From Schmidtea nova (Eukaryota): a stretch of 64,000 bases of DNA. The DNA lies in assembly GCA_044892505.1 (NCBI GenBank), contig CM097882.1, forward strand, positions 60,574,001-60,638,000, in the 5' to 3' direction. The notes beneath the pieces are model-generated. The model was not told the DNA's origin, searched no databases, and saw nothing but the letters and a program-made list of their open reading frames with translations. Positions 1 to 64,000 of this stretch are shown here, one piece after another (positions within the stretch are counted from its first letter, which is position 1; the number at the start of each line of letters is the position of its first letter). Made by a program: the position numbers and the translations under genes.

Positions 1-600
1 AAGGCACAAGAGCCTTTAATAATTTTAAGAAGTCAGTGTTGCTTATAGACAACTATAGAGCTCATAAAGATGCAGATCTTTCGCATTGTTTGAAGAAAAT
101 AATTTCGAACTAGTATTTATTCCTCCTCGCACCACATCTTATCTTCAGCCACTTGATGTGGTGATAAATTCAATTTTTAAGGCTAAAATAAAAAATAAAT
201 GGGAAGAATGATTTCTGAATGGGGAAAAATATACACTAAGGGTGGATATCGTCAAAGGTCTACATGGAAAAAGACAGTCTTATTTGTTTCAGAAAGTATT
301 ATGTGAAGTCAAGAAGCAGATTTAGTGAAATTCTTTCGACTCTCTGATATACCTCAAAATGGTATAAATTTGAATGAAGTGTTTCTAAATGTCAGATTAA
401 AGAAATCTTATACTCTTCTATTGTATGGAATTTGGATTTAACTAACAATAATGATGATGGAGACGTTTATTGAAACGTTGATTTTGTATAAATTTAGAAA
501 ACATAAATGTTATGGCTTAGTTTTAGTCTTATTTTCAATTTTTATAAAACCATATATTCCTTGAAATGAAGACCGTGGTTTCAAGGGGTCTTATTTTCAT
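1..600 (+). mobile_element. Degenerate pogo/Tigger-like (DDE_1) transposon, 3' fragment running off the window start
   Basis: Broken translation ...VLLIDNYRAHKD...LVFIPPRTTSYLQPLDVVINSIFKAKIKNKWEE*, matching the second and third catalytic Asp motifs of pogo transposases. It has stops and frameshifts, and a pogo-like subterminal motif ggggtcttattttc near 585-598. Confidence 0.75.
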
Positions 601-681
601 TTTTTAAGAAAGAAACGTTCATTATTTAATTTACATATTACTTTCCAATTTAATTATTGAGTCGATCTTAATTATATATAG

Positions 682-792
682 ATCACTTCGGCATCTGTAT
701 CATCTACCACTTTAAGCGATGGATCACTCGGCTCACACGTCGATGAAGAACGTAGGAAATTACGTGAATTAATGAAAGATGCACAACACTGA
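682..792 (+). CDS. Possible terminal exon of an unidentified plus-strand gene (ITSASVSSTTLSDGSLGSHVDEERRKLRELMKDAQH*)
   Basis: AG at 680-681, 36 open codons and TGA at 790-792, GC-richer than the flanks. No homology recognised. Confidence 0.3.
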   Translation: MTSASVSSTTLSDGSLGSHVDEERRKLRELMKDAQH

Positions 793-1049
793 TCATTGAC
801 ACTTTGAACGCAATTTTAAATGAAGATCATGGTTTTAATATTTTTTCATTTAGATATTTTTCATTTTAGATATACACTATATTTATTACTATCTGTTCTG
901 AAAACTTTTCCATTGACCTCTTCTGCTCTTCTATGTTCTGTTTTTCTCTTTGTACGGATATATATATATCATTCCAGAAAAAAAATCTTTTATATAATGC
1001 AAAGATTTCTTAATACCTAATTGACATCATTCTATGTGAATGGAATGTA

Positions 1050-1990
1050 CTAATGTGAAACAAAACTTTGAGTAACTCCATAATCGATCTCTTATAGAAA
1101 GTTCTCCAATACATTTAAAATATCTACATTGTTTAACTTCATCCGACTCCAAATCCTTATCACCATTCAATACATCTACTATTTCTTTTTAATTTTAAGG
1201 TATTCATTTTGTTTCTTTTTGATGATTTCTTTTTTGTTGGTCTACCTCTCTGAATTTGTTTTTCTTTCTGCAAATAAGTTTTTTGATAAGATGAATTAAA
1301 ATTCTTTTTAGTTTGTGGAAACTCTTTCTTTGGTGAACTGATGACACACTCTGGGATCTTATCTTGAGTCATATTAGAGTAAATATTTTTTTTCTACTGC
1401 TGAAATCTAATCTACAATTTGCTTGACTACTGATAATCCTCGAGATTCTAAGTATTTTGCAGCTATTCTCATTTATTCTATTGACATATTCGTCTTCGAT
1501 AGAAAGTTTTTTTCTATACGAACATTGTAAGCGCGATTTGATCATATAGATAAAACATCTTCTATTCTTGAAATTCCGCAATCAAGATCGTCATTTAGGA
1601 ACTTTTTAGACTTATTCAAACGTTGCAAAATGCTCAATTTGCTCTTATTTAACATGAACTAATTCAAAATTTTTATCGATAATTGATTTCTGTGACGTGA
1701 ATTCGTCAATAAACTAGCTTCTTGCATCTTCGTAGGTCATATCCGTCTTTTTAAAATCCTTCCAGAAAATATTGGTTTCTTTAGTTAACAATAAATTGAA
1801 TATTCAAAATTCGGTTTAAATCATTCATTCTAAGCCAATTGTCAATGTCAGTAGCTGAAATGCTTCTTCCATTGAATTTTCGGATATTGAAATAAAGGAA
1901 AGCTCTAGTTTGTTTGGGTAATGAATCGAAAATTAATTATTTCTGCTGCTTTTTATTGCATTGACCAATTCACTTTTAGCATTGTCGCGC
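1050..1990 (-). pseudogene. Highly degenerate retrotransposon gag-like relic
   Basis: Broken translation FWKDFKKTDMTYEDARS*FIDEFTSQKSIIDKNFELVHVK*EQIEHFATFE resembles the capsid core of Ty3/gypsy gag. Many stops. Confidence 0.3.
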
Positions 1991-3091
1991 CTAAAAGAAA
2001 ATTTTCAATCATATTCAAATTGTCCTAAAATCACAATAATATTAAAACCAAATCAATTATTAAATAACTATAATTTTTATGTTCATCATAAACAACGCTG
2101 GTTTATTATTTCTCATTAAAATCTATTAAGTTCTTTGCTTTGATTTTGAAAGATTTTTTAAAAATGTAAATAATTGATATTTGTGCACTTGGAATTTTCA
2201 TAGAGATGGTTTATTTAGCGTAGCTCGCTTACTGTGTTTAAATGGATGTAGAAATAATTTTAATGTCTTTGTNNNNNNNNNNNNNNNNNNNNNNNNNNNN
2301 NNNNNNNNNNNNNNNNNNNNNNNNNNNNNNNNNNNNNNNNNNNNNNNNNNNNNNNNNNNNNNNNNNNNNNNNNNNNNNNNNNNNNNNNNNNNNNNNNNNN
2401 NNNNNNNNNNNNNNNNNNNNNNNNNNNNNNNNNNNNNNNNNNNNNNNNNNNNNNNNNNNNNNNNNNNNNNNNNNNNNNNNNNNNNNNNNNNNNNNNNNNN
2501 NNNNNNNNNNNNNNNNNNNNNNNNNNNNNNNNNNNNNNNNNNNNNCGCGTCTGTGTGCGCATTGCTTTTTTCGTTGTCAGCGTCTGTGTGCGCTGCGATG
2601 AAGACAAGCTCGCGTCTGTGTGCGCTTTGAACGTTTTTGTTTTATTAATCGAGAAATTTGGAACAATTGATTTTGGTGATTTTGAATTTAATTCTGGAAA
2701 AGATGGACAATGAAAGACGATATTCTTAGGATGTATTATGGTCCAATTGGTAATGCTATTTTTGGGAATTTTATATTGGGTTACAATGGTTGCTTAATGT
2801 TGGAGCTATTTAAAGTTGATATAGATATTGTGAAATATTATTAATCGTGTCTGAAATCATTTGAAAGTGCACCCGAAGAAGAAAAATATGAAATTGTAAT
2901 TAAAACAGTCGCTTCATTGAAAAAAATGGTATTAAAGTATGTTTTCATGCAACAATATGGTAAATCATCGAAAAATTTGTTTCTTCATATCCTACAAGTG
3001 AAGTAATTGGTTCTATATTTAGATCTATCAATGCATATTTGGGTGGCGTAATCTTCGGTAAAAACACAAAGACATTTCTAAAAATGAGATT

Positions 3092-3565
3092 GTGAGATTT
3101 CAGAGTAAAAAATTCTGTGAATATATGTGGATACATTATCCGGATCATTTAGAAAACAATATGGGTTCGCATATTGTGAGAATGTTTTTCCAGTTTGCAT
3201 TCGATGTGTATGTAGGATTGGAAGGAAAGGTTTATTCTTCAAAATTAGTTGTCATTTCTACACCGATGCAGGATAACAACTATTTAGAAAAATTAAACGA
3301 CCTAATTAAACGTTTTCTCATGAATCCACAAATCGATAAGTTAATCGCAAATGATATTGAATATCCTCATTCTTCAGTCAATGGAATTTTATTATCTCCA
3401 AATGATTTAGATAATGCCATTCCGTTGTTTCATCATTCCATAACACTTACATCAATGCTCGAAGTCGTACTTAATAACATTGAATTGTATTGTCAAAAAG
3501 AAAATCTATGCATTAATGGTTATGTTTTACTGTTATCGAATGACAATAAAAACGCTTTGAATATG
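3092..3565 (+). CDS. Orphan open frame of 158 codons, truncated by an N gap
   Basis: 158 stop-free codons in AT-rich DNA, up to the gap at 3566. The track start is a TTG codon, so the true start is uncertain. No motif recognised. Confidence 0.35.
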
Positions 3566-4272
3566 NNNNNNNNNNNNNNNNNNNNNNNNNNNNNNNNNNN
3601 NNNNNNNNNNNNNNNNNNNNNNNNNNNNNNNNNNNNNNNNNNNNNNNNNNNNNNNNNNNNNNNNNNNNNNNNNNNNNNNNNNNNNNNNNNNNNNNNNNNN
3701 NNNNNNNNNNNNNNNNNNNNNNNNNNNNNNNNNNNNNNNNNNNNNNNNNNNNNNNNNNNNNNNNNNNNNNNNNNNNNNNNNNNNNNNNNNNNNNNNNNNN
3801 NNNNNNNNNNNNNNNNNNNNNNNNNNNNNNNNNNNNNNNNNNNNNNNNNNNNNNNNNNNNNNNNNNNNNNNNNNNNNNNNNNNNNNNNNNNNNNNNNNNN
3901 NNNNNNNNNNNNNNNNNNNNNNNNNNNNNNNNNNNNNNNNNNNNNNNNNNNNNNNNNNNNNNNNNNNNNNNNNNNNNNNNNNNNNNNNNNNNNNNNNNNN
4001 NNNNNNNNNNNNNNNNNNNNNNNNNNNNNNNNNNNNNNNNNNNNNNNNNNNNNNNNNNNNNNNNNNNNNNNNNNNNNNNNNNNNNNNNNNNNNNNNNNNN
4101 NNNNNNNNNNNNNNNNNNNNNNNNNNNNNTCACTCTTAAAAAATAAATTATTAATAATAAATCTAAATTTTATAGTTTACTAGAATTTACTAGAAAGTTC
4201 AAAAAATTAAATTAAATATTCCACTTTTTTCTTTTAATTTTTTATTATCTATTAACATAAATTATTACCTAC

Positions 4273-7200
4273 CTTGAACCTCAGTCATAGTAATAATGTG
4301 AAAATTTCTGTGGCATTGGATGAATATTGTTTTTGATTGAATAGCTCTTTGTAATATTGACTTGTTGAAAATATACGGTTCTGGTTCTCTCTGAAGGGTT
4401 AAACATGTCACATTTTACAATCAAATAAATACTATAAAATTAATAGATAAATAATGGTAAACAATGGCGATAAACACTTTATAAAAATTGCTAAATTTTT
4501 ACTTTATAAAATAAATTTTCTGTTTAAAATTGTGTCAAATCCACTTTGCTAGTTAAAATGACATTAAAACAAATGTGGAATTTCAAATTTTCAATTTCGN
4601 NNNNNNNNNNNNNNNNNNNNNNNNNNNNNNNNNNNNNNNNNNNNNNNNNNNNNNNNNNNNNNNNNNNNNNNNNNNNNNNNNNNNNNNNNNNNNNNNNNNN
4701 NNNNNNNNNNNNNNNNNNNNNNNNNNNATTATATAGTTTTAAATTATTTAAAAGATTTATAAATAGACATTTACTCATAAAATATATTTTTAAAAATTTA
4801 ATAATAATTTTTAAAAAAATAATTATATTAAATTAAAATTAAAACCTTTTCAAAATTTTTATNNNNNNNNNNNNNNNNNNNNNNNNNNNNNNNNNNNNNN
4901 NNNNNNNNNNNNNNNNNNNNNNNNNNNNNNNNNNNNNNNNNNNNNNNNNNNNNNNNNNNNNNNNNNNNNNNNNNNNNNNNNNNNNNNNNNNATTTCTAAT
5001 CTGTTTTCATTTACAATTCATGAGTTATTTTCTTAAACACATTAACCTATAATTTGAAAGAATTAAGGTAAAGGAAATTGTAAATAAAATCTGTTATAAA
5101 ATATTTATTTAAAACTAATAATAAAAGTAAAAATATTAATTTTACGGTAATTATTTTTTAAAAATATTATATTATTTATATTATTTTGCTTTATTCTACT
5201 AAAAGTTAAATAATGTTTATTGAAACAAACTTACTTCCGCTATACATTTCTTACACGAAATTTGGTATTCGTATTTTACTCCACTAAAAGCTTCAGAAAT
5301 CAAGGTTTCGAACATTTCATGAACAATAAATAAAATATTTTCCGGCCAAAATCCTCTGGCGCATACCCTTAAAGTTGTATCACTGAAAACCACTGATTAA
5401 ATTACAGATTTGGTTCATTAAATAAATAAACTTTAATTTTGTCAATAGGGCTTTATCGTCGTTCTTGTTGAGTAAAGATCCATTTTGCCATATTATGAAA
5501 CTGTCAGAAAATTGAGATAGACGTACCTAAAATTAATTACAGTAAAATAATACTTAAATATAAATCCAATTATTTTCAGTGAAGATTTTTATTGTAATTT
5601 TCTAAAATATTATTCTATTAATAATATTTCAAAATATTATTTAAAGAAAAACTTTTCTAAAAGATTTGAGATTTTCAATAAAATTGAGTTGGGCTGGATT
5701 CGAAACCTATTTTCCTTTTAATTTCTGTAAATACACAAAACTTAATATTGAGGGGAAAAACAACTTATCAACATATCTACCAATGAAATACTGCGCGTTC
5801 GTTTCAATACTTTATCATGTGCCAAATTTTGGATGTGTCTTCAAACAAATATACACAAATATCGGAAAAGACTATACTCACATTGCTCCAATTTGCTTCA
5901 ACGTATTTGTGTGAGACAGGAATTTCAAAATTAGTGGCTCTAAAAAACAAACAACGAGCAAGACTGGGCCTGAAAGATGATATGAGAATAGCACTATCTA
6001 CAATTGAACCAAATTTCGATGAAATAACATCTGAAGTACAGTCTAACCCTTCTAACTAATTTCTTTCTTAATTATAAATCGGAATTAGTCTTATTTTTTA
6101 ATTTTTTGCAAATTTCTTTTGAATAAAATATATAAATATTTTATTAAAAATTTACTTGAAAATAAGTTTTTTGATCTTTTCAATAAATTTTTCTAGGTTG
6201 GGTCAAATAACCATTTTATTTAAAGAAAGAAGTCGCAGTCCAAAAATGTTTGCACATCACTGCTCTATAGTTTAAAAATTGAGGTTTAAATTTGAGGATA
6301 CCATTTATAGACCTTTTAAGGGTTGGTGTTGATATAATTTAAAAATTTATGAAACTTCAATAGTAGTATTTGTGTTGCGGTCGGGTTGTGATTTTAAAAT
6401 TAATGAAGTTAAAAATAAATGTAATATAGAATAGTTAATATTTGTTATGATTACGAAAAAAAAATAATAATTATAAATAATTACTATTAATAGAAATAAT
6501 TATATGTAAATAATTATAGTTATAACTAGTGTGTTACCCGTCAAAAAAGACGGAATTTTTCGAAATAAATATATTTCAGCTGTATAATAAAAATATTTCT
6601 AAAAACACTGTCATGTAGAAAACATTCATTATAATTGGGAATGAGATAATACGTACTTCACACCATTGAAAAGCTTTTGAAAAGATCTTTAAAACACTTT
6701 TTGTTTGGGCTTTCTATCTTAAGAAATGAAAAGGTTATGAGTTAGCGAAAACAGCGTTACACAATTTTATTTAAATAATTTTATTTAAATAATTTTATTT
6801 AAATAATTTTATTCAAATTTTATTTAAATAATTTTATTATTTTTATTATATGTAATACTTTAGGATATTTATCATTATTAAAATCTTAATAGCATCTATC
6901 TATATGATATAAATACATTTTATTATATACATACTTACATGAATGAATAATTCAATCTTAACAACGTTAAATAACATAGAACATAAATAGGATATAAATA
7001 CATTTTATTATATACATACTTACATGAATGAATAATTCAATATTAACAACGTTAAATAACATAGAACAATAATAAGAAATATAAACATAAAACAACACAT
7101 CAGTTAACTTTTATAAATAATATTTGAGAATGTTAAAAATTTAATCAAACAGAACTGTTGACTGTGTGGTGACGTCACATGCGACAGACAGACAGAGACA

Positions 7201-10200
7201 GTCGCGAATTAGTATTATAGATCAGTTATAGATTAGATAAGAAATAGAAATTATTATTCAATTAGTGTAAAATAGTAATTATTGAGTTCAATGTTGTAGA
7301 ATTAGTAATTATGAAATTCAAGTGTCTTTGAACTCAGGCTTTGGTTTGTTGACGCAGTAGTTATTGGCAGTATAAATACTGATTTTAAATCAGTAATTAA
7401 GAGAAATAAATTAGTAGGGCGAAAACATGTTTACTACTGCTAGCAACTTTTAAATTTTGATCAGGATGAGACATTGGTAATTTTTCTAATTGCTTTTGCC
7501 ATTAGCAACCCATAGTATTTTAAATACTATTTTGCTATTTTGTTAAACTTTTCAGAAGAAGTATAGGGTTAAGTATCAAACGATTTCTGGGTTTAAACTA
7601 TAAAATTACAATCAAGGGTATCCCTCTATTTTCTGGTTACCTTTTCACCTAGTCGGAGCTGTTGAGATAATTAGGCCCAGCTTTCGCACAAAGAATTATC
7701 TGAGGACGAGTTCAACAACCGATATCTTACTTAAACCACATCAGTTTTAAAACTATTTTGTATTTGAGAAAAGTAAACTTTATTGTTATATTTAATAAAA
7801 ATTTAGTTTAAAACATATCTTTCTTATTTACACGCAACACATATTGTTTATATTCATTATCGTTTGGAGTACGATAATTAATTATTTGCTCAAAAAGACA
7901 AGTAATTCTGTGCTGATTCGTAACCTCTGATACGAATCGAACATTTGTTTATGTCGAATAAAAACAAATTTATCGTAATTTTTGTCATTTCGCGTCTCAA
8001 GAGAGAACATCAATTTCTTCATGACTAAACCGAGTCAAAATAATTTCTTCGCAAAATAAATCATTGTCTCCTAACAATTCTTTGTGGATAAGTGAAGGAC
8101 ATTAAGAAAAATTCAGGAATAATTCAAGAACATTGAACACGAAAATGTTACAGGCGGAAATAACTGGCGAGGATACGAAGAAAGTAAAATAACCTTTTGC
8201 AGGAGATTTTACACTGTCCTTAAGAAACATAACCGACGTTGATAAACTGACTCACTTATAATTCAGAAATTCGCCATTTTTAAAACACTTTAAAATATTT
8301 ATATCATGATTTTTCTATTCTTATTTTAAATTTAATTCTACATCTAAAATTAAGCATATGATAAAGACATTGTCGAAAAATCGAGTTGTTTAGAAAAATA
8401 AATTTTGATCTATTGTCTTAATAATACAAATATAAGAAACTAAAATATCTCTTTATGGCCAACCTGAGCTCTGTTAAATAGACCTGGGGGTAGATATTCG
8501 AACTGATAAAACATATTTGCTTCTCTTGTTTGATTGAAGTCTACAAATTCTGGCCAAAAAAAATCTGGTTGTTCATTCGGCAGAAGACACGGAATAAAAT
8601 TAAAAGTCTGCCCTGGAACTGGAAAAGTTAAATCAAAAATTTCCGTCAAACGTAAAAGCCATCCATGAATAGATTCCGGATATTTGCCCCAAACAAGTTT
8701 AATTTTTGAATGCTCCAATTTCCCATTCTATTAAAATTATAAATGTCTATAAATTACTGGCATTAGCCTATCACCTCTATAATGGAATTTTTAACACTGA
8801 CCACGCATGCCATAACGTCGACTAGCCATTGGGAGTTTATTATAACAAAATCTTTTAGAAGGGGAAATTCAAAATATTGAATACTTCCCAAATCATGTAA
8901 GAATCGAACTGCTTGATTTATCTAAAAATTAAATACCTATTAGTTTATATATTCGATAAAATAAATTTTTTCAACCTCTCCGTCATATATGGCATTATTA
9001 TTGGCCAACTTCTTCACGGCGTCCCAATTCAAATAATCAGCACTGCTTCTTTGGCTACAATTAAAAAAAAGATTTTAAAAAGATTTGCAAACAAATAAAC
9101 CTTATTAATTCTTTTTCGAATCTCAACCAAGCGTTCGGCACAAGCTCTCCTATGTAAGGTTGTTTTTTTGTCTCTTCAATAATTATATCATGAAGTTCTT
9201 TAACACCCTAGAAAATCCAAATTTATTCAAAAAAATTTAAATAAAAAATTACTAAAAATTATTATTTCAAAAAACTTTTTAATTAATAAAAGTTTACAAT
9301 TGTGTATTATTCATAAAATGTGTTAAATCTGACTTTTTCATGTTATAAGTTAAAAATAGTTAACATTTTATTTTATTTATTGAACCATTTTATTTGGAAA
9401 GTGGGGCAAGTCCATATTTTTGTTCTTTTGAATTATTTAATGATCTGTTTTTCAATAAATACAAAAATATTCATAAGCTCTATTAGCAAATTTTGTTTGT
9501 TTTGTAGTTATAGATAATGTAAATTTATTATATCGTAATAATTATTAAAAATGTCTAAAGAAAATTTTTTTTCTTTACCAAATGGACTTGCCCTATTTGC
9601 AAAATAAACGATCTAATTATTTGTATAATATATTAAAATACTAAGTAAGATATAAATTTATTTTCATTATTTATCATAATAATCTTTTTGTTTCACCTTT
9701 GATCTCTTTTTATATATATATATATCAATAATTTTCATAATGGTATGAATATAGATAAAAAAAATGTTTACGAGTACACATTTGATAAAGGCTGTACCGA
9801 AATATTGTGTAATGTAAAAATAAAATTTTGATCTATAGTCATACCATTATGGAAATTATTGATTCATTATTTATGACTTGAGATCAAAATACTTTCAATT
9901 TAATGTAAAATTTGAATTTTTCAAGTGATAGAAAAAAGACAGCGCGAAAATAAACGAAATTGTAAATAAAAGATTAAATGTTAAAAAAAGATAACAGAAA
10001 AATTGTAAGTAATATTTTTAAAAAAAATTTTAAATTTTTATCTGATTTTATATTTTGAAATAATTTTTAACAAATAATTTTTGTTAAATTTCCTGTTATG
10101 AAAACAAATAGAGAAAGATCATTTAGTGCACTCAAAATTATTAGAAATTATATGTAATAAAAAATTGCAATATTTGAAATTGTCGGAATATTTAACGGAT

Positions 10201-13200
10201 AAGATAATTAACAGCCTCACAATATTTTAAAACGTTATCGCAGTTTTATAAAAAATTTTAATTATTTTACAATTGAAAATGAAACCCAGAATTTATTTTA
10301 CCTTTCCTGTCAAGGAACTAACAAAAAAGAAACCGACAACTGATGGATAACGAGATTGAAAGTGAGCAGTTGGTATTTCACTTTTGTCAACCTAAATTAT
10401 TAACAATATCCAAAGGAAATATAATATTTAAACCTTGTCAAAATGAGTTCCAACAATAAATATCGGGGCTGATGGAGCATGACATGTGATACTGTTTAAC
10501 CAGAAATCCAGACCTGCATGTTCAAATCCTTGCCTCACATTCCAGATCAGTAAATAAATAGCTCGTCCAGTTAGAAAAAACTGGTGAGTATTATAATAAA
10601 GGGTTTGGCCAGCAAAATCCCATAAGGAATATTGCAAGTTTATCGCTCCAGTTTTAGTTGACCAGCTATTGATATCGATGCCATCCGTTATGGCTTCTTC
10701 TGCTATTTGGGGGGCGCAGTAATTTTTGTTAGTTAATGCTCTCATTAGGCTAATAGAATATTCAAAGATTTTTATTAAATCTCACAAATCAACCTCGTTT
10801 TACCAGCGCCTCCTAAACCAACCAACATTAGCTTTGTTCTATAGCAAGTTTCACTTCCACTAACAAGTCTCAGTAAATAGGCAATCATATTTCTCATTCC
10901 TTGCTTGCGAATTTCGTATGGCGGTGTTTTCAAATTGTCACAATTTTGACAACTTAGAACTGAAATATTTCCTTTACAAAACGTTTTTATCAAACGATTA
11001 AAACAGACCTTCTAATGGTAAAGTACCAACGTAGCTGCTTAAAATATTTAAGTTCGCACAATCGTCAATTACAAATTTCTTTAAATTTTTTAAGCTTTGT
11101 ATTTCATCAGGGACAATCGAAAAGGCTTGATTTCCCATTATCAAGGTTTGCAGATTTGTACATTGCAATATCTCTACAGGGAATTCTAAAAAAAAGACAT
11201 TTTTATTTGACAGGTTTTATACTGAAAAGTATTTAGATAACAAAAGATTTATATGCCAATACTGTGCTTTAGGTCTTTATTTGGTTCCAAAATAATGCCT
11301 AGGAAACTGAAATTGTAATTTTTATACAAATCCATAAAAAGGAAAATTATGTTTTTTTGTAAAAGATAAGCTTATCAACTAGTAATAGACATTTCAATGT
11401 TTTATATGACTTTCGATGTAATTTCTAATTTTAGACGTGTTTCGAGCTTATTTAGATTTCTACAGCAGCATATATAAAACTCGATTGAGCCTGAAATCGA
11501 AAACATTGAATTTAAATTCAAACGCAAAAATATGACGACTTTACTAACAAGCTACATCAAATATCACAATTTATGTACCGATCTCATCAAATGTATATGA
11601 TTACATTCGATATCTTACAAACTAGGCGCTTACGCAACTAATTTTATTCGTTTATCACCAAATAAGTATGAAGACAGTTAAAATTCGTAATGGTGCTAGA
11701 AAAAAGGGTTCTTAAATATGTTTCTTTGATTTTATGATCTCTTGATTACCAGCAATAACTTCAGTCTCACTATAAACGGTCATTTTTATTTATTTTTATA
11801 ATATTGATTGATTGATATATAATTTGATGTATATAAATAAAATTCTAAATATAAATCTAATTTCTATAACCAATTATTAACATCTTTAATTTTGGCCACC
11901 TTTGATCTTTTTATCATAGATTTTTTCAAATTTCATTTTTTTTTTAAAACAATAGATCAAATTTTCTTTTCTTGAAACACAGATTTTCGTGGCACTACCT
12001 TTTCCAAATGTTACACCACTACGAACAATGGAAAAATTGAGTTGTGATTTTTCATGAAAAGATAAATAGACAGCAAATTGTAAATTATTTATAACCTCTA
12101 AATCGCGGAATACTTTCAAATAATAATGATTTAAACTCCTCGAATCTTGGACGATTTAAGACCCCCTCATTGGCAGTTGCATTTTCAAATAAAGTAAATA
12201 TTTCCTATAAAATTTAAAATAAAATAAAATATTTTTTATAAAAATTAAACTTCTTCTTGCAGCACGTATCCGTTAATATGAGTTTTGCTGCTGAAATCAC
12301 TCCATTCTTTAATAGACAAAACTGACCGTTTGTTAAATAAGTTATTAATTGATGGTCCACTTAATTTAAGAGTTAACAAGTTCTGAAATCGGATTATCAA
12401 AAATAAAATAAAATTTTATATGCTTAATTCCAGTTACTCTTAGTTGTGAGAAAGATTTTGGTAGACTGGACAATTTTGTACGTTCAACAGAGAGGTATTT
12501 CAACCATTTTAAGTTGCCAATATTTTCTGGCAGCACGTTGATTAATGTATTATTGAGTTCCAAGCTGTTGAGAAGCGAAAAATTGCATAGAATTTCTGGT
12601 ACTTCTCGAATCGGATTTCCGTCAAGACTAAGCTGTCTAAAATCATTAAACTACTATAAGCACTTTGGAAAATACAATTTTACGAAGAATTATATTTCGT
12701 AATAAAAATATTTTTAGTTTATTGTGGATTTTAATACATTTAGAAGTCGTTTAAAATAATTATGATCATAATAATTAATCATAATCATAATAATTATGAA
12801 GAAAACAAATGAGATTTTGCAAAATTAAGTAATTCGTAATATTGAAATTTTTTTTGAGACAACATTTGTTTTTTGCGGCATAAAAATGAACAAAAGAAAT
12901 GCGAGACAAATTTGTCCTACATAGTACTCAATGTAGTAAACTATTGAAATAAAAAAAACCAATTATTGAATATTTTGTTAAAACATGATTATAATACCGT
13001 GTTTTTCTTATTTGAAGCCCCGGGCTTGTATTTTAAATTTTCATGAAAACAATTAGAAATATGGATAGGGCTTATAAAATGAAAAGTTGGATACATGTCC
13101 ATGCATTAAAACATATTTTATACAGTAAAATAAAGAAACACAAACTCAAGACCCAATTGAATATTTTATTCATGACTCTCATCATCGCTGAATATTACCA

Positions 13201-16180
13201 AATCATCTTCTTCAGGAACATTAATTTCATTCGGCAATGATGGCACCAACGATAATGACTGTATAAGCATTGGACCGAGCCTTTCATGTTTATAAATATG
13301 GCTATTTTCGAAACTAATAGAAGGGTTTAAATATCCGGCTATTAAAGCATTATTAATTATTTGAGGTGTGATTTTATCCCATGATTTTTTAACCCAACAA
13401 GCAACTTCCTCGAACGTGGGCTTTTTAAAATTACCTCTAATATTCCGTTCAGCTCTTCGCTCGATATATTCGTTGATTTCATTTTTTAGTTGATCTTTAA
13501 ATGGTTTGTTCACACATATATCCAATGATTGAAGATAGCTAGTAGTTCCAGAGGGTATCATTATCTGATTAATATTGCGGATATTTAAATATTCTTTCAT
13601 TTTACTTGCTCTATGCGTACTCACCGAATCCCATATTAAGAGCTCCTTTTTATTGCCTCGTTTAATTATTGGCAGATTGATATCGATATATTTTTTCAAT
13701 ATTTCTACTGTACTCCAAGCCTTTTCAGAATTAACCATATAAATCCCGTTTCGCATGTTTATACTTTCATTTTTGCCTTTGTTGATAATAAAAGGTGGTA
13801 GTTTTTCGCCATTTAATCGAATTCCCAGAATGCAAGTTATCCGAAAACTTTCATATCCGGTAGAAGGAATTGTAATTGAATTGGTTCCCCGCCGTTCCAA
13901 AGTAGTTTGTGTATTTAGTCCATAATAAATTGCAGTTTCATCTACAGCTATACAAAAATTTGGGTCATAGGAAGACAAATCCATTAAGTCAACATAATTT
14001 TTAAAATTAATCGCCCTGCTTATCGTTTCAGCATCAGTTAATTTGAAAAGCGTTGTGGATCTTCTAATGCTTATTTCATGTCTCTTCATAAATCCATCCA
14101 ACCAATGACTTGAAGCACTAAAGTTTTGGATGCAACACTCTTTTGCTAATTCTACGGCATATTGAATCACATCATTTCTTTTCACAACAAGATGTGCAGA
14201 CCTTTTGTCTACGAACCAAGTAAAAATTTCATCCTCTAATTCTCCAATTACAGGCTTGCGACCTGCACCCACCCGTCGTTTTGCTTGTAAATCGAGACTT
14301 AAATTTGCGATACCGATTTCATTCTTCCACCTCCGCACCATTCTTATATCCAACCCATGCCTTTTACATACATTGCTCAAATTGCTATTTATGGCCTCTT
14401 CCAGTATAGATGTTTTATATGCATGTGTATAGGTCTTTCTTGGCATTGCTTTGGGTCCGGAAATTAAAAATTATAATATAATTTGTATTAATGATAATCT
14501 ATATTTTTAAATATTGCATAGGGCTTATATTGAGGATAGGGCTTTTATTGAAAAATTTACAAAATCAGTAGGAGGGCTACAAATACGGATAGGGCTTCAA
14601 ATAGGGGAAACACGGTATTAACTTTTTGAGGTCAAATTTTATTTTTGAAATTCAAACAGTCTAGTCGAAATTAATTGTCGAAAAAAAATTATAATTAACG
14701 GGATTGAATATTGAATGTTTTAATTTTGTTATTTTAAAGTTTAAATTAAAAATTCACTGGTTTTATAATTAAGTATGTCCAATCAAATAGTCGGCTCATT
14801 GGTGGACCTGTTACTAGGACTAGGTCTGTCAACATTGGACGGAAAATGATTAAATCGAAAAATATAATTAACAACAATGCACAGAAAATATGACAAGCCC
14901 TAACCCTAACCCACTTAATATTTTTAAAATTATTGTCTATTGAACTATTTAAAACTTTATTTATCTATTTTTGAGAATATTTCATTATTATATTTGAATT
15001 AGTTTGATAGTGTTTGTTATTATAATAATGTATTTTGCAAATCGAATATTTTTTTTCATTATTCTTAAAGAATTTTTATATTAAAACCTAACTAGTTTTG
15101 TATTGAAAAATTAATAATGAAAAATTATTTTTATAATAATAATTAATTTCCATTTCACTTTAAATTCAAATAGTCTAGTCGAAATTAATTATCCTTAAGT
15201 AATAAATGTATAACTGTGAAAATATTTTAGAATTAAATTATAACTAATTATAAATAAATAAATTATTTTTGTAATTATATTTTAATCCTATTTTAGTAGT
15301 TAAATAAATGTATAACTGTGAAAATATTTTAGAATTAAATTATAACTAATTATAAATAAATAAATTATTTTTGTAATTATATTTTAATCCTATTTTAGTA
15401 GTTCTTAATTTGAATATGGTATTTGATCTGTAAAATATTTATGATTCCAATGCGGCTCTGGGATTTAAAACACTGAAATATATTTTAATTTTCGTACATA
15501 AAGAAAATATTATAATTTCTCTAAAATGACTTAAACTTTTAAAATTTGTCTTTGAGTGAAATGATCTTTATGACTTATATCTACTCGAGGGTCTCTCAAA
15601 TGAGATTTCTGTGCGCTTTATGACATTGTGGTATGGTTATTGATATATCATACATGGATTGGAATTGCATACATTCACTATAGTAGACAATAATAGAGTG
15701 ACGACACCATTTAGTTTATACTTTACTGAAATTTCTCTATTTCTGCGAAAAAAAGATTTTAAAAAATTATACAAAACTTACTTTAACATTGTTTCTAAGA
15801 TAGCTCATGAATAATTCTACAACAATGACTATAAATGTTTGGGAGAATGGAGTGATTTATGATTTACTAATTCATCAGGAAGTCAATAGAGTAATATTAG
15901 GTTCATTAAGTTTGCATTGTCGTTGGCAATGAAATATTATTAGTTTTACAAAAAGTTCCTCTTTCAGTTCCTATACAGCTCCTTTTAGTAGTCTTACAAA
16001 AATTAGATTGAAGTTGGTAAGAAATATAATCATTGAAAAGCCGATGAATGGTTTTAAATAGGTAAAAGATAGATTCGCATATTTCACCTTTGAAATGTTA
16101 GAGAAACAAAACAATAAACAAGGTTTTGCATTTGAGGAAGACTTTTTGTGAGGGTCCAAGATGCTTGGCATTCGCGTGAA

Positions 16181-16238
<58 letters not shown>

Positions 16239-19200
16239 AACACTATTTTTAAAAATATATTTTTGCAAAATATTTTGACAACTCAACTGTCATCTTCAAT
16301 CAATAAACAAATTCAATAAAATAAAAATTGATCAAATTTATACGTTTTTTAGTGATTACATCATCGCATGTGCACAATCCAATAAAACTTTTATTAACAG
16401 TAGTAAAATTAATTAAAATATCTCAAGATGCAAGTAGACAAGCCCTGAGATAGTTTCAATGTTGCCCAGGCCGAAAAACCTTTTGGTGACCCAAACCCTC
16501 TATTTATTTTAAAATTTAAAAGAATTCACGTAAAAGATATTACGTAAGAGAGATATAAAATAACAAGAAGTAAAAATTATTTTAAAATGCCTTGCGCACT
16601 TTAGAATTGACAAATTCTTTAAAAAAATTTGAAAATCAATTTTTTGTGCATAATCACAATTTATATTTAGGATTGACAAAGACTTTAGTCGTTCCTGAGA
16701 TATTCTCGATCTGTTAAAATATTTCATTCCTTTCAAGGTACTACAGCTTCTTTATGCGCAAGCAACTGAAACAGGTAAACTCAAAAATATTCAAAAATAT
16801 TCTAATAATACCAAGCTATATCGATGATAACAGAACACACTCGAAGGTAGCTAAATATTGCTTAATAGAATAAAGTTCACCACACGCATGTGGTTATGTA
16901 ATTCTGCTTTTTCTACAGCAGCCTTTATACTAGATAAAGAGTTTGCCAAAATCTTTACTGCTTCGATTCTTGCAGACAATCTCATTGTCGATATGGAATG
17001 AAGTGAAAATTTTACAACTTTTTTCAAGATCTTTCATCTCTGTGGACTGCTGCTAAAGAAATTGTACATGTTTCCACACTGTCGACTGACCCTGTGATCT
17101 CCGCAACTAGAAAGAAATACAGTTAGAATTATGTTGTAGTAAAACTGCTGGTACACCATTGTATTGTCCTTCCATATTGGCGCCGTTATCATACGACTTT
17201 CCAATACAGAAATTAAAATCAATTTCTAATTATTTTAATAGTTCTAGAGTTCGTTCAGCGATTTCAAATACTTTCTTTGCGTAAGAGAGTCAGCAATAAT
17301 AAATCGCTCCTCAATCGAATATTTAATATCGCCAAACCAGTTTAAATACCGCATAACTCGACTGGTTTGTCCTTCATGTGAACAATAGGCTGTTGTGTTA
17401 ACGATTATGGAAAGATATTTAGAATTCTTAATCTCTTCAAGAATATTGTTATGGACAAAGGATCCACAAATTTCAATAAATTCATTCTGAATAACTGAGG
17501 ATAGAAAATGAACTTGTAAATGCTTTCTATTTCTTGTGATTTGCGAATTTTCGTGACATAATTGTATAATATAGGGTCGTATACAGTAGCGTAACTATGG
17601 GCCCGCAGGGCCCGCAACTGCGGGGGGGGGGGCAGGTAAAAGGGGCCCATTTTCAAACCTGAAAAAGAAAGGAATATCTTTACAAAATTGCCGTGGGCAG
17701 GGATACGATGGTGCCAGTGTAATGTCAGGTGTTTATGGAGGTGTTCAAAAACGTATTAGTGATGAACAACCAGCTGCGATATATATTCACTGCGCTGCAC
17801 ATAACCTTAATCTCGTTGTAAACGATGCTGTTAATGGAGTTCCGGAAGTTGCTAATTTTTTCACTGTTCTACAAGATGTATATTAATTTTTCGGGCTTAG
17901 CATTAACAGATGGGATATGCTTAGCAGTGTAACTGGAGAATCAACAGTGACATTAAAGAAACTTTACCCGACTCGATGAGCTGGACGAGCACAAAGTTTG
18001 CATGGTATGAAAATTAACTATTTTAATACCTTGAAGCTATTGACGACAATTAATCTAACATCGCGCAAAAAAGAAGAAAAGGATGAATCTTTAAGACTTA
18101 GGAAATCCATCGAACATTTTGAATTTGTTTTCATGCTCTTTATGTTTTCTAAAATACTTGGAGCAATAGACGTAGCCTCTAAATATCTACAAAACAAGAA
18201 CACAGATTTGTTTATTGCAACACAACATCTTGAAAGTGCATTGGAGACGACTACAAATTACAGACTGAATTTCGACGAAGCTAAAAAAGAAGCAGTTGCA
18301 GTTGCTTGCAAGTGGGGTGTTGAAGTAAAATATAAAGACAAAAGAGTTAGAAAAGTAAAGAAACATTTTGGTGAGTTAACCGATGATCAGAGATTGACTG
18401 ACCCAGAAAACACATTTCGAGTTAATATTTTTAACCGTGTGTTAGATATTGTGAACTCACAATTTAAAACTAGATTCCAAGGAATGCATGACATTGTAAG
18501 CATTTTTTCGGTACTTTTTCCGGCAACTCTTCTCGCAGAGGATGATAACAACATTGTCAAAGCTGCTAAGTCATTTCAGGAAAAATATCCCGGCGATTTC
18601 TCACCAGAATTTCCGCTTCAGTTGTTGTCTTTCAGAATGTCAATGAACAACGAAATAAAAAAAATTACAACAGTTAAGCAACTGGCAGACTTACTAATTG
18701 TGCATTACACCTCTATTTCATCTTCATATCTGGACGTGGTAACTGCTTTAATTATGTTTTTGACATTGCCAGTCACAGTGGCTACAGCAGAAAGGTCATT
18801 TTCGAAACTTAAGTTCATCAAAAATTATCTCCGCAATTCGATGGGTCAAGAACGCCTTAGTGGCTTAGCCTTGTTGAGCATTGAAGCCTCGCGGGCAAAA
18901 GTTATGGATGTTGACCAGCTCATTGACCGATTTGCAGAGATAAAGAGTCGTCGCAAGGACTTGTCTTAGAATACTTATCTGTACTGTACTAAATACAAAA
19001 CTGTTCTTGATTTATGATTTCGTAACATTGAATAAAACAATATTCAGTAACATTTCATTTATAACATTTAATCAATTTTAATGCAAATCGAAAACAATTT
19101 TTAGTTGTGGCATAAGATTACAAATTAATAATAAAATAAAATATCATAAATTAAAATCATTAAAATGTTTGCCTCAAAAGTGAGTCGATAATTTGAAACA

Positions 19201-22200
19201 TAAAATTGTCTATCAGATTGTCATTGGCTGTATGGAGGGGGGCCCATTTTGAAAATCTTGCAGGGGCCCCAGAATATGAAGTTACGCCACTGGTCGTATA
19301 TACTAAGTAATTCTACGATTCCCAGAAAATCTCTATTGTGAGCATCTCCAATACGTTTGCTTGAACTAGAAATGTTAAACCTTGCCCATTTAAAAAATAT
19401 ATCACTTCGAAAATTCGTGAAGAATTTGTTCCCAATTGCCGGCTTCATTGATTATATGTTTCAAGACTAAAGACCTTAATGTTGTTTTTGACGATGCATT
19501 ATTAATTTGCAAATGAACATAATTCTCCTTTCATGACTCGGTATGCGCTCTTTCAATTTTCTCCAACATCTTTGAATATTCCAACTTGCTGGACTACCGA
19601 GAGCAGATACACACAATTTAGCCTTATTAAGAAAACATTGTGCACAAAATAAAGACAGTCTTTGCTTGCTTCAACACAAAAAGTCTCTTTAACATGACTC
19701 ACCATTAGGTAAGAGGCTTTTGAGAAAACGATACGGAAACTTAATATTTTCTACATCTGACGAGATATCGAAATTTGAAATTTTAAGCAAAGGTTCCATT
19801 TGCTTTGTATTATGTTTATTAAGATGTGCGATGTCATCGATTGGACTAGTAGTCGCATTTTCTACATTTTATTTGATAAATTAAGATGATCATACGGGCT
19901 ATCTATACCAACTGTTCCATCATCTGTTTGTGATACCGTTGGAATATTATCCAGTTCATCCACATTTGTAAGCTCCATATTTGAAGCTGATATAGTATTC
20001 ACAGATGCAGTTTCTGAAGAACTAATTGGAATCAAAATGTTGTCAACAATTTCATTATTATCAGGTACTGATTCTTTTTCTTTTACTTTGCGAAAAAAAG
20101 ATGAAGTCGGCGTCGATTTCACTCTAATTCTGCTTTCTTTTGCCTTTTTTCCACCCGCTTTCATAAGTTCTTTTCATTTTATTAATAAAAAGGGACAAAA
20201 ATGTCAAAATATTTTAAACTAATATAGGAAAACGATCTATTTTAAACAATTAACTTATTTAAAATCTATAAATAGAAGAATTATAAAAAAACTAAGAACT
20301 TCTATAAATATAAAAAAGATTAGAAATAAATGAAATATAGAAAATGGAGATTTCTTGGTAGCAGCATTAATTAAATATTAAATAATTAATAAATAACAAA
20401 ATAACCTTTAATGCCAAATATTTTATTAGGTGAATCTTTTAATAAAAAGTTTTGTAGCAAAGGCTTATTTTGTTATTTATTAATTATTTAATAAATTAAA
20501 TATAAAAATATTAATATAAGGAAAATATTATGCAAAATTACAAAAGATATATTAAAACTAGAATAATTAGAATTTTTAAATTGGAACACGAATAAAAAAA
20601 GTATTTTTTATCTATATTATATATATAAATGAAAAAGAAATCAGAGGTGAACAAACTANNNNNNNNNNNNNNNNNNNNNNNNNNNNNNNNNNNNNNNNNN
20701 NNNNNNNNNNNNNNNNNNNNNNNNNNNNNNNNNNNNNNNNNNNNNNNNNNNNNNNNNNNNNNNNNNNNNNNNNNNNNNNNNNNNNNNNNNNNNNNNNNNN
20801 NNNNNNNNNNNNNNNNNNNNNNNNNNNNNNNNNNNNNNNNNNNNNNNNTAATTTAATACATTTGGAAAAATATATAAACGAATCATGTTAAAACAAAAGG
20901 CTAGAATATTGGAAACTAAACAAATAGTATATTGTTAACTTATTATAATTTACAATTATTGTCAGATATCAAAAGGCATTGTATGGGTATTAGGAATTAT
21001 TTAACACTTATTATTTAATTACATTCACGTTGTCGTTATTCTGAATTTATGTTTTGACAATATTATAACCATTTATTTTATGATAATNNNNNNNNNNNNN
21101 NNNNNNNNNNNNNNNNNNNNNNNNNNNNNNNNNNNNNNNNNNNNNNNNNNNNNNNNNNNNNNNNNNNNNNNNNNNNNNNNNNNNNNNNNNNNNNNNNNNN
21201 NNNNNNNNNNNNNNNNNNNNNNNNNNNNNNNNNNNNNNNNNNNNNNNNNNNNNNNNNNNNNNNNNNNNNNNNNNNNNNNNNNNNNNNNNNNNNNNNNNNN
21301 NNNNNNNNNNNNNNNNNNNNNNNNNNNNNNNNNNNNNNNNNNNNNNNNNNNNNNNNNNNNNNNNNNNNNNNNNNNNNNNNNNNNNNNNNNNNNNNNNNNN
21401 NNNNNNNNNNNNNNNNNNNNNNNNTTTATTAAATGAAATATTCGATCTTAAAAAGATCCTCCAATACGAAATTCTTTCCAATTGACTTCCCACTTCTTTC
21501 TGGATATTTTCTTTCTCCTGAATTCTAATTTAATGTTGATTATTAAAACAAATGAAAATTTCTTCTTGAGATATATTAAATAAAATTAAAATTTCTCAAA
21601 AATTATTTGATAATTTAAATTTTTTTATTTATTAATTTTTAGTAATTAGAGTGTTCTTTTTTTAAAAAATTTAAAAAATCACATAAATAGTGAAAGTCTT
21701 CTAATTATAAAAATAAGAACATTTTTAAATAAAAACATTTTAAAAAATTAAAAAAAACTACTTCACTAAACCAAATAAAAATAACTCTTTCATTAAAAAG
21801 CTCTTTTACTGAATGGTCCTTCGTTTCCCAATTCTTTCTGACAAATTGAGGAAAGTTTGGTGATGATACGATTTCAAGAAACAGATAAAAAAGATGATTT
21901 GGATTATTTACTATATATTAATTCAAAAATAAAAATGAAGTTAAAAATTAACAATAGCATAAATTTAAATAATAAAGAGTAAATTGCATAAATATATTTC
22001 TTCACAATGCATTTCGACAGATTATCATAAACTGTCATCTTCAAGTTTCCGAGTTTAAAGGTGTAAGTTTACAATATGCAATGATTATGAATTCGCGTGG
22101 GTCAAATAAATAATATCAAACAAATAAAATATGTACAAAAATTAAAAATAGAAGTTATAATAACCTGATAAGATATATGAATTATTACAAATTTATTATA

Positions 22201-23364
22201 TTTCCTTATATTCCTTTCATTTAAAAAGCTTAATCCATTTTACATTTACAACCAATGCCGTTGTTGCATAGTTACGGACAGTTATTCCTTATTGCATAGT
22301 TACGGACACGCAGCTTCCCCATAATTTCATAAGTTATTTAATAATAATTATCCATTGGTTTGCATTTTCGTTTATAATTAGTAGTTTTTCCTGAATTTTA
22401 AAATTAAACAAATTTCTTATATTAGATTCTTCTCTTTATCTCGTAATTTTTTTTAATTTTTTCTCAATCTCTTTTCCACAATTGTTCAAATCTATTTTTC
22501 ATACCTCACAAATGAGCGAGTAAATTGGTGACATCTCTAGAAAATTCCCAGCCAGTAGTACACGGTCTTTCTAATAAGTTGCGGGGTTTAAACGGCTAAA
22601 TTATTAAACATTTCTATTTTTTATACAAAGCAGTCTTGAAAATGTTTTTTCTGACTTTTTAGGTGCTATATATTATAATTAGATTTAAAATGTAATTTTA
22701 AATAGTTATTGGCAACAGTGATTAGTGAGTAAAAANNNNNNNNNNNNNNNNNNNNNNNNNNNNNNNNNNNNNNNNNNNNNNNNNNNNNNNNNNNNNNNNN
22801 NNNNNNNNNNNNNNNNNNNNNNNNNNNNNNNNNNNNNNNNNNNNNNNNNNNNNNNNNNNNNNNNNNNNNNNNNNNNNNNNNNNNNNNNNNNNNNNNNNNN
22901 NNNNNNNNNNNNNNNNNNNNNNNNNNNTAATTGAAAATTATATCATTTTTATTAAGTGCATTTGCATTTTTGTAATAAAAAAATTTTATCAATAAATAAA
23001 ATTTCAATTTATTTTCATACTTTAAACTATCTTTCAAATGAACAATTTCTGGTCCAATTTCATGCAAACCACAATTTGAAAGAGTTAAAGAAGACAACTT
23101 GGGCAAATGAATTATCCATGACATATTAATCATAGTTCCAAAATCCACTTCAAGCTTTCGCAATTTTGTACAAGTTACCAATGCTGTTTCTTTAACATTG
23201 TCCATTTCAGTGCGCTTGATTGCTATATTAGCAATACATCTACAGTAGGAGCCGAGGTCAGAAACTTGCATTACTTTTGTGGACAATTTATGGCTTTCAC
23301 AACCTAAGTACTTTACCTGAAACATTTCTTGAATGTTTCCCATTTCAGCTTCCGTCCAAGATAC
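4273..23364 (-). CDS. ROCO-family protein (LRR / Roc GTPase / COR), multi-exon, 5' and 3' ends not defined
   Basis: GT-AG exons joined with consistent phase and no stops: 23364-23021, 12636-12438, 12382-12251, 12204-12096, 11298-11263 (least certain), 11185-11009, 10959-10794, 10749-10434, 10391-10302, 9207-9101, 9054-8976, 8921-8775, 8727-8464, 5526-5432, 5382-5235, 4390-4273. LRRs include LSSLTLSNCGLHEIGPEI, LKQLSLDGNPIREVPE and LKYLSVERTKLSSLP. Roc motifs are KLMLVGLGGAGKTS, TDGIDI, WDFAGQ and IVGTHFD. COR motifs are VPNAW, AVRFLHDLGSIQYF, INSQWLVDVMACVV, FIPCLLP, YLPPGLFNR, WQNG and ISCKKC. Confidence 0.93.
5690..6262 (+). mobile_element. Buster/Charlie-type hAT transposon, 3' fragment
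   Basis: C-terminal dimerisation motif LLQFASTYLCETGISKLVALKNKQRARLGLKDDMRIALSTIEPNF. Right end gtttgcacatcactg (6248-6262) is followed by ctcTAtag, which fits the NNNTANNN target of Buster elements. No left end found. Confidence 0.75.
6526..7221 (-). mobile_element. Non-autonomous Helitron (696 bp)
   Basis: On the minus strand it starts 5'-TC (A|TCTATAATACTAA) and ends with the hairpin CCGTC-TTTTTT-GACGG, then GTAACACA-CTAG|T, i.e. inserted between A and T. It contains a (CTGT)n tract near the 5' end, a 14-bp tandem array (attttatttaaata, about 6764-6838) and an approximately 85-bp internal duplication (about 6906-7068). Confidence 0.85.
12997..14615 (-). mobile_element. Full-length pogo-family DNA transposon
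   Basis: 24-bp terminal inverted repeats (TIRs) CCGTGTTTTTCTTATTTGAAGCCC / CCGTGTTTCCCCTATTTGAAGCCC, TA on both sides (12995-12996, 14616-14617), and a repeated subterminal motif atagggctt (about 13065, 14519, 14538, 14589). Confidence 0.93.
13166..14446 (-). CDS. Intact pogo transposase, 426 aa (N-terminal HTH, CENP-B/Tc5 HTH, DDE_1, DD35D)
   Basis: Uninterrupted ORF with AVDET, WDSVSTH and QSLDICVN; 35 residues counted between the last two Asp. ASSHWLDGFMKRH matches the CENP-B-type HTH. Confidence 0.93.
   Translation of the reverse strand: MPRKTYTHAYKTSILEEAINSNLSNVCKRHGLDIRMVRRWKNEIGIANLSLDLQAKRRVGAGRKPVIGELEDEIFTWFVDKRSAHLVVKRNDVIQYAVELAKECCIQNFSASSHWLDGFMKRHEISIRRSTTLFKLTDAETISRAINFKNYVDLMDLSSYDPNFCIAVDETAIYYGLNTQTTLERRGTNSITIPSTGYESFRITCILGIRLNGEKLPPFIINKGKNESINMRNGIYMVNSEKAWSTVEILKKYIDINLPIIKRGNKKELLIWDSVSTHRASKMKEYLNIRNINQIMIPSGTTSYLQSLDICVNKPFKDQLKNEINEYIERRAERNIRGNFKKPTFEEVACWVKKSWDKITPQIINNALIAGYLNPSISFENSHIYKHERLGPMLIQSLSLVPSLPNEINVPEEDDLVIFSDDESHE
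15201..15402. repeat. Near-perfect tandem duplication of an AT-rich unit of about 102 bp
   Basis: aataaatgtataactgtgaaaatattttagaattaaattataac... starts at 15201 and again at 15303. Confidence 0.85.
16185..16235. repeat. (TA)n microsatellite
   Basis: Direct observation. Confidence 0.95.
16439..20260 (-). mobile_element. Degenerate ZMYM1/THAP12-like hAT transposon, interrupted by a younger hAT at 17584-19292
   Basis: Minus-strand fragments include a TTF-zinc-finger-like region (LPNGESC*RDFLC...LFCAQCF), IGDAHNRDFLGIVELLSIYD|PIL continuing across the insertion, RYLNWFGDIKYSIEERF, and a C-terminal RISQERLKSLSILNI. Boundaries are approximate. Confidence 0.75.
17584..19292 (+). mobile_element. 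Internally deleted hAT transposon (ZMYM1/THAP12-like) with TIRs and 8-bp TSD
   Basis: TIRs CAGTAGCGTAACT / CAGTGGCGTAACT and a perfect TSD gtcgtata (17576-17583, 19293-19300). Transposase remnant GYDGASVMSG...IHCAAHNLNL...TLPVTVATAERSFSKLKFIKNYLRNSMGQERLSGLALLSIE, with the N-terminal half missing and two in-frame stops before 17998. Confidence 0.93.
20380..20489. repeat. Short degenerate copy of the palindromic MITE at 43377-43555
   Basis: Shares aataacaaaataa(c/g)cttt...ttttattaggtga and gcaaaggcttattttgtta with the 43.4-kb element. Confidence 0.65.
21433..21525. repeat. Partial copy of the fold-back repeat at 44202-44355
   Basis: Shares cttaaaa..atcc...ccaat...aaattctttccaattgactt..cacttctttctg.a.attttc.ttctc.tgaattc. 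Confidence 0.7.
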
Positions 23365-23526
23365 CTAAATTTATTAAAGTTTTAACCGACAATATTTGGA
23401 TATCATAAAAATAAAATAACTGAATTTTCGAAAAATTCTTTTAAGTGTTTTTTTCAAAATTTTATAATAATTTTAATTAAAATATATTTATAAGAAATTA
23501 AATCTTTTTCAAATTTTCAAATAATA

Positions 23527-24449
23527 TGTGGTGTGTCCAATAGGTAGTAAATAAATATTTGATTTATGTCAAAATTGCTGCTTATACATTAATGTATATA
23601 GATTTACAAATTTAAGTGTGTTTTACTTGATAACTTTTGGTTAACAGAATTCAGGTGTAAATTTGAAGAAGTCTCTAGAAAGTTTACAGTATCATAGCAT
23701 CGCCGTTTTAAAATCTACAAAAAGAATTTGAAGACTTTTAATCTTTTTGGAGACCGTTTCTTGGACAACCTAATAACCATGAATTAAACTTTGATAACAC
23801 TTTATGTCTGAGAGTCAAAGCGAGAATCCTAAGAATAGAAATTTTGAGGAGAGTCTAGTTCAAGGAAAATGATGTCATTAACCAGTAACCGAAAACCATT
23901 GATGCTCTCTGTCTTGTGTGGTGCAAATGGCATTATCTTATCTGATTTTACTAAGAACAGTGTTAGGGTTGATAGTGCCAAATACTCGAACGTTGTGCAA
24001 AGTAATAAAAGTTCAGTAGATATAGTCTGATTTCTAAATTCTATAATTTGCACGATAATATTCCCATTCACACCAGTGTAGTTTTGACATCGAAAATTGA
24101 AAGTTATGGGCTGGAAGTGTTCTGAAATCTTTCCTACAGTCCTGATTTAGCCACATATGAGTTTTATATGTCCAATAACCTTAATAAAAGCTTAAGAGAC
24201 CAGAACTTTGTTTCCAAAGTAAATTTAAGAAATGAAGCAATTGAACCTTTCACCAAAAAGTTTCCTGATTCTTTTAAAATCCCCTTCATGTACTCGGCTT
24301 TCAACTGGAAAAAAATTGTCGATGTAAAAGGAGATCATTTAAAGAAATAAAACATATGTTACTTGATTGTTGTGAAAACCTAAATTCACTGTATTTCATC
24401 ATTCCTTTCTAATGTTATTAAAACCTCACTGCTTATAAGGCGCACCACG
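23527..24449 (+). mobile_element. Degenerate, internally deleted mariner element in a ROCO intron
   Basis: Fragments FLDNLITMN, LMLSVLCGANGII, LHDNIPIH, YSPDLATYEF and WKKIVDVKGDH match the mariner motifs TGDEKW / LHDNARPH / YSPDLAPSD. Diverged TIRs gtggtgtgtccaatagg / gtggtgcgccttataag. Confidence 0.8.
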
Positions 24450-24952
24450 AATGGGAAAATGGGTAATATAATTTCTGAAAGAATGTCTGAAATTTAGTAC
24501 TTTGAATCTTTGGTTGAATTCATGCCCATAGAATTAATAAATACATTCAAATATGTTTCATAATTTTTTATATACATTTTTATAAATTTTATTCAATGTT
24601 TTATATTTGACATGAATTTAACATGAGCCACCTGAAAAAGTAGCATTAAATATTCAGGTTAAATATAAAACCTAGATCTAAAAACTTTTGTTGAAAAAGA
24701 TTTGAAGATTAAGAATATATAAAGTTAAATCAGTGGAGAACAATGGAATGATAAAGGGAAGCATATGCTCCCGACACCAAACACAAGGGTGCTAAAACGA
24801 GAAAATAATAATTTTTTTTCTCAAAGAATAACTTTTTTTAAAAAGAATTATAATTAAAGTGAACATTTAAGTCTCTCTGAACTTCAGTGTTTAGTTGTAG
24901 ATTATTAAAAAAAGACATGCAAAAATAAATTTGTTTATGCACACCGGGTAAC

Positions 24953-25698
24953 GCCAGCTTGTGGAAGTCTAGATGCACAACCAACGATACTATCTGTATC
25001 ATTGTTATTATCCTTTTAGCAATTAGCATTCGTCTCCTAGGGCTTTAAAAACAATTATATTTAATTAAAATTTTTCATTCTAGTAAAACTAAACTTTGTA
25101 TTTTATAAGATGAATATGTCTAAATAGAAGAGGCACGTTTTTCAAAAACATTGTTTATAATGAAATCATTTATTTGCGGTTACCAAGGCCAGTGATAAAG
25201 GTGGTACGATAAGCATAACGCACGACTCTACGGAGTTGAACTAACTCACGAAAATTAATATTTGTCACTATTTTTACTTTCATTTTTTAAAATAATGTTT
25301 ATTATTATAAATGTTGAGAGATAAAAAATTGTTTTTATTATTTTTAATATTAAACTCACTATTCTAAATTAAAAATTGCCTATATTTTTATATATAATCT
25401 ATACAAGTCTTACTTTTGAAAGTTCCTCATTCAATGCCGAAGCTATTGGAGCTAACTGTCGCTTGTTCAATGAATTTTTATTACTTTTCTTATTAACTTT
25501 GTTAGAAGATAAAATGTTTTTCCCATTTTTATCAACGAACATGATATTATTACTGTAGACCTCAATTTTGGCAACAATATCAAACAAAATAATATCTCTG
25601 TAAGCTTTGCTAATACTTATAATGGCGTCTCTGAGAAAACTTTTGTTAATTTCTGGATCAATCTCTGGAAAACACTGATCAATGTTTTGATAAATTGC
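24953..25698 (-). CDS. Probable upstream exons of the ROCO gene (25698-25414; 25012 to about 24953)
   Basis: 95-codon open exon AIYQNIDQCFPEIDPE...ALNEELSK bounded by AG and GTAAGA, phase 0-0. It is followed by a short exon DNNNDTDSIVGCASRLPQAG whose donor is uncertain. Linkage to ROCO is inferred from strand, position and phase only. Confidence 0.55.
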
Positions 25699-26767
25699 CT
25701 AAACGAAAATTGAAATTAAAGAATCCGTGAAACACAAAATAATATATATTTAATAATGTCACACAGAAAGTGATTTCAGTTTGTTTAAATTTATGGACTT
25801 TTATCAAATCGAAATGTTCATCAAATGTTCAAAATCAGAAAAAATCTTTGTGCTATTTCTTCGGAATTTCAATACAAAAAATAAAACGCACAAATTTATT
25901 TTTAATTTTATGATCAAACTTTTAAAATACAAATCAATATATTTGTGATTGAATTTAGGCTGGTTAGAAATTTATATTTTATACTTATATTATTATACTT
26001 ATATTATATTTATATTATTGGTTAGAAATTTATATTTTATCTCTGACCATATAATAATTTTTATATTATACTTTGTGGTAAGTCCCCCAAAAATAATTTG
26101 CTGTTGAATAATTGACATTCCCGGTCGAATAATGACTAAATAGTTTTTTTAAAAATTTAATATCAACAATGTAAGTAATTTTAATATGCAGTAATTTTTA
26201 TCCCGGAAGATATCTATTGCTTTTTACAGACATTTGAATTTAAAAAAAATATTTTTTACTCTCTCTAATTTAACTTCGCGTTTGATTGATTGTACCAACA
26301 AATTTTGCGACCGCAAATTAACCCAATTCCTGTGATAGGATCGAGCTGAAGTTTGGCAAGTAGATTCGATGTCGAGAACACTGCGTGCTATCGAAATTTC
26401 AGATTGATCCGATCATGGAAAGTGGGTGAATTTAAAAAAGATTTGATATGTCAAATCTAGTGTTATTTCCTTATTTCAATATAAATTCTTATTTATTCAT
26501 TACCTTCGGGAATAAGAGATAACGTAATTATTTCCAAAATATGTTATATAAGTTTGAATAAATATTTCATATCATTGAGAACGCATATTGAAATTTCATT
26601 TTTGAACAAAATTAAGAGAGTGAAATAGAGATGGTTTTAAAAACTGTTTTTACGGTTAAATTATTTAAACTATTAAAAAAAATTGTAAAATTGTAAAATT
26701 GTTAATAAAAATTGTAAGTAATAAATTTGAATAAATAAAGAGGTTTTAAGTTTTAATATAATACAAA

Positions 26768-29700
26768 TGTTACGGACGTACGTACAACGGTAATTATATA
26801 TGTTGATTGTTAATTTTTTGTAATGCAGTAACAGAATTGTAAAAATAATTAAATAGAAATAGTATTTAATTTTCAATTTTAAATAGATTTAAATACTATA
26901 ATAAAATTATCAATTAGTATAATAAATTTGATATAAATAATAAAGTTATAAATTGGCTTGACTGTAAATTTTGTATTTTAAGAATGATAGGAAATTAAAA
27001 TATAAAATATTTATTGAATGCTTGTGTATGAATATTTCATATTAATTATTAAATCATGCTTGCAAAAATATCCTCAAGTATAAAAAAGAAATTGTTTGAA
27101 TAATATCAGAAATTTGTGCTGTGTTTAAAAATATAGTTATTTTTTGAAATTATGGGTGTTCTTAATTTAAGAAACCAAAGAAATAATATGCCGACCATAA
27201 TGGCCAATTTTATCAAGGCACCAGAAAATCTCGAGATGAGAACCGATATCGAAGAATTTATCAAAGAAACAGAAAGATTTTTCGAATTAATGTCGATAGC
27301 TGAGGACTTCAAAGGAAGATTTGTTAAAGCTGTTTTATCAACGAATGCAATTAAGAAATCTAACTGACGAGAAACAAAATTTTAAAGAAAGAATGAGAGG
27401 AACCTTCTTAAGTCCAATGAATCTGATGAAAGATCAAAGTCAAGCGCTAGAATATAAACAAGGATATAATTCCACGGTTGATTTATGCGAAAAAATTGAG
27501 AAATCATTAAAACGAATTCTGAAATACAAATTTAATGAAGAAGAGCTACAAAATTTTCTCATATTCAATGAACTGGGAAACCAAGATTTGAAAAAATATT
27601 AGAGACTAAATGATTAATAATCAGTGGACGAAATGAAAAAGAGAATTAAAAACACGAAAAGTTAATTAAATAATTAAATCAAAACAGTGACTCAATGGCA
27701 GTTATGAGAACTGAAACAAGATACACGGATATGGTGAAAAAAGCTGTAAATATCCCAGCAAGACCAATGTCACAAAGATGCAACGACTAGAAAAAATACA
27801 TTTAACGAGCCAAGACAGATTCGAGAATATCCGAACAAGCAATATAATTTTAAAAATCAAGCAATTCAGAGAAATGAGAGATCAAATTTAAAATGCTGCG
27901 CATGTCATGAAGAGGGTCATAGGAGAGTAGAACGCCCGAATGTGAAATGTTATCATTGTCTCAAGTCAGGAAATTTCAAGCACCAGTGATTTCAATTCAG
28001 AAATAATTTCAGAGATGTTAGAGAAAATGAACAAGAAAACATACAAGGTAAAAAATACGCAAATGGATATGTTCCATCTCGATAGCAGGTGATAGGAACA
28101 CTGCAATAAGGATGAGTATATTGAATGGGGAATTGTATGATTATTGTCTGGATGATGATTGTTTGCATGTATTAAATTATAAAAAATATGAATATGTAAT
28201 TAATAGTGATAATTGTAAATGCGTCTGTATAATAATTTAATTGGGATTAGATGATTTTGGAGATGTTGTATAGTATGTTTGTAATATTAATTATGTAAAT
28301 TTTAATATCAATAATTACCATTTTGGTAAGACTATAGATGGAAATTTCTTTAAACAAGTACACAATATTTCGGCACAGCCTTTATCAAGTGTGTATTGAG
28401 AAAATTTGAGTCCAATTATTTGAAGCACTAATGTTATGTGAGTAAAACAAATTTAATAACGCATGAAATTTTAACATCAGGAAGATCTATTGTGATAAAT
28501 CCAAGGCACCAACCAGCCCATTTAATAGGAAATATTGATGAACAAATAAAAAAGATGGAAAAATTCGGAATTATAAAATAATGTAAGTCGCCATGGAACA
28601 CACCTTTAGTGTGTATAAAGAAAAAAAATAGAAACGATATAAGAATTTGTCTAGATTTTAGAGAGCTAAACAATGTCACAGGACGACCAATATTTTCAAT
28701 TCCGAATACAAATAAATTATTAGATACATTGAAAGATGCAAAATATTTCAACACAATTAATTTAGGGAATGTATACTACCAAGTGGAGCTCGATGAATAA
28801 TCAAGACTGAAGACAGCATTTTTTTACTAAAAACAGACAATATTGCTTTAATCGGATGCTATTTGGGATAGCAGCAGCTCCACAACATTTCAAAAATTAT
28901 TGAACATGGTATTAAGTGAACTTAATTGGTAAATAGCAAAAGTGTATTTGGACGACATTCTTATATTTTCAAAAGAATTAAAAGAACACTACGAAAATAT
29001 CGAAAAGGTTTTCAAGACAAAAGAACAAGCGGGACTAAAAGTAAGTACGTCTAAATGTCAATTTTTGAAAGAGGAAGTGAAGATCTTGGGACATATAATC
29101 AGCAAAGATGGCGTAAAAACCGAGGAAGAAAGAATTAAAGCAGTAAAAGAATTCGAAGGACCCATGCGTGTTAAAAACTTGAGGAAATTTTAGTGTTAAT
29201 CAATTACTAGAAAATTTATAAAATATTATGCAGAAGATTCAAAACATCTAGAAAAGTGGTGTGGAAGCCAAATGAAAAGGTTGATTTGGACAACCGAATG
29301 TAAAAGTGCATTTTCGAAACTTAAAGATAAGCTGATTAATGCACCAATATTAAAATTTCCTGATTCTTCAAAAACTGTCATAATGGATAAGGAGGCTAGC
29401 TTCGATCGTATTGTCTCCCTTTTATCACGAACAGATAAATCTGGAAATGGAAATGTTATTACTTATGGATCACATTCCATGTCGAAACATGAGGTGGCCC
29501 ATTGCAAAACAAGAAAAGAACTTTTAGCAATCTATTATTTCCAAAACCATTTTAAACATTGTTTTTATAGGAAAAGATTTATATTACGCACGGACCGTAA
29601 AGCCATAACGTATTTGATGAAGACAAAGAAAGTTATCACTACTTACTTCCAGACATTAATCAATTATTTAAAAAGTTTGGAAATAGAATTTCAATTTAGG

Positions 29701-29897
29701 AAAGCAGAAGAACATTGCAATGCAGATGCATTGTCAAGAAGTAAATGTATGATGTGCGTTCAATGTCAAACCATCTATGTTAATCTAAAGACGAAGCTTT
29801 TGGCAATAATGACAGAAAACCCAGAACAAGAATGGCAAATGAATTCAAAAGAAAAAACTGAAATTTTAATTAAAAACCAATATGATAATGAATTCAG
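26768..29897 (+). mobile_element. Degenerate Ty3/gypsy retrotransposon: 5' LTR, gag, RT, RNase H; truncated before the integrase core, no 3' LTR
   Basis: Putative LTR from TGTTACGG (26768) to about 27188, then a decayed PBS tgccgacc. Gag FIKAPENLE...EEFIKETERFFEL with CCHC relics; RT SPWNTPLVCIKKK...IRICLDFRELN and YLDDILIFS; RNase H (D)ASFDRI...TRKELLAIYYF...RTDRKAI...NADALSR. Clearly related to the 48790-53501 element. Confidence 0.88.
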
Positions 29898-30533
29898 ATA
29901 AGGTGTGTTTGGTGGGGCATTATGGTTGTTGTACGTGTCTGGCTGTAAAGGATTGCCTGTATACCAAAACGCTAATCCATCTCCAAATAATTTGCTCCTG
30001 TCTCCGTGAACTTTGAAATTCAAATGAATTTCACAATCACGCATTACATTTGGATATTCATTGAATTTGTTATTTGGAAATGGTATATGAAACGATGAGA
30101 AATTGTAAATTTTCTGTTGTTCTTGATTCTTGACCCAAATGCCACCAGTTATGTCAAGTGTATAGCCGCCATAGTCCCAATATTGCCGAGCGAGATGAGT
30201 AACTGCTAAAGAGGACATAGCGAAAACCAGGACAATGTAACGAGAATGTTGATATCGCAAAAAGTACATGATGCAATAGCTAATGATTGGTGGAATAAAC
30301 AGATGCATTATTTGATGGTCAAAACAAAAGAATGCCAAAGTAAATCCTCCTAAAAATGCAAACCGATGCCTTTGTTCAGCACTGATATTTTTGATGCTGT
30401 ATTTCGTCTGGAACTGCCAACCCATCAATGAGGCAGCAAACATGCAGAGTACAAAATTAAATTGATCAACGTGTATTCTAAATTGTGATGATAGTGGCTC
30501 AAAAAATCTAACTCTGGCACAAAATTTCAACAT
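29775..30533 (-). CDS. Chimeric 252-aa ORF: MBOAT1/2-type lysophospholipid acyltransferase N-terminus fused to VIP36/LMAN2-type L-lectin fragments
   Basis: Codons 1-130 (30533-30144: FEPLS...VDQFNFVLC...RH...GFTLAFFCF...ISYCIM...YWDYGGYTLDITG) follow the MBOAT1/2 N-terminus. Then come GIW, a 24-codon insert, NEYPNVMRDCEIHLNFKVHGDRSKLFGDGLAFWYTGNPLQP and DTYNNHN..PY, which follow VIP36/LMAN2. The last about 40 codons are antisense gypsy pol. Coding status is unproven. Confidence 0.8.
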   Translation of the reverse strand: MLKFCARVRFFEPLSSQFRIHVDQFNFVLCMFAASLMGWQFQTKYSIKNISAEQRHRFAFLGGFTLAFFCFDHQIMHLFIPPIISYCIMYFLRYQHSRYIVLVFAMSSLAVTHLARQYWDYGGYTLDITGGIWVKNQEQQKIYNFSSFHIPFPNNKFNEYPNVMRDCEIHLNFKVHGDRSKLFGDGLAFWYTGNPLQPDTYNNHNAPPNTPYLNSLSYWFLIKISVFSFEFICHSCSGFSVIIAKSFVFRLT

Positions 30534-30803
30534 TTTAATAATATATATTTAAAAATTAAAATATTCAAAAGAATGTATTTAAACTCCAAAAAAAATAATA
30601 CAATTTTTAAATCTTCAAAAAAAATAATTATCCTGTAATATTAAAACACCAAGTACTTAACTTTTTTAAGGAATTTATAAAACAAAATTATATAATTCAA
30701 AAATGTTAAATCTCTAAATCATAAACAGAGAATTTAGTCCATAAGATATAGAAAATTTTTTTGAAAAGAATTTTCTGGTTAAATTACATCAATTTTTTTT
30801 AAC

Positions 30804-32610
30804 TTGAATTTTCTTAGATAATTGAGCAAATATATCATGATAAGTTCGATTTTCAATATACATGATTTCAAGACCAATCTGAAGCTTCAATTATTAGTGC
30901 TTTGATTGTTTTTGGAGTTAACTCGTCATTAAAATGAACTGTTGAAAATCTAACATCACTGAATAAAGTGAAAGTTTGAGGCCATGTTCCTTTAATATTT
31001 TGGGAAAAACTTCAATATCGACCTTTTAGACCACTACAGTGTGGTAATTATTTATTGCTCATTTAAACGTGTAAAGTAACAAAAGAACAATATTAACAGC
31101 TGAAAAAGTAGAGTATTAAAAATTCTATTGTCATAATCCGTCGTCCTTAATGTCTCTCTTTTGTTTATTTCGAATCATTTGGATATAGAATAATTTAGGC
31201 TTAATGTGTGATCCAAATAAAAACACAGCTGCAGAATAAAAATAATAATATCCCTCTTAATAGCAGTGATAGTTAATTAAAAATATTCCTACAATTTTGA
31301 GGCTAATCTTTATTATGTGATTATTGAAATTTTAAATTGAGAAAGATTAAAATTTTATTTATTTTCATTTCAGATCATACTATTTTTTCCAGTTTGACAT
31401 AAATTTTGGGAATAATACTTGAAAAGACAGTACCTAAAATTAGTGTAGAACTAGAGAAAAATTTATTCTATTGTCTGAAAAAATGAAAATAAATGAAATC
31501 GAACAAAGATCAAAGGTAAAGAAGATTACCGAATTTAAGAATTAAAATCTTTTCTCTTGTTCACGTGTAACTTGTTGTTTACGATTATATTTACTTTCAT
31601 TTTTTCAGATAATAAATCTGTATATTTGTATTGAATTGAAAAACATTAAAAATATAGTCTGAAATAATGAAAATAAACGAAATCATAAAACAAGAATCAA
31701 ATTTTTTATAAAAATATTTAAAAATTTTAAATATGATTGGAATTATTATCTGATTTAAAGCATAATTATACAGTAAAATATTTTAAAATTTTAGATTCAT
31801 ATCGTACTTATTTCATAATAAAAAAAAATTATATTTTCAATCATTTGTTAATTTTCTTTTCCTAAATATTATATCTTTCAATTAATTTAATTTTGTAAAT
31901 CAAAGTTTTTGGAACTGTTTTTTTCATGTTTTAAAAATCGAAATACCAAAAAGTATTATTAAGCTGAAAAACTTGGATCTATTGTCTAAAAGGACGAAAA
32001 TAAACAAAATTATAATAAAAGATGAAAAGTTATTTTTAATATTTATTACATTTTCATTATGTTTATCAAATTGCTGAAACTTAAGGCCATTGCACTTTCA
32101 TCTCACTTTTTACAAGATAAGAGACTGAATTTAAAAGAATAAAAAAGCCAGGATTTATTTATATTCTATCAAGTATTGCTGATAAAAGTTTTTAATGGTA
32201 AATACCTTTTTTACACTTTGTAGTATAAAAATATTTTGAAGGTAAATACTGTATAAAGTTTATAAATATTTATCTTCAAAAATTGTTATTAAAAATAAAT
32301 AATATTAAATCCAGTAAAATGTCTTCTTTTGTAAATTTTTAGTTTCGAAAGGGAAAAATTAAAAAAGAAATTTAAACATTTTAAAGAGAAAATGTGAAAA
32401 GAAAATTCTGTAAAACAATTTTCGAACATATGCCTTTAAAATAATTAAAAATAAAATATTCATCAAGTCTTACTGAAAATGAGGCAGTGAAGTTTTTAAT
32501 AATTGTAAAAACATCTAAAATAAAATCTCCTTGAAAGAAATATTTGGCTTCTCCTTCTGTCATTTGATATGGAGTCTCATTCATTGGATGCATATCTCGA
32601 AGATAGTTTC
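30804..32610 (-). CDS. Candidate exons of an unidentified minus-strand gene, possibly the ROCO N-terminus (32610-32474, 31022-30960, 30878-30804)
   Basis: AG/GT-bounded, phase-compatible open exons: NYLRDMHPMNETPYQMTEGEAKYFFQGDFILDVFTIIKNFTASFS | VDIEVFPKILKEHGLKLSLYS | IGLEIMYIENRTYHDIFAQLSKKIQ. The first has a GTAAGA donor; the other two are less certain. Confidence 0.45.
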
Positions 32611-32812
32611 CTATAAAACATTAATTTAATCTTTCTCGACATAATTTATTTTATAATAAACTCCAAAAATTGTAAAAAATTAAAATAAAATAATTTTATA
32701 ATTAATTTATTTGGTGTTAAGTTTTATTGGATTTGTATAAGTAATAAATAGGCTTAATAAATAAATGAAGAAGAAAAATTGAAACAAAAGACACAATATT
32801 TCTATTTTTTAA

Positions 32813-33044
32813 CCCTTTCCTATCCTGTGTCTATAAAAATATGACAAAATAAATTAACCATTCTATCCTCTGTCTGTAAAAAAATGACATTACTTTTGAA
32901 TAGTTTATTTCCAATGCACTGTCGATTATATTATGACCAACTGTTTATAGAGCGATTATGACATTGCACTATACTTTCGTATCGTTGAAATTTTATTAGG
33001 ATTGGAACGGGCGGGACACATAAAATAAAGAAGAAAGAAAAGGG
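32813..33044. mobile_element. piggyBac-like MITE (232 bp)
   Basis: TTAA|CCCTTTCCT ... AGAAAAGGG|TTAA, with two internal copies of ctatcct(g/c)tgtct(a/g)taaaaa.atgaca. Confidence 0.6.
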
Positions 33045-33738
33045 TTAAAGACTAGTAAAATTTTAAAAATTTTTAATAAGACACGAATTTTCGATACAGT
33101 TTTTTTCAAGTGTATATAAAAAAATTCACACTTAAAAAAAGCTGTACTAAAAATTATATACATTTTAAAAACATTTGAACTATTCTTTAATAAAAATAAG
33201 AATGTCTGAAGTACAAAAAAAAGATCAAACGTGTAAATAAAAGATAATAATAAATACTCAATAAATTAATTTATTATGATTTTTTAACATGATAATTAAG
33301 ACAGTGTCGAAAGTTTGTGCTAAAACGGGAGAAAAAATAAAAAAATAAAAATATTAAATTAAAAAAAGGTGAAGAAAAAATATGCTACGAAGAAGAACAA
33401 CGGCGGAAAAATGCTAAATAAACTTCCTGTTTAATAAATTTCTCTAATGCTTACCATAAACCTAACCATATTTAGAGTTTGGTAACTTATCATTGCTTTT
33501 CAATATCCAGCCTAAATAACTGCAAATCGGGTCATCCCATGAATATTATTTGTTTATGTGTGTAAAACATTCCGATTATAGTCCTCTTTATTTTTTGTTG
33601 CGGCTCAATAACACCTTTTTAACAACAACTTTTTATATATTGTTGGTACCATTAGCAGAATCTAATTCTATGGTAACCAGATAATCATTTACAATACTTC
33701 AACTATCCGTTACTAAATAATTTATATTAATTTTGTAG

Positions 33739-34383
33739 ATTTTTATGATAACCATCGTGAAGCTCCTAACGATAAAATTCTTTTTTCTCCTTAAATTATT
33801 TGTGAACTTATGTCAGTGAAAATAAAGATGGGGTGAAGCATGAATTTGTTATATACAATTCTGATTTCGAATTTTACTGTTTCTATTCCAGATGTATTCA
33901 ATGTCTATCTTAATTTGATCTTGATGGGAAAAGGATATTTATGTTGTACGCACTATCCAAAGTGAGCTCATGGCGTCAATGCCGCCGATCGTATTATACA
34001 GCAGTCTACCAGAAACTTTCCACTGATCGTGGCCCACTTCCCAAACATTCAAATCACAGTTTAGATTCAGTCATCTATGATTGAAATTGTAAGTCTATAA
34101 AGAAATTTTTGTTAAATTACTGATTCGTATATTTTTCAGATTATCGAATTTACACCGTCGGATGGATGATACCTTGAATAGTTGGTGAGTTTAATAGTAT
34201 TATCATCATATATTGTTGTTTTTGCTACTTGCTAAATTTAGAGTTTCTTTTCGAGCGCGACATTGCCCCATCATGTGATCATCTTCTCTCATGTTACTCA
34301 ATTTCTCGTGGCTTTTACGGTCAAACCATCAGTCAGATAGATTTTATTTGCAATTTTATTTGTTTATTATGTTTTGAATATAT
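33739..34383 (+). pseudogene. Spliced plus-strand segment with three small introns and four in-frame stops (pseudogene or lncRNA)
   Basis: Introns 33833-33891, 34089-34139 (gtaagt...ttttcag) and 34185-34241 (gtgagt...tttag). One frame is phase-consistent across all three but contains TAA, TAA, TGA and TGA. Confidence 0.45.
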
Positions 34384-34697
34384 GTAAGTTGTTGCTCTAA
34401 TCTTATTTATTCTGATGTATAAATTTAAATTCGTCATTTATTTAACATTGAATTTTCAACTAATTAATAAAACCGAAAATATTTCAATTAAAATTCTTAA
34501 TTCTTAGTTAAGCAGACCATTTTGATATAACAACTCACCACAAGTCTAATCGTTCATTCTCTCATTTGATCACAATCCCCACAACCAATTCTTTATCAAT
34601 TCAAACTTTATTGTTATTAAATCTCTAATTTGTTTCGTTTTCTTGGTTCGATCACTCTTACAATTGTTTGATTTACTAACAATTTTACTTTTTACTG

Positions 34698-34699
34698 CA

Positions 34700-34739
<40 letters not shown>

Positions 34740-34750
34740 TTGTGTGTGTT
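34698..34750. repeat. (TA)n(TG)n compound microsatellite
   Basis: Direct observation. Confidence 0.9.
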
Positions 34751-37700
34751 AACTAATATCTTTTATGATAAAAAGATATCAGATTTCTACTACAACCTTA
34801 ATATAATTTCTTGTACTTTTTCTCATGATTCTGACAATCCTTTGATTCGCTGTAACTGTGAAATGTATATGTCAGACTGTTTCTGATATTTAAAGAAAAC
34901 TTTATTTTGAAAAAAAAAAATTTAATTCATTTAGAAGAACAAATTTTAAGATAAAAACCATTGCGGGTGATCCTCTGGCCATTCTCTCACGTATACGTGA
35001 GTATGGTGCTAGGTTTGCATATTGCGACGATAACATTGGCTTTGACAGTTCAGGAGACACCTCTCCAAACTCATGAACCCGCTACATCGCAATAAGCTGG
35101 GAAACCACAGCAAGTTAGGGACTCGGAAAGTCAAGAACATAAACACAAAAAAGATAAAATTTCATTTTAGTGCCTGTAATCATTTTAGTTACCAATCAAA
35201 AATACATTGATTTCTCGTTACAAAATCTTTTTTTTCATGAAAAAATATAATAGACGTGTTGTTTTCTGGTGTTGTTGGTGAAATGGTAAAAGTTACCAAT
35301 CAAATATCTGACTCCAAAGCGTGCCTTTAATTGACCCCAATAACAATTAGCACTGGAAACCTTTATTGAATATCACAAATATTTTCTTTAACACGGAATC
35401 GACTAAAATCAACAGACCAACAATTGATTATACGGTGCTTATTACGATACGATGGTGAAGAATAGCACTTTGTATAATCTTGGCTCGAACGATCACTCAC
35501 CACTGAGGGGTATAACAATTGGTAATTTAGCTTGTTGTCTTCTGGGTTTGACTTGGGTTTACTGGTTGAGTTTTACTCTATAATTAATCGATGATAACGG
35601 GTTTCACTCAATTTTCTGTCACGCCCTTTATTTTCTTCTATTCCAGTTTCCTCTGGCTTCACACAGTCTTTCAATCTCTTTAATAATTTCCTCGGTATTT
35701 TCTTAAATCTTCTCCCAAACCTCTGATTATTATATTCTGCTCTCTAAACTTCTCTCTCTAATTCTGTCAAAACTTCTCTCAAAATTTCTCTGAAACTCCT
35801 GGCCAAACTTCTGTTTGCTTCTGCTGTGTTTGTCATTTTATATCTATTCACTTTATGGCACTTAATATTATCACTTGTTATTCCATTTTTTCCAACATAA
35901 TTTCCCATTCATTTTTTTCAGCAACGGAGTTATCTCTGACAACAGTCAAGATAATCTCTGTTTCATTTTTGCCGCTCCGGTTTGTTTGATTTTTTGCTCA
36001 CGTTATCTCTGACCGGTTGTCGAGATAAAATTCTTGTTGTTGTTTATTGTTTTTCCCAAATTTAGAATTTCTTCCTGTTTGCACTAATTAATTAGTGTTG
36101 ACCTCTATTTCATTTTCCTTGTCTGATTTCTTTTCTTTTGTTTCCCTTCCTTATTTTTCATTCCTTTTTATTCCCGTTTTCTTTCCCAAGCTCCTATCAA
36201 TCGTGTCATTCTCCATGACGATTTTCTCCCAAGTAATTTGTTTATTTATTATATTATTTCTAATTTAGGTATCCTCAACAGACACTAAAACATAGACAAC
36301 AGGGGCTTGGGCCTAATCTGGATAAAAATCATCAAGATGTGCAAAGAATCAAATTAACATTCCTTGTATGCAAAGAATGATGCCGTCTCTCCAAAGATTT
36401 TGACAGCTATGTACCTCAAATGTTCTGTTCCCAAACTATAAATAGTTTTCTTCCTTTGAAGATAAGTATTTTCAAAGTTTCCAGAAGGAAACTTGATTCT
36501 TCGTGAAAATTTCTCAAATTCTCAAAATAATGTTATTTTTTATGAAAATGGAATCTCTATTTATACCATTTTCACAGAATTTAATTCAATTAAAAAAATG
36601 CTTTAAAATGTACTTTATATTTAATTTAATTTAATTTAAAAGTTAAATATTTTATTTTATAGAATGACAGCGGTGGATACCGTTGTAACAGCATCCAAAA
36701 CATACTTAAAAAGTTTCCAAACTTGAATAAAAGACACAACAAGTATAAAATGAAAAAATTCTACAAGGAAAAATTAGTATATGCTTTTCACATTTTGCGG
36801 GATTCATAAATGAACCGTTTATGGAAAATATTGTTATTGGAAATGTTGACAATAAACTAATTCCAGAAGATTTCCTCCTCGAAAAGATTTGTTAAAAGTC
36901 TAATGCAGTGGTTTCCAACACGGGAGGCGCGTCTCCCAGGGGAGGCGCGGCCTATGGCTAAGGGAGGCGCCAAAACTTTTAAGTAAAAAAATGATTTTCA
37001 TACTATATTATATATTTGATTGCATATGTTCGATATGTTGCGGAAAATGATATATTAGAAGATATATTATTTTGTAAACCCATTCCTGGAAGGACCACCT
37101 CCATTGAAATTTTTAATATAATAGACGGTTTATTTGAAGAAAACGACATATCGTGGAATAATTGCATTGAACTGTGTACTGACGGAGCTCACTCAATGTC
37201 CGGACACAAAGCAGGTCTTCAAGCATTGGTGAAAAAAAGCACCACATGTTATCTGGACGCACGGTATGCTTCACAGAGCAGCTCTAGTGTCAAAGAATAT
37301 GAGCGAGGAACTGAACAACATTTTCACAAAAGTTATAAAAATTATAAACTACATTAAGAACAGTCCCTTAAGAGCTAGGCTGTTTGAAAAACTGTGTGTT
37401 GATATGGAAGCTAATTATATTTCCCTTCTGTATTATTGTGAAGTTCGCTGGCTATCTCGTGCAAAAGTCATTCAAAGGGTGCTTGAACTCAAAGAAGAAA
37501 TATCAATCTTTCTCCAAGAAAACCATCATAAAGAGGCACATTTGTGGACGAACGATAACTTTATTGTGAAACTTGCCTATTTGGTTGAAATTTTTGGAAA
37601 ATTGAGCGGTTTGAATAAATCAATGCAGGGATCACAAATGCACCACTTGTTCAAAAAGACAAAGTTAAAGCTTTCATTAAAAAGCTGAAGTTATGGAAAT

Positions 37701-38714
37701 TAAATTTACAAAAGAATGAGTTAGATGTGTTTTCACTTTCAAAAGATTTCTGGACCACGGCCAACATAGAATCAAGCAAAAATCTTTTTATTGAACACTT
37801 GGATGGTTTGGTGCTGCATTTTACAAATTATTTCAAAGACCTTGATTTCGCAAAGTTTTTGTGGGTACAGAATCCATTTATCGACAATGAAGATGACGAA
37901 TTTGAGCTGTCAACAATCGAAAGAGAAAAATTGATAGAATTATCATGCGATAGTTTACTAAAACAAAAGTTTCAAAATGAAACGATAATTCAATTTTGAA
38001 TGAATCTTAGTGGAGAGTATGAATCTCTGTATTGCAAAGCAATGCAAGTGCTTCTACCATTTGTAACGTCTTATTTATACGAAACGGGCTTGTCGGCCCT
38101 GGCTGCAATGAAAACCAAATATCGAGCCAGGTTAATAGTCGAAAAAGAGTTATGAGCGGCAATCTCCACATTACCTCCAAGATTTGATAAACTTTGTGCC
38201 AATAGACAACAACAACCTTCGCATTAAATTTTGATGTGTTAGATGTAGTTTAACCCGGGGTCGATCGCGTGGGGTCTTTAAAGGCCCAATACATTATTTG
38301 GCGAAATTTTATATATTTATTATATATGTATATGGTTTTTTATGATTTTCTGTTATGTGGGTATATATTTAACGATTATAAAGCATATTTTGTATTTCGT
38401 TATTTATTTTGACATGGAAATTATAACTTATTAGAAAACAGACCATTTCATCATTTTTAGCAATTCGAGTTTAAAATTACCAAATAAAAAATAACAAAAT
38501 TTAAACTCTTTTACATATTAACAAGAAATGTCAAATTCCAGGCATTCTTTACATTTAAACATCAAGATACTTATAACTATACATCTAAAAATAGGCAGCT
38601 ACTGAAACACACAAACCTCTAACTTAAATAATTAAAAAGTTATGTCGGTTTTTCTAAGTTCCAGGCCTTTAAAGACCCCACGCGACCGACGATGTAAGGA
38701 AAATGGGCGCTACC

Positions 38715-41700
38715 TGTTATATATTTAATAATGATTTGTTTTAATATTCTATATTAAGACATTCATCATTATTCAAATTGAATAAAAACTTTTAGTATTA
38801 ATTGCTTTTTATCAGTTCAATTTTATTCAATTTGAATCATCATGAATCTGAAAATCTTTCAAAAAGCTCTTCCGGAAAATGCCTCTGAAAATGAATTTCT
38901 CCAATGGAAGCGTGTGTTCGAGACATACATCAGAAGACTGGTATTATCAGACAACGACAGTTTAGAAGCTCTTCTCTAGTTAGTGCCATAAAACATTTTC
39001 ATCACCTTGGAACAGTGCAGCGATTACAAAGAAGCAATACAAAAGTTAATAGCAAGGCATGTCAAGAGGTCCTCATCAACTCTCATGCGGTTCAAGATCA
39101 GAACAATGATGCAAGAGAACAATGAAACAATCGAAGACTTTACAACAAGACTCACAGTTGCAGTTCACAAGTGTCCAACTCCAGCTCTCTCTGCAGAAGA
39201 ACATCATAATTTAATGATAAGCGACGCATTAGTCTTTGGAATTAGCTCAAATGAAATTCGACGAAGACTCTTGGAGTTAGAAAACGTCAGCCTCCAAGTC
39301 ATGGTTACACGTGCGATGTCTCTAGAATCTGCAATAAAAGATTCTAACTATCTTCGACAGGATCAGCAGTCAGAGCCAACTGTAGACAGATCAGTCTATA
39401 CAACATCAGCAATGACTACTAGCTGCCAATGGTGTGGTAAATCTAAACATTCGCGATCTAGTTGCCCAGCAAGAAACTCTGTTTGCAACAAATGTCAGAA
39501 GAAAGGTCACTGGAGTCCGGTATGTTTAGCTAAAAAGATAGCGTCTATCTCTACTGAAGAAACAAACATGGACGTTGACGGACCGATTCAGAGTTGCTCT
39601 ATTTCTAGATTAGCAACAATCAATGCCCAAAATTCTTTAGTTGAGGCTTTTCTCGATGGAAACTCAGTTCTAACATTAATTGATACGGGATCAGATTTGT
39701 CCTTTGTGTCAGAAGAATTCCTCAATAGTAAGAATCTAACCTTTAATCACAAAGAAGTAAAACAGGTTCTCCTTGCGAATAAATCGATATCCTCAACTTT
39801 AGGTAACTACTATGGAAAGTTAATGTTGGCAAACAAGGTCTACGAGGCACATTTCCAAGTCTCCAAATCACTGGTCACTAAAGTGATAATTGGAATGGAC
39901 ATCCTAAAAAGACACTCGAGAATTAATCTAGAACTTTGTGGCAATAGACATCCGATCACACTATCTCTAGCTCTCAAGACAATGACATGTGACACGTATC
40001 CGCTCTTGCCAGGAGTTGACATAAGTAAAATCAAACCAATCGCTATGCCATCACGACGGTCCTCACAAAATTCAGAGTTTATCAGCCAAGAAATATCGAG
40101 ACTCCTCTCCGACAGAATCATTCAAGAAAGCCAAAGTCCTTGGCAAGCACAGTGCTTCGCCATCAACTAGAACAGCAAACAACGGCTCGTAATAGATTAC
40201 TCAAATACAATCAATCGATACACTAATCTTGACTCAAACCCAATGCCTAGAATTGACGATCTGCTCTTTAAAATAGCAAAGAACACAATTTTCAGTAAGG
40301 TAGGCCTCAAGTCAGCATATCATCAGGTCCAAATTCAACCATCAGACTATCAACTAACTGCTTTCGAAGCACAGGGTAAATTATATGAATTTACCAAACT
40401 ACCTTTCGGTTGCACCAACGCAGTCCCAATTTTTCAGAGAATCATCGACAAATTCATCCAAGACAACAATCTTCAGTCAACGTTTACTTATCTCGATGAC
40501 ATAATAATTGGTGGTAAAAATAAAGAAGAGCACGATCAAAACCTTAAAGAATTTCTAAAGGCCTCTAAAGTGAAAAATCTACAAATAAACGAAAGCAAAA
40601 GTAAGTTTTCTACAACGTCTATATCATTTCTAGGACACGTAATTGAAAACCAATCAATAAGGCCAGATCCGGACCGTTTCAAGGCTCTCATGGACCTTCC
40701 AATTCCAGCGTCTACAAAAGAAATGGATCGTTTAATAGGTTTTTTTGCATATTACGCAAAATGGATCCCACGATGCTCAGAATACACGAGAATACTAACT
40801 GATTCTCGTAAAGAACTCACGTCAAGCAACACACTGCCAAATGAATGCATCGAAACAATACATTTACTGAAGACCAAATTACAAACTGCTTCACTACATT
40901 CCCCAACTCAAGATCAACCTTTAGATATTGAAACCGATGCATCCGACTATGCATTGGGCGGAGTATTGAGTTAGAACGGCCGACCGATTGCATTCTTTTC
41001 TCGTTTACTCTCAAAGTCAGAAAGAAATCACTCCATCATTGAAAAAGAGGCCGCGGCAATCGTCGAATGTACCCAAAAATGGCGTAGCCTCTTACATTCG
41101 GTACCTTTCTTTAATATTCTTACAGATCAGAAGTCAGTTTCGTTAATATTCAATCGGCAAAAATTATCCAAAACTAAGAATGAAAAGATCGCACGATGGA
41201 GAATTGAATTATCAGATCTGAGATTCAACATAAAATACAAACCAGGTCCCGACAACATACCAGCTGACGCATTATCTAGATGTAGTTCAATAATTAGTTC
41301 TAACTCTTTAAAGTTACTTCATGGAAGTTTATGTCATCCCGGTATCACTCGTATGTATCATTACTGCCGAGCGAAGAATCTACCATACTCCATCCAAGAC
41401 ATTAAAAACGTTATTGGAAACTGTGAAACATGCAAACAGATAAAACCAAGATATTTCAAACCTCCAAGTAGAAGCCTAATCTCATCAATGAAACCCTGGG
41501 ATAGAATTTCAATCGACTTTGTGGGACCTCTACAAAGCACAACATCTAATCGTTTCTTGCTCGTCGTTGTCGACGAATATTCCAGGTACCCTTTTGCCTT
41601 TCCTTGTGCTAACGTCGATTCTGACACCGTAATAAAACACATGTTAAGTTTATTTACCTTGTTTGGTTCACCTTCGCCCGTACATAGCGACAGAGGAGCA

Positions 41701-42462
41701 CAATTCGAAAGCAGACAATTCAATGACTTTTTAATTAAACACGGAGTGGCGAAGACACGTACAACGCCTTATCAACCTCAAGGTAACGGTCAATGCGAAA
41801 GAATGAATGGAATTCTATTGAAAACGATAAACTTAGCCCTAAAGGAAAACAATATGAGCAAGGAGCATTGGGAAAAAGTATTGGACGTATCCCTTTCATC
41901 AATAAGATCACTGCTGTGCGTCTCTACTAATTCGACACCTCACGGTCGAATGTTTAAATTTGATCGAGCGTCCGTAATTGGATGTGATTTACCAGAATTT
42001 CTACGAAATACTGATCAAAACATCCTACTAAAACGCCACATTCGCTATAAAAATGATCCACTTGTCGATGAAGTCAAACTGATCGAGACAATATCGCCAT
42101 ACTATGCAAGAGTACAACACAGAGATGGAAGGACAGACACAGTATCGACGAGTCACCTTGAACCATGTTCAAATAGCTCAGCTGATACGACCTGTACAGA
42201 GCTTGAAAGTGGGAAAGACACCCAAGAAACGTTCGGGTATTCCAAGACTGCATTTGAAGACAGTTTGTCGTCACAGAATCAGCAGGAAGCGAATCGACTA
42301 CCCGATCTTGAAGACAAGTAAAAGTACCGTCACGATTCTTAACCTAGAGGGGAAGAATGTTATATATTTAATAATGATTTGTTTTAATATTCTATATTAA
42401 GACATTCATCATTATTCAAATTGAATAAAAACTTTAAGTATTAGTTGCTTTTTATCAGTTCA
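38715..42462 (+). mobile_element. Complete compact Ty3/gypsy (Mag-like) LTR retrotransposon, 3748 bp, with 105-bp LTRs and 5-bp TSD
   Basis: LTRs 38715-38819 and 42358-42462 (TG...CA, 2 mismatches in 105 bp), TSD ctacc (38710-38714, 42463-42467), and polypurine tract (PPT) agaggggaagaa (42346-42357). Confidence 0.97.
38842..42321 (+). pseudogene. Single-frame gag-pol (gag with twin CCHC, protease, RT, RNase H, integrase) with four premature stops and no frameshift
   Basis: ATG at 38842 and all track ORFs (39007, 40243, 41353) share one frame. Motifs: CQWCGKSKHSRSSCPARNSVCNKCQKKGHWSPVC, LIDTGS, YLDDIII, ETDASDYALGGVL, H-x4-HPGITRM...CETC, ISIDFVGPL, HSDRGAQF, NGQCER. Stops: TAG 38977, TAA 38989, TAG 40168, TAG 40972. 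Confidence 0.93.
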
Positions 42463-43031
42463 CTACCGACGTAGGGTTAATTAGTAATTTAATATACAAA
42501 TAAATATACATGTTCGTATGTTATAGCAAAACCTTGTTTTTATTCTGTTAATTGTAGTTTTAATTTTTTTTGTAATAAAGTTATTTTTGTTTAAAAAGTG
42601 TTTATATTATTATATATATATTAAAAAAATATGGGGAGGCGCCAAGAAAAAAATTTTTTTGGGGGAGGCTCGGTAGCATAAAGGTTGGAAACCGCTGGTC
42701 TAATGTGATATAGATGGAAAATACTCAACAACATTTACAAAGATAAAATTTCAGAGACTTAACAAGATAAAGAATTATATTGGAAAAACTAGTAAGTTCG
42801 AGGCCAAATGAATTGTGTAGGAAAGTCACCAAAATATTATTCTTTGAACGATTTTCTCTAAAGATTTCTTTTAATATAAAATTTTGGAGTCATATTCTAC
42901 ATCTTTAAAGTTCCAAAATAGTTGGAAAAACTGATTTAATTTATTTGTATTGGGTTCAGATTTATTTAAATATAAACAAAAATAAGTAAACAAAATGCAT
43001 ATATAATTTAAAACACAACAAACAGACTTAC

Positions 43032-43275
43032 TCCATAAACTACCGGGGCATAATCTGTGTAATGCATGTTTGACATTGTGGTCAATAATCTGTCTCTGAG
43101 GCATCAAAAGTTGAACTGGAGTTAATGGAAACGGTAAAGGTAAATAGGAAGTCAAAGTTCTATTTGATATTGGTTTGTTAAAGAACATTAATTTCAGAAT
43201 TTTGGAAGGACTGAAAGCACTTGTAGTGCATTCTCTGGAATCATCTCCAAAGACCGGCAATGGCCCATATGCTGG
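43032..43275 (-). CDS. Candidate internal exon of an unidentified minus-strand gene (81 codons)
   Basis: ttgtag|CCA GCA TAT...TTA TGG A|GTAAGT, open throughout: PAYGPLPVFGDDSRECTTSAFSPSKILKLMFFNK...HALHRLCPGSLW. Its phase-1 exit is compatible with the exon at 32610. Confidence 0.55.
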
Positions 43276-43376
43276 CTACAATATAAAATTTTTAATTTTA
43301 AAATAAAACAGCAACAATATTCATAATTAATATTTATTTTATCAATATAATTATAAATATAATTATAATTATTATT

Positions 43377-43555
43377 ATTAAATAAATTAATTAATAAGTA
43401 ACAAAATAAGCCTTTGCTGCAATAACAATTTTATTAGGTGAGAAAATTTTCGGTCATAAAATATAAACCGAAATATAATCGAAAGTTTTCTCACTTAAAT
43501 AAATTGTTATTGCAGCAAAGGCTTATTTTGTTACTTATTTATTAATTTATTTAAT
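43377..43555. repeat. Near-perfect 179-bp palindrome (fold-back MITE)
   Basis: The 55-bp outer arms differ at one position. Pairing extends imperfectly to about 77 bp around a short loop. Confidence 0.85.
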
Positions 43556-44201
43556 ACTTAATGCTGCTANNNNNNNNNNNNNNNNNNNNNNNNNNNNNNN
43601 NNNNNNNNNNNNNNNNNNNNNNNNNNNNNNNNNNNNNNNNNNNNNNNNNNNNNNNNNNNNNNNNNNNNNNNNNNNNNNNNNNNNNNNNNNNNNNNNNNNN
43701 NNNNNNNNNNNNNNNNNNNNNNNNNNNNNNNNNNNNNNNNNNNNNNNNNNNNNNNNNNNNNNNNNNNNNNNNNNNNNNNNNNNNNNNNNNNNNNNNNNNN
43801 NNNNTCATTTTTATTAACAATTTTTAAAAAATGACTTAATTTTTATTCCTTAAAATTCAAGAATTGATTTTAGAATTATAAAAGATGTTTTAAAGAACAT
43901 TTTTAAATTGTGAAGAAGCTTGCAAAATTAATTTTTTAAAGACTATCAATCAAATCTTTTAAAAGTTACATGAATTTTCATTTTATATTTGATCTCGTCT
44001 ATAAAAAATGAAAGTCTTTCAAATATAAAATTTTAATATAAAAATTTAATATAAAATTTTAAAATATGTTGCAACATTTTGTCAAAAAAGTATTGAAAAT
44101 ATTATGATTGAAATGTTAAAAACAATAAAATCATAACGAGTATGAAATATAAGTTACTAGTGTACATTGTCACATCAATCGCACTTGACAAATATTTGGA
44201 C

Positions 44202-44355
44202 CTTAAAAATATCCTGATCACTCCAATAAAAAATTCTTTCCAATTGACTTATCACTTCTTTCTGAACATTTTCCTTCTCATGAATTCAGAAGAATCAAAA
44301 TATGATGAGTCAATTGGAAACAACTTCATTTTGGAATGATCAGGATCCTTTTAAG
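44202..44355. repeat. Fold-back repeat (MITE-like), about 154 bp
   Basis: 53-bp arms (44202-44254, 44303-44355) are roughly 80% complementary by eye. A second partial copy lies at 21433-21525. Confidence 0.7.
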
Positions 44356-45115
44356 ATTAAAATATTTCATCGAATAATAATTTCAGAGAAAAGCTTAACC
44401 TAATCCTTATATTTCAATAAACTCTGCTAACGACAAAACAATGTACTTTATATTATAATTATAATTATTAATGATTAATGTTATTACTTTGTCAACTAAT
44501 CGTGGGAATAATCCAAAAGGGGTGGGTGTAAATTCAGAATATTGGCTGAATATTTTGTACCAACTATCGGCTAACGACTTTTGATTTTCTAAAATTATAA
44601 GAAAAATTTAACATTAAATAAATTTTAAATAATATTTCCAATTTACCTATAGTTCATTTATTATATTTTCTTATTCTTGATATTATTGAATATTATTGAA
44701 AATTATTTATTATTTTAAATTTAATCTTTATCTCTTACACGTTAACACACCTTAAAAGTAGTTACCACTTTTAACTTAATGTTTTGCACATATTCAAACA
44801 CGAGGAAAAATTCTTTTATTTTTATACGGTTCTCTGATTTAACATAAGATCTTGCAAGTTCTACAATAGCTCATTTTTTCTTCGCTTTTTGCGTCTACTA
44901 CCACGAAACAATTGCTTTCTACTATAAATCAGTGTATCAAAATAACTGACAGTGTCTGAAAGACTGGATATAAGTGAAATAATAAATCAAAGGTGAAGAA
45001 GGTTAAAGATTTTCAATTATTAAAAAAAATTATTAAATATAACTTCAATAAAAATAAAGTAAACACTAGAAGGATAAAAGGATATAGAAACGATGTGATT
45101 GATATTACTCTACCA

Positions 45116-46977
45116 CGGTGATGGCGAACCCTTTAAAGACTGCGTGCCACAATTGCAACCTAAAATGGCTTTATCTATCCCATCGTGCCAGCAATTTTAT
45201 AAACATTATAGTTACTTTTCTGTAAAAAAAAGACTTTTAGATGATAAAGACTTTTTAGATCTTTATCAATTTGTTAACAAGATGTTGAATTACAAAGGTT
45301 TCAATGAAACAAATAGCCTTTATTGAAAATTTGTTTTTATGTCATACATTTTATTAAATCACTGCGAACTCTGTTGTTGCGAACATTCAGATAACTTGTT
45401 AATTGACGGTTCATATTTCGTTAAATGGAGTGCAACGCATACAGCAATCAAGTCATCTGTAAGCCAGCTTCTTCTGCCTAATGTGAAAAAATGCAATGTT
45501 GAAAACAGCTGCTCACAAGATTAAGATGATTCAAACAAAGTAAGAAAAGTTTCATTGACATAAAATTAATTGGCAGAGAATTAAATGCTAAAAGTTTCAG
45601 AACTATTTGCAACGTTTTCTTTCATCATCCCTTTACACTTTATTTTCTCAAGTACTTCACAGAGGTCACAGAATTCATTATTTCAGGTATAGTTTTCTTG
45701 AAATTCTACTAGCTATATTTCTAGATTTCTAATTCCAGCCAGTGTAAACAGAAAACATCAACATCTTCAAATAAGATTTTTTCTGGAAAGGTAAGAAAAT
45801 ACAGAGTTTTTTCCATTTTACGAAACTGTAAAACGTTTTTACTAAAATTATCCTTCGTTGCAGTTTAAAAATTTTTTGAAAATTTTCTTTTTGCTAAAAG
45901 AATTGTCTGCAAATTTGGTCGAGGTTTGGAAAATATTTGAATTCCTCACTTTAGATGTTTTTTTTCAAAATTTTCAGTTTCTCTCAAATGATTTTAGATC
46001 ATAGAACATCCTTTCTGCTGTTTTTTTCCTAATCCTTGTAGTTTTGTTTCCAGTGCAGTGAAGTGTAAAGTAAAGTCTGTAAAGAATATGAAATTGTTAA
46101 GCCAAGCCACGTCAATAAGCTATGGAAAGTCTTGTCCTTTTTCATTCTCGAAAAGTCTAATTTTTTCCAAGCAAGCAAAAAATCATTTAAGAACTAGTCC
46201 TCTGCTCAACCATAGGACATTGTAATACATAAGTAAAGTATTATACTGTGCTTGGACCTCACCAAAAAATGTTTAAAACTGACGAAAATGAAGTTCACGA
46301 GCTATTATGTAATTCAGCATTTTTGTTACATCTTTCAGTAAATCATCAAATATTTTGCTACTTTCTTTTGCACAAAAAGTTTCTTGATATTTAATACAAT
46401 AAAACTAAATGACTTGATGTTCTATTTCATTCACAAACAATTTTATGAAACAAAGTTATTCGTCTTGTTTTAATATATTTAATCAGTGGTATCCAACAGA
46501 AATTTGATTGTAGCCACAATCGTCATTTTGAAAATCTTAATTCACCACATTAAAAGAAATTTAAAAAACACGTTTAATTAGAAATTTAATGTTTCAATTT
46601 TAGGAATTACACAAGTGAAAAAATAAAAAAATTATTTAGTGGGATGTTTGCAATTTTCTCTTGCACCATGCCTCAGAAATCTGATGCAATTGGATATGTA
46701 ATATCAAAAAATTACACGTTGGTTGTTTATAGAAACTCGCCATATATGAAACTAAATTTAAAATCATGCAATATGAAAAACGCAACTCAGAAAACGCCTA
46801 CTAAAGATTAAAATTTCGTTTGTTTTTATATGTAAAAAATTATTTCACAAGGTCGTAGCTTTTAAGAATAAATTGAAATCTCGGCCTATGCATATTTCAG
46901 TGGCAATGGCCCATTCGCTACAAACGCATAACTCAATAGTCAAATGTGGCAAGTTGTGACTGTGCTGGGCATCACTG
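45116..46977 (-). mobile_element. Degenerate Buster/GTF2IRD2-like hAT transposon
   Basis: Minus-strand fragments YQETFCAK...NVLWLSRGLVL...WLNNFIFFTDFTLHF...KLQG and CEQLFSTLHF...WLTDDLIAVCVALHLTKYEPSI. Ends are CGGTGATGGCGAACC (45116) and gctgggcatcactg (46977). The flanking 8-mers differ (ctctacca vs tattaaat). Confidence 0.8.
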
Positions 46978-47308
46978 TATTAAATTAACTATTATAAAAA
47001 TTTAAAAATTTAAAAATGAATAAATATTATTTAGGTTTGTTAAATGTTAATTTTTATAAACTAAAATATTTTTAAAATTAAAAAAGTTTTCTAAAAATTT
47101 AAATGGGTCATTTAGGCCAATGAATAAAATACTCGTTTGTTGGATAATTTTAATAAATAATTTACAAAATTATATGTTTACTAATTTCCTTTGCTATTAT
47201 ATCGAAAAACTTAATTTTTATCCAATGAAAATATAGCTAATTCAATATTAAAAATATTTTTATTCAATTTAAAAGAAAAAATTTATTAACAATTAAAACT
47301 TTTTAAAT

Positions 47309-48193
47309 ATGTCACTAAGCGATTATCCAATTATTGAAGTTATTCAACAATCTGAGAAGGGGTCAACGAGTCTTGCTGTAAATAATTCCCCTTTCAACCA
47401 AGATCATCCTTTAGTTATTATTAAAACTATTAAAAAAGAACAAACTGCGTATTTTATCTTTAATAATAAGATCACAGATATTCCAACAGAAGCGCAATTC
47501 TATAATCTAATAAAAGATGAAAATATTTCTCCAAAGTTTTTACGACATTTTGTAGATACTGACCACGTACTAGTTATCGAGTACTTGGGTGGTAGATGGC
47601 TAGACCTTTTAGATTTTACACTTACAAAATTACCAGAAGAATCAGTTGTCAAAAAAATCTTTATTAAAATTGTAAAAGCGCTCTACATATTGGCTAGGAA
47701 GAATATTTATCATCTCGATATCAAACCAGAAAATATTATGATAAATCAAACGACTTTAGAAATAAAAATTATTGACTATGAAACTGCAATTCAGAAAAGA
47801 AGTTTATTTTCAGTTACCAGTAGTCAAATAGTCGGAACAGAACTTTATATGGGACCAGAACGGTTTTCTGGTAAATATTATGATGTCAGAAAAAGTATTG
47901 TATATACTTTAGGAGTCGTATTGTACACATGCATTGAAAGAGTAGATGCATCCGACGAAGGTTTCAGATTTAAAACATCATCAGAATTAGCTAAAATGTT
48001 TATATTGGAATGCATTGAAACCAATCCGAATAAAAGACCGAATTTTAAATATTTATTAGATCACCAATATTTTTCAAATGTTCATGGTTTGAAATCTACA
48101 GTGAATTTCCCTTCAAATTATACGAGATATTCAAAGAAAAATATTTTTTTGCGTGCATTTTTATTTGCGTGTGCATGTATTTTGCGGTTTTAA
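47309..48193 (+). CDS. Intronless divergent Ser/Thr protein kinase, PIM-like (294 aa)
   Basis: VIIK (subdomain II Lys), TE (alphaC Glu), LVIEY hinge, HLDIKPENIMI, IKIIDYE, GTELYMGPE, SIVYTLGVVLY (no Asp in subdomain IX, as in PIM kinases), KRP. Confidence 0.85.
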   Translation: MSLSDYPIIEVIQQSEKGSTSLAVNNSPFNQDHPLVIIKTIKKEQTAYFIFNNKITDIPTEAQFYNLIKDENISPKFLRHFVDTDHVLVIEYLGGRWLDLLDFTLTKLPEESVVKKIFIKIVKALYILARKNIYHLDIKPENIMINQTTLEIKIIDYETAIQKRSLFSVTSSQIVGTELYMGPERFSGKYYDVRKSIVYTLGVVLYTCIERVDASDEGFRFKTSSELAKMFILECIETNPNKRPNFKYLLDHQYFSNVHGLKSTVNFPSNYTRYSKKNIFLRAFLFACACILRF

Positions 48194-48789
48194 GAACAAT
48201 ATAATCTTCCTTGTTAAAAATGATTTTTGTCGAGTTTTTTGTAAGGTTGTTCGAGAGTTTCATTTGAAATCAAATAAGTTTTATTTCGTTCACAAACAAT
48301 TTTTGAAACAATTTTTTTCGTTTTGTTTTAATATATTTAAGTTATTGGAATAATCTTTAAAAAAGTAAGTAATTAAAATAGAAAATTGAAATTCATTTTA
48401 AATAAATTTTCTTCAAAAAATATAATAAAAATAATTTTATAAGAATCCAAGCACTCACTAGGTGTTTAAAATTTAATACATTTTTGTGTTTTATAATTAT
48501 TTCTACCCGATTTGTCTACAACATTATAAAGATTATATTCATTATTAGCACATCGTTAACACATGTTAGTTTGTTTGTCATTATTGCAAACTAATATTAA
48601 ATTCTTTTTTATATTCTTTTTTAGGTATAGTTTTTATATTCTTTTTTATGATCGTTTTTACGGTGTAAAACTATATTTTTCTAGTGAAAATTTGTTTTGT
48701 ATGGTTGTGTAATGTATGTAGCAGAGTTTTTGTGGTAATCTTTGTTTTAGTTGTAATTTGTTTTGAATTGTTTTTATAGGCATAATGTT

Positions 48790-51700
48790 TATTAGGTTGA
48801 TTATTAATTTTCTTATTCACAAATTAAAAACACGCTTTCGTTCAATAAAATATCTATTATTAAAACAAATATTTTTCTTTTTTAATTATCTCGGAGAACA
48901 TTAATATAAATAATACTTTGAGCAATTTCAACATTCATACACAACATATACATACTGTAACACCCATACTGGATTTTATAATATATAATTAATTTATCAA
49001 TTTCATCTCGCATCCCCCTCCCTTTTATTTTCAATTATTTGCTTATATGGTATCGCTTAAGCCATTCGATATTTCTAATCAAGATTTTATCATTTGGCAT
49101 TTTTATTTTATATCTCCTATCATGGTTCTTTTCTATTACTTCACATGGACCATCAAACCTATCGTCGTATTTCGTTCTTACGTCCTTTTTAACTAAAACT
49201 AGATCCCCAATCGAGAACTCGAGGTTTATTCTTGTCGATTTGTTATATATCAATTTGTCTTCATTTAAGCGTAATTTTGAATCTAGAATCTCTCTTCTTT
49301 TGTTTTGTTCTTTCATATAATCAATCACTTCCATTTTGCCAAAAACTGTTGAAGGCCATTCTCTGTAAATTTTCTTTCCAAAAACTACTGCTGGACTGAA
49401 TCCAATTGTGTTTTGAATTGTTGAATTTAACATGAACTCTACTTCTGGTAATTTATCGGCTCAATTACTGTTATGCATTTTATCTTTTATTGATATTTGA
49501 ATAGCATCTCTAATAGTTCTAAATTGTCTTTCAATCACGCCGTTTGCCGAATGATGATATGGGCTACTATATTTTATCTCCATTTTATGTGTTCCTGTAA
49601 GTGTTTTTATTACGTTAGATTCAAACGTTTTAGCTTTATCAAAATATATCAATTTTGGTGCTCCAAATCTTAAAATCCAATTATCTTTAATTACCTTTGC
49701 AGTGGTATTTTCATCTTGTCTTGCTATAGCATTCAAAGAAATATATCTACTAAATTGATCAATTATTGCAAGAATGTATTTTTTCCATTAACTGTCGTTT
49801 TGAATGATCCACAAATGTCTACAAATACAACTTCAAATAATTCTGGTATTCTTTGTTTCATTATCATTTCTTTCGTGCGTGTGGTAACAGATTTTTTTTG
49901 ACATTGTTCACAACTTTGAACAACATTCTTAATATTTTCCAATTTATTTTCCATATCAAACTTCTGTGATATATAATCATTTACCTTCCTCACTCCAGTA
50001 TGACAAAGTGTACGATGCGTATATTCTATAAAATTCTTTACGTTGTCATTTGGTATCCATATTTTGTCTTTCATTGTTTTTATAACCTCATCTTCAACTT
50101 TTAACCCTAAATTTTTATCGTAGTTAATCTGTTTCTTTATAATTAATAGATCTTTTGAATTCTTTTGCCATGTTGAACCATTGTCTCCTAGCATGAGAGC
50201 TAATATTCTTCTCTTTAATCTCCCTTTCTTTGGTTCTTCGTGAATGGTCTGACATTGTACGCAAATCACGCAGTCTTTCCTTGACAATGCATCAGCATTA
50301 CTATGTAGGTCACCCTTTCTGTATTCCAATTTCATATCTAAACTACTTAAATGATTTATCCATGTTTGGAAATGTGGTGTTATTGGTTTTTTAGTTTTTA
50401 TCATAAAAGTTATAGCTTTGTGGTCTGTTCTAATCCGAAATCGTTTACCATATAAATATTGCTTAAAATGCAATGTAAAATAGTAAATCGCAAGCTGTTC
50501 TTTTCTAGTAATGCAGTAACCTAATTCGTGGGTGTTCATCGCATGAGAGCCATAAGCTATCACTCTTTCATTTCCACTAGCATCTAACTGTGATAATATC
50601 GCTCCTATCCTATCAAAACTGGCATCGGTATCTAAAATGAATTCTTTCGAAAAATCAGGAAATGCCGAAATCGGGGATAACATTAATTTTTCTTTAAAGT
50701 TTTGAAAAGCTATTTCACATTCGTCTGTTCAAATCAATTTCGTTTGGTTGCTTCCGCAAAGTTTTTCTAGATCTTTTGAATATTTCGAATAATTTTCTAT
50801 GAATCTTCTATAATAATTAGTTAAACCAAGGAAGCTCCTTAACTTCTTCAAACATTTCGGTCTCTCGTATTGTTTAATTGCCTCCATCTGCTATCATCTG
50901 TTCTTATACCATTTTTGTTAATAATGTGTCATAAAAATTTGATTTCTTCTTTCATGAAGTTGCACTTATTCATACTCAATTTTAATCCAGCTTCTTTTAT
51001 TCGATTTAGAACATTTCTAACTCTCATTACGTGCTCTTCTTTTGTATATATCATCTAGATATGCAACAGCTTCTTTCCAGTTTAAGGTTCCTGATACCCT
51101 GTTCATTAATTTCTGGAAAGTTGCAGGTGCTGCTGCGATTCCAAAGGGCATACGATTAAAGCAATATTGTTCGTTCTTTGTTGAGAATGCGGTTTTTATC
51201 TTTGAAAGTTCATCTAATTCTACTTGATAAAAAGCATTACCTAAATCTAAAGTTGTAAAATAAATATCCATCATTTCTTCGGTGCTTGGTATTTGAAAAA
51301 TCGATCTTTCGGTTACTAAATTTAATTCCCGAAAATCTAAACAGATGCGAATATCATCTTTACCTTTCTTTTTTACACATACAAGAGGAGAGTTCCATGC
51401 AGATTCACATTTCTCGATAATTCCATACTTTTCCATTTATTTTATATTTTGATCTATTTGCTCTATCAAATGTATTGGTTGGCGACGTGGATTTATTACC
51501 ACCAGTGGTCCTTCAGAATTAATGTTATGTTTAACTAACGTTGTTAAACCAATATCCCATTTATGTTTCATAAATTTTGGATCGAATTCTTTCAAAATAT
51601 TTTGAATTTCATGATCTAACGTTAGAACATTATTTTGATTAGTATTTTCTTCAATGTAAGCAATCTCATCTTTATTTTTATTTTTCCGTAAAAATATCTT

Positions 51701-53501
51701 GAATTTATTTAAAAAGTTAATTCCTTCTATCATTTTTGGTATTACTCCATTTGTTACGTAAAAATCTATTATTTTAGAAGAGTTTCATATTTTTACTTTT
51801 ATCATTGCTTTTCCAATAACCTTAATCGGGCTCCCATTCGCACTTTTCACTTCTATGTCACTTTTGTCTATTTTAATTTCTCTAATGTTTTTTATTATTT
51901 CATATTCAATCACACTTATCTTTGCACCAGTATCTAACATACACCTGCTTATATTATTATTAATTTCTACTTCCACACTGGGCCTACCACCCATATAATT
52001 ATACGATATATTTGACCTAATGAACTCTTTAATAACACAAATTTCAGTACCTATTCTATTAGTTTGTTTATTGTCCTTTAGACGTGATTCTTTATTTATA
52101 TTGTTATAAATATTATTATTATTATTATTATTCAAATTATCTACAATTACATTACATTCATTAAAATCAATATCATTCACACAATTACAATAATTCAATT
52201 TCATACATACATTGCTCAAAATATTACTTACATTTAATTTGTTGCTTCAACCACCTCTCCTTGTGATGGAGCATATCCGTTTGCGTCATCCTCTTTTATT
52301 GATCGTTCGTAGTCCTCTCCAATTATCGCAACGTGTCGATTTTTCTAGAATCGGTTCTCTGTCGACACATCATAGCATTGGTACTTGAAATGGCCTCTCT
52401 TGTGGTAATGACTGCATTGTACATTCGGATCGTATGTGTCCTTCTTCTCTACATGCCCAACACTTCCTGGGTCTTGTATCTGTTCTTTAATTTCTGTAGT
52501 TATCTCTATTTTGGTTATAATAATTGTTGTCGCTTTGTTGTCGGTTATTGAATGTTCTATCATTGTTGAATAGGGGTTTATATTCTTGTTTTCTAAATTT
52601 ATCTTGATCTGGCTGCTGCCACCTTTGTTGAAATTCGGATTCTTGCCTTGTATCGTCTTTGTATTTCATTTTTGAATCGAAACGATTCCCATTATTTCGT
52701 TGCCATGATTGACCAGATCTTATATTGGCTACATATCTGTTCTTCTTTTGTATTACGGCTACACTTTCTGCTTCGATTTCTTTCTTGACCTTATCGTTTC
52801 TCGTTATTCTTACTTTGATTTCTTCGAATGTAGACAAACCTTGCATTTTTAAATCTTTCTTTAATTCTTGATCGTCTAATGCATTTTGAATCAGGAAAAT
52901 TTTAAAATCTTCTTCTTGAAGTTTGTGACGTAAAATATTTTTTGCTAATCTTTCAACTTTCCTAAAGAATTCGGCTGTTGTATCTTCTCCTCGGCGATAA
53001 GATAACGCCTTATTTAGGTCGTTTCCTAAGTTACTCGCACTTGTACGCGCTGATTGCATTCTCGTTTTAAAATTTTCTTCGTGTTCTGTTTCCTCATATT
53101 TTCTTGTTACTTCTATTGATAAAAAAGCTTTACAAAAATGCCTCTGTGCTCTTCAGCCGTCTGTGTCAATTCAAAAAATCTTCCTGTTTCTACAATAAAT
53201 TTATTGATATCATTTCCTAGCTCAAATATTTCTGGAGGTCTGATAAATTGTAGCATTGGCGTGGTCGCCATATTAGGTTGATTATTAATTTTCTTATTCA
53301 TAAATTAAAAACACGTTTTCGTTAAATAAAATATCTATTATTAAAACAAATATTTTTCTTTTTTAATTATCTCGGAGAATATATATATATTAATATAAAC
53401 AATACTTTGAGCAATTTCAACATTCATACACAACATATACATACTGTAACACTCATACTGATTTTTATAATATATAATTAATTTATCAATTTCATCTCAT
53501 A
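48790..53501 (-). mobile_element. Full-length but decayed Ty3/gypsy retrotransposon (4.7 kb; gag-CCHC, protease, RT, RNase H, integrase)
   Basis: LTRs 53501-53271 and 49012-48790 (about 223-231 bp, diverged), PBS TGGCGACCACG directly after the 5' LTR, PPT gaaaataaaagggaggggga before the 3' LTR, and atgtt on both flanks (48785-48789, 53502-53506). Motifs MLDTGA, YLDD, LDTDASFDRIG, THRTLCHTG...CEQC, FVDICG, ANGVIER. Multiple stops and frameshifts. Confidence 0.93.
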
Positions 53502-53945
53502 ATGTTATTAAAAATCTTTTTCGCACCGTTGTCAGAATAAAATCGATTGAAAAATCAATTTTTGGAGATTTTATTTTCAAGATTTTATTTAAAAATATAA
53601 TTCAGCTCAATGAAGAATTGTCAAAAGATCAAAACTTATCAATCAAATTTGTTAGGGTTATACAAATTACAAATTTTCAAAATCAATCAAAATCAATTAA
53701 AAAGTTCAAAAATATAAAAATCAATAATTTTCAAGGGGAGTGGTAGCCGGTGCCAAATGAAATGACGAAGACGAAGATACTAATTGTAAATCAATCGGAG
53801 ATATATTGAAGGGCCAGGAACTCAAAAACAAATCAATTAATTAATTAAATTATTTTATGGCAAGCCCAATAATCAAAATTGTTATTGTAAAAATAAATTT
53901 AATGGGCTGTCCGGAATTAAGCAAATCTGCAATAAATGGCCCGAT

Positions 53946-54030
53946 CAAAATTTGAGGATTTAAAATAACACGAGTGGTATAGAAAACCCGAGTGGTATAG
54001 TAAACTCGAGTGGTAAAGAAAACCCTATTG
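53946..54030 (+). repeat. 18-bp tandem array (aac(a/c/t)cgagtggta(t/a)ag(a/t)a, about 3 copies) within a repeat that recurs, diverged, at about 55230-55480
   Basis: Period-18 repeats at about 53968-54027; related aa(g/a)cccgag units at about 55360-55425; similar upstream context (gtgccaaat...aattaattaat...atgg(c/a)aagccc). Confidence 0.6.
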
Positions 54031-57000
54031 GTCATAAAAATTATCTAATTACCGGGAAAAAATTAGAAAGACAAATAACCCAACCAAATAAATTATCGGG
54101 AAACCCGTGGTTAAAAAGGAAAACTTGAGAGATAATGGGAACCAGAATGCATTCTATTAGATAAACACTATAAGAAGAGAAATCAAAGTAATTATTCTCC
54201 TCAGTTGATCGACGTGACGTTAAAAATTTTAGAAGTAAAAAGAATAATAAAACAGAGTAGCAGCATCAATAAATTTAATCTATTCTGTGTACACTGTACA
54301 GAAAATGGAATTTTATATTAGGCTGTTCAGCCTAGCGCAGCGAGAATGTAGATAAAGTATAATTAGCAAATTTATAAAATGTCTGTGTTGAATGATTTGT
54401 TTAATGTTAAATAAAGAGCACGAAGACGTGCTTTTGGAAATAAACCCAACAAATGTATTTTATTACGTGATAATGACGATAAAACATATATGTGATATAA
54501 TTATGTGTGCTATGTAATGCCAAATTCACAATGGATGAGGAATGCTATTTTCTCAATTCGTTCTTCAAAATTCATACATAATAATTCTTTAACCAACCAG
54601 TGCAACTATCACATCGATATTTATAAGGATTTAGTGTACAATTCAAATCTCAAGCAAATGTCAAGCATAATTGATATTCTTTAAAATATAAAAATACACA
54701 ATAATTTAATACATTATCAATCAGGACTCAAATGATCCTGCTAAATGACCATAATTGTCTATTTAAAATAATTATGGTCATTTATATTAAATTAAAAATA
54801 ATTAAACTAAATTAAAACATGTACGAAAATAATTATTGATGATACTATTATTATAGAAAGTTTTGGCTTCAAAATAAAACAACAACTGTTTTTTTCTTAT
54901 TTTTAACAATCATAAAACTAATACAAAATTAATATTAAAAATTAATATATACTTTTAATTATTTTTAAAATATTGGTGATCTAATAAATATTTAAAATTC
55001 GGTCTTTTATTCGTATTGGGTTCAATGCATTTTTAAAAAATTTATTTAAAACAAAAGAGAATCTCGAAATTACAAGTTGTCTTATAAAAATGAATTTAGA
55101 TATTTTTAGTATTTTTATTGAGATTTCACACACATGTAGGAAATAGAACAAAATAGAACAAATCACAAAATAATAAAAATGCAAAAATTAATTAAAATTT
55201 ATCAAAAAAATAAAATGAATATTGATCGGGGAAATAGGTATGGTTGAGTGCCAAATCAAACGAAAAATCCATTAATAATAATACAAATTTAGTTAAGGGT
55301 CCCCGGAGAGAGTTAAAATGAGATAACAAACAAATTAATTAATATTTAATCAATAATGGAAAGCCCGAGTCAATAGGAAACCCGAGCGATGAGGAAAACC
55401 TGGAGTGCATTCGAAACCCGAAAGATCAAAATTTGGGTAATTATTAAAAATTAAAGATAAAATCCACCCGAGCGCTAGTAAGGAATGGACAATTTAATTG
55501 TTATTGACCCAATTAGGCCCAAAGATTTTCAGCATTTTTAGATAATTATCTTCTCGATAATCGTATAAAAAGAGAACTCAAAAGAGACGAGCCGCCAGTT
55601 GGTCGAAAAGAATTAAAATAAACTTTCAAAAAGAAATTCTTTAGGAGAGTTAAGATTGGGAGGTATGAAGCAATTATAATAAAACTTTACTCAATGAAAC
55701 GTACCAGAAAAGGCAGAAAAGTTATCTGCCTTAACTTTAAATCAAATTTAAAAAACGAAAGAAAGTGCAAATTATTGTGAAAGTGTAAATTGTATCGATT
55801 CAATAAATTGGAATTAAAGACAAATTGTAATTTTTTGTGACAGTCAAATAAAATTATTATGTGTTGGGTATTATTGATTTTGATATAGGTAAAAGGACAC
55901 GATGAGTAAGAGTTTGAACCGATCTAGTTTTAAATATAATAACTCAACATTTTCGTGAAAGAATTCTTTATGAAAGACAAAGGTTGTGAGAGAAAATTGA
56001 AAAGTGTTTGGCTGGTAGAATCGAGAATAAAAATTTGATTAAACGCATCAAAATAAAAGGTACGAAAAAAATAAAAACTAATTCAAAGCGCACGATAATA
56101 CATAAAAGCATTAAGCAGCAAAATAGCACCAAAGTATATAGAATATTAAAACGCAAATAGTAGTCATATGAATCGCACTCCATAAGTTGATCGAGTTAGG
56201 AAGAAAACGATAGAAAATAGGCATCTTAAAAGAGAGCCCACAATTTGAGTGCAGGTCGGATTAACATACGAAGGACCGCACGAGAATTGAATGAGGAAGA
56301 TCATTGGTTGTATAGTGAATACAAAATAGTATAATCAAAGAATAAAATGGATATTCAAATAAAGAGAACAATTTAATAAAAAGAAAAAGAAATCCCCATT
56401 GAAATATCGTAAAAATAACAGAGATAGGAATAAAAATAAAATTGAAATTAAATTTGATTGTTTTAATTAATCATTTAACGCGTGAAAAAGTAGATACATA
56501 CATCATTTAATGGAACTAAAAATAAAAAAATTAATTACAAAATTAAAATTACGGAGAATAGATAAATAACCATTTATTAAAATAAATAAGTTAAATATTA
56601 AAATAAATATACGAATTAAATTAATAATACTCGTATTTAACAAGCACAATGCATAGGCCTTATTTAGAATTAGCATAAATAGACGCTGAAAAGTCATAAC
56701 TTTAACCATTAACCATAATTTCTTGGATAGACAGTTGTTCAACTTGTTCACATTTTTAACGAATAATGATTCTACTAGTCAGTACCAGTTCATTGTGTTT
56801 TATTACTGAACCAGAACGATTTACAAGACTTTTTAAGAGCTAATTGATTTTGCTGTATAGTGTAAAAACAATGGAGAAATAAAAGTGAATTTTCTTTGTT
56901 ATTTTGATTTTATTATTTTAAGTATTGAGTAAACACTCATGATGTTTTCTCCCATAAATTAAATTGTATAGTTACAACCTTTGTGGTAAAAGCCACGAGG

Positions 57001-57846
57001 TTAAAGCCCAAACCGTCGTGGTTCTCAGAGTTATGCGAGCGGTGAGATCGAGCATATTAACTTTCAAATATTTTCAATCAGGTTAAAGAAAGAATTCGAA
57101 GATGCTTGTTTGAATTATGATTTTAGTTTCATTCTCTGTTCAATTTGATTTAAGTACTGATTATTAGACCGTGCGCCAGTCGAGTGTTAGTGTAAGTCGT
57201 GGTATATAATTAAAAGGGTAAATTTGAAGTCATTTAAGAGTAGGCTTAAGTAGTCTGGGGATATAGGCAGGATGATTATTCAGATGTTTTTGGAATAAAT
57301 AAGCATAGATCTGCGAAATAGTAAAGTAATAGAAAGCTATGAAATAATTATGCCGTAGGCCCGTATAATAGATTGCAGGCGTTGAAATAAAGGGAAAAAA
57401 GTTGAAAAGACAACCGAAATTTCTTAAAATTCTAGTGTCAAGAGTCAAGACATAATTAAAACAAAAAGTAAAATTTAAAATTGTAATAATTTAAAATTTA
57501 GACGAGAAAAGGTTGTACAAAAAAAATTATAATCAGCGAAATAAGAAACAATCAGGAAATATGGCGAGTAATTTAAATAACAATGATAGAATAACTGTCA
57601 GCGACTGCCAGTGGATCAATATGGATCAATATTGATCAACTTTTAAGCCTCATTTAATTTCAAACAATCACCCTACTCATCAGGTTGTTAGCCAGTTGCC
57701 TTGTGGCTCATGCTAATATTGCCAATGAATAACAAAAAAATATCAAATTTTAATTTTTTTATTTAAAAAAAATCTAAAAGTTTCGTTATGAATTAAACTT
57801 TCAAATTAAGTGATGATTAATCATAATAAATTAAAACAGAATTTAC

Positions 57847-60800
57847 TTGAATCTAGAATTGAATTTATTTCTGAAGGATAAAATCCCGGAGGTAAAATAT
57901 TTGTAGAATTTGTAGACATCAGTTGATCATTTGTAGACCGAATTTCACGTGAGTTGAAGTCAATGGTACTCAGAGGTTGGCAATTGAGCTTCCCTTTTTT
58001 AATTTCAGTAATTACCGCTGGTTCCCATTTTGTTTCACCTTTCAATAAAAGTATCATTCCAGGACGAAAATGAAAAGCTCCAACGACCTTTATTTCTTTT
58101 TAAATATGAAATAGAAAATATTGTTGTTACCCCGGCATCGAGTGATGAAATAATTAATTTTAAATTTTCTGAGTTATCTTCTTCCGGAGTCACTTTTATT
58201 CGAATTTGGATATTCGCATTATGTATTAAATCAAATTTTCCAAAGAAAGTGTGATTTTTCTTTATTTTCATGATATCCATTTCGGGATTTTCAGTCTGTT
58301 AATTTTTATTTATATAATTTTATATTGTTAGATTATTAGTATGAAACTAAAATTAAAATTTAAAAATAATAAAGAAATAATATTCTTAACGTTCAATTGC
58401 GTAATTGATATAGAAAATAAAACTTAGTTTAGAAAATATTTTCGGAACAATGAAGATCATGATTTCCTGAAAGTAGATTGACAGTTAAATAAAATTAATG
58501 TGACTTATAGAGATACTTTATAAGGCCTTTCTTAAAGGAATTGGCGAAAGATTTAGAAATTATTGAAACAAAAAATGATACAAAATTCTTTCATTCAACT
58601 ATTATTAATTATCAACCCTTTCAGGACGGGCATACTATATATAGTAAGTCAAATATCTTGAGAACGGATTAACAATTTTTTTTATTTAGGAATCGTTTGA
58701 AAGATAATTAAAAGATGCACATTTTGATATATAGCATGACCTACTTTGAAAAAATTAAAAAATTTTGATATTTTTTCCTATTGTAAAATCATATCCTGTT
58801 CAAAAAATCAATATATTGAGAAGATTTTATAAAAAAAGTTTTATTTTGAATTTTATATCTGCAATGGATAATTCTAACTCTACTATTACTGAAATTTTTT
58901 GTGATGAAGATTCTGGTTCTGAAACTGAAATCGAAGATTATTCTGATTCAGATAGTGAAGATGAATCAAATTTATCAAGTTCAGACTGGTTCGATGGTCA
59001 TTTTCAACCTAAACAATGGAATTTTACATCTAATCCAGGTGTAAATTCAGAAATTCAATTAGATTGTTTTTTTCAATTGATTATTTTGAACATTTCTTAG
59101 ATGAAGAATTTATAAATGATATTGTTATTCAAACAAATACTTATCATCAACAGTGTTCACATCAAGAATATTCAAATAGTGATCATTGGTATGATACAAG
59201 TTCGAGTGAAATGTATGTGTTTATCGGTGTAATCCTGCTAATGTTAATAGGGAAAAAGCCGTGTATAAAAGATTATTGGTCAACAAATCCATTACTTGAA
59301 GCTTCGATGATACCTAAGATTTTTACAAGAGATAGATTCTTAGCTATACTTCGCTATTTTCATTTGAGTAAAACACGTGTTGGTAGACCAAGAATATCTG
59401 ATCCTCTTCGTTTATCTTCAAAACTTTCTTTCTTTCATTGAAAAGAACAATCAGAACACTACCGGCCAAAGAAAATGCATAGTTTGTACAACAGGATAAA
59501 AAAAACTTGCAAATAAGCGATCAAGATTAATATGTAATGATTGTGATGTTGGGTTGTGTATTGTTGATTGTTTTAAAATTTATCATACAAAAATAAACTT
59601 TTGAATAAAAAACACTTATTTTTTTAAAAACTTTCTTTTAAAAAGTCCCGCCCTTAAAGGGTTTATAATATAAATAATAATAATCATTCTGCTATAAGCA
59701 GAAAAAAATGTAGGATATTCGAGGAAAACATATACACTCAATTGTGACATATTGTCAAAGCTAAAGACATGAAGACAAGAAATGGTGTATTATGTTAATA
59801 TATTTTTGTTCTGTTTAGTTATGCTTTATTTTTAAAATAAAAGTAAAAGAATTTATTTTTTTCTTCAGTTTTGAGCTGTTTTTTATTTATAATTTTGTTT
59901 ATTTTTTTCAGTTTCCAAATTTATATCAATTGGAAAATCGTAAATCCTTTTCCATTTTGGAATCGTTATTACTAAAATCTGTGATTTCTTTCAGCCTATC
60001 TTCCGGTAAACCATATAAATCATCATTTGTTTTACTATTTACAATCGATTGTCTAGTATTTAATTTTCGTAATGAATTCAATTTTTCAGTTAATTTCTCG
60101 TCACTTTGACTCTCGTTATTGAATATCAATACAGATATTTCTCGTGAGCTATTATCTTCTACAAGCATTTCAAATTTTAAATCCATACGATCAGCAACTG
60201 AAGCAACTCAGCAAAAATTCAGATTTGGTTATTAAAAATTGATAGAAATGTCGGTCCCGAATGACGGCCATATTCTATGTTGTCAATGAACACAAAATCT
60301 CTTTGTAAACTTGATCGAATACGACTCTTATAGTTGAAATTGAATAATTGCTAAATTTTTTAAACTTTGCACAGAAAACATTTATTTTTTCAAAATTCAC
60401 AAAAAACTATAATTATTTCCCGACCAAACTTCAAGTGACCAAAAAAAATCTCAAAATAATTCATCAAAACACACACACATATCCACACCAAAACTCAAGA
60501 GCACACATCAAATATAATAAAGATGAAAATACAGAAAAAGAAATGCACACATACATAAAAATTACCAATAATTCTTTGGATTTAAAAATTGCATGACACC
60601 AACATCGAATAAACAACGCAAAGGAAAACCGTACACTAACAACCATCAGAATTGACTTTACATTGTATATAATGTTATATATCATCTTGTATATCAATGT
60701 TATACATTTTATTCAACAAAAATTTTCATCCCTAACTTTTTCCAATTTTATGTGATTAAAATGAATGACAATTTGAAATCTAATTTAGAAAAAACAATTT

Positions 60801-61363
60801 TAACAAAAAAAATCTTTTTCTCGTTAAACTTCAAAGTTTTTTAAACATGTTTGTAAGTATTTGATTTTATTTATTTTTATAAAATCAGTTTTAATAAAGA
60901 TTTGTTAAAATCAGTTTAATAAAGTTAAAACAAAATTTATTCACTGAATAGGTAAATGTAAATCAATGTTAAATGTTTTAATATTAAGTATTAAATAAAG
61001 AATTGAAATTATTTTAAATATTATTTAAAATTATTAAAATGTGCAAAGAATGATCAAAAATATAAGTTTAGACACAATAAATAAAAATTGCTGTGTAAAA
61101 AAATCTTTATTTTCATATATGTTCATCATTTTTTTGGTTATTGATTTGTCTTACTTTGAGCCTCTCAACATGTTCTTTTAGTTTATATTAAGATTATTAA
61201 AATTTATATTTTTTCGTAAATATAATTTTAATCATGAATTATTAAAATATATTAAAATAAACTTATAGATTTTTATATATTGAACTATTTCAACATATCG
61301 CAATCACATGCCAATCATTAACTTGTAAGAATATAATTAATTAAAATAATTAATATAATACAT

Positions 61364-61402
<39 letters not shown>

Positions 61403-61636
61403 CCTTCACTCTGTACGTGTCTGTAACGCTGACCACATTAGACAGTCTACTTACTATAGTAAGTAAATAAAAATTGCAATTTATTAAAATAAATTTATTA
61501 AGTTGATTTATTATCAGCGTCACAGACACATACATACAGTGACAAGGCTTTAAGTATTCAAACTATTTAGCCGTGCTAGCACGGGATAAAGCTTAGTAAT
61601 ATAATAATATAATTAATATAATAATATAATATAACT

Positions 61637-61694
<58 letters not shown>

Positions 61695-62229
61695 CTCGCA
61701 AAGATTTTTTAAATATTATTATCAAGAATAAATAAATTTTACAATTTTTGTCATTGAGGGTTTAAGCATAAAATATTTAAAATTAGAAATTTTTTAATAT
61801 ACTTTCAGTTTAATTAATTATAATATTATCTTGAAAAACCAATAACCTAAGTATTAAAAACTAATACAATTTCTAAAAATAATTCCTCAATACCATGAAA
61901 TGAAATCCAATTGTATCTCCTTGTTTTACGTGCCAGACACTTTCAACAATTTCCTGTTTTAATTCTGTTACAATTTTTCCTTTTCCAAGATCCCAACTAA
62001 ACAATTCTCTCTCAGTGGAACCTATTTTCTGAAAGAAAATTACAAAAGTATTCGTTGGATCAACGATTTGAAATTCGGTATATTCCAAATAATTTTTCAT
62101 GCATTTCAGTTTGGATATAATTGATGAATCTGTAGATCCAGATAGAATAAGATTTCCTTTTATGTTTGTACTAGTTTTGGAATAGAAAACTTTGCTTCCG
62201 AATGTTGGAAATATTCTTTGTTGGCTTTT
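57847..62229 (-). CDS. Unidentified spliced minus-strand gene segment with a WD40-like exon (62229-61894, 60326-60266, 60197 to about 60046 or 59926, 58295-58131, 58087-57847)
   Basis: Exon 62229-61894 has 112 open codons, phase 0-0, with GNLILSGSTDSSI and LFSWDLGKGKIV (WD40-like). A 43-nt GT-AG intron (58130-58088) joins two otherwise overlapping track ORFs in frame (...SLDAG|VVGAFHFRPGMILLLKGETKWEPAVITEIK...). The middle exons are less certain. Confidence 0.5.
58616..59661 (+). mobile_element. Internally deleted piggyBac (PGBD4-like) element, 1046 bp
   Basis: TIRs CCCTTTCAGGACGGG / CCCTTTAAGGGCGGG, with flanks tcaa and ttta (each one change from TTAA). It encodes an acidic N-terminus, IVIQTNTY...EMYVFIGVILLM...IKDYWSTNPLL...TRDRFLAILRYFH, joined directly to the C-terminal Cys-rich domain RKCIVC...CNDCDVGLCIVDCFKIYHT. 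The catalytic core is absent. Confidence 0.88.
61375..61596 (+). mobile_element. Short non-autonomous Helitron-like element (about 220 bp)
   Basis: 3' hairpin CCGTG-CTAG-CACGG (61571-61584), then ...gcTTAG|T. The 5' end is buried in a (TA)n tract (tatatataaaag...tctgtacgtgtctgt), so the start is approximate. Confidence 0.65.
61642..61692. repeat. (TA)n microsatellite
   Basis: Direct observation. Confidence 0.95.
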
Positions 62230-62291
62230 CTACAAATATAATTTATTCAAAATATGACTTTAACTATGGCATATATGAATAACTTTTAAAG

Positions 62292-64000
62292 CAGGCTTGT
62301 CCAACCCGTGGCCCGCGGGCTGCATGTGACCCAGCACTGCTGTAAATGTGGCCCAAAACACATTTGTAAATTGCGAACTTTATGAGTTTTCAAAATATTA
62401 TTAATGTCTTTTTAAAAACAATTTTTTTATGCTGCTTATTTTAAAGCGACGAATTTTTCAATTAGTAACTTTCTTGAGCGATGATAGATTCATAAAATCG
62501 TTTTAAAATAAATGTGTTTATTCAAACTTATAAAATTTATAATCAAATAGAAATACAAATAGAAATTTATAATATAAATCATTGTATTTTAATTTAACAT
62601 CTATTTTATTTTAATTTTTATTTTAAACCTATGATTCAAAATATCTCAAGAGAAAATTAATGCAAAAAGAAGAAATATTAACAAAGAAGGAAGATTTTTC
62701 AATGAAAAGTGGACAGCTGATTTCTTCTTTGTCTAAACAAATATGAGTGCCCTTTGCCTTATTTGTAGTGATACTGTGCCAGTTTTTAAAGACTACAATT
62801 TAAAAAGAGATTACATGGCAAAGCATGTTACCAAATTTAGTGTGTATCAAGGAGGATATATCGTAAAAATAAGATCGTGGAACTGAAAAAGTCTATTATC
62901 TGCAAAAAATATTTTAAAATCGTAACGTTGAAGCGACTTTCTATGTCCTTTGGGAACATATCTGATATAGCTACTGATGATGCGCTGTCGGCGATAGGTA
63001 AAACAAACGGACTTGTTAAATTAATAGAAGACGACATAATTGTTTCTAAACATTTACTAATGATGAAATATCACTGCATAGTACACCAAGAAAATTTATG
63101 CGCACAAGCTTTAAAGATGGATAGCGTAATGCGGGTTGTCATCAAGTGTGTAAACTTTATAAAGATTAAGTGTTAAAATCATCGCCAATTCCAGGAATTT
63201 CTTAAAAATATGGACGCTGACTATGGGGATATTATTTACTTTTCACAAGTGAGTTGGTTAAGTCGAAGTAAAATGTTAACAAGATTTTATGATTTACGAA
63301 ATGAAATAACGTCATTTACGGAATCAAAATCAAAATTTGTGCCAGAGCTTGGCGATAAAAACTGGCTTACAGATTTGGCATTTTTAGTAGATTTAACCTC
63401 TCATTTATATGATTTAAACATGCTTCTTTAAGGTAAAAATCAACTGATCAGTGAAATGTTTCAAAATATATCAGCGTTTAAAAAAAACTGAATTTGTGGC
63501 AATCTCAAATTAAGGCAAACAACTTTATGCATTTTAAAACGTTTGATCAGCACCGCCTTGTAAACAACTAGAAATATTTAGCCTTGCTTGATGATTTGAT
63601 ACGAAAATTTGAAATCAGATTTCAAGATTTCCAAAAAGATGAGCACATTTGCATATTTACGACTCTATTTTCAGCCGACACAAACATTACACCTACTAAT
63701 TTTCAACTGGAGTACACAGAGTTACAAGCTGATATTCAACTTAGAGAAAAATTTAACAATGTTCCTTTACTAGACTTCTTTTAAGAAATATCTTTCTAGA
63801 GAAAAATATCCCTAGCTTCACAATTATACCCTATTTAATTCATCGCTATTTGGAAGTACTTATATTTGTGAGCAACTTTTTTCAAGAATGAAGCATATGA
63901 AGAGTAAGACTAGAAGTAAATTATCTGTTGAGCACTTTGAGAACTCACTGAGAATTGCAGTTGTTCCATCGAACCAAATATGAAGCATTAGTCTCTCAAA
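62292..64000 (+). mobile_element. Degenerate Buster/GTF2IRD2-like hAT transposon running off the window end
   Basis: Left end CAGGCTTGTCCAACCCGTGGCCCGCGGGCTGCATG after tttTAaag. Fragments FFNEKWTADFFF...CLIC...KDYNLKR, IATDDALSAIGK, YHCIVHQENLCAQ, VSWLSRSKML, WLTDLAFLVDLT, FGSTYICEQLFSRMK. Frameshifted and internally deleted. Confidence 0.88.

What the first reader, a model, noticed from the sequence alone, without database searches (positions are those of the whole stretch)
29775..30533. In-frame chimera of two unrelated host genes (MBOAT acyltransferase and VIP36/LMAN2 lectin) joined to a broken gypsy pol
Seen in the sequence: one 252-codon ORF. It has 130 intron-free codons of an MBOAT1/2-like N-terminus from the ATG, switches at ...ACT GGT|GGC ATT TGG to lectin sequence, carries a 72-nt in-frame insert (30134-30063), and resumes the lectin core (RDCEIHLNFKVHG...FGDGLAFWYT). 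It then jumps PLQP|DTYNN (29939/29938), omitting the GPVFG...IFL segment of VIP36-type lectins, and runs into antisense gypsy pol at about 29897, exactly where that element is truncated before integrase. Established: LTR retrotransposons can capture spliced host mRNAs by RT template switching at microhomologies. Inference: this is a multi-template retro-chimera, and the in-frame omission looks like a skipped exon, which points to an RNA origin. It lies on the same strand as, and about 270 bp downstream of, a candidate host exon, so it could be transcribed as a membrane-anchored lectin fragment.
Basis: partly seen in the sequence, partly recalled or inferred. Interest (0 to 1): 0.78.

Follow-up and report, generated by a model that had tools for sequence, protein, structure and literature searches.

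The report
Retrotransposon swapping host-derived membrane leaders
The odd chimeric reading frame is the leftover end-piece (solo LTR) of a Gypsy retrotransposon family whose end-pieces carry the fronts of at least twelve different host genes, fused in frame to the element's first protein, where they likely act as interchangeable signals that send that protein into the ER membrane.

Summary
The ORF is real but is not a lone chimera of the neighbouring gypsy. It lies in a 1,131-bp solo LTR (29908-31038, minus strand, 5-bp duplication) with 23 near-full copies. It stacks spliced MBOAT exons 1-3, 89 nt of a third membrane-protein gene, and a VIP36 core; all three parents were found. Full-length members are Gypsy elements with 93-99.6% identical interiors but unrelated LTR cargo: 12 host fronts, among them NOMO1, acid phosphatase, PCMT, tetraspanin and epoxide hydrolase. 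In 82 of 86 PBS-bearing loci the cargo reads in frame through the PBS into ORF1. Copies with 100% identical LTRs encode host leader, sequon-rich linker, transmembrane segment, ubiquitin fold ending GG, then Gag. Best reading (0.62): host signal or anchor segments are selected as swappable ER leaders that keep Gag cytosolic. Against: no amino-acid constraint on the MBOAT cargo, some shared stops and frameshifts, no RNA data. Closest precedents: IAP's single host signal peptide; LTR retrocopies replacing internal ORFs. The scan noted gene-bearing LTRs in giant elements of this genome, but nothing resembling this family.

The parts
29908..31038 (-). Solo LTR, 1,131 bp, ends TGTAGTGG...CCACCAAA
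   Evidence: copies share exactly this span; in L102 the same LTR type is followed by the PBS and family interior
31039..31043 (-). 5-bp target-site duplication, upstream copy (CACAC)
29903..29907 (-). 5-bp target-site duplication, downstream copy (CACAC)
30563..31038 (-). Constant 5' part of the LTR (U3 by inference), shared with LTRs that carry other cargo
30462..30562 (-). MBOAT exon 1 with short 5' UTR and ATG at 30533
   Evidence: parent G000:C1:468563814-468563914, followed by a GT-AG intron of 135 bp
30316..30461 (-). MBOAT exon 2
   Evidence: parent C1:468564050-468564195, followed by a GT-AG intron of 14,843 bp
30145..30315 (-). MBOAT exon 3, ending exactly at the parent's splice donor
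   Evidence: whole MBOAT segment 94.7% identical to the parent over 418 nt
30056..30144 (-). Remnant of gene X (single-exon protein with N-terminal hydrophobic leader and C-terminal TM); its hydrophobic core is replaced by the MBOAT front
   Evidence: parent L155 (C2:217793408); precursor X+lectin LTRs L064, L065, L066, L068
29939..30055 (-). VIP36/LMAN2-type lectin exon 3
   Evidence: parent L151 (C2:263.33 Mb), 92.4% identity
29918..29938 (-). Lectin exon 4 remnant, entered 51 nt into the exon after an AG
29908..29917 (-). LTR terminus; followed by AA and the PBS in full-length members
29775..30533 (-). The flagged ORF: 208 codons inside the LTR plus 44 codons of read-through into the flank
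29200..29898 (+). RNase H region of an unrelated, truncated gypsy pol beside the insertion (bystander)

Best explanation
The window sequence is a solo LTR of a Gypsy family whose LTRs hold spliced fronts of host genes in frame with ORF1, and these fronts likely serve as swappable ER-targeting leaders for a protein predicted to span the membrane once with Gag left in the cytosol. Shown: LTR structure, spliced origin for four parents, layering of older under newer cargo, frame continuity through the PBS, and the order leader, linker, hydrophobic segment, ubiquitin fold with GG, Gag. Inferred: (1) reverse transcriptase jumps onto a host mRNA while copying the 5' end of the element RNA, so the host piece lands in both LTRs of the next copy; some junctions look spliced instead. 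(2) ORF1 starts at the host ATG in the LTR. (3) Only leaders that leave the chain in the ER lumen let the internal TM segment act as stop-transfer; without one it would likely flip Gag into the lumen. (4) A host deubiquitinase would cut after GG and free Gag whatever the leader, which makes leader swapping tolerable. The MBOAT-X-lectin version is an older subfamily now seen almost only as solo LTRs.
For: Frame: at least 90 open codons upstream of the PBS in the ORF1 frame in 71 of 86 loci, against 0 and 1 in the other frames; cargo motif in frame in 82 of 86; all 12 cargo types in frame, (1/3)^12 = 2e-6 if captures are independent. Leaders: 11 of 12 cargo types have a 17-residue hydropathy window above 1.4; the VIP36 leader passes only with a 12-residue window. 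ORF1 of 921 and 917 aa has just two such peaks, the leader and one internal segment. Sequons between PBS and TM: 15 observed, 7.8 in shuffles, P 0.003; 2 after the TM. Ubiquitin/SUMO fold. The MBOAT cargo stops at the TM4-TM5 loop, on the lumenal side in MBOAT7 (PMC10267149 passages). The claudin-like cargo keeps only the first TM. Other elements with the same LTR end and PBS also have a hydrophobic stretch at the LTR end reading through the PBS, in another frame: 7 of 12 loci examined. Interiors 98.9% identical between NOMO and PCMT elements.
Against: MBOAT cargo shows no amino-acid constraint: pN/pS 1.41 for substitutions shared by 2 or more loci, 0.96 for 5 or more, 0.72 private; one stop is shared by 5 or more loci. 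A 2-nt deletion is shared by 3 loci and another by 2, so broken leaders spread, presumably in trans. A crude indel-frame test was not significant (9 of 23 shared ORF indels in frame against 25 of 132 in U3, P 0.052; against private ORF indels P 0.11). Two PBS-bearing LTRs of 238 and 254 bp lack cargo. There is an in-frame ATG at the PBS itself. Only 10 of 30 hand-picked relatives elsewhere have a TM-like segment. Hydropathy is not a signal-peptide predictor, and no background rate was measured. Parents were located for 5 of 12 cargo types. No RNA or protein evidence.
Confidence: 0.62

Rival explanations
1. Supply bias. Particles form on the ER through the internal TM segment, so ER-bound mRNAs are the ones co-packaged and captured. 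Selection asks only for an in-frame start codon and an open frame, not for the signal itself.
For: pN/pS near 1 in the MBOAT cargo. Ty1 RNA is routed to the ER by SRP without a recognisable signal (PMC3945221 passages). Junctions cluster at AT-rich start-codon contexts, such as a 12-nt identity spanning the ATG of gene X and VIP36.
Against: Does not explain why multi-pass cargo is cut at lumenal points (MBOAT TM4-TM5 loop; claudin-like cargo with one TM), why each newer layer brings its own hydrophobic front, or the native-looking hydrophobic leaders of related elements.
Confidence: 0.2
2. Disguise or rewiring. Swapping the RNA's 5' part for host sequence lets new subfamilies escape piRNA silencing or borrow host translation signals; protein topology is secondary.
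For: Cargo turns over within about 1% interior divergence. Planarian LTR elements are under PIWI control (PMC8532177 passages). The IAP signal region is itself a silencing target (10.1101/2022.06.22.497016 passages).
Against: The 5.9-kb interior stays 93-99.6% identical and targetable; disguise predicts neither frame nor hydrophobic fronts. It may explain why swaps spread, alongside the best explanation.
Confidence: 0.12
3. One reading: a single chimeric retrogene made by the adjacent gypsy and expressed as a membrane-anchored lectin fragment.
For: This copy keeps an open 208-codon frame, as do a few others; spliced origin is confirmed.
Against: 23 dispersed loci with their own duplications; carrier is another family; most copies have broken frames and pN/pS is near 1; neither domain is complete.
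Confidence: 0.03
4. DNA-level capture by a non-autonomous DNA transposon (Pack type, Ginger type).
For: Short imperfect terminal inverted repeat, 5-bp duplication, non-canonical AA end.
Against: Introns lost in four parents; the same units flank PBS-gag-pol interiors as direct repeats.
Confidence: 0.01

Closest known systems
LTR-mediated retroposition in animals (Tan et al. 2016, PMC5131818; passages seen)
   Same: Spliced host mRNA pieces joined to LTR elements, short shared sequence at junctions, multi-parent chimeras, further rounds of copying.
   Different: There the retrocopy replaces internal ORFs and the product is non-autonomous. Here cargo sits in both LTRs, gag-pol stays intact in young copies, and cargo is the in-frame start of ORF1, replaced again and again.
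Mouse IAP elements (10.1101/2022.06.22.497016, passages seen; Fehrmann 2003 and Ribet 2008 seen only as citations)
   Same: A host-derived ER signal in frame upstream of Gag, tied to retrotransposition.
   Different: One historical gain in the 5' UTR of a retrovirus-derived element. Here at least 12 host fronts lie inside the LTR of a Gypsy family, with an internal TM segment and a ubiquitin-GG module before Gag.
Yeast Ty1 SRP/ER route (PMC3945221; passages seen)
   Same: ER targeting as a step of LTR-retrotransposon particle assembly.
   Different: Ty1 Gag has no recognisable signal or TM segment and nothing captured.
Burro/GYPSM1 giant Gypsy elements of planarians (PMC6431247; passages of section 7 seen)
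   Same: Gypsy elements with extra host-like domains, including a ubiquitin/SUMO-like one.
   Different: Interior up to 25 kb, Gag at the N-terminus, env-like region. Here the interior is 5.8-5.9 kb and Gag follows leader, TM and ubiquitin fold.
Ubiquitin insertions as processing signals in pestivirus polyproteins (recalled, no call)
   Same: A ubiquitin moiety ending GG frees the downstream protein whatever precedes it.
   Different: RNA virus; cleavage here is predicted only.

Membership tests
Ty3/Gypsy LTR retrotransposon (carrier family) | Two direct LTRs and a 4-6 bp target-site duplication | tested here: met
   10 of 12 fetched elements show a full-length LTR pair at 96-100% (6 at 100%); 5-bp duplications; for L058
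Ty3/Gypsy LTR retrotransposon (carrier family) | pol order protease, RT, RNase H, integrase | tested here: met
   RVT_1, RT_RNaseH, Integrase_H2C2, rve in that order; protease by a DTG motif only, no Pfam hit
Ty3/Gypsy LTR retrotransposon (carrier family) | Gag capsid fold | tested here: inconclusive
   confident model (pLDDT 90); the ten best rows are PEG10, Arc and Ty3 capsids, but E is 0.2 or worse; DUF7041 below cut-off
Ty3/Gypsy LTR retrotransposon (carrier family) | TG...CA LTR termini | tested here: not met
   ends are TG...AA (CACYAAA), fixed by the duplications
Ty3/Gypsy LTR retrotransposon (carrier family) | tRNA primer-binding site after the 5' LTR and purine tract before the 3' LTR | tested here: inconclusive
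   TGG-starting motif 2 nt after the LTR in 86 of 90 loci and a short G-rich tract before 3' LTRs; the tRNA-Leu label is recalled and a search for that tRNA end found nothing
LTR-mediated retrocopy (Tan 2016 type) | Parent introns absent | tested here: met
   MBOAT 2 introns, VIP36 4 across lectin LTRs, epoxide hydrolase 1 and claudin-like 1
LTR-mediated retrocopy (Tan 2016 type) | Short shared sequence at junctions | tested here: met
   12 nt at the VIP36/X start, about 5-7 nt at X/lectin, only 2 nt at MBOAT/X (which also fits splicing); no randomisation run
LTR-mediated retrocopy (Tan 2016 type) | Retrocopy replaces internal ORFs, element non-autonomous | tested here: not met
   cargo in the LTRs; ORF1 and pol uninterrupted in 7 of 12 fetched elements
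IAP-type ER-targeted Gag | Host-derived hydrophobic leader in frame upstream of Gag | tested here: met
IAP-type ER-targeted Gag | ER targeting and its need for transposition shown | not testable with these tools
   bench work
Burro giant Gypsy | Interior of 20 kb or more with N-terminal Gag and env-like region | tested here: not met
   interior 5,811-5,921 bp
Functional MBOAT or L-type lectin gene | Complete catalytic or sugar-binding domain under purifying selection | tested here: not met
   no MBOAT Pfam hit, lectin 36 of 230 positions; pN/pS near 1

The most novel reading that the evidence does not exclude
A recently active Gypsy family has outsourced the start of its ORF1. It keeps harvesting start codons plus signal peptides or membrane anchors from host secretory-pathway mRNAs into its LTR, selects those that give a type-I membrane precursor, and frees Gag by a built-in ubiquitin-GG cut. 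The LTR works as an exchangeable leader cassette, the solo LTRs are a layered record of successive captures, and the same design may extend to a wider ubiquitin-GG-Gag clade.
Probability: 0.55. Interest if true: 0.9.

Novelty: new variant of a known kind. Interest (0 to 1): 0.82.

Why it matters
Host-gene capture by LTR elements is usually described as an accident that disables the carrier. Here captures recur at one place, stay in frame, and are carried by the youngest intact copies, so capture looks like part of how the family evolves. The family gives a natural series of at least 12 leaders on a near-identical backbone, which makes a long-standing question directly testable: whether and how ER targeting of Gag serves env-less retrotransposons, known so far from IAP and Ty1. 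It also scatters hundreds of promoter-linked, spliced host-gene fronts through the genome, which can be mistaken for gene families or new chimeric genes in annotation.

Tried and rejected
Capture by the adjacent gypsy: rejected. Skipped exon: rejected. DNA transposon: rejected. Read-through splicing from an element inside the MBOAT gene: no family DNA in the 59 kb spanning the parent; a lost allele cannot be excluded. Purifying selection on the MBOAT cargo: none. Indel-frame test: not significant, and compensating indel pairs were not merged. Parents of the RNF103-like and unknown cargo: not found among 20 candidate stretches; parents of NOMO1, phosphatase, PCMT, tetraspanin and LRR cargo were not searched. 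Primer tRNA: no match. Sequencing runs: 4 holders from 1 study, no RNA holder listed; their short contigs tile the unit, but none bridges a junction with 31 letters on both sides among those shown, so they are not used as evidence. Atlas: RNF103 0.89, a lead only; unknown cargo B-lectin 0.84 with low recognition, not accepted. Relatives elsewhere with host-like N-termini (histone H2A, 5'-nucleotidase and others): their DNA context was not obtained (one search found no locus), so they may be gene-model artefacts. One identity figure (lectin exon 3, 28%) is an off-register slip; the BLAST value is used. Literature: ten searches listed no paper whose title or abstract start describes in-LTR, in-frame leader swapping; most subscription papers and Repbase are not covered, and no supplements were read.

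Full report
Observation. The minus strand holds a 252-codon ORF at 30533-29775. Pfam finds a lectin piece (E 3e-7, profile positions 55-90 of 230) and no MBOAT domain. The N-terminus aligns at 33% to an intact paralogue that is an MBOAT by Pfam and by solved structures. The window lies in a 1.25-Gb animal genome; earlier scan notes call it probably a planarian, which I did not test.

It is a repeat with sharp ends. The MBOAT piece gave 35 matches from 39 candidates, 21 of them near full length at 85-100%. A DNA search gave 23 loci carrying most of 29908-31038, and a further set sharing only the first 500 bp; 40 of 606 candidates were scored. Copies begin TGTAGTGG and end CCACYAAA or a near variant. 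Of the 23 loci, 15 had both ends detected and 12 of these have a perfect 5-bp duplication; the window's is CACAC. The neighbouring plus-strand gypsy pol is a different family and does not resume after the insertion.

The repeat is a solo LTR. In longer copies the end is followed by AA and a TGG-starting motif; a pattern of end plus motif has 89 exact matches and a pattern from the start of the interior has 102. Of 90 interior-pattern loci examined, 86 have the motif. Full-length elements have two LTRs, 5-bp duplications, a 5.8-5.9 kb interior and pol in the order RT, RNase H, integrase. One decayed MBOAT-type LTR (L102/L130) is still attached to the motif and an interior 85-88% identical to the family. 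Of 12 elements fetched, 6 have 100% identical LTRs and 7 have uninterrupted ORF1 and pol; these 12 were chosen as likely young.

Parents of the window cargo. MBOAT: C1:468.56-468.62 Mb, exons 1-3 at 94.7% over 418 nt, GT-AG introns of 135 and 14,843 bp absent from the cargo, later exons present in the gene. Gene X: L155, a 206-codon frame with hydrophobic ends and no Pfam hit, supplies 30144-30056. VIP36-type lectin: L151, with introns at the points where lectin LTRs are joined (Pfam E 3e-55 for the longer lectin cargo). Intermediates exist: lectin-only LTRs (L067, L069, L119) and X+lectin LTRs (L064, L065, L066, L068). The order follows: lectin, then X replacing the lectin front at a 12-nt identity spanning both start codons, then MBOAT replacing the hydrophobic core of X. 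The MBOAT/X junction falls at the exon-3 donor and after an AG, so it fits splicing as well as a 2-nt template switch. The 51 lost nt start at the exon-4 boundary and end at AG; they were absent in all 18 of 23 loci where the site could be read.

The family swaps cargo. Among the 86 loci: NOMO1 35, histidine phosphatase 17, PCMT 16, RNF103-like 3, tetraspanin 3, unknown 3, claudin-like 2, MBOAT 1, VIP36 1, epoxide hydrolase 1, unassigned 4. With gene X and an LRR protein that makes 12 types. Pfam passes cut-off for NOMO1, PCMT, His_Phos_2 and EHN, and is weak for LRR, tetraspanin and claudin; RNF103 rests on an atlas lead and recall. Epoxide-hydrolase and claudin-like parents or close paralogues each show a 46-nt GT-AG intron missing from the cargo. 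Tails of older cargo persist under newer fronts: claudin tail under epoxide hydrolase, LRR tail under RNF103 and long PCMT, lectin bits under tetraspanin. Interiors are 92.8-99.6% identical across 11 elements; NOMO against PCMT is 98.9%.

Cargo is the start of ORF1. At least 90 codons are open upstream in the ORF1 frame in 71 of 86 loci, against 0 and 1 in the other frames. The copies are related, so the fair count is 12 of 12 types. Cargo was partly found by translating this frame, but the 4 unassigned loci were checked: one RNF103 LTR shifted by 1 nt, one unknown-type LTR with an extra A, and two short LTRs without cargo. In young copies ORF1 is 917-921 aa: host front (130-135 aa), translated primer site, 321-aa N/S/Q-rich linker, one hydrophobic segment, a domain ending LYGG, then Gag. 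That domain folds as ubiquitin/SUMO. The next 177 aa fold confidently and rank retro-type capsids first, though at E 0.2 or worse. Sequons number 15 before the TM against 7.8 in shuffles (P 0.003) and 2 after. Of 30 relatives picked from the 150 listed in a profile-library search, 29 have an [LVIFR]xGG motif before Gag and 10 a TM-like segment.

Mechanism. Established knowledge: sequence copied first from the primer site ends up in both LTRs; signal plus stop-transfer gives type-I topology; deubiquitinases cut after GG. Inference: the polymerase leaves the element RNA a few bases after priming, copies a host mRNA towards its start, and returns at an AT-rich match, replacing the old leader. The internal TM then needs an upstream signal for Gag to stay cytosolic. 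This fits the hydrophobic fronts (11 of 12 by a 17-residue window; VIP36 by a 12-residue window), the MBOAT cut at the TM4-TM5 loop, which MBOAT7 places on the lumenal side (PMC10267149, passages), and the single TM kept from the claudin-like gene. Other elements with the same LTR end show hydrophobic leaders crossing the primer site in another frame (7 of 12 loci), one with leader, linker and TM in one frame (L128).

Against. Substitutions in the MBOAT cargo are not constrained. One stop and two small deletions are shared between loci. The indel test is not significant. Cargo-less LTRs exist, an ATG sits in the primer site, no background rate of hydrophobic fronts was measured, and there are no RNA data. 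A supply bias from ER-bound mRNAs, or a benefit in escaping silencing, remain open.

Comparison. Tan et al. (PMC5131818, passages) describe retrocopies replacing internal ORFs. IAP gained one host-derived ER signal in its UTR (10.1101/2022.06.22.497016, passages). Ty1 uses SRP without a signal (PMC3945221, passages). Burro has a ubiquitin-like domain inside a giant polyprotein (PMC6431247, passages). PMC8532177, PMC12789967 and PMC12801592 (passages) held nothing on this. Ten searches listed no description of this arrangement; coverage is limited and supplements were not read. Earlier scan notes report gene-bearing LTRs in giant elements of this genome, but sequence and word look-ups for this family were blank.

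Verdict. The structure is shown: about 0.95 that this is a solo LTR with spliced, layered, in-frame host cargo. The leader function is inferred: about 0.62. New variant of a known kind; interest 0.82.

Noticed in passing
L280 (G000:C1:329229200-329239100), LTRs at 263-1062 and 6969-7875: One element has a phosphatase-type 5' LTR and an unknown-type 3' LTR, sharing only the first 327 nt at 92%, yet flanked by matching ATATA. It could be a cargo swap caught in one insertion, a conversion, or a chance match in AT-rich DNA.
   Followed up: partly
L130:3928-9702: A different Gypsy element with 99.8% identical 597-bp LTRs, inserted in a decayed family member, carries a nuclear-receptor zinc-finger fragment in its LTR (Pfam zf-C4, E 1e-8) and a ubiquitin-like GG motif before Gag.
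   Followed up: partly
L103, L114, L115, L122, L123, L127, L128: Other elements with the same LTR end and primer site have hydrophobic leaders reading through the primer site in a different frame; L128 continues into a linker and a TM segment.
   Followed up: partly
proteins P0006, P0008, P0017, P0019, P0125: Distant ubiquitin-GG-Gag relatives begin with host-like pieces: histone H2A, 5'-nucleotidase and CNOT1/Rrp44 by Pfam; Arp8-like and Hsp90-like by recall. Three have a translated primer-site motif behind the piece. They may be gene-model artefacts.
   Followed up: partly
window 30868-31038, minus strand: The first 170 nt of the LTR read as a short open frame in some copies (L091), origin unknown; possibly an old captured piece.
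   Followed up: no
L281, claudin-like LTR: Between the claudin-like front and tail lies a segment that I recall as resembling ZSWIM-family proteins; no call tested this label.
   Followed up: no
window 38992-42321 plus strand; 47297-48193; 13166-14470; 17980-18969: A further gypsy with gag, protease, RT and integrase broken by stops; a protein-kinase frame; Tc5/pogo-like and hAT transposase remnants.
   Followed up: no
G000:C1:496.05-496.42 Mb and C3:157.1-158.0 Mb: Clusters of repeated weak matches to the epoxide-hydrolase cargo (58-59%) and to the unknown cargo (about 26%), perhaps tandem gene arrays.
   Followed up: no

Follow-up and report, generated by a model that had tools for sequence, protein, structure and literature searches.

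The 64,000-nucleotide stretch of Schmidtea nova DNA analysed here (assembly GCA_044892505.1, contig CM097882.1, positions 60,574,001 to 60,638,000; hereafter the window) contains a compact LTR retrotransposon with a single gag-PR-RT-RH-IN reading frame, the features of which are listed below. The terminal repeats, target-site duplication, polypurine tract and domain order identify it as a Ty3/gypsy (Metaviridae) type element. The same domain order was found by Pfam analysis of three intact relatives, and the best solved relative is the Ty3 Gag-Pol structure 7q5b (E = 1.6e-70). No chromodomain was detected in the window copy, in the three intact relatives or among the precomputed domains of the 240 listed protein relatives. 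The copy in the window is inactive, since its reading frame is interrupted by stop codons, and it therefore says nothing about function.

Features of the LTR retrotransposon (positions are those of the window)
Position	Strand	Feature	Basis
38710..38714	+	Target-site duplication, left copy (ctacc)	Same five bases at 42463-42467
38715..38819	+	5' LTR, 105 nt, TG..CA	Direct repeat with 42358-42462; 2 differences in 105 positions
38771..38787	+	LTR arm, candidate self-primer, 17 nt, ending on the poly(A) hexamer plus one A	Exact reverse complement of 38821-38837; homologous arm covaries with the PBS arm in relatives
38781..38786	+	Poly(A) signal hexamer AATAAA inside the LTR arm	Read directly; AATAAA or ATTAAA at this place in 22 of 27 elements
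38788..38819	+	Rest of R and U5 (no mapped boundary), loop of the predicted hairpin	32 nt between LTR arm and LTR end (33 nt between the two arms, spacer included); 20-68 nt between arms in relatives
38820..38820	+	One-base spacer (A) between the CA of the LTR and the putative primer-binding site	A in 26 and T in 1 of 27 elements
38821..38837	+	Putative primer-binding site, arm complementary to the LTR arm	Exact complementarity over 17 nt; 0 of 5000 anchored shuffles reach 17
38842..42321	+	gag-pol reading frame of 1159 codons plus stop, broken by 4 in-frame stop codons, no frameshift; gag-like 39022-39180, two CCHC knuckles 39424-39525, protease 39646-39912, reverse transcriptase 40258-40644, RNase H 40840-40971 (partial match), integrase core 41494-41778	Pfam on the open pieces; knuckles in the alignment; single-frame tblastn match to three intact relatives with 4 stops; count by translation
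42347..42357	+	Polypurine tract (gaggggaagaa), directly before the 3' LTR	Read directly; similar purine runs precede the 3' LTRs of relatives L001, L005 and L006
42358..42462	+	3' LTR; its copy of the LTR arm is at 42414-42430	Direct repeat with the 5' LTR
42463..42467	+	Target-site duplication, right copy (ctacc)	Same five bases at 38710-38714

Only 22 nt (38820-38841) separate the 5' LTR from the gag ATG, and no TGG, as expected of a tRNA-type primer site, follows the LTR. Instead, the stretch that begins one base after the terminal CA of the LTR and ends four bases before the ATG is the exact reverse complement of a stretch inside the LTR. The only other exact copy of the LTR arm in the window is that in the 3' LTR. 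With the downstream arm anchored at its true position, none of 5000 dinucleotide-preserving shuffles of the upstream 100 nt reached 17 nt, the largest value being 13, and in the whole window only 12 perfect stems of at least 12 nt have this kind of spacing. The observation made in the first-pass annotation, that a perfect 17-nt self-complementary site replaces the tRNA primer site, is confirmed with all its coordinates. The TATA-like tatattaa at 38750-38757, the AATAAA, the two CCHC knuckles, the 5-bp duplication and the lack of a chromodomain are also present as described there.

The pairing is not private to this copy. We found the same layout in 28 further distinct elements (relatives are designated by L numbers) from nematodes, flukes, snails and crustaceans, including copies with intact reading frames and near-identical LTRs in Trichinella, Paragonimus, Biomphalaria and Armadillidium. 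The arms are 9-17 nt long (median 15 over 27 of the 29 elements), the ATG follows within -1 to 37 nt, and the LTRs are very short (105-290 nt in most). Nine elements with both LTRs in the locus place the LTR end directly before the spacer and the downstream arm inside the element. Element L010 may have a TGG-type stretch between its LTR end and its arm. Copies with intact frames of 1180-1283 codons carry the hairpin, and in two of them, L094 and L095, the LTRs are 98-99% alike, which indicates recent activity. Two other relatives were uninformative: the Diaphorina copy (L003) is truncated and shows no hairpin, and the Hyalella copy (L088) has no recognisable LTRs or hairpin.

The arm sequences differ between elements but stay complementary. 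Covariation was counted on 21 relatives without the window copy, since MAFFT places the latter one column out of register owing to an extra A/T pair in its arm. In these relatives 92.0% of cells are paired against 67.2% in shuffles (reached by 0 of 500 shuffles), 15 of 16 pairs show changes on both sides, and controls in which the arms were slid give 31-52%. RNAalifold independently predicts the same 13-bp helix, and only this one. L005 and L006, from one sample, differ by a G/C swap in both arms. Within the 13 core pairs, only 1 of 267 standard pairs is G:U, and 61 cells changed on both sides against 1 on one side only. Copying of the site from the primer would give this pattern, whereas a helix kept by selection on RNA folding alone should show wobble intermediates. 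The pairing is also independent of the poly(A) hexamer: five elements lack a canonical hexamer in the arm, among them L012, with an intact 1283-codon frame, and L007, with the first 454 codons of its frame open, and all five keep 13-16 nt of perfect pairing (the mutated copy L044 counted as 16 with one mismatch).

Other proposed features were not supported. The first-pass annotation suggested a flanking U5-type stem between 38812-38819 and 38843-38851. This exists only as an interrupted match, is absent from the predicted fold of the window sequence and is at chance level in relatives, where the longest pairing between the U5 tail and the sequence after the site averages 5.87 against 5.54 in shuffles over 23 elements. 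The argument for a transcript start at 38771 based on the TATA-like motif has no support in relatives either: none of the 23 relatives examined has TATAWA within about 45 nt before its arm, and TATAWA lies within 90 nt before the 3' end of the arm in only two of 24 elements, at inconsistent distances. Nothing here, then, places the start of the RNA. Logan contigs of about element length proved to be circular permutations with 29-30-nt end overlaps, or unitig breaks, and not transcripts, and thus carry no information on the RNA start. A recurring RCC...GGT pattern just after the LTR arm could form a small hairpin, but its stem length is no better than in shuffles (4.5 against 4.25). A scan for viral contigs found nothing.

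From these analyses we propose that the element belongs to a widespread animal lineage of compact, single-frame, chromodomain-less Ty3/gypsy retrotransposons, which probably starts minus-strand DNA synthesis with its own RNA and not with a tRNA. In this view, the transcript would begin at or just before the LTR arm (38771 in this copy), and the arm would fold back over the rest of R and U5 to pair with the 13-17 nt that lie one base after the LTR. By analogy with Tf1, the RNase H of the element would cut the RNA at the 3' end of the arm, just after the poly(A) hexamer, and the new 3'-OH would be extended across the spacer and U5 up to the cut. This short strong-stop DNA would move to the R copy at the 3' end of the RNA, and plus-strand synthesis would later copy the RNA primer, so that each cycle rewrites the primer-binding site as the exact complement of the arm. 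Of this course, our sequence analyses show only the complementarity and its conservation; the formation of the fold in the RNA, the transcript start, the poly(A) site, the RNase H cut and the subsequent steps are inferred. As a side effect, also inferred, the hairpin may hide the 5' copy of the poly(A) signal, while the 3' copy has no partner and stays free. One difficulty is that, if the cut falls after the hexamer, only about 10-30 nt of R would remain for the first strand transfer, which is short.

The interpretation in the first-pass annotation is partly supported. The comparison that it had called for, of whether the complementarity is kept with compensatory changes, came out strongly positive and supports a self-complementary primer-binding site of the Tf1 kind in an element without a chromodomain. 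However, its claim of candidate self-priming outside chromoviruses is overstated as a novelty, since self-priming has already been predicted for Ty1/copia TAR elements of plants (PMC6317226). The new point would be a chromodomain-less animal Ty3/gypsy lineage, not the first case outside chromoviruses.

The strongest alternative, which we consider unlikely, is that the hairpin is a regulatory or structural RNA element only, and that reverse transcription is primed by something not yet recognised. The helix might hide the 5' poly(A) signal, as the poly(A) hairpin of some retroviruses does, or serve packaging, dimerisation or bringing the RNA ends together. In 22 of 27 elements the LTR arm ends exactly on AATAAA or ATTAAA, which hints that the helix also has, or mainly has, a role in 3'-end processing, and the downstream partner exists only at the 5' end of the RNA, as masking of the 5' signal would need; the evidence for priming, moreover, is indirect. 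On the other hand, the downstream arm occupies exactly the place that defines the LTR end, the leader is too short for another primer site, elements without a canonical hexamer keep the pairing, and the near-absence of G:U pairs fits copying better than selection on folding.

Priming by a host tRNA, tRNA fragment or other host RNA, with an incidental match to the LTR, is close to refuted. Most LTR elements use tRNAs, some use internal tRNA halves (PMC6317226), and the first six bases of the site are similar in most elements. Nevertheless, the site differs between relatives (24 distinct 12-mers in 27 elements) and always follows the element's own LTR arm, and one host RNA cannot fit sites this varied in four animal phyla. 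ARAGORN found no tRNA gene in the window; the absence of a tRNA-complementary site rests on the covariation with the LTR, which makes a scan of the host tRNA set unnecessary. Finally, a chance match in AT-rich, partly palindromic sequence (the window has about 27% G+C, the arm contains a near-palindrome, and the fold energy of the hairpin is only moderately unusual, z = -2.4) is refuted by the shuffles and the comparative data.

Priming by tRNA is treated as the rule for animal LTR elements and retroviruses, and self-priming as a peculiarity of the Tf1/sushi group. A chromodomain-less animal lineage that uses its own RNA, with over a thousand protein matches to one intact member (the hairpin itself was checked in 29 elements), would show that the trait is either older or easier to evolve than thought. 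More tentatively, a large and recently active lineage may replicate without any tRNA by means of a minimal one-helix hairpin whose primer arm is the poly(A)-signal end of R, the same stem priming reverse transcription and hiding the 5' poly(A) signal. Self-priming would then either have arisen independently of the Tf1/sushi chromoviruses or be an old state of LTR elements, as speculated in PMC3601003, and would not have been described for this lineage. The overlap of primer and poly(A) signal suggests a very economical 5' end that could be studied as a model of dual-use RNA structure. The near-absence of wobble pairs gives a sequence-only signature that separates a helix kept by copying from one kept by selection on folding. 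Annotation tools that look for tRNA-complementary sites will label these elements as lacking a primer site, but they could be recognised by a simple rule: LTR end, one base, then the complement of the poly(A)-signal stretch of the LTR.

Among characterised systems, Tf1 of Schizosaccharomyces pombe uses its first 11 RNA bases, paired to the primer-binding site and cut by RNase H (PMC7175516; PMC10085805). Tf1 and the Tf1/sushi group (Tf2, Tj1, sushi-ichi, Maggy, Skippy, Cft-1, Boty and others; PMC4600332) likewise have no tRNA site, and the bases directly after their 5' LTR are complementary to an upstream LTR stretch thought to lie at the start of the RNA. Duplex length is similar (11 nt in Tf1, 13 near-universal pairs here), and the 3' end of the duplex abuts U5. 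The present elements differ in the missing chromodomain, in the arm that usually contains the poly(A) hexamer, in the very short LTRs and minimal leader, and in their animal hosts from at least four phyla. Only one conserved helix is seen and not the three-duplex 'pretzel' that Tf1 needs, and self-priming, shown by experiment for Tf1, is only inferred here. For the Ty1/copia TAR lineage of plants (Houba, Osr-1) and the Tcn1 chromoviruses, self-priming is likewise predicted from LTR/PBS complementarity without experiment (PMC6317226), but TAR belongs to a different superfamily with a different pol order, Tcn1 elements are chromoviruses, and the hosts are plants and fungi. The poly(A) hairpin in the R region of some retroviruses also includes the AAUAAA of the 5' R region, but both of its arms lie within R, so that the stem can form at both ends of the RNA, and priming is by tRNA; here the partner lies outside the LTR and exists only at the 5' end.

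The name 'Mag-like' used in the first-pass annotation rests on shared traits and not on phylogeny. Elements of the Mag clade of Ty3/gypsy (mag of Bombyx, SURL of sea urchins, Jule of fish) have animal hosts, two CCHC knuckles in gag, 5-bp duplications, short LTRs, no env and no chromodomain, and the elements described here share these traits. No paper in the literature we searched, which lacked most subscription-journal work on these elements, describes the priming site of Mag-clade elements as self-complementary. Published Mag A LTRs also show a clear AATAAA and no conserved TATA box (PMC3601003). Of the LTR end motifs published for Mag A and Mag C (PMC3601003, Table 3), the LTR start of the window copy fits both, while L001, L005 and L006 fit only in part; the 3' ends of many relatives fit the ...YAYAACA pattern, but that of the window copy does not.

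The window holds an LTR retrotransposon whose two LTRs, each 105 nt long, start with TG, end with CA and differ at 2 of 105 positions, and whose flanks carry a 5-bp duplication, ctacc. A purine run abuts the 3' LTR. The 5' LTR is followed by a single A, by a stretch that is the exact reverse complement of a stretch inside the LTR, by four bases and then by the gag ATG. The only other exact copy of the LTR arm in the window lies in the 3' LTR, and the LTR arm ends on AATAAA plus one A. When the downstream arm was anchored where it lies and the 100 nt upstream were shuffled with dinucleotide content preserved, none of 5000 shuffles reached 17 nt, the largest value being 13. In the whole window, only 12 perfect stems of 12 nt or more have comparable spacing, and the window-wide stem scan revealed no other LTR/primer-site hairpin of this kind. 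Folding of the surrounding stretch as RNA also yielded this stem (-15.5 kcal/mol, z = -2.4), the modest z-score reflecting the A+U content. The self-complementary site described in the first-pass annotation is therefore confirmed as it was written, and proved considerably better supported than could be seen from this one sequence.

Coordinates of the element, its candidate primer site and other features of the window and of related loci
Sequence	Position	Strand	Feature
window	38715-42462		LTR retrotransposon
window	38715-38819		5' LTR
window	38771-38787		LTR arm, exact reverse complement of 38821-38837
window	38781-38786		AATAAA in the LTR arm
window	38771-38860		stretch folded as RNA
window	38788-38800		stretch directly after the LTR arm (R-C-C and G/T-rich run in relatives; columns 21-23 and about 49-56 of the alignment of relatives)
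window	38812-38819 with 38843-38851		second duplex proposed in the first-pass annotation
window	38820		spacer base (A)
window	38821-38837		downstream arm
window	38842		gag ATG
window	38842-42321		single frame of 1159 codons
window	42347-42357		purine run
window	42358-42462		3' LTR
window	708-869	+	5.8S rRNA match (Rfam RF00002)
window	13166-14446, 17998-18969, 29272-29901, 49763-50683	-, +, +, - (in that order)	other mobile-element reading frames: a Tc5/pogo-type DDE transposase, a hAT dimerisation domain, and two further RT-RNase H or integrase pieces from other LTR elements
window	20376-20404 with 20465-20493		perfect inverted repeat, arms of 29 nt, 60 nt apart
window	43393-43431 with 43501-43539		perfect inverted repeat, arms of 39 nt, 69 nt apart
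window	47309-48193	+	protein kinase reading frame of 294 codons
L001 (contig of a relative)	266-7684	-	unrelated neighbouring LTR element
L010 (relative)	1-92 and 3800-4046		region with displaced downstream arm
L010 (relative)	43-55		downstream arm

All coding pieces of the element lie in one frame. A Pfam search detected a gag-like stretch, an aspartic protease, reverse transcriptase, RNase H and an integrase core, but no chromodomain, and gag has two CCHC knuckles. Three intact relatives align to the element in a single frame without frameshifts, and the frame carries four in-frame stop codons. This copy is therefore young, judged by its LTRs, but inactive. The host is an AT-rich eukaryote (about 27% G+C).

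A protein search with the gag-protease piece gave two hits, whereas the integrase piece gave hundreds, from arthropods, nematodes and molluscs, and none of those listed has a chromodomain. The contigs behind these hits, a metagenome scan with a gag-protease alignment and look-ups of full-length relatives together yielded 95 loci, which are designated here by numbers of the form L001. Intact members have one frame of 1180-1283 codons with the order gag, protease, RT, RNase H, integrase, and the closest solved relative is Ty3 Gag-Pol. A search with one intact member returned 1089 proteins, of which the 120 listed are nearly all about 1150-1250 residues long; the lineage is large. In Diaphorina citri (GCA_024506315.3; loci L003 and L004), a 6394-bp segment holding a truncated relative of the element is repeated in tandem at 100% identity.

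An unbiased search for the longest perfect stem in the 700 nt before each gag match repeatedly recovered the same layout, in which an LTR stretch lies 20-68 nt upstream of the LTR's CA and is followed, after that CA, by one spacer base, the exact complement of the stretch, and the ATG. We count 29 distinct elements with this layout, namely the element in the window, the loci L001, L002, L005 and L006, 18 metagenome elements, Biomphalaria glabrata L087, Trichinella murrelli L089, the two Logan contigs L090 and L093, Paragonimus westermani L094 and Armadillidium vulgare L095. In nine of them both LTRs are present in the locus, which confirms that the LTR ends just before the spacer and that the downstream arm is internal. 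Over 27 elements, the perfect arms are 9-17 nt long (median 15), the spacer is A in 26 and T in 1, the arm ends on AATAAA in 10, on ATTAAA in 12 and on something else in 5, and the first ATG follows the arm at -1 to 37 nt. The anchored shuffle test gave 0 of 5000 for 20 of 23 elements. Of the other three, two have shorter perfect arms (7 and 6 of 5000), and the third, L044, has one mismatch, located in its LTR-arm hexamer. The Logan contigs of about element length (L090, L091 and L093) begin and end with the same 29-30 nt and are circular permutations of one LTR plus the internal part, as expected from collapsed LTRs or one-LTR circles in short-read assemblies.

For the covariation analysis, 21 relatives were aligned without the window, each stretch running from 20 nt ending at the 3' end of the LTR arm to 20 nt starting at the downstream arm. 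In the 16-pair helix, 92.0% of cells form standard pairs, against 67.2% (sd 1.8) in shuffles, a value reached by 0 of 500 shuffles. Fifteen of 16 pairs show changes on both sides, the covariation score is 0.629 against 0.163, and sliding the partner by 1-3 columns reduces pairing to 31-52%. Although each upstream arm was located by its pairing, its position is also fixed by the conserved hexamer and by a nearly invariant C two bases after it, and the slid controls and anchored shuffles address the selection effect. RNAalifold, to which the structure was not supplied, predicted a 13-pair helix at the same columns, with compensatory changes in twelve of its pairs. Pairing is 100% in the nine pairs nearest the LTR end and 86-95% in the next four, and falls to 52-76% beyond pair 13. 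L005 and L006, two close relatives from one sample, differ by a G/C swap that is present in both arms.

From these comparative analyses, we conclude with fair confidence that self-priming of the Tf1 kind is the best explanation. The site next to U5 is, by the logic of LTR replication established for retroviral reverse transcription, where the minus-strand primer sits, and the leader leaves no room for another site. While the complementarity and its covariation are observed directly in the sequences, priming itself, the transcript start, the RNase H cut and the length of R left for the first transfer are inferred. In the 13 core pairs, only 1 of 267 standard pairs is G:U, and cells changed on both sides outnumber cells changed on one side by 61 to 1. 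A helix kept only by selection on RNA folding should pass through wobble pairs, whereas a site rewritten each cycle by copying the primer should not; this is an inference, but it points to priming. The helix is also not there only to cover the poly(A) hexamer, since five elements lack a canonical hexamer in the arm and still keep the pairing, which is 13-16 nt and perfect in four of them and 16 nt with one mismatch in the mutated copy L044. Among these five, L012 has a complete open frame and L007 has the first 454 codons of its frame open. A shared host tRNA is excluded, as the site differs between relatives (24 distinct 12-mers in 27 elements) yet always matches the element's own LTR.

Two loci bear on the relationship between priming by tRNA and self-priming. 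In the relative L010, the downstream arm lies about 30 nt beyond the apparent LTR end, a TGG-starting stretch follows the spacer directly, and the LTR-side arm sits at the very end of the contig. This could represent an intermediate between tRNA priming and self-priming, although the contig is cut and the LTR may end elsewhere. On the contig of L001, an unrelated neighbouring LTR element has an ordinary TGG-type site right after its 5' LTR, so that both priming styles, one of them inferred, coexist in one genome.

Tf1 uses the first 11 bases of its RNA, needs a three-duplex structure, and is cut by RNase H between bases 11 and 12 (PMC7175516; PMC10085805). In contrast, only one helix is conserved here. 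The second duplex, proposed in the first-pass annotation as a flanking stem, is absent from the predicted fold, and across 23 elements such pairings are no longer than in shuffles (5.87 against 5.54). Furthermore, the arm usually contains the poly(A) hexamer, and the stem could then also hide the 5' copy of the signal while leaving the 3' copy free, which we regard as a plausible second role and not as a replacement for priming. No TATA box is conserved before the arm, so that the argument previously drawn from tatattaa for the start of R has no comparative support. Two thirds of the elements have an initiator-like run at the start of the well-paired part of the arm, but this is only a lead. 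Directly after the LTR arm most relatives have R-C-C, of which the middle C is nearly invariant, and a G/T-rich run lies further on; in about half of them the two parts can pair, but not beyond chance. This region may be the downstream element of the poly(A) site or a mark for the cut. The earlier interpretation is thus partly supported: its core, a self-complementary primer site without a tRNA and without a chromodomain, is supported by extensive covariation, whereas the flanking stem and the TATA argument are not supported.

Self-priming has been shown by experiment for Tf1, proposed for the Tf1/sushi group (PMC4600332; PMC6934838; PMC10085805), and predicted for Tcn1 chromoviruses and for the Ty1/copia TAR lineage of plants (PMC6317226), while Skipper and SM-Tcn1 lack both kinds of site (PMC5006619; PMC2864245). 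It has been speculated that hairpin priming preceded tRNA sites (PMC3601003), and the same study describes Mag LTRs as having a clear AATAAA and no conserved TATA. No paper in the literature searched, which included few of the older reports on mag, SURL and Jule and not the original ones on Tf1, links self-priming to Mag-like or other chromodomain-less animal Ty3/gypsy elements, and a prior description can therefore not be excluded. Self-priming outside chromoviruses, the candidate novelty put forward in the first-pass annotation, is as such not new, but a large animal lineage with this particular one-helix, poly(A)-overlapping design appears to be. The element belongs to Ty3/gypsy and lacks the chromodomain characteristic of chromoviruses. 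The name Mag-like fits the gag knuckles, the short LTRs, the 5-bp duplication and, in part, the published LTR end motifs, and is a provisional label that does not rest on a tree.

Outside the element, the window contains a 5.8S rRNA match (80 bits against a threshold of 42) with no large- or small-subunit rRNA hit beside it. The sequence just downstream (2-6 kb) has only about 19% G+C, and the match may be a stray or decayed rDNA fragment. The stem scan additionally revealed two long perfect inverted repeats, which may be hairpin-forming repeats or small foldback elements; the one with 39-nt arms lies about 930 nt downstream of the element. Reading frames of other mobile elements are present as well, together with an intron-free protein kinase reading frame (Pkinase, E = 6e-29) whose exact sequence was not found in the protein collection searched.
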